Source: Candidatus Heimdallarchaeota archaeon (GTDB lineage: Archaea; Asgardarchaeota; Heimdallarchaeia; Heimdallarchaeales; Heimdallarchaeaceae). Taken from it: 32,000 nt of DNA. The position numbers and the translations under genes are program-made. Below are positions 1 to 32,000 of this stretch, piece by piece. The notes under the pieces were generated by a model, which saw only the letters and a program-made list of their open reading frames with translations, was not told the origin of the DNA and ran no database searches. Location of the stretch: the NCBI GenBank assembly GCA_030668875.1, contig DAOVER010000015.1, forward strand, positions 34,960 through 66,959. The letters are read 5' to 3'. Each line of letters starts with the position of its first letter. Position 1 is the stretch's first letter.

Positions 1-30
1 CATAATAATCCAAATACAGAATGTGATAAC

Positions 31-504
31 TTGAATAAGGGAAATGTTGAACAAGTTGGAAAACTTGTTGATGTAGATCCATCTGATATCAAACGAAAGA
101 ACAGGCGGAAGGTTACTGGGTATGTGATTCATTACTTTGTTCAAGTTTTTGTCTTTCTATTATCGTCATTATTTGGTTATTTATTCATTCTGTGGGAAAA
201 CGCAGATCAATCAAGTTATCCATATGGAACGTTCCCAAGACACCTCTATTTAGGTCCAATAAGTCTATATGGTCTATTTCAAGGTAATGCCATATTTACC
301 TATTTCCACAGAAAAAAACATAAGTTTCGCAACATTGAAGTATTTCCAGTAGTATTTGTAAATCTTATAGTCTCTCTCATAAGTTTCTTCATGATTTTTA
401 ACGCAATATACCAAGGCCCAGCTCCTACTTTAGGTGTTGCCGTTGCTTATGGTATTTATGAAAAGGAAAATCCAAGAAGTTTTAAAAAAGTAATGAAAAT
501 ATGA
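31..504 (+). CDS. 3-TM membrane protein, tandem paralog 1; putative radical SAM (splicease) substrate
   Basis: Shares with paralogs 2-5 the N-terminal VGxL motif, three hydrophobic helices, the YPY loop and a C-terminal AYGIY. TTG start; the frame is open back to base 1, so the start is not certain. Confidence 0.8.
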   Translation: MNKGNVEQVGKLVDVDPSDIKRKNRRKVTGYVIHYFVQVFVFLLSSLFGYLFILWENADQSSYPYGTFPRHLYLGPISLYGLFQGNAIFTYFHRKKHKFRNIEVFPVVFVNLIVSLISFFMIFNAIYQGPAPTLGVAVAYGIYEKENPRSFKKVMKI

Positions 505-518
505 AGGAGTTTACACTA

Positions 519-1013
519 ATGAACAAAGAAAAATTATCTAAGGTAGGAGCTTTAACCGAGTTAAAATCTGAGGATATAACTCCGAAAAAGATTAGAAAGA
601 ATTTAACTTTAGCTTATTATTATATTATACAGTTTGTATTCTTCATATTTTCAAGCCTTGTTGGAGTTGTTTTTGGTTTGTATGGCAACTCTCTTTCTTT
701 CTATCCCTATAATGCTTTTCCTCAAAGATATCTCTATGGATCAATAATATTAGCAATAACCCATGGAGGTAATTTTGGTCTATCTTACCAATTAAGTAGA
801 AAAAAAAGGTTGATGTTGAGCAAAAGTGAACCTAAGGTGTTATCTCCTGTCTATATATATCCGGCAATTGTTCTAAATTTTCTCCTATCAACAATAAGTC
901 TTTTCTCAATACATAACTTAGTAACCAACGGAAGTCCATTAACTATGAATACTCTTTATGGTGTATTTTCTAAAGGAAAATCTAATAGAATTAGGAAAAT
1001 CATGAAAAAATGA
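519..1013 (+). CDS. 3-TM membrane protein, tandem paralog 2; putative splicease substrate
   Basis: ORF track 501..1013. ATG 519 is preferred because AAGGAG lies at 504-509 and MNKEK aligns with the paralogs. Contains HGGNFG, YPY and C-terminal LYGVF. Confidence 0.85.
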   Translation: MNKEKLSKVGALTELKSEDITPKKIRKNLTLAYYYIIQFVFFIFSSLVGVVFGLYGNSLSFYPYNAFPQRYLYGSIILAITHGGNFGLSYQLSRKKRLMLSKSEPKVLSPVYIYPAIVLNFLLSTISLFSIHNLVTNGSPLTMNTLYGVFSKGKSNRIRKIMKK

Positions 1014-1027
1014 AAGAGGTTATAAAA

Positions 1028-1525
1028 ATGAATGAAAAGAAATTGAATGAAGTAGGGAAATTAACTGAAGTTGATTCTAAAGATATAACTCAAAACAAAT
1101 TCAAGAAGAAAATCACTTTAATGTATTTCTATTTTATTCAGCTTGGTTATTTAGCGATCTCAAGTTTAGTTGGATACTTATTTGGTTTGTATAAGAATGC
1201 GAATAACAGTTATCCATACAATGGATTTGATCAGAGTTACATTTTCGGACCACTTCTCGTAGCTATTATTCACGGAGGCAATCTTGGGATGTATTATGGA
1301 TTGAATAAAAGTAATAGATTAATTCTGAAAGACGGTACAAATGCTAAACCATTACCTTTCCATATCTATCCTGTTGTTTTTCTGAATATACTTCTATCTA
1401 TATTCTCCTTCTTCTTCATCTATAATGATATGATTAGTGGATATGTTTTCACAGCTACAACTGATTATGGTGTATATATTAGAAAGAAAGTTCAATTTCA
1501 TAATAAGCGAGCCAAAAATAATTGA
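1028..1525 (+). CDS. 3-TM membrane protein, tandem paralog 3; putative splicease substrate
   Basis: ORF track 1010..1525. ATG 1028 follows GAGGT (1016-1020). Contains HGGNLG, YPY, MYYGL and C-terminal DYGVY. Confidence 0.85.
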   Translation: MNEKKLNEVGKLTEVDSKDITQNKFKKKITLMYFYFIQLGYLAISSLVGYLFGLYKNANNSYPYNGFDQSYIFGPLLVAIIHGGNLGMYYGLNKSNRLILKDGTNAKPLPFHIYPVVFLNILLSIFSFFFIYNDMISGYVFTATTDYGVYIRKKVQFHNKRAKNN

Positions 1526-1559
1526 TGATAGACCAAAATAGATGTAAATATTGGAGGAG

Positions 1560-2075
1560 ATGAAGATAAACGAAAAAAAACTAGAAGAAGTTGGAGCATT
1601 AACAGAGGTAGGTTCTGCGGATATAACTAAGAATAAGATTAGAGCAAAAATCACCTTAGTTTATTATTATCTTATACAACTTGGATTTTTAGTTGTCTCA
1701 GGATTTATTGGATATCTATTTGGTATGAACAAGAATACTAGTTCTGCTTATCCGTATAGTGGATTCGATCAAAGTTACATTTTTGGGTCCATTTTTATAG
1801 TAATTGCCCATGGAGGAAATTTCGGTTTATCTTATGGATTGAGCAAGAAAGACAAATTAATTTTAAAGAAAGGGGCAAATATTAAACTATCTCCTTTCTA
1901 TATCTATCCTGCAGTTTCCTTAAATTTTGTTTTATCAATACTAAGCTTCTTAGCTATCTATAATCTGGTGTTTAGTGGGGATGTTTTCACAACTACAACA
2001 CGTTATGGAGTATATGAACAAAAGATATGCAAAATCTCGAAATGTAAATATAATACTAATAATAAAATGAGTTGA
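1560..2075 (+). CDS. 3-TM membrane protein, tandem paralog 4; putative splicease substrate
   Basis: ORF track 1551..2075 (TTG). ATG 1560 follows GGAGG. Contains HGGNFG, YPY, LSYGL and C-terminal RYGVY. Confidence 0.85.
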   Translation: MKINEKKLEEVGALTEVGSADITKNKIRAKITLVYYYLIQLGFLVVSGFIGYLFGMNKNTSSAYPYSGFDQSYIFGSIFIVIAHGGNFGLSYGLSKKDKLILKKGANIKLSPFYIYPAVSLNFVLSILSFLAIYNLVFSGDVFTTTTRYGVYEQKICKISKCKYNTNNKMS

Positions 2076-2080
2076 AATTT

Positions 2081-2584
2081 ATGAACGAAAAAAAGCTCGA
2101 AGAAATTGGGAAACTCACAGAAACGGATCCAAATGATTTAGCAATGAATAAAATCAAGAGAAAAATTTCTTTGATGTTTTATTATATTATACAATTTGTA
2201 TTTTTAATAACTTCAGGACTGATTGGGTTTATATTTGGTATTTATGAAAATGAGATAAATACTTATCCTTATGTTGGTTTTGATAAAAATTACATTATCG
2301 GACCTATTCTTGTAGTAGTAGTTCAAGGAGGGAATTTTGGCATGTCATATGGACTGAGAAAATCAAACAAATTAATATTAAAAAAGGGAACAGAGACTAA
2401 ACTTTCTCCTTTCTATATCTACCCTGTTGTTTTTCTAAATCTGATTTTATCGTTATTGCTGTTTTTATCTATCTATCAGATGTTTGTACCTAGATTTTCT
2501 CAAACGACATTCCCAATGTATGGCGTATTTATAAGAAAGGAATTAAAAAGTAAAAATGTATTAAGTAGGATTAATTATGTATAG
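2081..2584 (+). CDS. 3-TM membrane protein, tandem paralog 5; putative splicease substrate
   Basis: ORF track 2072..2584. ATG 2081 gives MNEKK like the paralogs. Contains QGGNFG, YPY, MSYGL and C-terminal PMYGVF. Overlaps the start of the radical SAM gene. Confidence 0.85.
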   Translation: MNEKKLEEIGKLTETDPNDLAMNKIKRKISLMFYYIIQFVFLITSGLIGFIFGIYENEINTYPYVGFDKNYIIGPILVVVVQGGNFGMSYGLRKSNKLILKKGTETKLSPFYIYPVVFLNLILSLLLFLSIYQMFVPRFSQTTFPMYGVFIRKELKSKNVLSRINYV

Positions 2585-3641
2585 ACTAGATTGTGCGATT
2601 TGGGAACTCACGTTAGCTTGTAATATGAATTGTAAACATTGTGGGTCAAGTGCTGGAAAAGCTAGAAAAGATGAGCTTTCTTTAGATGAGTGTTACGAAT
2701 TATGTAAAGAATTTGCAGATGAAGGATGTAACTTAGTTACATTGATGGGTGGGGAACCATTTGTTAGAAAAGATTGGAACCAAATTTCTTGGTGTATCAA
2801 AGATCTTGGAATGGACCTAGGGTATGTGACAAATGCACTACTAGTTCCTAATATCATTGAAGACTTAATTTTACTTGAACCACTGGTTGTCGGTATCTCT
2901 TTGGATGGCGTGAAAGAAACTCACGATAGTATCAGAATAGAAGGGTCATTTGATGCTGTAATTAAGGCATTAGATCTTCTCGAAGAAGCTGGTATTCAAA
3001 TAACTATAATTACTACTCTAAGCAAAACCAATTTCAAAGAATTACGAAAAATAAAAGAAATCATCCAAAATAGAAAAATAAATTGGCAGTTACAAATAGG
3101 TTTACCCTTTGGTAACTTTGATCCTGCGCTTACTTTGAGTTTAGAAGAGTTTTACGCTTCTGCAATGTTTATCACTGCTGAAGGAATTAAGAACAAATTC
3201 AGAGAAATGCCTGTAGTTGGAGCACATTGTTATGGGTATTATTCCCATCTTCTTCCAAACAACAAAAATTGGAAGGGATGCACAGCGGGTATAAATACGG
3301 TAGGAATAACTTCCGATGGTTCAATTGTAGGGTGTTTATCAATGGGCAACAATAAATTTATTGAGGGTAATGTCAGAGATCGTAGCTTCTCTGATATCTG
3401 GAATGATCCTAATTCCTTTGCATACAATCGGCAATTTACTAGAGATAACTTAGGTGAGAATTGTGTTAATTGCTTCTATGGTGAAACCTGCAAAGGTGGA
3501 TGTAATTCTTCTTCTCTTCATCTTACTCACACTTTTCATAACAATCCTTACTGTTTCAAGCAAATTGAAGAAAACCTCTTTGAGGTTAAGCCATACCGTA
3601 AGGAGATTAAGTGGTTAAAAGAAAAAGGAGTTAAGATCTGA
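2577..3641 (+). CDS. Radical SAM/SPASM peptide/protein maturase, PlpX-like (splicease family)
   Basis: WELTLACNMNCKHCGSSAG (CxxxCxxC), GGEP, ISLDG, WQLQ, GYY; SPASM C-x17-C...CxxC-x5-C-x3-C-x16-C ending in NNPYC. The radical SAM/SPASM call is certain. The splicease subfamily call rests on recalled PlpX motifs. Confidence 0.85.
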   Translation: MYRLDCAIWELTLACNMNCKHCGSSAGKARKDELSLDECYELCKEFADEGCNLVTLMGGEPFVRKDWNQISWCIKDLGMDLGYVTNALLVPNIIEDLILLEPLVVGISLDGVKETHDSIRIEGSFDAVIKALDLLEEAGIQITIITTLSKTNFKELRKIKEIIQNRKINWQLQIGLPFGNFDPALTLSLEEFYASAMFITAEGIKNKFREMPVVGAHCYGYYSHLLPNNKNWKGCTAGINTVGITSDGSIVGCLSMGNNKFIEGNVRDRSFSDIWNDPNSFAYNRQFTRDNLGENCVNCFYGETCKGGCNSSSLHLTHTFHNNPYCFKQIEENLFEVKPYRKEIKWLKEKGVKI

Positions 3642-4924
3642 TGATAAAACTAAATTTAGGCTGTGGTGTATTCTATAAACCTGGATATGTCAATATTGAT
3701 TTATCAGAAAAGGATGTAGCTGATGAGGTACAGAATGTTGCTGAACTTAAGTATGAATCTAATACTGTAGATGTCATAGAAGCATCCCATATTATCGAAC
3801 ACTTCGATATTATTCATCTTCCATACGTTCTTGCAGAATGGTTTAGAGTACTAAAACCAGATGGGGTTTTATACATCGAAACTCCAAATTTATTGAAATC
3901 AATAATTACTTTGAAGCCTAAAAACTATGAGTCAAAGAAACTCACATATCAATTTCTATTCGGTATTGATTATGAAGGAAATTCCCACAAAATGGGTTTC
4001 ACTTCTAAATTTTTAAAGAAATATCTTCTCTCTACTGGTTTTACAAAGATATCCAAACAAAAGCAAAGAAGCTTCAATTCAGAGAAGAGTATAAGGTACT
4101 GTTGCAGGAAACCTACTGATACTCCATTGACGAACAAAAAATTCTTTCTAAATCATTTAAGAACACTTATTAAAAATCAATTCGGTTTATCAGATACTCT
4201 CTTCTTAGATCATTGTGAGTCAAATTGTATGAGTTTTTTCAGAAACTTGAAACTAAAAAATGACATGGATAATTTGAACGATGAATTATGCTTAGAACTA
4301 ATAGCTTCCCTAACACTTTTTAGTCCCAAAGTAGCTAAAATCTTCATTAAGCTTTTCTCAGACAACTTGCCTGCTAACATTAATCTTGATATAATAGATT
4401 ATTTAGATTCAATAGATTTCTCATCTAGAATGTATGAGAGTTGGAAGAGTTGGATAAAAAATAAAGATGGAACTATGTACGCTGCATTTTATTTCTACAA
4501 TCACTGGACTTCAAAAATAAAGAAAAATTTGTTAGCAGAAACTAAAATTGATGTTATGTATGATTACATTGAATCATTAGATAAAAGTGATTACAATTAC
4601 TTCTGTTTTGAGCAAGTAAATATCTTATCTCTCAGGACATCTAATCAAGGTTTACGATACTTCTCCAACAAAAATTTTGAGAAAGCAAAGGAGTTATTTC
4701 TAGAAGCATTGAAGCTTCAACCCTATGATCCAGTTTCAAACTGGAATCTAGCTAGATTATCTAAAAATTCTGATAACAAAGAAAAGTTGCTCTTCTATTA
4801 CAAACAAGCAATTATGAATGTCTCATCTAGAAAGCACAAAAAGAAAATTAGAAAGGAAGTTAAACTTCTTAAGAACGGTAATAGTAAACTAATATCTTCA
4901 GAACCTATTCAAATTAGATTCTAG
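3641..4924 (+). CDS. Class I SAM-dependent methyltransferase with C-terminal TPR-like repeat
   Basis: KLNLGCG motif I, ASHIIEH, EWFRVLKPDG. TPR-like segment GLRYFSNKNFEKAKELFLEALKLQPYDPVSNWNLA. The start overlaps the rSAM stop (TGATG). Confidence 0.8.
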   Translation: MIKLNLGCGVFYKPGYVNIDLSEKDVADEVQNVAELKYESNTVDVIEASHIIEHFDIIHLPYVLAEWFRVLKPDGVLYIETPNLLKSIITLKPKNYESKKLTYQFLFGIDYEGNSHKMGFTSKFLKKYLLSTGFTKISKQKQRSFNSEKSIRYCCRKPTDTPLTNKKFFLNHLRTLIKNQFGLSDTLFLDHCESNCMSFFRNLKLKNDMDNLNDELCLELIASLTLFSPKVAKIFIKLFSDNLPANINLDIIDYLDSIDFSSRMYESWKSWIKNKDGTMYAAFYFYNHWTSKIKKNLLAETKIDVMYDYIESLDKSDYNYFCFEQVNILSLRTSNQGLRYFSNKNFEKAKELFLEALKLQPYDPVSNWNLARLSKNSDNKEKLLFYYKQAIMNVSSRKHKKKIRKEVKLLKNGNSKLISSEPIQIRF

Positions 4925-4996
4925 CTTTGGAGAAATGGAAGGTAACTAGTTTCAACTATCTCTAAATTAGATAGGAGATATATCAAATCAAATAAA

Positions 4997-5004
4997 CTTA
5001 TAAA
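4997..5004 (+). promoter_or_regulatory. Putative archaeal TATA box of the GRE operon
   Basis: CTTATAAA about 38 nt upstream of GTG 5042, in a 117-bp intergenic gap. A CTATCT-N7-AGATAG inverted repeat lies just upstream. Confidence 0.4.
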
Positions 5005-5041
5005 TCTTCTAAACAAAATCTCTCGAAAAGAGGGCATTTTA

Positions 5042-7441
5042 GTGACAAAAGCTATTAAGGACACAGATAACATCTGGCAACCATCTGAAAATCTTAGTCC
5101 GAGAATAAAAAGATTAAGAGATGAATATTTCTCCTTTTACGAACGTTATGATTATTATACGAATGAAGTTCGCCCTTACACAACAGGTACTTCTTGGGAT
5201 GATGTTTATAGTTATACTAACTGGGGAGCAGCTCCTGAGGGGCTTGACTTTTTTCCAGGTTATAAAGACAATCTACGCTCTTTAGCTGAAAAGGTTGAAT
5301 TTCCTAATGAGTTCTATAAATTATCTATTGCTGAAAGAAGAGCTCATTTCTTAAACAAAGTTGTTGAGAAAAATCTCCCTGCTATTATCCTTAAAGGTGA
5401 ATTAATTATAGGAAGCCATTTCAGTACAGCTTTAAGTAGAACTCTTACAAAATCTGAAACAAAGAAGTGGTCAAAAGATCAGAATAAATACTTCAAGGAG
5501 TTAGTTTTTAGATGTGAAACTGGGGAATTTAACTATGGTGCCATTCCTGGTCATCTAATTCCAAACTATGAAAAAGCTATAAAGATTGGTTTCTCTGGTA
5601 TTCAAAAAGAGTTGAAGGAATTAAGAAAATCTCCAAAGAACAAAGAACATTCTCAATGGCTTGATGCACTCATTGAGTCTTGTGAGGTCCCTAAACTGCT
5701 TGCTGAACGATATTCTAAGGAAGCAGAGAAACTAGCTAAACTGGAAAAGGACCCTAGTAGAAAATCTGAGCTTCTCTATCTCTCTCAAATTTGTAAAAAA
5801 GTTCCTTGGGAGCCTGCTGAATCTTTCTGGGAAGCTGTACAATCTCTTTGGTTTACTCATATTTTAGTTATGGCAGCTGAAAGCTATCCTGGACCAGGAA
5901 CAAGTCCTGGACGAATTGATCAGTATCTCTACCCTTACTTTAAACAAGATATTGACAACGGAAAAATAGATTATGATTTTGCAAAGGAGATCTTAAGTTG
6001 TTATTGGATTAAACACAATTATGCTTATGATTTTCAAGGACAAGTTGGAAATTCTCAAGGAATAAATTCTAGTTTTGGTCAATTAATTACTCTTGGTGGA
6101 ATAGATGAAAATCATGAGGATGCATCAAATGAATTAACACTTTTAATGTTGGATATAATCGATGAAATTAATCTTCTTGAACCCAAGCCTAATGTAAGAA
6201 TTCATGCGAAGACATCAGATAAAGTCGTGAAGAAAGTTGCTGAAATGATTGTTAAATCTCAAGGAAGTCCATTCCTGATGAATTTTGACGAAACAGCTAT
6301 GAAAGGACTGATTTGGCAAGGTATACCTGAGGACGAAGTTTGGAATTATGGTCCCGTTGGTTGTCTAGAAAATACTATGATTGGTAATGATGTTTCCGGA
6401 ACCGTTGATGTTAATGTTAACATTGCTAAGGCAGTTGAACTAACATTGTTCAATGGTAAAGATCTCCAAACAAAAAAGCAAGTAGGACCAAAAACAGGAA
6501 ATCCAAAGAAATTCAAAACATTTGATCATTTTAAAGATGCATACATTAAGCAACTCACTGCCTTGCTAGATAGAGCTATTGACGCAAATAATCATGCTGA
6601 TATGATAAGAGCAGTTTACGAGCCTGTTCCGTATGTTTCTCTATTAATCGATGGATGTGCAGAATCTGGCAAAGATTGTAGAGCTGGAGGAGCTAAATAT
6701 AATTTCATAACGGTCGAAGCTTTAGGTTTAGCAAATGTCGCTGATTCTCTAGCTGCTGTTAAAAAACTTGTTTATGAAGAAAAAAGAATAACAATGGATC
6801 ATCTTCTAAAAGCTCTTAAGAAAAATTATGAAGGATATGAAGAAACTAGACAACTACTGCTAAATCATGCTCCTAAGTATGGTAATGATGATGATTATGT
6901 AGATAGTATCGCACGAGAGATTTCTCAATATTGGGGGATCTATGTTTCAACAAAAACTTCCCCTATTACTAACAGACAGTATCGTGGTGGTTATCTTTCT
7001 TGGAATTATTTCATTTCTTTTGCACCCAAAACTGGAGCTCTTCCAGATGGTCGTCCAAGAGGAGCTTACTTATCGGGTGGTGTTGGACCAACTCAAGGTG
7101 TTGATACCAGTGGTCCAACAGCTTCTATAATGAGTGTTGGTAAACTTGGCGTGGAAGTACAACCTAATGGATCATCTCATACAATGTCATTTAGCCCAGC
7201 AAGTCTTCGAGATGAGGAACATGTAGAAAAACTCATTGCACTTCTTAGGGCCTATGGGCATGTTGGGGGAACTGCGTTACAAACAAATGTTGTCAGTATT
7301 GATACACTCAAGAATGCTCAAACTGATCCAGAGAAATATAGAAACCTCTTAGTACGAGTTACAGGATATAATGCGTATTTCACAACCTTAGGAAAAGAAC
7401 AACAAGATGAGATAATTGCAAGAGAATCTCATAAAGTCTAA
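5042..7441 (+). CDS. Glycyl radical enzyme (PFL2/dehydratase-like superfamily), substrate unknown
   Basis: 799 aa; SPGRIDQYLYPY; single-Cys loop VGCLEN; C-terminal glycyl motif LLVRVTGYNAYF. Confidence 0.92.
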   Translation: MTKAIKDTDNIWQPSENLSPRIKRLRDEYFSFYERYDYYTNEVRPYTTGTSWDDVYSYTNWGAAPEGLDFFPGYKDNLRSLAEKVEFPNEFYKLSIAERRAHFLNKVVEKNLPAIILKGELIIGSHFSTALSRTLTKSETKKWSKDQNKYFKELVFRCETGEFNYGAIPGHLIPNYEKAIKIGFSGIQKELKELRKSPKNKEHSQWLDALIESCEVPKLLAERYSKEAEKLAKLEKDPSRKSELLYLSQICKKVPWEPAESFWEAVQSLWFTHILVMAAESYPGPGTSPGRIDQYLYPYFKQDIDNGKIDYDFAKEILSCYWIKHNYAYDFQGQVGNSQGINSSFGQLITLGGIDENHEDASNELTLLMLDIIDEINLLEPKPNVRIHAKTSDKVVKKVAEMIVKSQGSPFLMNFDETAMKGLIWQGIPEDEVWNYGPVGCLENTMIGNDVSGTVDVNVNIAKAVELTLFNGKDLQTKKQVGPKTGNPKKFKTFDHFKDAYIKQLTALLDRAIDANNHADMIRAVYEPVPYVSLLIDGCAESGKDCRAGGAKYNFITVEALGLANVADSLAAVKKLVYEEKRITMDHLLKALKKNYEGYEETRQLLLNHAPKYGNDDDYVDSIAREISQYWGIYVSTKTSPITNRQYRGGYLSWNYFISFAPKTGALPDGRPRGAYLSGGVGPTQGVDTSGPTASIMSVGKLGVEVQPNGSSHTMSFSPASLRDEEHVEKLIALLRAYGHVGGTALQTNVVSIDTLKNAQTDPEKYRNLLVRVTGYNAYFTTLGKEQQDEIIARESHKV

Positions 7442-7455
7442 AGAGCAAATCTCTA

Positions 7456-8409
7456 ATGTCAGTAAACCAAAACCTTTCAGGTAGAGTATTAAACATCCAA
7501 CGATTCTCAACAGAAGATGGACCTGGTATCAGAACAACCATTTTTCTTCAAGGTTGTGCGTTACGATGTAAATGGTGTCAGAATCCTGAAAGTTGGTATT
7601 TAAAACCTCAATTAGTATGGTACGATGATAGATGTATAGCAGCTAAAGATTGCTTATTAGCATGTCCGGAGGATGCACTAGACCTTACAGCTGAAGGAAT
7701 GGTTATTGATAGAGAAAAATGTACGGGTTGTGGGAAATGTGTAGTAGCATGTCCAACAAAATCATATGAAATTATGGGGAAAGAAATGTCTGCAACAGCA
7801 GTCATTAAACAAGCTTTACGTGACAAAACATTCTATGAACAATCTGAAGGTGGAGTGACAATTTCAGGAGGGGATCCTCTCTTTCAGCAGAAATTTAGTC
7901 TGGAAATACTTAACTCCCTAAAACAAGAAGGAATTCACACTGCAATTGATACAACAGGTTTTTCTAAACCAGAAGAATTTCAGCAATTGGTGGATCTTTC
8001 TGATTTAATACTTCTAGACTTCAAACAGATGAACCCTAATTTACACAAAGAATTTACAGATGTAGATTTAGATAAAATTCTTACAAACGCTAAATGGTTG
8101 GGTGTACAAAAAAAGAAAGTTTGGATAAGAACTCCAATTATTCCCGAGTATACAGATCAAGAAGAGAATATAATTGAAATTGCTAAATTCATAAAAGAGA
8201 ATATGAGTGATGTTGTTGAAAGATGGGATCTACTAACTTACAATAATCTATGTGTTTCAAAATGGAAAAGATTAGATATTTGTTATGAATTAGAACATTT
8301 ACCTTTAGTAACAACATCAAAAATCCAGAAACTTGCAGACTTAGCAAAAGAGTCTGGTGTGCCTGTCACTTGGACAGGAGTCTTACAAAAAAATGAAAAT
8401 GATGGATAA
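7456..8409 (+). CDS. Glycyl radical activating enzyme with ferredoxin-like insertion
   Basis: RFSTEDGPGIRTTIFLQGCALRCKWCQNPE; insert CIAAKDCLLAC and CTGCGKCVVAC; GGVTISGGDP. Confidence 0.92.
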   Translation: MSVNQNLSGRVLNIQRFSTEDGPGIRTTIFLQGCALRCKWCQNPESWYLKPQLVWYDDRCIAAKDCLLACPEDALDLTAEGMVIDREKCTGCGKCVVACPTKSYEIMGKEMSATAVIKQALRDKTFYEQSEGGVTISGGDPLFQQKFSLEILNSLKQEGIHTAIDTTGFSKPEEFQQLVDLSDLILLDFKQMNPNLHKEFTDVDLDKILTNAKWLGVQKKKVWIRTPIIPEYTDQEENIIEIAKFIKENMSDVVERWDLLTYNNLCVSKWKRLDICYELEHLPLVTTSKIQKLADLAKESGVPVTWTGVLQKNENDG

Positions 8410-8417
8410 GAGTAAAA

Positions 8418-9209
8418 ATGAAATTAACAGAAAAAGCAAAAGAAGCATTTAATATCTTTGAAGCTGCTAAATTTATGGCAACTAAAGATGAGGCTAACAT
8501 CCCTAATATTGCTATGATCGCAACCTTAAGTCCATGGGGTGAAGATGAACTAATCTTTGGAACATTTTTAATGTGGCAGACTGAGAAGAACCTTCGAAGT
8601 GGTTCTCCTGTTACTGCTAGTGTTATGACAACTAACTTTGATAGTTATCAAGTAAAGGGAGAATTTCTAGGTTTCGAGAAGCAAGGTGAAAAATTTGATA
8701 CTTTGAGTAATTTAGATCTTTTTAGATATTCAGCTATCGGTCTTCTTAGATCAGTTGGAACTATTGCAGTTAAAGAAGTTAAACCTCTCAATTTAAGTTT
8801 GTTTTCCGTAGCACGAGAGTGGATGTCAACAAAATTTGGTGGTAAAAGACCAAAAGATTTTCCGGAAGGTAAAAAAGCTAATCCAATAGTTGTTAAGAAC
8901 ACAAGCGTCCTGATGGGTGCCAAATATCTTACCGTCATAAGAGACAACGAATTAGAACAGTTTCCAGTTCTTGGGATGAGACCCGTAGAAGATTATTTAG
9001 CGATTAGAGCTGATTTACCTTTAGAAGTAGGAGAAAATGTTGCAGTATCTTCTTTCAACCTTGGTCTTAAAGCATATCAGTTTAAAGGAACATATCAAGG
9101 TGTAAAAAGAGCTAGAGGTATCACTTTAGGTTACGTAAAAGTAGATAGAATACTTTCACAGACTCCTCCTTTAGTTTCTAAAGAGGTTCCTTCAGATAAT
9201 TTCAATTAG
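8418..9209 (+). CDS. Tandem pyridoxamine-5'-phosphate-oxidase-like (FMN split-barrel) domain protein
   Basis: Two related halves (IPNIAMIATL...TEKNL...SYQVKGEFLG and ...KAYQFKGTYQG). Lies 8 bp after the activase. Confidence 0.65.
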   Translation: MKLTEKAKEAFNIFEAAKFMATKDEANIPNIAMIATLSPWGEDELIFGTFLMWQTEKNLRSGSPVTASVMTTNFDSYQVKGEFLGFEKQGEKFDTLSNLDLFRYSAIGLLRSVGTIAVKEVKPLNLSLFSVAREWMSTKFGGKRPKDFPEGKKANPIVVKNTSVLMGAKYLTVIRDNELEQFPVLGMRPVEDYLAIRADLPLEVGENVAVSSFNLGLKAYQFKGTYQGVKRARGITLGYVKVDRILSQTPPLVSKEVPSDNFN

Positions 9210-9223
9210 AAGAAGAAGGAATT

Positions 9224-10345
9224 TTATTTCCTTTTTCTTAAAACTGTAACAATTGCAGCTAATGCAATAAACCCTAGAATAACAGATAAGGTTCCATATG
9301 AAGCGCCAGAAACATCATTTATAATTGTAAAGACCTTGCTGGATACCATGACAGTGGGAATTGTAATAGCTTCGTAATCCCAACTAAAGTGAGGTTTCAT
9401 CCCAATTGCTGCAAAATATACGTAATTGTTGCCAGCATTAAGTGGAAAGGTATACTCATTTTTTAGTGAGAATGCTCCATCATTTGCCCACCAAAAGGAA
9501 ATGCCAGGTCCAAGGTGATGTAGACTCTGAAACACTGCATATCCGTCATCTTCAACTAGAGCTAGTGGATAGGTTGAGTAATTGTAATCAGCTTCCACAT
9601 AAGCATCATCAACCGATCTAAGTAATGTTTGAGAAAGAGTACTAACATCACTATCATGTAGTTCTGTTGTGACACGAATATCGGTCCAAGTCCATTCAAA
9701 GTGATTTACTAGTTGATCTGCATCAGTTGGATAGGATCTAACATTACAAACATTCGATGCCTGTTTTCTTTCAGGTGGATTGTCTATTGGGTCTTCTGAA
9801 ACATAGAAGTATAAATTATCTTTAGCCCATTCCCAACTGAAGGTTGTGTGATAGATATCAGAAACAACCTCTCCTGCGATAATTGTCAGCAAATGCCAAC
9901 CTTCTTCTAGAGTTACTGCTATGCCTTGAGTTGTGTTTATTCCAGAATATTGACCTATATTTGAAATTCCTAGGTCAGTATTGTCTAAATATAAATTGAA
10001 ATTGCCTTGTAACCTAGTAACATTATACTCACCAAATTCATTAGGTTCATTGAAATACCATTGATTAACATAAGATTCTTCCCCGCTATCAGTAAATAAA
10101 GTGTCATCAGCAATATCTATGTCAAAACCAAACCATATATCGTCATCTGTCGTATAGACTTGCTCATTAGCCATTATTGATCTGTTAAATTCTATAAACA
10201 TTGAAGGACCGAGTTCATAAGTAAAAATTGGTGCAATCTTCAAAGTAACTGGAACAAGTTTCGTTTCTTGTTCTCCAATTATAGTTAAAGCAGAAAATGT
10301 TGATGCCAGAATCAAAACAAGTAAAACAAAATTTTTCTTATTCAT
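9224..10345 (-). CDS. Secreted, C-terminally anchored surface protein of unknown function
   Basis: N-terminal signal peptide, acidic beta-rich body, C-terminal TM followed by RKRK. Confidence 0.7.
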   Translation of the reverse strand: MNKKNFVLLVLILASTFSALTIIGEQETKLVPVTLKIAPIFTYELGPSMFIEFNRSIMANEQVYTTDDDIWFGFDIDIADDTLFTDSGEESYVNQWYFNEPNEFGEYNVTRLQGNFNLYLDNTDLGISNIGQYSGINTTQGIAVTLEEGWHLLTIIAGEVVSDIYHTTFSWEWAKDNLYFYVSEDPIDNPPERKQASNVCNVRSYPTDADQLVNHFEWTWTDIRVTTELHDSDVSTLSQTLLRSVDDAYVEADYNYSTYPLALVEDDGYAVFQSLHHLGPGISFWWANDGAFSLKNEYTFPLNAGNNYVYFAAIGMKPHFSWDYEAITIPTVMVSSKVFTIINDVSGASYGTLSVILGFIALAAIVTVLRKRK

Positions 10346-10769
10346 TTGTCAATACCTTTTTTACATTTGTGTTTCTTCAAGCATAAAAAAATCTTTCCAC
10401 GTTTGCATGGTGAAACATTAAAATAATAGAAACATTAAAACCGTAGTCAACTGATGAGCAGAAACTTACCCAATCTTGTTATGAGGGAAAATGAGGGGAA
10501 AAATTTTTAGCGAAAATAAGAAAGAGAGAATATGTTAGTGAGAATAGGGAAAACTCCTCCTAGCTGACTTTTCTTCGCGTTTATATGCCATTCTGTGGAT
10601 AAGTAGGTGAAGACAATGGTCTCACAAGCAACAAAACAAATACAAGTAGCTGTCAACCCTCATACAAAAACAGTGATGGAATTGAGAAGGATTATATAGA
10701 TTTTATTTCAGGAACAATAGCAGAAATTACTGTTGCAGAGAAGAAGGTGAGTCTTGTAGTAAAGGATAG

Positions 10770-12317
10770 TTAACTTCTTTTTTTACTTCTTCTTGGAAGT
10801 CTTAATACTAAAAGGAATAGAAATAAAATCATAATAGAAGGTACAAAAAGAATGTTTGCTATAACAGTGTACTCTTCATCAATTTTATCTGAAAGCGGAT
10901 ATGTGTCTGCTGAGTTACTAGCTCCATCTATCTCATAATCTCCACTTTCAAAGTCACTCCAGAAATTTCCCTCTAAGGTTGTAGGATTGTACCATAGATT
11001 TTCTTCACCATCATCATATGCTTGACTCTCACCCATTTGGTTATTACTGTAAAATTCATTATGATCTATTTGATTCCAATAACTCTCATAATCGATATAT
11101 ACTCCATAATCCCGATTATGATGGAAGTAATTGTAATTAATTGAAATATTATTACTATTCATTAAATGAAGACCATTTCCATCGTTATAAGATATGGAAT
11201 TCTTTTCAATCATATTTTCTGAACATTTATATAAGAAGATACCATTTAAACCATTTTGAAGAATTGAATTCCGAGATATCAAGGTACTTACTATACCTTC
11301 TGCACTGATTCCTTTATATCTACTCTCTTCGATTTTATTTGAATAAATAAAAGCCCCAATAATCTCTTTTAAAGATAAACCAATATTATTACTTTGTGAA
11401 ATGTTATTAAACTGTATTATCGGATAATTAGCAGTTTCATAAAAGATACTTTCTACAGACTCAATCAATATTCCAACTTCAGTTTTCGAAATACCATTTT
11501 TACTTATAAGTAAAGTGTCACAATTTATAGCACGTATACCAACATCACCAGCTGAAAAAATTATATTAGATACAACTTTACATCCTTCAGAGTATTCTAT
11601 ATCTATTGAATTATCATCTAAATTATAGTACATATTGTTAAGAAATGAAAAATGATTGTTATAAATTAATGTCCGGTCAGAGTGACTAGTTAGTATTCCA
11701 TTATCACACAAGAAAAACTGATTATTATATATATGACAATCATCTGAATGACTAATCATAACTGGATATAGACACTTAGAGAAAGTATTGTTAGTTAAAT
11801 AACAAAACTGAGAATAATAATTGTAAATACCAGCCTCACATCTAGAGAAAATATTCCATTCCAATTTAACACGATATGAATTTTCTACTCTTATCCCATT
11901 TATCATCGAATATGAGTTACCATTGAAAGTGTTATTGACAATGTTTATTGTTTCATTTAGAATGTCTTTGATTTTTATTCCATAAATACCTTCATAAAAA
12001 GTACAGTTACGTATTTCGATGTGTTTAGTTGTTTTATAAATGTAAATAACATTCTCAGTTGAAGGTTGTCCTGTAAAAATGATATTTTCAATTAAGAAAG
12101 GATTTTCAATAGTTCCATTTCCTGTTAAACTAAGTAAATCTGGATCTGAATCAGAGGTGATTAAAATCTCATTTATTGAATCTAGATTTGGATTTACATT
12201 CAATTGCACTAATGAAGAAGAAGTATTAATCAGAGCAAAGAAAAATAACGAAAATAATAAACATATTAGAAAAGTAGTTTTCAATATATTCTTTTGATTG
12301 ATACTTTTCCACTTCAT
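10770..12317 (-). CDS. Right-handed parallel beta-helix (NosD-like) surface protein with C-terminal TM anchor
   Basis: GNGTIENPFLIEN cap, repeated I.NN.F...GI motifs, EGNFWSD...D.YPL, C-terminal TM plus RRSKKRS. Confidence 0.85.
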   Translation of the reverse strand: MKWKSINQKNILKTTFLICLLFSLFFFALINTSSSLVQLNVNPNLDSINEILITSDSDPDLLSLTGNGTIENPFLIENIIFTGQPSTENVIYIYKTTKHIEIRNCTFYEGIYGIKIKDILNETINIVNNTFNGNSYSMINGIRVENSYRVKLEWNIFSRCEAGIYNYYSQFCYLTNNTFSKCLYPVMISHSDDCHIYNNQFFLCDNGILTSHSDRTLIYNNHFSFLNNMYYNLDDNSIDIEYSEGCKVVSNIIFSAGDVGIRAINCDTLLISKNGISKTEVGILIESVESIFYETANYPIIQFNNISQSNNIGLSLKEIIGAFIYSNKIEESRYKGISAEGIVSTLISRNSILQNGLNGIFLYKCSENMIEKNSISYNDGNGLHLMNSNNISINYNYFHHNRDYGVYIDYESYWNQIDHNEFYSNNQMGESQAYDDGEENLWYNPTTLEGNFWSDFESGDYEIDGASNSADTYPLSDKIDEEYTVIANILFVPSIMILFLFLLVLRLPRRSKKRS

Positions 12318-12338
12318 ATCAATTTTCTAGTTGATTTG

Positions 12339-13382
12339 TTAAGATTTTAAATATTTCTCGATTTCTTCTCTTTTCAATTCAAATTCTAATTCTGTCAGCC
12401 ATAATTTATGGTTTAATGTCTTATTGATCTTAATCATATGCTCATTACTCCCAGCATTGCCTGTTATCCAGTACTTAGCATTAGTTTCTTCAAGGAGCTG
12501 CAACAAAGATTGATATTTTAACATCAAACCTAATCCCTTCCCTCTATGTTCTGGAATTACCCCAGTGTCATCTTGCCAGGCTACTTGCTTATTCAATGGA
12601 TTTGTACTAAAAATAGTATACCCTACAGGTTTGTTCGTTTCTTCATGTATACATAGAAAAGAATAGTAATTATCACCACCGAGCATTTCAATATCATACA
12701 TCTCTTTGTATCTTTCAGGAGTTAGAGTATGATCTTCATAAGTAAGTTTTTCTCTTGGCATATCATTCCATATCTGTTGAACAACAGTAACGAATTCTTC
12801 AATGTCAACATGATTTTCAAATGTCATATTCTTAACTTCAACAACTCTATAACCTTTCTCCTTTGCTTTTTTCAGAAGTTTATTAGCTTCCTCTCTCACT
12901 TTATTGACATTAAATTCTGTTAAATCTGCAGCATTACGTTTCTCTTGATAGTCATTATCTTTCTTTATTTTTCTTAGAAAGAACTCTCCATTAGATCCTA
13001 GAACACTTCCTGCATATATGAGTTTAATTTGCTCCGGGGGTTTAGTGATAAGAGCTTTAAGCATTGATTTTCCAATCCCTTTTCTTCTGTGCTCTTTAGC
13101 AACATATGCAACAAACCAACCTCTATCAAGATTTTCATATTTTATATTCCATCCGATAATCCCAAAGCCTACAACAAGATCCTCTGAGTTTATTGCTACT
13201 GCTCTTAACTTCTTAATCCAATAAACTTCTCTGACTTTCCATTTCTTTCTAAACAACTCAATCTCAGGCGGTAAAATTCCCCACTTCTCCTCCTCCTCTA
13301 GTTGTTGAAGAGCAAACAGCTGTTCTAAATATTTTACTGGAATGTCTTCTTTGTTGCCAACAAGGATTTTGATGTCATTCAT
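12339..13382 (-). CDS. Tandem-domain GNAT N-acetyltransferase
   Basis: Two acetyl-CoA motifs (VAKEHRRKGIGKSM and VIPEHRGKGLGLML) and NEHMIKINKTL. Confidence 0.85.
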   Translation of the reverse strand: MNDIKILVGNKEDIPVKYLEQLFALQQLEEEEKWGILPPEIELFRKKWKVREVYWIKKLRAVAINSEDLVVGFGIIGWNIKYENLDRGWFVAYVAKEHRRKGIGKSMLKALITKPPEQIKLIYAGSVLGSNGEFFLRKIKKDNDYQEKRNAADLTEFNVNKVREEANKLLKKAKEKGYRVVEVKNMTFENHVDIEEFVTVVQQIWNDMPREKLTYEDHTLTPERYKEMYDIEMLGGDNYYSFLCIHEETNKPVGYTIFSTNPLNKQVAWQDDTGVIPEHRGKGLGLMLKYQSLLQLLEETNAKYWITGNAGSNEHMIKINKTLNHKLWLTELEFELKREEIEKYLKS

Positions 13383-13509
13383 TTAGATTATCTCAGATTG
13401 AGAAAATAGTTATTGGTTTAAGATTATTATTACTTTGGAGATATGTGAGTAAAGAAACAATTAAAATCTTGAAACAATTATACATAATAATTAACCTAGG
13501 TTTACTAAA

Positions 13510-14433
13510 ATGTCTACAAAACAAGAGCATCAGCAGATTACTTATGTCTGTAATACTTGCACAAAAAAAAGAATTATACTATTTCCAGCAGGAATGGAAA
13601 TTAAAGTTGATTCAAGAGGCTTAAGTGAGTTTGTAGACATTCACAAATGCAAAGATGATAAACTGATAGCACTAATCTTGTTTGTTGATGGTCAATACGC
13701 AGTCAGATCTCAGGTACCAATAAGCAGCGAGGAAGCTACAAAATCTATTCCAGACGATCTAGCAAGTATGCCTGTACCAGTTCCAAGAAAGTCAGGGCTA
13801 GCAAAAATAAAAATTAACCCTCCTAAAAGCTTCAAAGCTTCTGTTATTAATGAGTTAATTATTAAAGATAGATTACGACAACTTCAATATTCATTGGAAC
13901 CAAAAAAAACTGATGATGATCGCGATATAATGATTGATTCTCAATTCTGTTTTGTTCATATCCGCGCTAATGTTTCCAAGAAAACTGATTTAGTAAAGGC
14001 AAAAAGATGGTTCAAAGAAATAGCAAACTTGCTTGAACAAACAGTACATATCAACGATGAAGTTTTTACTTTACTTTTGGAATATCTTGAAGAAAAATTA
14101 AAGAAGGATGATTTCATCCAAGAATTCAAAGAATTAATGATACTCTTAAATGGACCAGTAACAGTTCCTATCTCTACTAAAAAGTCGATTAAAGATTTTG
14201 ATAGTAGATGGGGGAGCATAGATGGAAAGTTAACTCTAGGAGACTATAATAAGTATAATAAACTATTATTAGCTTGCTTAGATAACAAACAGAAAACACT
14301 TCTTGATATCTTCTCTCTTATGCAAGGACGCATGAAATTATCCTATTTCCTCTCTGCATTTTATGACCTATTCTGTAACGCTTTTATGAAACTAGAAAAA
14401 CCACAATTCTTCGCAACTTCCGATTTTGAATAG
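13510..14433 (+). CDS. Hypothetical protein with N-terminal putative Zn-binding module
   Basis: 307-aa ORF; CNTC...DIHKC...LFVDGQYAVRSQ. No recognised family. Confidence 0.6.
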   Translation: MSTKQEHQQITYVCNTCTKKRIILFPAGMEIKVDSRGLSEFVDIHKCKDDKLIALILFVDGQYAVRSQVPISSEEATKSIPDDLASMPVPVPRKSGLAKIKINPPKSFKASVINELIIKDRLRQLQYSLEPKKTDDDRDIMIDSQFCFVHIRANVSKKTDLVKAKRWFKEIANLLEQTVHINDEVFTLLLEYLEEKLKKDDFIQEFKELMILLNGPVTVPISTKKSIKDFDSRWGSIDGKLTLGDYNKYNKLLLACLDNKQKTLLDIFSLMQGRMKLSYFLSAFYDLFCNAFMKLEKPQFFATSDFE

Positions 14434-14459
14434 ACAAATAAAACAAAAGGGGATTTTGG

Positions 14460-16370
14460 TTAATTTTCACTTATATTTTTCCTCCTCCTAATCCAAATAA
14501 TAGCAATTATACAAAGAAGTGGTAAGTAGAATGAGATATTTGCATATGCTATAATTATATTGTATCCTGCAAATTCTAGCCATTCATTAGCTTCTGCAAG
14601 ATCATAATTATATTTGATAATATCTTTATAATAATGGTAAGTATTCGCGGGTAAAATCATACTATGACTGATAATGTATTCCCCATTGTGAACAACATGG
14701 TTGATATCTTTTCTATCAATAGCATAACAAATAGCTTTTCTCACAGCAACTGCTTTAGTATAATCTTCTTTACCTTCTGCGGTAAGAAACACAAAGTTAT
14801 CAACACCACCTACGAAAGGTCTCTGAAGATTAAAGGCCAGAAAAGTCATTGAATTCCTTGGATAGCTGAAAACAGAGAATCTTTGATCATTTTGCATTTG
14901 TTTTCTTTCAGATGGGAAGAACATTAAACCAGTCCAGTCCAATTTGCCAGCCTTGAATTCAGCTAATTCTTCAGTAATATCAGATATAACACGTACGTTG
15001 AATGTTTCAATATCTAGATCTTGCGTTGTTCCGTCAATTGCACCAACATACATCCAGTATGGGCTAGCTTGGAGAACAGTAACGGAGTTTTTGATATAAT
15101 GATCTAACATGTATTTTCCACAACCAAATGCGGAAGTACTATAGTATAACCATGGATTAGTGTCTAGAATACCAGTATAGAAACCAGTACATTCAGCTCC
15201 ACCAGAAGTGTATGAGACAGTGGGATTTGAGGAATTCAAGAAGAATTCGGGTAGAATTTCCCAAGGTAGTCTGGCCCAAAAGTCGACGTATTGTTCAATT
15301 TCTGGAGTATATGGGTTTCCATCAATCTCAATGTGGAAGGATAGTTCATCTACTGGGTCAACATAGCAAGCTGAAATCCAGTTATGATAAGATGGACTTT
15401 CACTAACGATTGCGTTTGCCCATGCAAGGTAGGTAAAGACTGCGTCTTTGGCAGTGACTTGTTGGTTTTCACCATTACTAACTTCACCATTTTTTAGACC
15501 TACCATTAAAGGAGTGGTAGTTGGGTCAAGTGGGTCAGAGCTGGCATCTCTGCCTGTTACGTCAAATGATGGGTTCCACCATACATCATCTCTCATAGTA
15601 AATTCGTAATGGAATTCGTCAATTTGTTTCCAATCTGAAACTAATGAGGTTTTAAGTGGGACAAAATCAGGACTCCAACCAACAATTGATTCAGCCATTA
15701 AGCTGAATATGAAAGAGCTGGATGTATCATCTGTTTGTAATGGGTTCAAATCTCTCCAATAAGCATCAGCTATGTTGAATTCAGTTAATGAATCTTGACC
15801 TTCATGAAGACCACTATATTCGATGTAAGGTAAGGAGTCAATTATTCCCCAGCGCACATCATAACCGAGTGTGTTTGACCATGTAGCAACGTATGATCTC
15901 GGTGAGAACAATGGTAGAATATGAACTATCTTATCCATAACTAATTGCTGCCAGTTATAGTAGTGTTGCTGTTTTTGTTCAAGATCAGTTATGGTAACAC
16001 CTTCAATAAGCATATTTTCACTAATGTTTCCATATGGTATCTCTCTAGGTATTTTTACAGACAAACCATCATAAGAATTAAATGGATTTTGATTTCCTGA
16101 CAGTCCTATTATGTACATATCATAATCTTGTGTAAGCAGTAAACATCCAACGAACACTGTCCATTCTTCGACTTTAACTTCTACTTCAATACCGATTTCT
16201 CTAAGATACTGAGCTATGTAAAGACCATAGTCAGGTCTTACTCCTCCCCCGTTAGTTTTTAGAACTAAATTACAATGAGGTTCAATACTCGCTTGAACAC
16301 TAACAACTGAATAGAGAATTGACACCGAAAGTAAACTAACAAAGACTAGCGTATTTGTTTTTTTACACAT
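14460..16370 (-). CDS. Family-5 (Opp/Dpp-type) extracellular solute-binding protein, circularly permuted, C-terminal TM anchor
   Basis: LREIGIEVEV, DLNPL, YEFTMRDDVWW, VTAKDAVFT, FKAGKLD, LAFNLQRP, VRKAICYAIDR, YDLAEANEWLEFAGY; TM plus RRRK. Confidence 0.85.
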   Translation of the reverse strand: MCKKTNTLVFVSLLSVSILYSVVSVQASIEPHCNLVLKTNGGGVRPDYGLYIAQYLREIGIEVEVKVEEWTVFVGCLLLTQDYDMYIIGLSGNQNPFNSYDGLSVKIPREIPYGNISENMLIEGVTITDLEQKQQHYYNWQQLVMDKIVHILPLFSPRSYVATWSNTLGYDVRWGIIDSLPYIEYSGLHEGQDSLTEFNIADAYWRDLNPLQTDDTSSSFIFSLMAESIVGWSPDFVPLKTSLVSDWKQIDEFHYEFTMRDDVWWNPSFDVTGRDASSDPLDPTTTPLMVGLKNGEVSNGENQQVTAKDAVFTYLAWANAIVSESPSYHNWISACYVDPVDELSFHIEIDGNPYTPEIEQYVDFWARLPWEILPEFFLNSSNPTVSYTSGGAECTGFYTGILDTNPWLYYSTSAFGCGKYMLDHYIKNSVTVLQASPYWMYVGAIDGTTQDLDIETFNVRVISDITEELAEFKAGKLDWTGLMFFPSERKQMQNDQRFSVFSYPRNSMTFLAFNLQRPFVGGVDNFVFLTAEGKEDYTKAVAVRKAICYAIDRKDINHVVHNGEYIISHSMILPANTYHYYKDIIKYNYDLAEANEWLEFAGYNIIIAYANISFYLPLLCIIAIIWIRRRKNISEN

Positions 16371-16406
16371 ATAGAATTCACCAAGAGAATTGTTATTTTA
16401 TGAGTA

Positions 16407-16418
16407 TATGCACTTATA
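16407..16418 (-). promoter_or_regulatory. TATAAGTGCATA promoter motif upstream of the SBP gene ending at 16370
   Basis: The same 12-mer (one degenerate position) is at 17715-17726, 21436-21447 and 23581-23592. GGTGA SD precedes ATG 16370. Confidence 0.55.
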
Positions 16419-16618
16419 AGGAGTTTGCGAGTTTTAGGTCCTTTCTACAAATCTTGATGATTTTTTCAGTTTTGAACAACCTTGTTGCTAAGGTGGTTAT
16501 CTAGGAACTACGTCTATACAAGAAGGTCTAGCATCACTTCTAAATTGATCTATCTCCCTTATAGGAAGGTATTATTGAAATTGAGAAGTCAAATAAAATA
16601 GCGAATAGGCGCTCTTCC

Positions 16619-17644
16619 TCAATTAACCTTTTCTTCTAATAAGGTGACTTGATCCCTATACTTCTTCCATTTCTTTGATAAGAAAACAAGAATTAAACAT
16701 GGAATTACATTTACTGTAAGTAGAAGTGCTCCATAAATGAGAAACTCACCATCATAAAAACAATGGACCATAATTAGATATCCTGCAGCATTTAACCATT
16801 CAAATGCCAAATCTGCATTTCTATTATAAATCGGTAAATCATTATTTATCCAATAACTCTCATATGGTAGAATAATGGAATCAATAATCGATGCTTCCCC
16901 ATCAAAGATTTGGTAATTTATATCCTCTCGGTCTATAGTATAGCATATTGTTTTACGTACTCCACTTGCCACAGAATTAAGTTCCTTTCCAGGCGCTGTT
17001 ATATATACATAATTGTCACAACCTCCAACAAAGGGTCTTTGCAAGTTAAACCCAAGATAAATAGATTGATTGTAAGATTCATGAACTAAAGTAACTATTG
17101 GGAATAAGCAGACTAGCTTATCCATAGCAAGATCTTGGAATTCAAGTAAATAGTCTCTCTTCTTAATTGGATTTGACTCATTTGTTGCATTAACTAACAA
17201 ATTGTTTGCTAGCATCACATAAGGTATAGTTAGATTCAGATTTGTTGGATTATTATAATTACTTACATTCCAAAAAAGCTGTTCTGTTATTTCAGAAGTA
17301 TTCAGACTTATGAGAAATAAATCATAATCATGGGTAACATTCAGTTGAGAACTGAATATTCCTCTTTCTACTACTTTCATTTCAACTTCAATTAGTATTG
17401 ATCTAAGATTCTTAACAATAATTAATCCAATATCAAGCAATCTATCTTCAGCTGTAGTTTTGAGAACTAAATTGCATATAGGTTCAGGATAGTTTGGACC
17501 TTCATTGAAAATTATTGGTGGAGGGTTCCTTTTCTTCCAGTGCATTATGAAAAATCTTGTTGAAAAAACTAAATCTGTTAAAATTAAAATAATCATCAAA
17601 CTAGAAACAACTATAACTATAGTTTTCTTTGTCTTATTTTTCAT
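16619..17644 (-). CDS. Internally deleted family-5 SBP derivative (single lobe), TM segments at both ends
   Basis: Matches the N-terminal ~130 aa and C-terminal ~100 aa of the 14460..16370 protein, joined at LFPIVTLVHESYNQSIYLGFNLQRP. The ORF is intact. Confidence 0.75.
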   Translation of the reverse strand: MKNKTKKTIVIVVSSLMIILILTDLVFSTRFFIMHWKKRNPPPIIFNEGPNYPEPICNLVLKTTAEDRLLDIGLIIVKNLRSILIEVEMKVVERGIFSSQLNVTHDYDLFLISLNTSEITEQLFWNVSNYNNPTNLNLTIPYVMLANNLLVNATNESNPIKKRDYLLEFQDLAMDKLVCLFPIVTLVHESYNQSIYLGFNLQRPFVGGCDNYVYITAPGKELNSVASGVRKTICYTIDREDINYQIFDGEASIIDSIILPYESYWINNDLPIYNRNADLAFEWLNAAGYLIMVHCFYDGEFLIYGALLLTVNVIPCLILVFLSKKWKKYRDQVTLLEEKVN

Positions 17645-17670
17645 CTTATGTTTTCATCCTTCTTACTCTA

Positions 17671-17734
17671 CAAGGGATTTACATTGAATCATCCAGATTC
17701 ATGTATTATACTATTATACACTTATAAATATTAA
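17671..17734 (-). repeat. Duplicated promoter and 5' coding segment (copy of 21391-21455)
   Basis: 39/41 identity between 17694-17734 and 21415-21455, plus a shared CAAGGGATTTACA further into the gene, offset by one indel. Confidence 0.8.
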
Positions 17735-17764
17735 CAAAATTTTTTAACAGATTCCCATGAAATT

Positions 17765-19420
17765 CTAAAAAATTGGAGGTTCTAACAAAGGATAAGGGTC
17801 TGTTGATCCTGAGTAACCACCAATTAGATAGCCATTAGTCTGATTCCAGTCAGACCAATAATTTCCTTCAAGTGTTAATGTATCGTACCAATAATTTCCT
17901 GAACCACTATCATATGCTTGGGAAGTAGAATTTTCATTATTATAGAAGAAGGAATTATGATGAATGAAATTGATATTACTAGACCTACCTAAATTAATTG
18001 CATTATCTTTATTCTTCAAGAAGATATTAAATGAAATCGTATTAACCTCACAATTAGAACTTATGATAATCCCATATTCGTTTTGAATAATGCGGTTTGC
18101 AGTGATATTAGTTAATAAAACCTGTTGAAGGGCAATACCGTAAATGGATTGTTCCACTGTATTATTAGTTATTGACATACAAGTAGAGGAACCAATTTGG
18201 ATACCAGCTCCTGTATTAGATCTGAAGGTATTGTTAATCAATTCTGAATAACCAGAATATCTAAGACTGATCCCAGAATAATTAAAATCAAATGTATTGT
18301 TGATAATCATTGACCACCTACAATAATAGAATATTAAACCAAAATTTGTGTTACTCAAAGATTGATTTGCGATTAAGAGATTGTCACATGAAACAAAGAT
18401 TAGTTGTCCATAATCAGGTATGACGAATGAACAATTATCTAAATTAACATAATAACCTAACTTTTTTCCATTTACTAAATTATCTGAAAAAAGATATGTT
18501 TCATAATCTGCTTCAAACACATTGTAAATGTAAAAACCAGTATTAGTACAGTTGTTTCTTTTAACTAATGAATAAGGTGAACGATTTGTATAAATCCCAT
18601 AGTAGTGACAAGAAGAACAAGTGTTATTCTCAATAATAGAGAACTTTGAAAAAAAGATAAATATACCCCATCCAGAATCTGAGATGCAATTGTTTGATAT
18701 TGTAACATTTATTGATTTGTAAGCTTCAATACCACAATCAGCTGTTAAAATGAAATTATTAGTGATATTAGTTGAATTAGCGTAGTAAGTTTTAATACAA
18801 TAAGAAGTAGAGCTAAATTCATTGTTTGCTATTGTGGTGTTCTCAGTGTAATAGATTTTTACTCCTAAACCTATATAACCCCCAAGCTCGAATCCCGAAA
18901 TTAAACTATCATAGAAGCAATTATTTGAAACACTACAATTTGAACTGTATTCAATATTTAAAGCAATGTCAAAACTAACAAAATAATTATCTGTGATAGA
19001 TGTAGAGTTAGCTCGATTTATCCGGATTCCCCGCTCGCTTAGAAAAGAATTATTAATTATTTTTGCTGTTTTTTCTTTTATATCAGAGATGACTATGCTA
19101 CAATAATTACTGTTATCAAAAATACAATTTTGTATAGTAAAATAACTTGTTGTATTTGCAATAAAAATTCCTTGTTGAGATTGATTAGCAAAATTTCGAT
19201 TCTCAATTAAGTAAGGGAAATTTTTGGTTCCATCTCCCTCAAAACCATAATATTTGAAATCATCATCAGAATCAATACATATCTCAGCATTAGAGCAAAT
19301 AACAGAGTAGTCTTCTAAATTCAGATATATTATGAATAATGGAATGCTAATTGCAGAAACTATTAGGATAGTTAAACTAGCAAAAACGAATGATTTTTTA
19401 CTAAGTAAACCTTCGATCAT
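17765..19420 (-). CDS. Right-handed parallel beta-helix (NosD-like) protein with N-terminal TM
   Basis: GDGTKNFPYLIEN cap, many NN-containing coil repeats, EGNYWSDW...DPYPL. The start overlaps the upstream SBP stop (ATGA). Confidence 0.85.
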   Translation of the reverse strand: MIEGLLSKKSFVFASLTILIVSAISIPLFIIYLNLEDYSVICSNAEICIDSDDDFKYYGFEGDGTKNFPYLIENRNFANQSQQGIFIANTTSYFTIQNCIFDNSNYCSIVISDIKEKTAKIINNSFLSERGIRINRANSTSITDNYFVSFDIALNIEYSSNCSVSNNCFYDSLISGFELGGYIGLGVKIYYTENTTIANNEFSSTSYCIKTYYANSTNITNNFILTADCGIEAYKSINVTISNNCISDSGWGIFIFFSKFSIIENNTCSSCHYYGIYTNRSPYSLVKRNNCTNTGFYIYNVFEADYETYLFSDNLVNGKKLGYYVNLDNCSFVIPDYGQLIFVSCDNLLIANQSLSNTNFGLIFYYCRWSMIINNTFDFNYSGISLRYSGYSELINNTFRSNTGAGIQIGSSTCMSITNNTVEQSIYGIALQQVLLTNITANRIIQNEYGIIISSNCEVNTISFNIFLKNKDNAINLGRSSNINFIHHNSFFYNNENSTSQAYDSGSGNYWYDTLTLEGNYWSDWNQTNGYLIGGYSGSTDPYPLLEPPIF

Positions 19421-21423
19421 TTTTTCCTTTTCCTCATTCTTTTTTGGAATACTAGAAGAGTTGAAGTTAGTAGAAACACGTTTATTGCTAACAATCCAAA
19501 CGGATAACTAGTAGCATATGGTGTGAAGTAACCTGCAGCTTCTAACCATTCTGCAGCTTTTTTATCATCGTAATCATATTTTATTATATCATCGTGATAC
19601 CATTCTTCAAGATAGTTAGGTATAGTACTATCAAAGATAATATAATCGTTATCATGAATAACTTCATTCATTTCTGACCTATCTATAGCATAATTCATAG
19701 CTTTTCTGACTGCAACAGCCTTAGTGAAGTTTTTTCCGTCTTTCTGTATCCATATTTCATTATCTTCTGCACCTATAAATGGTCTCTCAGTGTTATAAAG
19801 AAGAAAAATTGCTTTTTCTCCATAATCCTCGTAAATAGTGTATCTAATATCACTATCCATTTCTATTCGTTCATCAGGAAAATAGTTCATTCTAATGAAG
19901 TCTAATTTACCTGCTTTAAATTCTGCCAATTCTGCTGAAATATCAGGAATAACTCGAATAACTACGGAGTCTATGTTCATAGTATAATTTTTCCCATCAA
20001 TTACTCCTATTCCAAACCAATAAGGACTTGATCGAAGAACAGTAACGGAGTTTCTAATGTAGTAATCTAACATATATTTACCTGAACCAAAAGGAGAATA
20101 GAAATAACTTCCCCAGGAATTTGTCTCAGTTATTGATTGATTTATGCCTATATATTCAATTCCAGTAATTGTATTAGAAATTTCTAAACTTGAGGAATTA
20201 AAATAGAATTCTGGTAGAAGAGGTTTGTTCAGGGTTTGCCAGAAGGGGATAAAAATCTCAACTTCTTCAGTTCTAGGGTCATAATCATGGAAATATAAAT
20301 GAAAAGATAGAGGATCATTATTATCAACTTTTATATCTTTAATCCATAGAAATTCGTCAGCTCTTTCGTTGACATATTCTGTTGAATAAAGAAGAAGAGA
20401 AAATACTGCATCTTTAGCTGTTACACGCTGATTTGTTCCATTACTCATCTCATCCTTTAAACCTATCATCAACGGAGTACTGGTTGGATCAAGCAAATCT
20501 GAACTTACATTTCTTTCAGCAGTATTGTATGAGGGATTCCAGTAGATATTTTCTCTTAGCTTGAACACATAATGATCATCCTCTAATCTCTCCCAATCCT
20601 CAACAACTCCGTTTCTTGTTGGTAGATATTTATTGTCCAAACTAATAATAGGTTCAGTGATTAAATCTAATAATTCTTTGTCAGGTTCTAGGCTAATTTC
20701 AAAAGGATTCATCTCTCTCCAATTCGAACTAGCGATTCGTAGTTCATCTTGTGATTCTTGCCCTTCATGCATTCCATTATAAATCATATAAGGCAATGAA
20801 TCGACTAACCCCCATGAGCTTTGGAAACCAATAAGGTTTGACCATGTTGCTCTATATTCATGATTAACAAAGAACGGTAATATAGGTACAATTTTTTCCA
20901 TAACTAACTGTTGCCATCTGTTATAGATTATTTTACGTGCAGAAATATTTTCTTCAAATACTCCTCTATGTATCAAATCCTTATGTTCGTTATAATATGG
21001 AGAATCTTGAAAAGCATTATACCCAAAACCTAACTTCAGTATATCTGGGGTTACCCAATGAATCTGAACACTATCAACAAAATTTGATCTAATAGGGTCA
21101 GGATCTCCTTGAAGATTTGATAGGCTTGCAATGGTTAAATCAAAATCCCAAGTTGGTATTACGAAAGGAAATATTAGCCCATCATCTACTTTAACTTCTA
21201 ATTCTATGCCTATTGCCCTTAGATATTGTGCAATATATAAACCATAATCGGGTCTAACCCCGCCTCCATTTGTTTTGAAAATCAAGTTAGCAATAGGTTC
21301 AGCATTTCCACACACACTACTAGCACTGCTAACAGCTGAAATTGTGAAGCAAATAACTAAAGCGAATGCTACTATTTGTTGCTTCTTCTTCAAGGGATTT
21401 ACACTTAATCTTTTCAGATTCAT
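19417..21423 (-). CDS. Family-5 solute-binding protein, circularly permuted, C-terminal TM anchor
   Basis: Paralog of 14460..16370 (NGGGVRPDYGLYIAQYLR, VTAKDAVF, PFGSGKYMLD, FKAGKLD, VRKAMNYAIDR, AAEWLEAAGY); TM plus KRMRKRKK. Confidence 0.85.
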   Translation of the reverse strand: MNLKRLSVNPLKKKQQIVAFALVICFTISAVSSASSVCGNAEPIANLIFKTNGGGVRPDYGLYIAQYLRAIGIELEVKVDDGLIFPFVIPTWDFDLTIASLSNLQGDPDPIRSNFVDSVQIHWVTPDILKLGFGYNAFQDSPYYNEHKDLIHRGVFEENISARKIIYNRWQQLVMEKIVPILPFFVNHEYRATWSNLIGFQSSWGLVDSLPYMIYNGMHEGQESQDELRIASSNWREMNPFEISLEPDKELLDLITEPIISLDNKYLPTRNGVVEDWERLEDDHYVFKLRENIYWNPSYNTAERNVSSDLLDPTSTPLMIGLKDEMSNGTNQRVTAKDAVFSLLLYSTEYVNERADEFLWIKDIKVDNNDPLSFHLYFHDYDPRTEEVEIFIPFWQTLNKPLLPEFYFNSSSLEISNTITGIEYIGINQSITETNSWGSYFYSPFGSGKYMLDYYIRNSVTVLRSSPYWFGIGVIDGKNYTMNIDSVVIRVIPDISAELAEFKAGKLDFIRMNYFPDERIEMDSDIRYTIYEDYGEKAIFLLYNTERPFIGAEDNEIWIQKDGKNFTKAVAVRKAMNYAIDRSEMNEVIHDNDYIIFDSTIPNYLEEWYHDDIIKYDYDDKKAAEWLEAAGYFTPYATSYPFGLLAINVFLLTSTLLVFQKRMRKRKK

Positions 21424-21455
21424 GTATTATACTCTTATACACTTATAAATTTTAA
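21391..21455 (-). repeat. Promoter (TTTATAAG TATA box, probably leaderless) and first codons of the SBP gene; duplicated at 17671-17734
   Basis: TATA box ends about 18 nt before ATG 21423 and no SD is present; the repeat is seen directly. Confidence 0.75.
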
Positions 21456-21573
21456 TGAAAATCCTCTACATTGAACTTTTAGTCGGTATTACATTATAGG
21501 GGAAATCATTATATATGCAGTGTAAAATCATCTTTTGTTGAGGTTCAACCAACGTCTCTGAGCAGGATTGTTA

Positions 21574-22287
21574 ATGAGTACAAAATACATCGATAAGTTA
21601 GACGATAGCGAAAGCATCATCAACCTAATCTCTGAATTAAAGGATAAAGATTCTAAAGAGATTAACCATCTTGCCGCAGTTATTTCTAAATTAGGGGATA
21701 AAGTTGTTGAACCGCTGATTGATGCCTTCAAAGACGAAGATAAAGATGTTCGGTATCTAGCTGCCAGATTTCTGGAAGAGATTGGTTCCTATGCTGTTGA
21801 ACCTTTGATAGCTGAATTAAGCAATATTCAGAGTACAGTTAGAGTTTGTGCTGTTGAAACCTTAGGTAAAATAGGTGATCCCAAAGCTATTCATCCTTTA
21901 ATTAATACGCTCAAAGATAAGAAAGAAGATGCATTAGTTAGAGAATATTCAGTGTATGCTTTAGAAAGGATAGGTAAGCCTGCAGTCAAGACTCTAATCA
22001 CCGCGCTAAAAGAACTTGATGATCCTAATGCTTTAGCTCCTCTTAAAGCAGCTCTTTTTTACAATCAAAAAGATGTTAGACAAACAGCAACTGAAATTGC
22101 TTCAGATTTACAAGACTGTTACTTCACTTACAAAGATGTCAAATCTATCTTGAAAAGAGATCATAAAAAAGTTCCTCAATCAAAAGAAATAACTTCAGAA
22201 TACTTGAGAGACAAATATAGTCGAAAGAAAGGAGACAAATATCTTAAGTTCACACAAACTACTTTGAAAGAATTCATAGATGAATAA
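21574..22287 (+). CDS. HEAT/PBS-lyase repeat protein
   Basis: Repeats EPLIDAFKDEDKDVRYLAARFL and VRVCAVETLGKIGDPKAIHPLINTL. ATG 21574 follows AGGA (track start is TTG 21568). Confidence 0.85.
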   Translation: MSTKYIDKLDDSESIINLISELKDKDSKEINHLAAVISKLGDKVVEPLIDAFKDEDKDVRYLAARFLEEIGSYAVEPLIAELSNIQSTVRVCAVETLGKIGDPKAIHPLINTLKDKKEDALVREYSVYALERIGKPAVKTLITALKELDDPNALAPLKAALFYNQKDVRQTATEIASDLQDCYFTYKDVKSILKRDHKKVPQSKEITSEYLRDKYSRKKGDKYLKFTQTTLKEFIDE

Positions 22288-22397
22288 AAACAAAGTAGCT
22301 AATAATAATATTTTACAAGCGCAAATTTATTACATTATTATTCAGTAAATATATTAAGGTAAATCTAATAATTATAGGTTATGTTGAGAGGAAAACT

Positions 22398-23576
22398 ATG
22401 TCAAATAAAAAACTAATCATTTCCTTTTCCTTGAGTTTAATTGCTCTAACTATAAGTGTGTCTGTTTTTAGTTATGTGATTATGGATAATAAGAGAATAG
22501 AAGAAGAGTATGGAGAACTATTCTATCTAGGATACACAGAAACAACCCGTGTCCTTGATATGATTTTGGATGAACCTATTAGAATGCAAATTAATGGTTT
22601 TCAATCAGATGGACTAACAGCTTTTGATGACAGGATATTCATTCTAGGTCAAGATGAAAATTATACTCAGAGAAAAATAGTAGAAATAAAAATTAATGAT
22701 GAAGTCAATACTATAATTGATGTGAAAGAGCATAATTTGCCTTTCCTTAATAGCAGTTTAAATTGTATGGGGCTAGGATATAATGGTACAAATTTCTTTA
22801 CATTACTTACTTTAACCTTCCCAATAACCCAATATTTCTGTACATTTAACATAACTCATGGAATAATTTCTAACAGGACTCTATCTGTACCTACATCAAG
22901 TTATCCGGATGTAAATGATTTAGTAAGAACAAATTTTGATATTTGGAACGATAAAATCTACTGCACAGAAGGGGGAGAACTAGATGGTTATTGGGTAGAA
23001 CGGAACATCACCTGTTATGATTTGAATACACTGAATATTATAGATTCTTTTAATATAACGAATTTCGGAAGACCGAGACAATTCAGTATAGATGAATCAG
23101 GACAAGCTTGGATTACTTACAATGAAAACCCATTTACTAATCCACAAAGTAGCTCAGGAACAAGATTTAGTTCTGTTTGGAAGTCATTTCTTGACTTTTC
23201 TCTTGAAACTCATAATTTGTTGTCAACAATACATGTGGGAGGTGGTTATCCTGACCCCCTTAACACATCACTCGAATTAGGTGCTTGGGGGGAATACTTC
23301 TATTATTTTAACGATACATATGTAATGGTTCAAGATGATCGTTCCTTTGTTTATCATGATAGAATAATTCAACCTCTGTATATGAGAGCAGATTGGGTGT
23401 ACTATTTTGTAGGGTTCAGAGTGTATAGTTATGACCCTATAGATTTAATAAAATCCAGCGAACTTCAAACATTAATACTTAGCTTTACTATCTTTCTTGG
23501 AGTTGCTACCTATACTGTAATCTTATCATTGAAGAAGATAAATCATGAAGAAGAAAGCGAGATAGAATCGACATAA
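22398..23576 (+). CDS. Surface protein with N- and C-terminal TM segments, unknown function
   Basis: Hydrophobic ends; beta-rich middle with many N-x-S/T sequons; GAGG SD. Confidence 0.65.
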   Translation: MSNKKLIISFSLSLIALTISVSVFSYVIMDNKRIEEEYGELFYLGYTETTRVLDMILDEPIRMQINGFQSDGLTAFDDRIFILGQDENYTQRKIVEIKINDEVNTIIDVKEHNLPFLNSSLNCMGLGYNGTNFFTLLTLTFPITQYFCTFNITHGIISNRTLSVPTSSYPDVNDLVRTNFDIWNDKIYCTEGGELDGYWVERNITCYDLNTLNIIDSFNITNFGRPRQFSIDESGQAWITYNENPFTNPQSSSGTRFSSVWKSFLDFSLETHNLLSTIHVGGGYPDPLNTSLELGAWGEYFYYFNDTYVMVQDDRSFVYHDRIIQPLYMRADWVYYFVGFRVYSYDPIDLIKSSELQTLILSFTIFLGVATYTVILSLKKINHEEESEIEST

Positions 23577-23895
23577 ATTATATAAGTGCATACAATTCAC
23601 TTGAAATACTAAAAAACGAGGTGTCAGTGATTGTATGTTATGTAAAATTCAAGTTAATCTGATTGTAAAGAGCAACACTGACACAACAAACTGATTTTTT
23701 GTTTTTGGTGTTGATTTAGTTAGGTTAATTCATCCATCATTGTCTTCTCATAATTATGTGATATAAAATGACACAAGAATTAAAACTGATAAAAATACAG
23801 AGATGTATTGAAGATAAATTTGTAGAAGAATTTAAAGAGTACAAAACAATCTATCGTAAAAGAAATTCTTTCAAAATAATTATAGGGTGCAGAAA

Positions 23896-25071
23896 ATGTT
23901 TGTAGAATTGCCTAAAGAGAGATACAAAGAGACAATTCCTCTCTACAATAACGCTCGATTCATTAATGCTGCTAGAAGTCATCTTGAGAGAACTCCTATT
24001 GAAAAAACAGTTTTTGTAGACAATCTAGATTCACCTAAGACAGCTGCCTTGATAGTCAAACATAGGACATTTTTAGGTGGTGATTCTACCAATAGTGCAT
24101 TCAATATTGCCTTAAGAGACTTCTTCTTTTCTGAGAGGAGAGAGTTACTTGAGGTACAAGATCTCTATGAATTAGATTTTTACTTCTCTTCTGATGATTG
24201 GATAGAAGCTCTTACTTCTACTTTCCCATACTCATTTGCATATCCACGATATTATTACGAGATTAAAGAGCTAAAGGAGAAAGATTGGAGAGAGAAAATC
24301 CTTAAAGGGTATACAATAGAACCTGTAGATTTATCTTTGCTTGAAAAAAAACATCTGGAAAATTATGAATGGCTAATAGAAGAAATAGAAGAAAATTGGC
24401 TACCTTTTGAAGAACATCTCAAGGAAACTAGAGGATTTTATATTGTTTATAATTTGAAAGAGATCGTTGCTTGGTGCACTGTAGAATATCTTACAGTAGA
24501 CAACCATATAGAAGTAGGAATAGCTACTAGAAACGAACACCGAAAAAAAGGTCTTGCTACAATTGTTGGTTCAGCTACAGCTGAGCTTAATCTTTCAAAA
24601 TATGAGACGGTTGGTTGGCATTGTGGTGTCAATAACATTGGTTCAAATAAAACAGCTTTGAGTATAGGGTTTGAAAAAGTGAAGGATTATTGGAAAGTTG
24701 CATGTTTCTTCAACAAATTCGATAATTTCATCGTTCAAGGATATAATAACTATCTGGGCAAAAACTACACTGAAGCAATCAAATTCTACGGTTTAGTAAT
24801 AGATGCTCATTCCGCAGGAGCTGAGGATGTTAAGACATCAGCATTCCTTACCAAATGGGGCTTTACAATTGATAAGTTAGTGATGGAGTGTGCTTCTTTT
24901 TATGCAGCATATGGAAAGAAAGAAACGTGTTTAGAGAATATTCAAAAAGCTATTGACTTAGGGTACAATAATCTAGAAACGTTTGAAGAAGAGGTTAATT
25001 TTAAATTTATAAAAAACGAATCTAAATGGGATCTATTCATTGAAGCTATTCAGAAAAATAAGGAGGATTAG
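23896..25071 (+). CDS. GNAT acetyltransferase with C-terminal TPR-like region
   Basis: EVGIATRNEHRKKGLAT, WHC..NNIGSNKTALSIGF; TPR-like tail FYAAYGKKETCLENIQKAIDLGY. ATG 23896 aligns with the paralog start. Confidence 0.8.
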   Translation: MFVELPKERYKETIPLYNNARFINAARSHLERTPIEKTVFVDNLDSPKTAALIVKHRTFLGGDSTNSAFNIALRDFFFSERRELLEVQDLYELDFYFSSDDWIEALTSTFPYSFAYPRYYYEIKELKEKDWREKILKGYTIEPVDLSLLEKKHLENYEWLIEEIEENWLPFEEHLKETRGFYIVYNLKEIVAWCTVEYLTVDNHIEVGIATRNEHRKKGLATIVGSATAELNLSKYETVGWHCGVNNIGSNKTALSIGFEKVKDYWKVACFFNKFDNFIVQGYNNYLGKNYTEAIKFYGLVIDAHSAGAEDVKTSAFLTKWGFTIDKLVMECASFYAAYGKKETCLENIQKAIDLGYNNLETFEEEVNFKFIKNESKWDLFIEAIQKNKED

Positions 25072-25072
25072 A

Positions 25073-25903
25073 ATGTTTGCAGAATTAACCCCAGAAAATT
25101 ATCGAAAAGTTCGTAAAATGTTTTCTAGTATAGAAGAGATTGATCTTTCTGTTACTTCTGTATTCGAAAACAATTATCAAGGAAGAATACTTGTGGATAA
25201 CTTAGATAATCCCTCTTCCACGTTTCTTAATTTAGGCCACAGAACCTTTATGTTTGTAGGAGAAGAGACAAACATAGACTTTAATTTAAGCATAATTGAA
25301 GAGATTAATAGAAATATTATACCCACAAGAATGAGTCATTTTGTCAATAAATTTTTCTTCATAATATTTGACAAAAATTGGTTAGAAACTATTCCGAGAC
25401 TCTTCCCTGAATCTATCTTGGAAACTAGAAAACATTATGTTTTTGATAAACTTAAAATACCCAACTGGCAAAAACTAATTCCTGAATCTTATTTTGTTCA
25501 TCAAATAGATAAAGATACTTTGCAAAAGGAAGCAGTTAAAAAACATATGATGATTAACAAATGGATTACTGATCTGTATGGTACTTATGATAGTTTTCTT
25601 GAAAGAGGATTAGGTTTCTTTATGATCTACAAGGACGAAGAGATTGTGAGTTATAATATTATCAATTATGTTAATGATAAACGTGACAGAATTGAATTGG
25701 GGATTATTACTGAGGAAAAATTCCAGGGAAAAGGTCTTACTAAATTACTTGTTTCTGCAACTCTTGAACATTGCGTAAATGAGGGTATAAAGAAGATTGG
25801 GTGGCATACTAATGTAAAAAATATAGCAAGTCAGAAAACAGCTGAATCAGTTGGTTTTACTCATGAGAGAGATTACATAATCTATATTGGTAAGTTTATC
25901 TGA
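25073..25903 (+). CDS. GNAT acetyltransferase, tandem paralog of the upstream gene
   Basis: ELGIITEEKFQGKGLTK, WHTNVKNIASQKTAESVGF; AGGAGG SD before ATG 25073. Confidence 0.8.
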   Translation: MFAELTPENYRKVRKMFSSIEEIDLSVTSVFENNYQGRILVDNLDNPSSTFLNLGHRTFMFVGEETNIDFNLSIIEEINRNIIPTRMSHFVNKFFFIIFDKNWLETIPRLFPESILETRKHYVFDKLKIPNWQKLIPESYFVHQIDKDTLQKEAVKKHMMINKWITDLYGTYDSFLERGLGFFMIYKDEEIVSYNIINYVNDKRDRIELGIITEEKFQGKGLTKLLVSATLEHCVNEGIKKIGWHTNVKNIASQKTAESVGFTHERDYIIYIGKFI

Positions 25904-25947
25904 ATCACTGTGGAATAATTTTTTAAGTCTTCTTTTAACTTCTAACT

Positions 25948-26847
25948 ATGAGTGATAAAGAAGAATTGAAGGCTGTTTTAATCACTGGTGCAAATAGTGG
26001 TATTGGTAGAAAAACCTTAGAATTGCTCATAGATAAGGGATATTTTGTCTATGCAGGTGCTAGAAAAGATAAGGATATTGAAGAATTAAACAAGCTTCCT
26101 AATACTCTTGCTATCAAACTTGATGTGACAAATGATGAGCAAGTTAAACAAGCTATTGAAACCATTACAAAGGAAGGTAGAGGACTTTATGGCTTAGTAA
26201 ATAATGCTGGAATTGTAGTGTTTGGACCAATTATTACAACATCTATGGAAATGATGAAGGATTTATTCGAAGTAAATGTTTATGGTCCTCATCGTATGAC
26301 TTTAGCTTGTTTCCCATTATTAAGAAAATCTAAGGGGAGAATCGTGAATATAAGCTCAATCAGTGGTATTTTGACTGGCAAAATTCTTGGTTTGTATAGT
26401 ATGAGTAAGCATGCTTTAGAAGCTTATTCTGATACACTTATTCAAAATGCAGCAGATTTTGATATGAACGTGAGTGTCATAGAACCTGGCAATTTTAAAT
26501 CTGATATAGGTAGTAATTTGATTGAGAAAATGAGAAAAGAAGAAGAAAGTTATAGGATAAATATGACTGCCGTACAAAGGAAACAACAGTTTAAGGAAGT
26601 AGAAGAAGGTTTCTCAACAGATCATGGATTTCCAGAACCATTTAAGGTAGCAGAAGCGATATTTGATGCTTTATTCTCAGAAAAACCAAAACTAAGATAT
26701 CTTGTGTGTGGTAATGAAGAAGAAGTAAAGTGGGTCATCAAAAGAATGTTTGTAGAATTACTTCAATTAAATCATAATCATGAATATAGCTTTGACAAAA
26801 AAGTTTTGATAGATATTTTGGATGAATGTATCAGTGAAATGAAATAG
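25948..26847 (+). CDS. Classical short-chain dehydrogenase/reductase
   Basis: TGANSGIG, LVNNAG, IVNISS, catalytic YSMSK, VIEPG. Confidence 0.92.
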   Translation: MSDKEELKAVLITGANSGIGRKTLELLIDKGYFVYAGARKDKDIEELNKLPNTLAIKLDVTNDEQVKQAIETITKEGRGLYGLVNNAGIVVFGPIITTSMEMMKDLFEVNVYGPHRMTLACFPLLRKSKGRIVNISSISGILTGKILGLYSMSKHALEAYSDTLIQNAADFDMNVSVIEPGNFKSDIGSNLIEKMRKEEESYRINMTAVQRKQQFKEVEEGFSTDHGFPEPFKVAEAIFDALFSEKPKLRYLVCGNEEEVKWVIKRMFVELLQLNHNHEYSFDKKVLIDILDECISEMK

Positions 26848-26930
26848 AATAAATAGAATTGTTTGATACTTCATACTTTTCCCTTCTGGTAATATTTAAA
26901 AAGAGTGAGGATTGTCAAAGTTGACTATAT

Positions 26931-28115
26931 ATGAAATATGATTTTGATAAAATTATTGATCGCAAAGGTACTCATGCAATAAAATGGGATAAACATTTAC
27001 TTGAAGAGTTTTTTGGCACTTCTGATGTGCTTCCTCTATGGGTTGCTGATATGGATTTTCAATGCCCACAACCCTTGATAGAAGCAATGAAACAAAAAGC
27101 TGAGGAAGGAATATATGGTTATAGTTGGCATAAAACTCCTGAATACTTTGATGCAGTTACAAGTTGGATGAAACGAAGACATAATTGGGAAATCGAGAAA
27201 GAATGGATAGTTTATAGCCCTGGTATAGTGCCAGCAATTAATGTCATGATTCGTTCCTTTACTCATGCTGGTGACAAGATAATTGTACAATCTCCAGTTT
27301 ATTATCCATTCTTTTCAACCATAGAAAATAATGGAAGGCGTATCCAAAATAATCAACTTGTTTATGAAAACAATAAATACTTATTCGACTTTGATGATTT
27401 TGAAGAAAAAGCTAAAGATCCATTAACTAAAATGTTTATTTTATGCAGTCCACATAATCCTGTTGGAAGAGTATGGACAAAAGAGGAGTTGAAAAAACTT
27501 GGCGACATATGTTTAGAAAATGATGTATTAATTATTTCTGATGAAATTCATCATGATCTTATTCTACCTGGATATGAACACACAGTATTTTCTAAGATAA
27601 GTGGAGATTATAATGATCACACTATTATCTGCACAGCACCAAGCAAAACATTCAACATTGCTGGACTTCAAACTTCCAACATTATTATACCGAACAAAAA
27701 ATTACTAGATACTTTCACCCAAGGTATGTCTGGGAGAAACAGTCTTGGTATCCCGAATGCTTTTGGAATAAGTTCTCTTATCAGTGCTTATAATGAAGGT
27801 GAGGAGTGGTTAGAACAAGTAATGAAGTATGTTCATGAGAACTTCAAATTCCTAAAAACTTATCTTGAAGAGCATTTACCAGATGTTCATATGGTTAATC
27901 CCGAGGGTACTTATCTTGCTTGGGTTGATTTCTCAAGTTTAGGTATGAATGATGAAGAAAGGAGAGAATTCTTGCTTCATAAAGCTAAAGTTGCCTTAGA
28001 TGGCGGTACAATGTTTGGAAAAGGTGGAGAAGGATTCGAAAGAATAAATGTTGCGTGTCCAAGAAGTATCCTTGAAGAATGTATGGATAGACTTGTGAAT
28101 ACGTTAAGAAAATAA
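26931..28115 (+). CDS. patB: MalY/PatB-family PLP-dependent C-S lyase (cystathionine beta-lyase-like)
   Basis: LPLWVADMDF, LCSPHNPVGRVW, ISDEIHHDL, APSKTFNIAGL, PEGTYLAWVDF, RINVACPR. Confidence 0.88.
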   Translation: MKYDFDKIIDRKGTHAIKWDKHLLEEFFGTSDVLPLWVADMDFQCPQPLIEAMKQKAEEGIYGYSWHKTPEYFDAVTSWMKRRHNWEIEKEWIVYSPGIVPAINVMIRSFTHAGDKIIVQSPVYYPFFSTIENNGRRIQNNQLVYENNKYLFDFDDFEEKAKDPLTKMFILCSPHNPVGRVWTKEELKKLGDICLENDVLIISDEIHHDLILPGYEHTVFSKISGDYNDHTIICTAPSKTFNIAGLQTSNIIIPNKKLLDTFTQGMSGRNSLGIPNAFGISSLISAYNEGEEWLEQVMKYVHENFKFLKTYLEEHLPDVHMVNPEGTYLAWVDFSSLGMNDEERREFLLHKAKVALDGGTMFGKGGEGFERINVACPRSILEECMDRLVNTLRK

Positions 28116-28259
28116 ACGTTCAATTGATTAATCAAATCATTAATGAATTGTTACTTAATACTATCCATATAAATCTAGATACAACATCACGTTACTTTTT
28201 TAAGTAACCTAAATATCTTTGTTGTGTGACTTTTGTCATAAATGAAAAAAGTGATTAAA

Positions 28260-28442
28260 ATGGTTGAAGTAGTAGATTTTCTATTAACTTTCTTTCTAGG
28301 CACATTTGGAATATACAGATTTTACAAAGGATACAAAAAGACAGGTATCCTCTGGCTATTTACACTAGGTCTATTAGGAATAGGTTGGCTTGTTGATTTG
28401 ATTTATGTTATTCAAGACAAAGAGCTAATGTGGCCAAACTAA
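28260..28442 (+). CDS. Small TM2-domain membrane protein
   Basis: FFLGTFGIYRFYKG..TGILWLFTLGLLGIGWLVDLI is the TM2 pattern. ATG 28260 follows GTGA (track start 28242). Confidence 0.8.
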   Translation: MVEVVDFLLTFFLGTFGIYRFYKGYKKTGILWLFTLGLLGIGWLVDLIYVIQDKELMWPN

Positions 28443-28471
28443 AAAAAAATTTCTTTTTTACTTTTTTTTTA
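28441..28471. terminator. Putative bidirectional archaeal oligo-T terminator between convergent genes
   Basis: A run followed by TTTCTTTTTTACTTTTTTTTT between the stops at 28442 and 28485. Confidence 0.5.
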
Positions 28472-28484
28472 TATTAAAATTTGA

Positions 28485-28751
28485 CTATTCCTCTTGAAAG
28501 TTTATTCTATCTGGAGTTATGATTTCTTCTTCCGGGAATATTATTTGTTCAGTTCCATCCTCATTAAAATCCTTTAGTTCTGTTCTATAATATTCTGTCC
28601 AATTGTGCCAGCATCCCTTTTTGCATACATAAGTAACATGATATATTTTATAGAAAATTCCTTGATCATGATGATATGTCTCTTTTCTCTCTAATATTGA
28701 TACACCTTCTGTATGACAATTAACGCATTTCTTTCTCTCTAAGGATGACAT
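28485..28751 (-). CDS. Small putative zinc-binding protein
   Basis: CVNCH...CKKGCWH; acidic tail. ATG 28751 preferred over the track start 28793. Confidence 0.55.
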   Translation of the reverse strand: MSSLERKKCVNCHTEGVSILERKETYHHDQGIFYKIYHVTYVCKKGCWHNWTEYYRTELKDFNEDGTEQIIFPEEEIITPDRINFQEE

Positions 28752-28923
28752 AGTTAATTGAATTTGAAAGTGTAACAATTTAAAACTTGTCAAAGTATCA
28801 ACTGGTTTATGCTATGTCTCCACTAATCGCTTTCCACACAGTTTTTGTAATTTGCATATTCTGAATAGCTACTACTGTTAAATCAATTACTATTATCTCT
28901 TATTCAGATTAGAGAAAGAAAAC

Positions 28924-30060
28924 CTAAACTGGACTACTAGAAAGAGGATAAATGTCTTCTGCTCCAGCAGAACCATCAATGGAGTAATTTCCACTTGACC
29001 AGTCGTTCCAGAAGTTTCCTTCTAGTAAATCGACATCATACCAGTAATTACCTGATCCTGAATCGAATCCTTGACTACTAATTAGATTGTTAAATGTAAA
29101 ACTATTATGATGGATTACGATGTAGATACCAGCAAGAATAGAAATTCCATAAAAAGTATTGTTAGCAAGAATGTTATATTGAAGAGTACTATTTTGGGAT
29201 GATCCTTTTATTGAAGAAGTATGCACTATAATCCCCCCTTGTTTACTCAATTCTACTTTATTGAAGGATATGGTGAAGAAATAAGCAGGACCACAAGATA
29301 TTCCAAAACGATTATTGATCACTGTATTGTTTGCTATTATTAGGTATTCAGAATCCCAGCCTACTATTCCTGCTTCTCTATTGTTTTTACATGTGTTTTT
29401 AATGATAGTAATATTAGATGATTGATATGCGGTTATTCCATCATAATTCCCAGAATCATCACATGTATTCTGTTTAATTGTGCTGTTAGTGGAATGAATC
29501 ACAAAAATACCTCCCCAGTAGTTTGATGAACAAGTATTATTGTAAATTACTGAATTATCACAATTGTATTGTGAGATTCCTGTTTCTCCATTGAAATTAA
29601 GAGTATTATTTGCAATTAATGTATAGTCCGAATTTGCCTGTAATATACCACTTCTTGTAAGACTAGAGAAATTATTTTCAATTATTTTTAAATAATTACA
29701 GTAGTAAAACGATGCTCCATAGAATTCTGTTGGAGTTAAACCAGATACTGTTAAATTGAAACAATTTACAAAGATTAGTTGACCATCTTCTGTTGAAGTA
29801 ATTGTTTGATCAGTCAAGTTGGAATAAAATCCTAAAGGTTTTTCGTTAACAAAATTGCTCTCTATCTTCATTGAAAGATAATAATCAAGTGGAAATTCTT
29901 CTAATTTATTTAAAATAATTGGATTTGAAGTGAATAGATTTTCAAATGCTAAACCATCATTAAAGAAAGAATTATTTATTACTGAACTGTTTCGAGAATA
30001 GTCCACCCATAAACCTGAAATACTATTATTTGAGAAATTATTATTGCTAACTATAGAATT
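28924..30060 (-). pseudogene. 5'-truncated NosD-like beta-helix gene
   Basis: Begins in the middle of a repeat (NSIVSNNNFSNNSISG) with no signal peptide or cap. Paralogous to 17765..19420 (NFVNEKPLGFY, GQLIFVNC, EGNFWND...DIYPL). Confidence 0.7.
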
Positions 30061-30781
30061 CTGAGATAGAGAGTATTGATGGTATAAAGAAAGCATTAGA
30101 ATCGTCTGGAACCTCTGGAATTGGCATTAACGTCCAGTTATTATAGTCATAGTCAAAAACCCAAGTGTCACCAATGAAATCATAAGGATCATCTCCTGTA
30201 TTTCCTCCAAAGATTACTATTTTCTCACTCTCAGAATCGTAAGCCATTGAGTAGGATCTTCTTTCAAGCTCACTATCTGGATTCAGTTCAGTCCAGCTCA
30301 GAGTATTGTAATCGAATGACCAGGTTTCATGGTCTATTTCAGTTCGAAGCAGATGAGTATAACCTCCAAATAGAATAATTAGATCATGTTCGGAATCATA
30401 AGCCATGCTTGCACCTATTCTTGGAACTGGACTAACTGAGGGTGTAATATTATCCCAAGTATTTGTATTATAGTCAAATGACCAGGTTTCTCCATGATAA
30501 GCTCCACCAGTTGGGTCCATGTAGGCATTCTCTTCTTTTGTACCACCAAATACTATTACTAAATCACTTTCTATATCATATGCTACACTATCAAACCAAT
30601 AATTTACTGGATGTGTTGCAGAAGTTATGTTAGCCCAAGTATTTGTGTTATAATCATAAGACCACGTATCATTAAATGTCAATCCAACTCCATCAGGATT
30701 ACTATCCTTGTGTAAAATTCCTCCAAACATAATGACTACATCAGATTCAGAATCATATACCATCTTTAAACCTATTCGCAT
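30047..30781 (-). pseudogene. Kelch-repeat surface protein fragment, truncated at both ends
   Basis: Four repeats of (A/V)YD(S/I)E...I(M/V/L/I)FGG...(D/E)TW.(Y/F)DY...W. The 5' end abuts the IS; the C-terminal hydrophobic segment breaks off after NAFFIPSILSI. Confidence 0.75.
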
Positions 30782-30784
30782 TAT

Positions 30785-32000
30785 TAGTACTTCCGCAATA
30801 AGCCTTTTTATGCTCTCTCACCTCCTTCAGTAAGCGTTCTGAAGAGTCGCCGCACACGATAGAGGGTGACAGGTTCTTCAGAGAGGAGATGCGTGACAGC
30901 AGGAACCGAGCAGAGAAAAGAGGGAGGTTCTGCTAAGCGGAGCATAGCATAGAAAAGAACGAGCAAGACAGCGACCATGACATAAAGGTAACGGACAGCA
31001 ACAGTTGAGTAGTGGTCTTAATGCGGGGAGCTTTAACCAGTCGGAAAGCTGTCTCAATCCCCCATCTACGCCAATATGCCTTAACACCTTGTGCATTTAC
31101 TCCCCAACTGAGAGAGGTAAACCATCCCTTCTTTTCCCCTTGCCAGAAAGCGTTTAAGGTTAAAGGTAGTTCCTGCCCATCATCAGTCCGGATGGTGTAG
31201 GGGAGACGATGGAGTTTATTGTCTTTCGGCAACTGGGTGAGGAGCGCTTTTATTTTAGTTGTTTTCTTCGCCCCGATGACAAAGGGTATCCGTTTGAAGT
31301 AAAAGTTGAACATAACAGTCTTAGCGTAAAACCCTCGGTCCAAATAGATCACATTAATACGGAGCCCTAAAGGTCGAATATTGTCCAATAGTTCCTCTAT
31401 TAGTTTCACCTTGTTATCGAGAGGTGCTACAGGTAGCATAGTTAGTGGGACCGAGACCTTCTCCCCTACTGTTGATACCATTATGTAACGATAGACATAG
31501 CTATTCTTGTAATGGCACACCACTGGATCCCTTACCTTACCATAATAGACATAATCTGTTGAGTCAATTGCTAGACTGCACTTTTTGTTGATTTTCCCCT
31601 TCTTTTTCAGGCTTACCACTTGTTCCCTCAGTACCTCATTTACTGTTGTCCTTACTTCCTTTACACTCATCTTGTTGAGGTGATAACGAATAGTATCTCC
31701 ATCCATTTTTGCTCCCGTTGCTGCTGCCTGGTCAATTGATGTTCCTTCTGCTGCTGCCAGGAGCAAAGTGTTCTTTACTTGTGGAAGGATAATCTTTTTC
31801 TTTCTCTCCACTTTCAGTGGTATGTTTATCTCTTCCCACAAGTGACACATTTTTAAGGAAGTTTGAACTGCTTCTCTACAGGGTCTAAGTTGCTGGACAA
31901 GATTCTTTAAACTTTGTATGAAGTTTATTGGATTAGTTGACTTCATAATAATTTTGTCGGCACTCTGACCCTAAAACTTTGCGTTAATTCGGAAGTACTA
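30785..32000 (-). mobile_element. Insertion sequence, ISH3-like (IS4 superfamily), about 1216 bp
   Basis: Terminal inverted repeats TAGTACTTCCGCAATAA (from 30785) and the reverse complement of the window end, TAGTACTTCCGAATTAA (15/17 match). Visibly higher GC than the flanks; contains a DDE transposase. Confidence 0.8.
30808..31946 (-). pseudogene. ISH3-family DDE transposase, frameshifted near 31005-31017
   Basis: LAIDST, IYLDRGFY, YWRRWGIETAFR, RIKTTT. The expected hydrophobic helix TVAVRYLYVMVAVLL continues in the -1 frame to TAA 30810-30808. Confidence 0.75.

Follow-up and report, generated by a model that had tools for sequence, protein, structure and literature searches.

What does a radical SAM (rSAM)/SPASM enzyme do in an operon with a tandem array of small membrane proteins that all carry the same tyrosine motif in their tails? 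The question is raised by the first 5 kb of the window analysed here, a stretch of 32,000 nucleotides from a Candidatus Heimdallarchaeota archaeon, in which an overlapping operon runs from the paralog array through the rSAM/SPASM gene to a methyltransferase-TPR gene (Table 1). A sequence-only reading had described five tandem paralogs with YG tails and an overlapping rSAM gene, and had proposed that these form a backbone-splicing system, with the membrane proteins as substrates, in a probable Asgard archaeon. The five ORFs and their motifs lie exactly where it put them, but the real array is larger, with seven paralogs, five inside the window and two just upstream; that reading also overlooked the methyltransferase-TPR gene as a conserved partner and a conserved motif at the N terminus of the paralogs. 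Neighbouring paralog ORFs in the window are linked by overlaps of 4 bp except at one junction, where a 25-bp gap separates them; the start of the rSAM gene overlaps the last paralog by 8 bp, and the methyltransferase-TPR gene overlaps the last base of the rSAM gene. Named homologs come from Heimdallarchaeaceae or Heimdallarchaeota MAGs, in agreement with the proposed Asgard host. We note that the DNA of the window is represented in marine sediment metagenomes.

Table 1. Genes of the array and its two enzymes. Positions count from the first base of the window, except for the two upstream paralogs, which are given in C22 coordinates.
Feature	Position	Strand	Description
Extra intact paralog upstream of window	C22:33658-34170		LYGVY tail
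Extra intact paralog upstream of window	C22:34376-34816		LYGVY tail
Paralog 3 of 7	31..504	+	157 aa from TTG 31; N-terminal helix motif; three predicted helices; A-Y-G-I-Y tail 445-459
Paralog 4	501..1013	+	170 aa; L-Y-G-V-F tail 954-968; 4 bp overlap with preceding gene
Paralog 5	1010..1525	+	171 aa; D-Y-G-V-Y tail 1463-1477; Asp at X in 4/4 of orthogroup
Paralog 6	1551..2075	+	174 aa; R-Y-G-V-Y tail 2001-2015; Arg/Lys at X in 19/20 of orthogroup
Paralog 7	2072..2584	+	170 aa; M-Y-G-V-F tail 2516-2530; Met at X in 5/5 of orthogroup; copy modelled with AlphaFold2
Radical SAM/SPASM enzyme	2577..3641	+	354 aa; PlpX-like superfamily, Asgard clade; CX3CX2C residues 15-22; full SPASM cysteine set
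Methyltransferase-TPR gene	3641..4924	+	427 aa; class I SAM methyltransferase ~1-160; all-helical/TPR 166-411; conserved C-terminal P-I-Q-I-R

The sequences lead us to favour, with moderate confidence, a three-part maturation cassette in which a cytoplasmic rSAM enzyme of the splicease superfamily and its methyltransferase-TPR partner would act on tandem membrane-protein substrates; the two enzymes most likely edit the Tyr site of the tail. Y140 and G141 do not vary among the paralogs, although identity between these is only 30-53% (30-34% when compared with the first copy); no paralog has a Pfam or NCBIfam match above cut-off. Among 61 family members the tail has Tyr in all 61, Gly in 58, Val in 57 and Tyr or Phe in all 61, which bears out the expectation that YG would be kept in homologous membrane proteins. 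The residue X before Tyr differs among paralogs and is fixed inside orthogroups (R/K, D or M). The motif is no product of chance: of all the genome's ORFs that are 60 aa or longer (5795), only the seven of the array have a YG[VIT][YFI] tail after a hydrophobic segment, and three further matches to the YG pattern all lie inside hydrophobic segments. Some paralogs or lineages have S, N, D or A in place of the Gly. Position +1 can thus be G, A, S, N or D; at +2 the residue is beta-branched (V/T/I) in nearly every case, and at +3 it is aromatic or hydrophobic.

In the AlphaFold2 model of paralog 7 (mean pLDDT 69.6) three long helices (20-62, 72-97 and 113-138) are followed by a disordered tail (139-170) that contains the Tyr motif; polar residues (Q41, N88, N123 and S127) are kept within the helices. 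With three helices, the positive-inside rule would put the tail on the outer side of the membrane, beyond the reach of an Fe-S/SAM enzyme, in which case modification would have to precede membrane insertion. We built an HMM from nothing but the first 34 residues of the Heimdall family; of its top 22 matches among 526 ORFs from the loci of other lineages, 20 were Tyr-tail ORFs, and on the window's own genome it found the seven array genes and no others. This conserved N-terminal helix motif may serve as a leader-like docking site for the enzyme pair. A predicted complex of the rSAM with tail residues 128-170 scored 0.53 (best control 0.00), the runs having at least 76% contact agreement and a partner pLDDT of at least 41; among solved complexes 58 of 80 attained the mark used for such scores, among mismatched pairs 2 of 110, and those that did so with scores of 0.60 or below comprised only 7 of the 80 solved complexes and both mismatches. 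The prediction weakly suggests that the rSAM binds the tail.

The same gene set recurs well beyond this genome. In 23 other genomes of the genus the rSAM is present in nine and the membrane family in nine, with both in eight and neither in 13; the two exceptions to the pairing are contig fragments, every membrane-family match lies on an rSAM contig or on a contig abutting one, and in these genomes no gene of the membrane family turned up apart from an rSAM. The synteny of membrane protein and rSAM is thus found elsewhere too. Indeed, the cassette is widespread in Asgard archaea: the rSAM is present in 104 of 399 Asgard genomes, and in nearly all of the 39 loci that we read it stands with a methyltransferase gene and small Tyr-tail membrane proteins, the tail reading Y-[G>A,S,N,D]-[VT]-[YFI] right after the last hydrophobic helix. 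Cultured Promethearchaeum syntrophicum (L054) also has it, with three substrate homologs and two enzymes. Proteins with unrelated cores (one-helix Thor-type and three-helix Heimdall/Loki-type) have nothing in common but the N-terminal motif and the Tyr tail, and both features are found as well in a 65-aa non-membrane peptide (L029) and in soluble proteins (L069). From co-occurrence and motif conservation, the adjacent membrane proteins are very probably the rSAM's substrates, as the sequence-only reading had supposed. In the literature we found no paper describing this cassette.

The methyltransferase gene matches Methyltransf_11 (2.1e-7), with G7, G9, D20 and D28 invariant in 34 homologs. It has the Rossmann-type fold, glycine-rich SAM loop and acidic residue after strand 2 that define class I enzymes, and its AlphaFold2 model (pLDDT 87.2) resembles many solved class I methyltransferases, none of them specifically. 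The methyltransferase-TPR gene is co-conserved with the rSAM, and two proteins, P0200 and P0213, are natural fusions of an rSAM/SPASM with a methyltransferase(-TPR) that is a homolog of the window's (E 2e-30 and 2e-22); a further fusion (P0187) joins an rSAM to TPR repeats. We know of no described splicease system that includes a methyltransferase partner.

Less straightforward is the placement of the rSAM itself. Its Pfam matches (Radical_SAM, 1e-22; SPASM, 1.9e-9), its CX3CX2C motif and its seven- to eight-cysteine SPASM set put it in the radical SAM/SPASM superfamily, and C15, C19, C22, C218, C235, C253, C296, C299, C305, C309 and C326 are invariant or nearly so in 50 homologs. The motifs that had been read as PlpX-like along the whole length are mostly generic rSAM/SPASM features common to the whole superfamily. 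The best curated matches are TIGR03913 (200.4 bits; 199 in the genome search) and then TIGR04103 (189.8; 188.7), which we take to be the PlpX splicease family (IPR026482), both far short of the respective cut-offs of 591.75 and 725 bits. Next come TIGR04133 (138 bits), AhbD (127) and MftC (125), and the cross-linking SPASM maturases WgkB (111), StsB (111) and DynA (75.5) match also. Twenty sampled representatives of the 150 nearest clusters always had TIGR04103 or TIGR03913 as best match and none reached either cut-off; identity of the rSAM to bacterial relatives is 33-40%. In a tree from a quick IQ-TREE run, with long outgroup branches and a single TIGR04103 anchor (from Nostoc) as splicease reference, an 82-row clade (SH-aLRT 89) unites the Asgard clade with the PlpX/TIGR03913 clade and leaves out TIGR04133, MftC and TIGR04053; the Asgard clade (97) lies beside the PlpX/TIGR03913 clade, not nested within it, and the Nostoc member groups with TIGR03913 members (100). 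Hence the description of the enzyme as PlpX-like stands as far as its nearest curated families go, but the scores below cut-offs and the separate clade rule out membership in TIGR04103 or TIGR03913.

If the cassette works as we propose, each substrate would resemble a RiPP precursor with a membrane domain inserted, having an N-terminal helix motif, a variable core and a disordered X-Y-G-V-[Y/F] tail. The rSAM would take hydrogen from the invariant Tyr, and by analogy with known enzymes tyramine excision is our leading guess for the reaction; since X is paralog-specific (Arg/Lys, Asp, Met, Leu or Ala), the array would then yield a panel of membrane-tethered ketoamides with differing side chains. 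The methyltransferase might afterwards methylate some position or help to hold the substrate. Given co-occurrence and motif on the one hand, and on the other a family placement that falls short of cut-offs and in a clade of its own, we consider the substrate-enzyme relation well supported and tyramine excision a guess. We put forward only tentatively the fuller proposal that in Asgard and other archaea a splicease-type enzyme acts on genuine membrane proteins to give each cell a panel of tethered electrophilic ketoamides whose side chains are set by the paralogs; such groups could be displayed at the surface as warheads aimed at proteases, or as sites for covalent docking, with a dedicated partner methylating them further.

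The same architecture and substrates might instead support another Tyr-directed rSAM reaction, such as a C-C or ether cross-link within Y-G-V-[Y/F] (for example, a three-residue cyclophane joining the Tyr ring and the +2 beta-carbon), epimerisation or hydroxylation, with the methyltransferase capping the product. We regard this as possible though doubtful. The replacement of Gly by S, N, D or A tells against splicing, and the conserved residues at +2 (V/T) and +3 (Y/F/I) would also suit a cross-linker, the pattern over +1 to +3 being equally compatible with XYG and with an aromatic-X-X cross-link motif; the Asgard rSAMs branch outside the PlpX/TIGR03913 clade, identity to bacterial relatives is low, and WgkB, StsB and DynA are among the matches of the rSAM. 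Those cross-linking maturases nevertheless score far below TIGR03913 (200 bits) and TIGR04103 (190 bits), one or other of which is the best match of every sampled relative, and Y-G-V recurs both in the DUF1843 partners of TIGR03913 and in PlpA3, whose site, MYGVV, was deduced from splice tags (PMC10533398). Moreover, paralog-specific selection on X is what one would expect were X to end up as the side chain that a ketoamide displays; a cross-link downstream of Tyr gives no obvious reason for it.

It is improbable, in our judgement, that the membrane proteins are partners of the enzyme pair (for example, an anchor, exporter or immunity component) rather than its substrates, with a structural Tyr motif and a small molecule, lipid or unlinked protein as the true substrate. 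The conserved in-helix polar residues do suggest a separate function for the membrane core, and the complex prediction speaks only weakly for tail binding, but a structural role sits poorly with a motif that lies in a disordered tail and that, together with the N-terminal motif, is all that families with unrelated cores have in common. Tandem multicopy precursors with a variable residue beside an invariant site are typical of RiPP-like substrates, and curated-family relatives of the rSAM are all paired with X-Y-G peptides. Least credible of all is that the motif was merely inherited through recent duplication and that it lies next to the rSAM by accident. Some shared sequence is to be expected among tandem paralogs, but Tyr is kept in every family member despite the low identity of the paralogs, motif and adjacency persist over phylum-level divergence with non-homologous cores, and no membrane-family gene was found apart from an rSAM. 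This reading is contradicted too by the N-terminal HMM matches in other lineages and by the genome motif scan, which found the seven array ORFs alone.

To our knowledge, backbone splicing that forms beta-amino ketoamides has been established experimentally so far only in bacterial peptide natural products and engineered proteins. Tyramine excision by the cassette, if true, would be without precedent as natural backbone splicing in two ways, in acting on membrane proteins and in occurring in archaea, and would carry this chemistry over to ordinary proteins of the cell and to the Asgard lineage, with a methylation step added; the cassette is present in P. syntrophicum, a cultured relative of the ancestors of eukaryotes. 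Should the chemistry prove different, the cassette would still represent an uncharacterised means of modifying proteins, found in about a quarter of the Asgard genomes sampled, and it offers a defined set for testing (seven substrates and two enzymes here, three and two in P. syntrophicum).

Several known systems share parts of this arrangement. CrpC of Methanococcus voltae is an archaeal SPASM rSAM that installs thioether links in the protein CrpA, a protein-sized, neighbour-encoded substrate whose N-terminal domains aid engagement (PMC13692751). It differs from the Asgard enzyme in that its thioethers are cysteine-directed, its substrate is cysteine-rich and soluble and the enzyme has its own RRE (PMC13692751), and it was not a close relative of the Asgard rSAM in any search that we ran. 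Closer to the Asgard rSAM are three families, TIGR03913, TIGR04103 and TIGR04133, in each of which true members adjoin X-Y-G partners. The TIGR04133/TIGR04134 'radical SAM/lipoprotein' pairs of Bacteroidales and spirochaetes, likewise uncharacterised, have a membrane-anchored partner with X-Y-G near the anchor (EYG and CYG in TIGR04133 lipoproteins), but the anchor is an N-terminal lipid and not transmembrane helices, there is no methyltransferase, and they fall outside the 82-row clade. TIGR03913, the 'GDL motif peptide-associated radical SAM/SPASM maturase', has DUF1843 and DUF1842-DUF1843 proteins as its partners (the DUF1843 proteins of Azospirillum and Burkholderia carry LYG, PYG and MYG). 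As in the Asgard cassette, these partners are tandem paralogs, some of about 200 aa, with X-Y-G-V or X-Y-A near a flexible segment, and a relative in Aureibacter has an adjacent class I methyltransferase, albeit one not homologous to that of the window (E 1.1). Unlike the Asgard proteins, the TIGR03913 partners are soluble, their motif is N-terminal to the DUF1843 helix domain, and the enzymes are longer (~480-520 aa with extra termini, against 354 aa); a Pfam search for DUF1843 gave no match in the membrane proteins of the array, from which the GDL motif is also absent.

There remain the spliceotide systems, namely the type I PlpX/PlpY/PlpA and PcpXYA (Pleurocapsa) and the binary RhaX/RhaA, RcsX and RasX (Rheinheimera). 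Their precursors are Nif11/NHLP-type leader peptides; the Nostoc TIGR04103 locus has a Nif11 peptide with LYG and, just downstream, a small protein in PlpY's place in type I systems. At the Asgard locus we found neither a Nif11/NHLP-type leader precursor nor a small PlpY-like ORF; the substrates are membrane proteins of 110-190 aa with the motif in a C-terminal tail after a transmembrane helix, its Gly sometimes A, S, N or D, and a methyltransferase-TPR protein, sometimes fused, stands where type I systems have PlpY. The enzyme, too, stays below a third of the TIGR04103 cut-off and branches in an archaeal clade of its own. Known spliceases work at XYG sites, accept substrates as large as proteins and depend for activation on a helix that PlpY or the leader supplies (PMC11414181, PMC10533398); the proposed Asgard substrates have, in their conserved N-terminal helix motif, a helix outside the core as well. 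The spliceotide systems and the Asgard cassette have in common rSAM/SPASM enzymes of one superfamily, joined in the 82-row clade, substrates encoded beside the enzyme, often in multiple copies, and an invariant Tyr followed by Gly and preceded by a variable X (PMC11414181, PMC11626197; the Nostoc locus is an example).

We have identified a cassette that consists of seven tandem small membrane proteins, a radical SAM/SPASM enzyme (rSAM) and a methyltransferase-TPR protein. Its parts, their linkage and their conservation are observed in this analysis, and they make it very probable that the rSAM-methyltransferase pair acts on the tails of the membrane proteins. The five tandem ORFs proposed in the sequence-only reading all stand, and the array, which begins before the window start, totals seven paralogs. 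The runs listed as matching window positions 1-5000 are four DNA runs, all from one marine-sediment study, with no RNA run among them.

Features of the cassette, its surroundings and related loci (window positions unless another sequence is named; C22, the window's own assembly)
Feature	Coordinates	Remarks
Paralogs 1 and 2, intact	C22:33658-34170 and C22:34376-34816	Upstream of the window; from a search of its own assembly
Paralogs 3-7	31-504, 501-1013, 1010-1525, 1551-2075, 2072-2584	4-bp overlaps and one 25-bp gap
rSAM	2577-3641	8-bp overlap with the last paralog
Methyltransferase-TPR gene, 427 aa	3641-4924	Begins on the last base of the rSAM gene
Glycyl radical enzyme, 799 aa (PFL-like 6e-147, Gly_radical 1.5e-27), paired with a 317-aa activating enzyme with ferredoxin-type inserts	5042-8409	Follows the cassette immediately, same strand
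Two NosD/right-handed beta-helix and two SBP_bac_5 solute-binding-like proteins	10770-12317 and 17765-19420 (- strand), 14460-16370 and 16619-17644 (- strand)	
ORFs in the same neighbourhood	8418-9209, 9224-10345, 13510-14433	No Pfam match
Tails KYGVY, DYDVY, LYNVY		L054 (Promethearchaeum syntrophicum), 4,324,194-bp single-contig genome
Tails RYGTIKPQDF and KYGSISPNDF		L039-L042, one-helix proteins
Tail Y-A-S		L038
rSAM-adjacent 65-aa peptide	L029 2521-2718	In one Asgard genome
DUF1843 peptides, rSAM and methyltransferase	L067 1671-4441	Aureibacter tunicatorum plasmid
91-aa protein with two Tyr-Gly sites	L068 1826-2101	Directly upstream of the related rSAM P0206
Three tandem soluble paralogs	L069 783-2177	Upstream of the P0200 fusion
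Fusion enzyme P0200	L069 3501-5687	

Identity of the paralogs to the first copy is only 30-44%, and the Tyr-Gly pair is invariant at one column in all copies, about eight residues past the last hydrophobic helix. Pfam and NCBIfam gave nothing credible for the membrane proteins, PalH, MSC_0624 and other matches falling far below cut-offs. An AlphaFold2 model of copy 7 (mean pLDDT 69.6) has a short N-terminal helix (3-16) and long helices at 20-62, 72-97 and 113-138, with the motif in a disordered tail (139-170). The tail motif of the array exceeds chance expectation: when the 5795 genome ORFs of at least 60 aa were scanned for YG[VIT][YFI] in the last 45 residues and at most 25 residues from a hydrophobic 19-mer, ten matched, seven of them the array and three with the pattern inside a hydrophobic segment. 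A profile search with the membrane family returned 58 proteins, every named one from Heimdallarchaeaceae or Heimdallarchaeota MAGs. Across 61 full-length members, the seven paralogs included, the motif columns hold Tyr in 61, Gly in 58 (two Ser, one Asp), Val in 57 and Tyr or Phe in 61. The residue before the motif Tyr, X, is R in 18, M in 15, L in nine, D in eight, A in five and K in three of the members; by orthogroup it is Asp in 4/4 (copy-5 type), Arg or Lys in 19/20 (copy-6 type) and Met in 5/5 (copy-7 type). Since X is variable overall but fixed within orthogroups, its identity is under separate selection in each paralog.

Among the 23 other genomes of the window's genus, the rSAM is present in nine and the membrane family in nine, with both in eight and neither in 13; the two discordant genomes have contig-end fragments only. 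The possibility raised with the original proposal, that homologs usually occur without the rSAM, did not materialize, because every membrane-family match in these genomes is on the rSAM's contig or one abutting it. A whole-genome search found one PlpX-like rSAM in the window's own genome.

The rSAM is present in 104 of the 399 genomes of the phylum, and its relatives in 90% clusters (1542) bear the names of Heimdall-, Loki/Prometh-, Hel- and Hod-archaeota and Thermoplasmatota. In the 39 loci that we read, the rSAM nearly always abuts a homolog of the methyltransferase-TPR gene, small membrane proteins are encoded at most a few kb away on either side, and the tails after the last helix follow Y-[G>S,N,D,A]-[VT]-[YFI]. 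The candidate substrate families of different lineages have unrelated cores and a common N-terminal motif, K-L-x-E-[VI]-G-x-L-x-[VI]-x-x-x-D-[IL]. When an HMM restricted to residues 1-34 of the Heimdall family was run on 526 ORFs from the loci of other lineages, 20 of the 22 top matches were Tyr-tail ORFs, and in the window's own genome it found the seven array genes and no others. With this common motif and a Tyr tail, the proteins would thus be bipartite substrates, akin to RiPP precursors with leader and core, and with a membrane domain between. We note that the rSAM-adjacent peptide of L029 is rich in Pro and Lys, has no hydrophobic helix and ends P-S-Y-G-V-Y-S-R-K; in that genome the methyltransferase gene is not adjacent to the rSAM but is found about 0.6 kb upstream of it.

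The product of the third gene combines a class I methyltransferase domain, in which the glycine loop and certain acidic residues are invariant, with a helical/TPR domain, and it ends in P-I-Q-I-R, which is kept across its family. Its 61 relatives are archaeal and have contigs in common with rSAM relatives, and fold searches with its AlphaFold2 model (pLDDT 87.2) returned generic class I methyltransferases only, with no pointer to the methyl acceptor. In clades neighbouring the Asgard clade, two cluster representatives are natural fusions that join a methyltransferase(-TPR) to an rSAM/SPASM enzyme (P0200, 728 aa, and P0213, 834 aa), the fused modules being homologous to the window's methyltransferase at E 2e-30 and 2e-22, respectively; P0187 is an rSAM fused to C-terminal TPR repeats. 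The three soluble paralogs at the P0200 locus (107-176 aa) end P-G-T-x-Y-A-V-F, and they share a P-G-T-x-Y-[GA] context with the one-helix substrates of L038-L042, with Ala in place of Gly and without a membrane helix. The fusions and these paralogs argue that the methyltransferase is part of the machine, which goes beyond the sequence-only reading. In P0213 about 40 residues separate the stretch aligned to P-I-Q-I-R from the rSAM domain that follows it, which suggests a docking or linker role for this C-terminus. A second, stand-alone rSAM/SPASM gene lies immediately upstream of the P0200 fusion.

As to the kind of rSAM, the enzyme scores 200 bits against TIGR03913, the GDL motif peptide-associated maturases (cut-off 592), and 190 bits against TIGR04103, the PlpX-type spliceases (cut-off 725), followed by TIGR04133, from radical SAM/lipoprotein pairs (138), AhbD (127) and MftC (125). 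We take TIGR04103 to be equivalent to IPR026482. Searched against 1.84 billion cluster representatives, the rSAM gave 364 proteins at E <= 1e-30, and in 20 sampled from the best 150 the best family was always TIGR04103 or TIGR03913 and the cut-off was never reached; the curated families therefore cover only small parts of a large superfamily that is otherwise uncurated. PlpX itself belongs to IPR026482 (PMC11002830), and we deduced the PlpA3 core, AVAAMYGVVFP, from the splice tags in PMC10533398; a degenerate DNA pattern for this core, meant to reach PlpX, had no match in genome contigs. True family members were drawn from annotated plasmids, the TIGR04103 member being a Nostoc gene that adjoins a Nif11 precursor with I-A-L-Y-G-L-P and is followed by a small ORF. 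TIGR03913 genes of Azospirillum and Burkholderia adjoin DUF1843 or DUF1842-DUF1843 proteins with LYG, PYG and MYG, TIGR04133 genes adjoin lipoproteins with EYG or CYG beside the lipobox, and unnamed relatives in Agathobacter and L068 adjoin small ORFs with MYGT, KYGAIP and KYGVIKPKD. What the superfamily has in common is thus a Tyr-Gly partner. The L068 protein has a signal peptide and two sites, K-Y-G-A-I-P and K-Y-G-V-I-K-P-K-D, the second resembling the Asgard Y-G-T-I-K-P-Q-D-F tails. At L067, three DUF1843 peptides (two Y-A, one Y-G) accompany an unnamed rSAM, one that groups with TIGR03913, and beside it is a class I methyltransferase; the latter is not homologous in sequence to the window's, and the pairing may at most be convergent.

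The sequence-only reading had placed the rSAM with the spliceases, and in a 90-row tree from a quick IQ-TREE run this holds in part: a clade of 82 rows (SH-aLRT 89) contains both the Asgard clade (97) and the PlpX/TIGR03913 clade (100) and leaves TIGR04133, MftC, TIGR04053 and the genome's other rSAMs outside, but the Asgard clade is separate from, and not nested within, the PlpX/TIGR03913 clade. For the whole statement, splicing by tyramine excision included, we lean only slightly in favour. A different Tyr-directed reaction seems rather unlikely, and it is the tolerance at +1, together with conservation at +2 and +3, that keeps a cross-link alive. The motif G-V-Y resembles the MftA C-terminus, and we considered an MftC-like reaction there; we rejected it as the main reading because +3 varies (Y, F, I, L) and is not C-terminal, and because it is the first Tyr that is invariant.

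Structure prediction adds a little to the pairing of rSAM and tail. The rSAM (50-row alignment, with SAM and three clusters) and residues 128-170 of copy 7 gave a complex score of 0.53, against 0.00 for the best of three controls, with runs agreeing in at least 76% of contacts and a partner pLDDT of at least 41. The verdict was weakly supportive. In the calibration of the tool, the mark was attained by 58 out of 80 solved complexes and by 2 out of 110 mismatched pairs, and at 0.60 or below by only 7 of the 80 and by both mismatches. By hydropathy and the positive-inside rule, the N-terminal segment, the helix 2-3 loop and the tail are alike basic, and three spanning helices would put tail and N-terminus on opposite membrane faces; in other families the tail is predicted to be external with one helix and cytoplasmic with two. 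Either helix 2 would be non-spanning, or modification would precede insertion.

Our literature search, with the primary splicease survey outside its reach, found no archaeal or membrane-protein splicease-like system, and one paper mentions in passing thousands of spliceotide and graspetide clusters in 'bacterial and archaeal genomes' (PMC11626197). The window adds a Heimdall version whose array, with seven copies of a three-helix family, is the largest, as well as the common N-terminal motif, the orthogroup-specific X and the methyltransferase-rSAM fusions.

We propose that the N-terminal helix of each substrate would dock on the rSAM-methyltransferase pair, by analogy with the activating helix in PlpY or the RhaA leader (PMC11414181). 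The flexible tail would then enter the rSAM active site, where the invariant Tyr would be attacked, and the paralog-specific X would yield a set of ketoamides whose side chains are those of Arg/Lys, Asp, Met, Leu or Ala. Because known spliceotides inhibit proteases (PMC11626197), a membrane-tethered panel of protease inhibitors is a reasonable guess at the role of the array, though only a guess.

Follow-up and report, generated by a model that had tools for sequence, protein, structure and literature searches.

The window analysed here comprises 32,000 nucleotides of contig DAOVER010000015.1 (positions 34,960 to 66,959) from a Candidatus Heimdallarchaeota archaeon. At its beginning, five tandem paralogous genes lie on the + strand, and the alignment of their products reveals a C-terminal X-Y-G-[VI]-[YF] motif in all five. 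Two extra copies are found directly upstream of the window, both with Leu as X, giving a full array of seven. The array is followed by a gene for a radical SAM/SPASM enzyme (rSAM) and one for a protein that combines a class I methyltransferase fold with a helical/TPR domain (MT-TPR), and stop and start codons overlap along this gene order. The features within the window, of which the paralogs were taken from the open reading frame list and the alignment, are as follows:

31 to 504, + strand: paralog 3 of 7, 157 aa, short-loop type, putative precursor; Y-P-Y at nt 217-225, A-Y-G-I-Y at nt 445-459
501 to 1013, + strand: paralog 4 of 7, 170 aa; Y-P-Y at nt 702-710, L-Y-G-V-F at nt 954-968
1010 to 1525, + strand: paralog 5 of 7, 171 aa; Y-P-Y at nt 1211-1219, D-Y-G-V-Y at nt 1463-1477
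1551 to 2075, + strand: paralog 6 of 7, 174 aa; Y-P-Y at nt 1749-1757, R-Y-G-V-Y at nt 2001-2015
2072 to 2584, + strand: paralog 7 of 7, 170 aa, stop overlapping the rSAM start; Y-P-Y at nt 2264-2272, M-Y-G-V-F at nt 2516-2530
2577 to 3641, + strand: splicease-like radical SAM/SPASM enzyme, 354 aa (Pfam Radical_SAM and SPASM)
3641 to 4924, + strand: MT-TPR, 427 aa (Pfam Methyltransf_11/23 and TPR)

All seven copies in this genome carry the X-Tyr-Gly site beside the enzyme gene. An earlier sequence-only reading of this DNA had placed the tails at 421-2530 and quoted the residues preceding them, both of which were exact on re-check, but its statement that X differs in every copy was incorrect. 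In order along the seven copies, X is L, L, A, L, D, R, M; it is therefore not unique to each copy, and Leu occupies three of the seven positions once the upstream pair is counted. The paralogs matched no family in Pfam or NCBIfam, including DUF1843 in Pfam, and a search of genome contigs with the precursor profile returned two loci only. No RNA run was among those listed as containing the stretch; the four runs containing it are all DNA and come from one marine-sediment study, which is possibly its source.

The AF2 model of paralog 7 has three transmembrane (TM) helices (residues 20-57, 72-97 and 113-138) and a disordered tail. From charge bias, this tail is predicted to face the outside of the cell.

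A conserved trio and its motifs

The combination of precursor, rSAM and MT-TPR recurs in Asgard archaea and Thermoplasmatota, and in 41 of 44 loci MT-TPR lies together with the rSAM homolog. The precursors of such loci elsewhere have three or fewer hydrophobic segments, in some cases one or none, with TM-less peptides of 46-65 aa in some lineages, and they always contain Y-P-[YF] and x-Y-G-[VT]-[YF]. The rSAM homolog is distributed patchily, in 104 of 399 Asgard genomes and 9 of the 23 other genomes of the same genus, and is therefore an accessory gene. The AF2 model of MT-TPR has a pLDDT of 91.8; Foldseek retrieved generic class I SAM-dependent methyltransferases only, and the RiPP methyltransferase LahSB, at rank 19, is not diagnostic.

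Approximately 200 protein clusters share the motif [AGS][IVPT]-X-Y-[G/N/S/D]-V-[Y/F]. Residues were counted in 134 representative family members having the motif, where the search pattern itself makes Tyr invariant. The residue after Tyr is Gly in 91 of these (approximately 70%), Asn in 20, Ser in 11 and Asp in 8, and copies with N, S or D sometimes share an array with YG copies. Val at +2 (123/134) and Tyr or Phe at +3 (129/134) are both better conserved than Gly at +1. The YG pair described previously as invariant is thus so in this genome but not across the family. Similarly, the 7-8 residues ahead of YG had been called hypervariable, which holds for X, highly variable family-wide, but not for positions -2 ([IVPT]), -3 ([AGS]) and -5/-6 ([GST]/[FY]), which are constrained. 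Downstream of x-Y-G-V-[YF] the archaeal tails end in a Lys/Arg-rich segment without GDL, and the motif is internal, never C-terminal. A second invariant motif, Y-P-[YF], occupies the first loop of all 135 members (135/135) although it played no part in selecting them; the sequence-only reading does not mention it.

The radical SAM/SPASM enzyme and the chemistry of the tails

The rSAM enzyme carries CxxxCxxC at residues 15-22 and invariant SPASM cysteines. It begins at this CxxxCxxC core, with no N-terminal RRE, and no small ORF or PlpY-like partner was found at its locus. The top curated NCBIfam matches are full-length, namely TIGR03913 with 200.4 bits (cut-off 591.75, and the enzyme is thus not a family member) and TIGR04103 with 189.8 bits (cut-off 725, which makes it related but outside the curated family); we take TIGR04103 to be the PlpX family, IPR026482. 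PlpX has been assigned to IPR026482 (PMC11002830), while our literature search found no paper naming TIGR04103 or TIGR03913. The MftC, WgkB and DynA-type models scored much lower, with 124.9 bits against a cut-off of 265 for TIGR03962 (mycofactocin MftC), and none of the 25 NCBIfam matches listed is a triceptide maturase model. Its identity to named bacterial maturases associated with X-Y-G peptides is 32-37%, including 32% to the PGAP-named "nif11-class peptide radical SAM maturase 3" and 33% to a GDL-type maturase; to MftC it is 29%. In the ESM Atlas the enzyme matched only generic "radical SAM/SPASM" clusters, and a sequence search of the PDB yielded no splicease structure, the best match being SkfB.

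Phylogenetically, the archaeal enzymes group in a clade of their own (support 81/96), which is not nested inside the PlpX/GDL clade (98/94). Residues Q171, Q173 and W232 of the cavity are common to rSAM and the PlpX/GDL enzymes and absent from MftC, NirJ and TIGR04133. However, cavity identity to PlpX-like enzymes is 29%, not above the overall 32%, and the cavity differs at many positions, for example A-H-C at 216-218 in archaea for G-N-N in the PlpX/GDL-type enzymes.

In the predicted complex, the precursor tail is threaded into the rSAM barrel with an ipSAE of 0.73, compared with 0.00 for the best control. Of 80 solved complexes 58 attained this value, as did 2 of 110 mismatched pairs; these counts are only a rough guide here because the modelling relied on our own alignments and on riding ligands. 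The three runs share at least 81% of contacts, with a partner pLDDT of 64 or more. On the precursor side, the confident interface is confined to residues 142 and 144-156 of paralog 7; the Y-P-[YF] loop and the N-terminal helix conserved among precursors lie outside it. Together with the operon coupling, the trio and the named homologs, this predicted binding of the tail in the barrel indicates that the adjacent enzyme very probably takes the tails as its substrates, as had been proposed from the sequence.

Spliceases are enzymes that cut tyramine out of peptide backbones. Our preferred explanation, to which we assign a probability of roughly 45% as a whole, is that the tails of the seven three-helix paralogs are rSAM substrates, undergo tyramine-type splicing and serve paralog-specific targets. 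The translationally coupled enzyme would take the paralog tails as substrates, binding [AGS][IVPT]-X-Y-G-V-[YF] in its barrel chiefly via Tyr and the residues downstream of it, which would therefore leave the X side chain free. By homology with PlpX-type spliceases, the enzyme would most likely excise a tyramine equivalent at the invariant Tyr, after which MT-TPR would have either the product or the Y-P-[YF] loop as its target. A cytoplasmic enzyme and a tail predicted to face outward present a topological puzzle. The last TM helix, however, lies at most about 55 residues from the C-terminus, and the tail could therefore be modified in the cytoplasm before insertion and end up outside the cell, given the charge bias. 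Since the archaeal enzymes form a clade apart from the PlpX/GDL-type maturases, we can only infer the splicing step. The earlier proposal that the tails are spliced stands for their putative role as substrates, whereas tyramine excision is weakened by the separate clade and by the approximately 30% of members without Gly.

The type I PlpA/PlpX/PlpY system of Pleurocapsa resembles the archaeal locus in having an rSAM/SPASM enzyme beside X-Y-G precursors with variable X, several precursor genes per enzyme and the three shared cavity residues. Small or hydrophobic residues before X and Val or Leu after Gly are likewise common to both, as in the Nif11 precursor that neighbours a named relative in Nostoc (ending ...ALYGLPPELF) and in PlpA-derived splice tags (PMC10533398). 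In contrast, the archaeal enzyme is 32% identical, falls in its own clade below the TIGR04103 cut-off and lacks a PlpY or RRE partner. Its precursors are membrane proteins of 150-175 aa rather than Nif11/NHLP-leader peptides, Gly can be replaced by N, S or D, and Y-P-[YF] and MT-TPR are additional.

The binary type II enzymes RhaX, RasX and RcsX of Rheinheimera also form two-component systems without a Y protein. A conserved N-terminal precursor helix could be the activator (PMC11414181), and the Rheinheimera products are protease-inhibiting ketoamides (PMC11626197). The archaeal N-terminal helix, however, makes no confident contact in the predicted complex, and the archaeal precursors are anchored in the membrane. 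A DYG site was not spliced by RcsX (PMC11626197), whereas DYG is a conserved paralog type in the archaeal array, which counts against splicing here.

The best-scoring curated family, TIGR03913, accompanies DUF1843/DUF1842 proteins with a GDL motif (Y-X10-GDL) in Burkholderia, Azospirillum and Aureibacter. Its substrates begin x-Y-G-V, as in the PYGV and MYGV of the DUF1842/1843 proteins beside the Burkholderia relative, and include proteins of approximately 200 aa; Gly is sometimes replaced, in this case by Ala, and tandem paralogs occur within one operon (PMC10994174). A further named relative, in Agathobacter, adjoins an unannotated ORF ending ...VMYGTGVRM. The archaeal tails differ in having neither the GDL motif nor the DUF1843 helical domain, and their carriers are integral membrane proteins; no link of DUF1843 to spliceases was found in the literature on that family. 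The Aureibacter cluster also encodes a class I methyltransferase. Homology between it and the archaeal protein was considered and rejected: the two have no BLAST similarity, and their shared co-occurrence with rSAM is therefore analogy.

The same observations leave room for a less probable but still plausible alternative, in which rSAM acts on the same tail by other Tyr-centred radical chemistry and X is a spacer pointing away from the enzyme. Such chemistry could be a triceptide-like three-residue cyclophane or a C-C/C-O cross-link (Tyr to Val +2, perhaps Tyr to the Tyr/Phe of Y-P-[YF]), or formation of a Tyr-derived cofactor as in PQQ or mycofactocin. It would accommodate the distinct archaeal clade and the many cavity differences, as well as the conservation pattern, in which Val +2 and Tyr/Phe +3, not Gly, are the best-conserved neighbours of Tyr and G/N/S/D at +1 suggest a turn conformation rather than a chemical need for Gly. 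It would also fit the two invariant Tyr-x-(branched/aromatic) triplets, Y-P-[YF] and Y-G-V, which match the aromatic-X-X form of triceptide motifs; splicing explains neither Y-P-[YF] nor the MT-TPR partner. Mycofactocin biosynthesis (MftA/MftB/MftC) offers a further parallel, an rSAM/SPASM maturase acting on Tyr in a G-V-Y context, with which MftA ends, and MftC is a detectable relative. MftA, however, requires a C-terminal Val-Tyr-COOH and the chaperone MftB, whereas the archaeal G-V-[YF] is internal, its +3 residue can be Phe and MftB is absent. Moreover, the nearest named enzymes are X-Y-G-associated, the MftC, WgkB and DynA-type models are far weaker matches, the Y-P-[YF] loop lies outside the confident interface, and a passive spacer should not be fixed within ortholog groups.

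Residue X among paralogs and orthologs

Within ortholog groups X is fixed in 19 of 19 sequences (D 6/6, R 11/11, M 2/2), although identity across the eight residues ahead of it is only about 65%, which argues against neutral drift at X. The six orthologs of paralog 5 (60-82% identity) have Asp throughout, and the eleven of paralog 6 (61-73% identity) have Arg throughout, with 4-6 of the eight preceding residues identical. In the M group, Met persists although the proteins share 43-70% overall identity and only 2-3 of eight tail residues. Orthologs of paralog 4 have L or M, and those of the short-loop paralog 3 in sister genomes have A, E, A, D, L and L. X therefore appears to be specific to each paralog and kept among orthologs, and each paralog thus probably has its own target.

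The sequence-only reading had also given weight to the identity of X, a view borne out by these D, R and M groups but not by the rate of change, which is no faster than at loop positions. Parsimony places 86 changes in the X column on a tree of 135 tips, the sixth rank among 126 columns and on a par with the freest loop positions. Its entropy is 3.21 bits, where the median column has 2.97 and the highest 3.97. Hypervariability beyond neutral was rejected, as both values are within the range of loop columns. We also rejected selection of arrays for mutually distinct X, since identical pairs were 6 of 57 compared with 8.9 expected in a shuffle test (P = 0.18). Diversifying selection at X, as originally suggested, is not supported by these data: fixation within ortholog groups indicates that the diversity is old and maintained rather than ongoing.

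These figures bear on a second alternative, which we regard as improbable, that the tails are modified but X has no target specificity, the paralogs being kept for scaffold or dosage and X conservation reflecting short divergence. The loop-like rate of change, the mixed X of the short-loop group among close relatives and arrays no richer in distinct X than shuffled ones would all agree with it, as would the tolerance of PlpX for many X residues (PMC9811515). On the other hand, Arg is retained in 11 of 11 members of the R group and Met in the M group despite the divergence of the preceding residues, and X is mostly long or charged (L, E, M, D, K, R, A), whereas G, P, S, T, N, Q, H and C are uncommon. 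It is very improbable that the membrane proteins are not substrates at all, with the tail a structural or sorting motif and the rSAM and methyltransferase acting on a small molecule or lipid, as such a pair in principle could, since the motif accompanies the rSAM gene across precursors with varied TM counts (TM-less ones included), the tail is predicted specifically in the barrel with controls scoring zero, and the bacterial relatives adjoin the same peptide motif.

Possible functions and implications

Spliced ketoamides inhibit Ser and Cys proteases, while the unspliced peptides do not (PMC11626197, PMC9811515). By analogy, the leading candidate function for spliced archaeal tails, at the level of speculation, would be protease inhibition with X as P1, and the tails might, equally speculatively, protect the cell surface. 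No conserved protease gene was found near the array in the neighbourhoods of this and related loci. It is doubtful that the Asgard and Thermoplasmatota rSAM and MT-TPR make surface-displayed ketoamide tails that form a panel of tethered Ser/Cys-protease traps, with P1-like side chains (Asp, Arg, Met/Leu, Ala/Glu) one per paralog. If true, such a panel would be the first native function for spliceotide chemistry and provide its first membrane-protein substrates.

To our knowledge, ribosomal alpha-keto-beta-amino acids arise by tyramine splicing alone. A classification of splicease types is reportedly given by Scott et al. 2022 (Chem 8:2659) and may already include archaeal ones, and an earlier description of the archaeal type is therefore possible. 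According to a 2022 review, native hosts had yet to yield a final spliceotide product (PMC9811515); for the Rheinheimera peptides, a natural role is so far a proposal (PMC11626197).

In summary, the locus and approximately 200 related clusters suggest a distinct archaeal branch, whose hallmarks are substrates that are integral membrane proteins (or have one or no TM segment), an obligatory MT-TPR partner and an X, the residue that would bear the keto group, that is paralog-specific and conserved among orthologs. If splicing is the reaction, the known range of backbone splicing would grow to include membrane proteins and Asgard archaea, with a testable link between X and target. If the chemistry differs, the family would represent a new Tyr-directed rSAM modification.

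Putative precursor array and its neighbourhood

The first part of the window carries five tandem paralogs encoding membrane proteins of 157-174 aa with an X-Y-G-[VI]-[YF] tail, X being the variable residue before Tyr, and two partner genes, beyond which lies a glycyl-radical enzyme operon.

31-504, plus strand: paralog, tail AYGIY
501-1013, plus strand: paralog, tail LYGVF
1010-1525, plus strand: paralog, tail DYGVY
1551-2075, plus strand: paralog, tail RYGVY
2072-2584, plus strand: paralog, tail MYGVF
2577-3641: radical SAM/SPASM (rSAM) gene, its start overlapped by the last paralog
3641-4924: class I methyltransferase fold plus helical/TPR domain (MT-TPR), 427 aa, abutting the rSAM gene
5042-9209: directly downstream of MT-TPR, operon of a glycyl-radical enzyme (PFL-like plus Gly_radical, 799 aa; best NCBIfam matches PFL2/HypD-type, under cut-off), then an activase with ferredoxin-like insert (7456-8409) and a 263-aa ORF without Pfam match
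10770-21423, minus strand: SBP_bac_5 (oligopeptide-binding type) and NosD/beta-helix proteins flanking the precursor-rSAM locus

The coordinates that the sequence-only reading gave for the five tail motifs agree with their nucleotide positions. Its statement that X differs in every copy holds for the window alone: two more paralogs, both with Leu, lie directly upstream, giving a seven-copy array with X in the order L, L, A, L, D, R, M. The first copy in the window is 30-34% identical to the other four. The window belongs to contig C22 of a 3.2-Mb genome (92% complete), the closest database relatives of its proteins are named Heimdallarchaeota or Heimdallarchaeaceae, which makes the host an Asgard archaeon, and the sequencing runs containing it are exclusively marine-sediment metagenomes.

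A profile built from 18 precursors matched 201 clusters among 1.84 billion representative proteins (E <= 1e-3). The tail could be recognised in 134 of the members listed, where its motif reads [AGS][IVPT]-X-Y-[G 91 / N 20 / S 11 / D 8]-V-[Y 100 / F 29 / H 5]; its Tyr is invariant but was demanded by the search pattern. Val at +2 and Tyr/Phe at +3 are more conserved than Gly at +1, where the constraint may be conformational, since G, N, S and D are all turn-favouring. The tail motif described from sequence stands, but a second motif had been missed: Y-P-[YF], in the loop following TM helix 1, is present in 135/135 aligned members, although the search did not select for it. Modelled with AF2 (pLDDT 81), copy 7 folds into a short N-terminal helix and three TM helices and leaves its tail disordered.

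Elsewhere among Asgard genomes, and in Thermoplasmatota, homologs of the rSAM enzyme (48-89% identity) have one to five adjacent precursors with both motifs, and the MT-TPR gene is also present at 41 of 44 such loci. The enzyme is accessory in distribution (104/399 Asgard genomes; 9/23 other genomes of the same genus). Both motifs persist while the anchor changes between three-TM, shorter, TM-less and single-TM forms; the shorter forms, from Thermoplasmatota (116-128 aa), lack the middle hydrophobic segment.

L010:5475-5988 (GCA_019058315.1, 844-kb contig): three TM-less peptides, 46-65 aa (GYPF/GYPY ... PKYGVY, PRYGVY, PSYGVY), with an MT-TPR gene on one side and an rSAM homolog (58% identity) on the other
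L073:5259-5510, 8119-8379 and L065:8033-8485, 8482-8889: single-TM precursors of more distant Asgard families, 83-150 aa, Tyr motifs 3-4 residues apart (...TYPIGTKYSTVK..., ...TYAWGTRYGTIK...)
L009:2478-4469, 11542-13065: SBP_bac_5 and NosD/beta-helix proteins in a genome with an rSAM 67% identical

The TM-less peptides show that the membrane anchor is dispensable for the system. The distant single-TM loci, where rSAM identity falls to 42-47% and the MT-TPR gene is retained, look like its minimal form. A PFL-like gene also lies close to the rSAM homolog of the TM-less locus. The shared SBP_bac_5/NosD flanks may be no more than synteny, or they may connect the locus functionally with peptides outside the cell.

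Probable reaction on the tails

Full length, the rSAM enzyme best matches two curated families, TIGR03913 (200 bits), which covers the GDL-type maturases of DUF1843/DUF1842 proteins, and TIGR04103 (190 bits), which we take to be IPR026482, the family of PlpX, a splicease that excises a tyramine equivalent from the peptide backbone. The next family scores 138 bits, and MftC, NirJ and AhbD-type models score <=127 bits. PlpX, the founding splicease, is a member of IPR026482 (PMC11002830). Of the named enzymes in a plasmid collection, those closest to the window enzyme are an rSAM from Agathobacter (37%), maturases labelled 'GDL motif peptide-associated' (31-33%) and, from Nostoc, a 'nif11-class peptide radical SAM maturase 3' (32%). 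The Nostoc enzyme neighbours a Nif11 precursor ending ...ALYGLPPELF, and Burkholderia maturases neighbour DUF1843/DUF1842 proteins with PYGV and MYGV, then GDL. In Agathobacter, a human gut bacterium, the locus probably represents an X-Y-G RiPP cluster that has gone unrecognised.

L084:3713-3919, Agathobacter rectalis plasmid NZ_CP143948.1: small unannotated ORF ending ...GPVMYGTGVRM, immediately upstream of the bacterial rSAM gene most closely related to that of the window (37% identity), with an MFS transporter next

Cavity residues Q171, Q173 and W232 are common to the window enzyme and its X-Y-G-associated relatives and absent from MftC, NirJ and TIGR04133. Against splicing, all family scores lie far under the cut-offs, and the archaeal enzymes group in a clade of their own (81/96), which stands beside, not within, the PlpX/GDL clade (98/94). 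Cavity identity to PlpX-like enzymes (29%) is not above the overall 32%, and an A-H-C at 216-218, invariant in archaeal enzymes, is G-N-N in PlpX/GDL enzymes. Gly after Tyr is absent in ~30% of precursors, at times within one array beside YG copies, and neither Y-P-[YF] nor the methyltransferase is explained by splicing. On this balance, tyramine excision has roughly even odds, its main rival being another Tyr-centred radical reaction.

A predicted complex of the enzyme with copy 7, SAM and three 4Fe-4S clusters supports tail binding at the level of a model. Its ipSAE was 0.73 (0.68, 0.73 and 0.73 in three runs) vs 0.00 for the best control; the mark is reached by 58/80 solved complexes and 2/110 mismatched pairs, counts that are approximate here owing to own alignments and riding ligands. 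The three runs had at least 81% of contacts in common, with partner pLDDT of at least 64. The confident interface on the precursor comprises only residues 142 and 144-156, the tail motif, which sits against mostly invariant barrel-lining residues. The closest contacts are made by Gly, Val, Phe and the following residue rather than X, which would suit a single enzyme acting on seven tails that vary in X. The N-terminal helix stays out of the confident interface with the rSAM enzyme and may therefore be a handle for the MT-TPR protein. Within the N-terminal 30 residues of each paralog (window 31-2584), its motif, K-L-x-E-[VI]-G-x-L-x-[VI]-x-x-x-D-[IL], equals the tail motif in conservation among precursors from Asgard archaea and Thermoplasmatota.

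Variability of X and possible function

The sequence-only reading took the tails for a diversified panel of ketoamide protease inhibitors with X as P1. Its observation is partly confirmed and its interpretation partly supported. The chemistry is sound, as X of a spliced product would be P1, beside the keto group, and published spliceotides inhibit Ser/Cys proteases only in spliced form (PMC11626197, PMC9811515). RcsX leaves a DYG site unspliced (PMC11626197), so by analogy the Asp paralog may be a poor substrate. Hypervariability of the 7-8 preceding residues was partly right, positions -2 and -3 being semi-conserved family-wide. X is as free as the freest loop positions, no more: its entropy is 3.21 bits (column median 2.97, maximum 3.97), and with 86 changes across 135 tips it ranks sixth among 126 columns (FastTree/Fitch count), the slowest columns flanking it (Tyr 0, Val 6, Gly 29).

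Diversifying selection at X did not survive comparison of orthologs. X is Asp in 6/6 D-type orthologs (60-82% identity), Arg in 11/11 R-type orthologs (61-73%; preceding residues identical in only 4-6/8) and Met in 2/2 M-type orthologs (43-70%). Pooled, these non-independent orthologs keep X in 19/19, with the eight preceding residues 65% identical. A fourth group switches between Leu and Met, and the short-loop type (window 31-504) is the only varying group (A, E, A, D, L, L). Nor are arrays enriched in distinct X (6 identical pairs of 57 vs 8.9 expected in shuffled arrays, P = 0.18). The pattern is that of paralogs which diverged long ago and have been under purifying selection since, and ongoing diversification is rejected.

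Nothing at the window locus points to proteases, its neighbours being the glycyl-radical, SBP_bac_5 and NosD-like proteins, and no conserved protease was found at related loci. A single association was seen among those examined.

L089:2168-5859, Tropicibacter oceani plasmid: trypsin-like peptidase and M23 metallopeptidase directly after an rSAM homolog (30% identity)

Charge bias in 80 three-TM members (N-flank +2.85, loop 1 -0.05, loop 2 +3.39, pre-motif tail -0.55) predicts an N-in, tail-out topology, under which the two conserved motifs would be extracellular. The proposed surface display agrees with this, provided that the tail is modified in the cytoplasm ahead of last-helix insertion and then exposed; such an order is plausible because the last helix lies ~55 residues or fewer from the C-terminus.

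Relation to spliceotide systems

The archaeal system resembles binary spliceotide and GDL-type cassettes in its tandem paralogous X-Y-G substrates and single rSAM/SPASM enzyme. The GDL-type locus of Aureibacter also includes a methyltransferase and has the architecture of the archaeal trio; in its peptides, Gly after Tyr is at times Ala.

L087:1650-4420, Aureibacter tunicatorum pAT1: three tandem DUF1843 peptides (LYAAG, MYAAS, PYGAG after start), rSAM and class I methyltransferase

What sets the archaeal system apart is that its substrates are membrane proteins, that they carry Y-P-[YF] and that an MT-TPR protein is the partner, and the curated membership tests for spliceotide/GDL-type systems exclude it. 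Later papers credit Scott et al. 2022 with 27 splicease systems confirmed and 939 predicted (PMC10533398, PMC10849128) and cite them for the occurrence of spliceotide clusters in genomes of bacteria and archaea (PMC11626197). As far as those accounts go, the system is a variant that may already be among those listed there.
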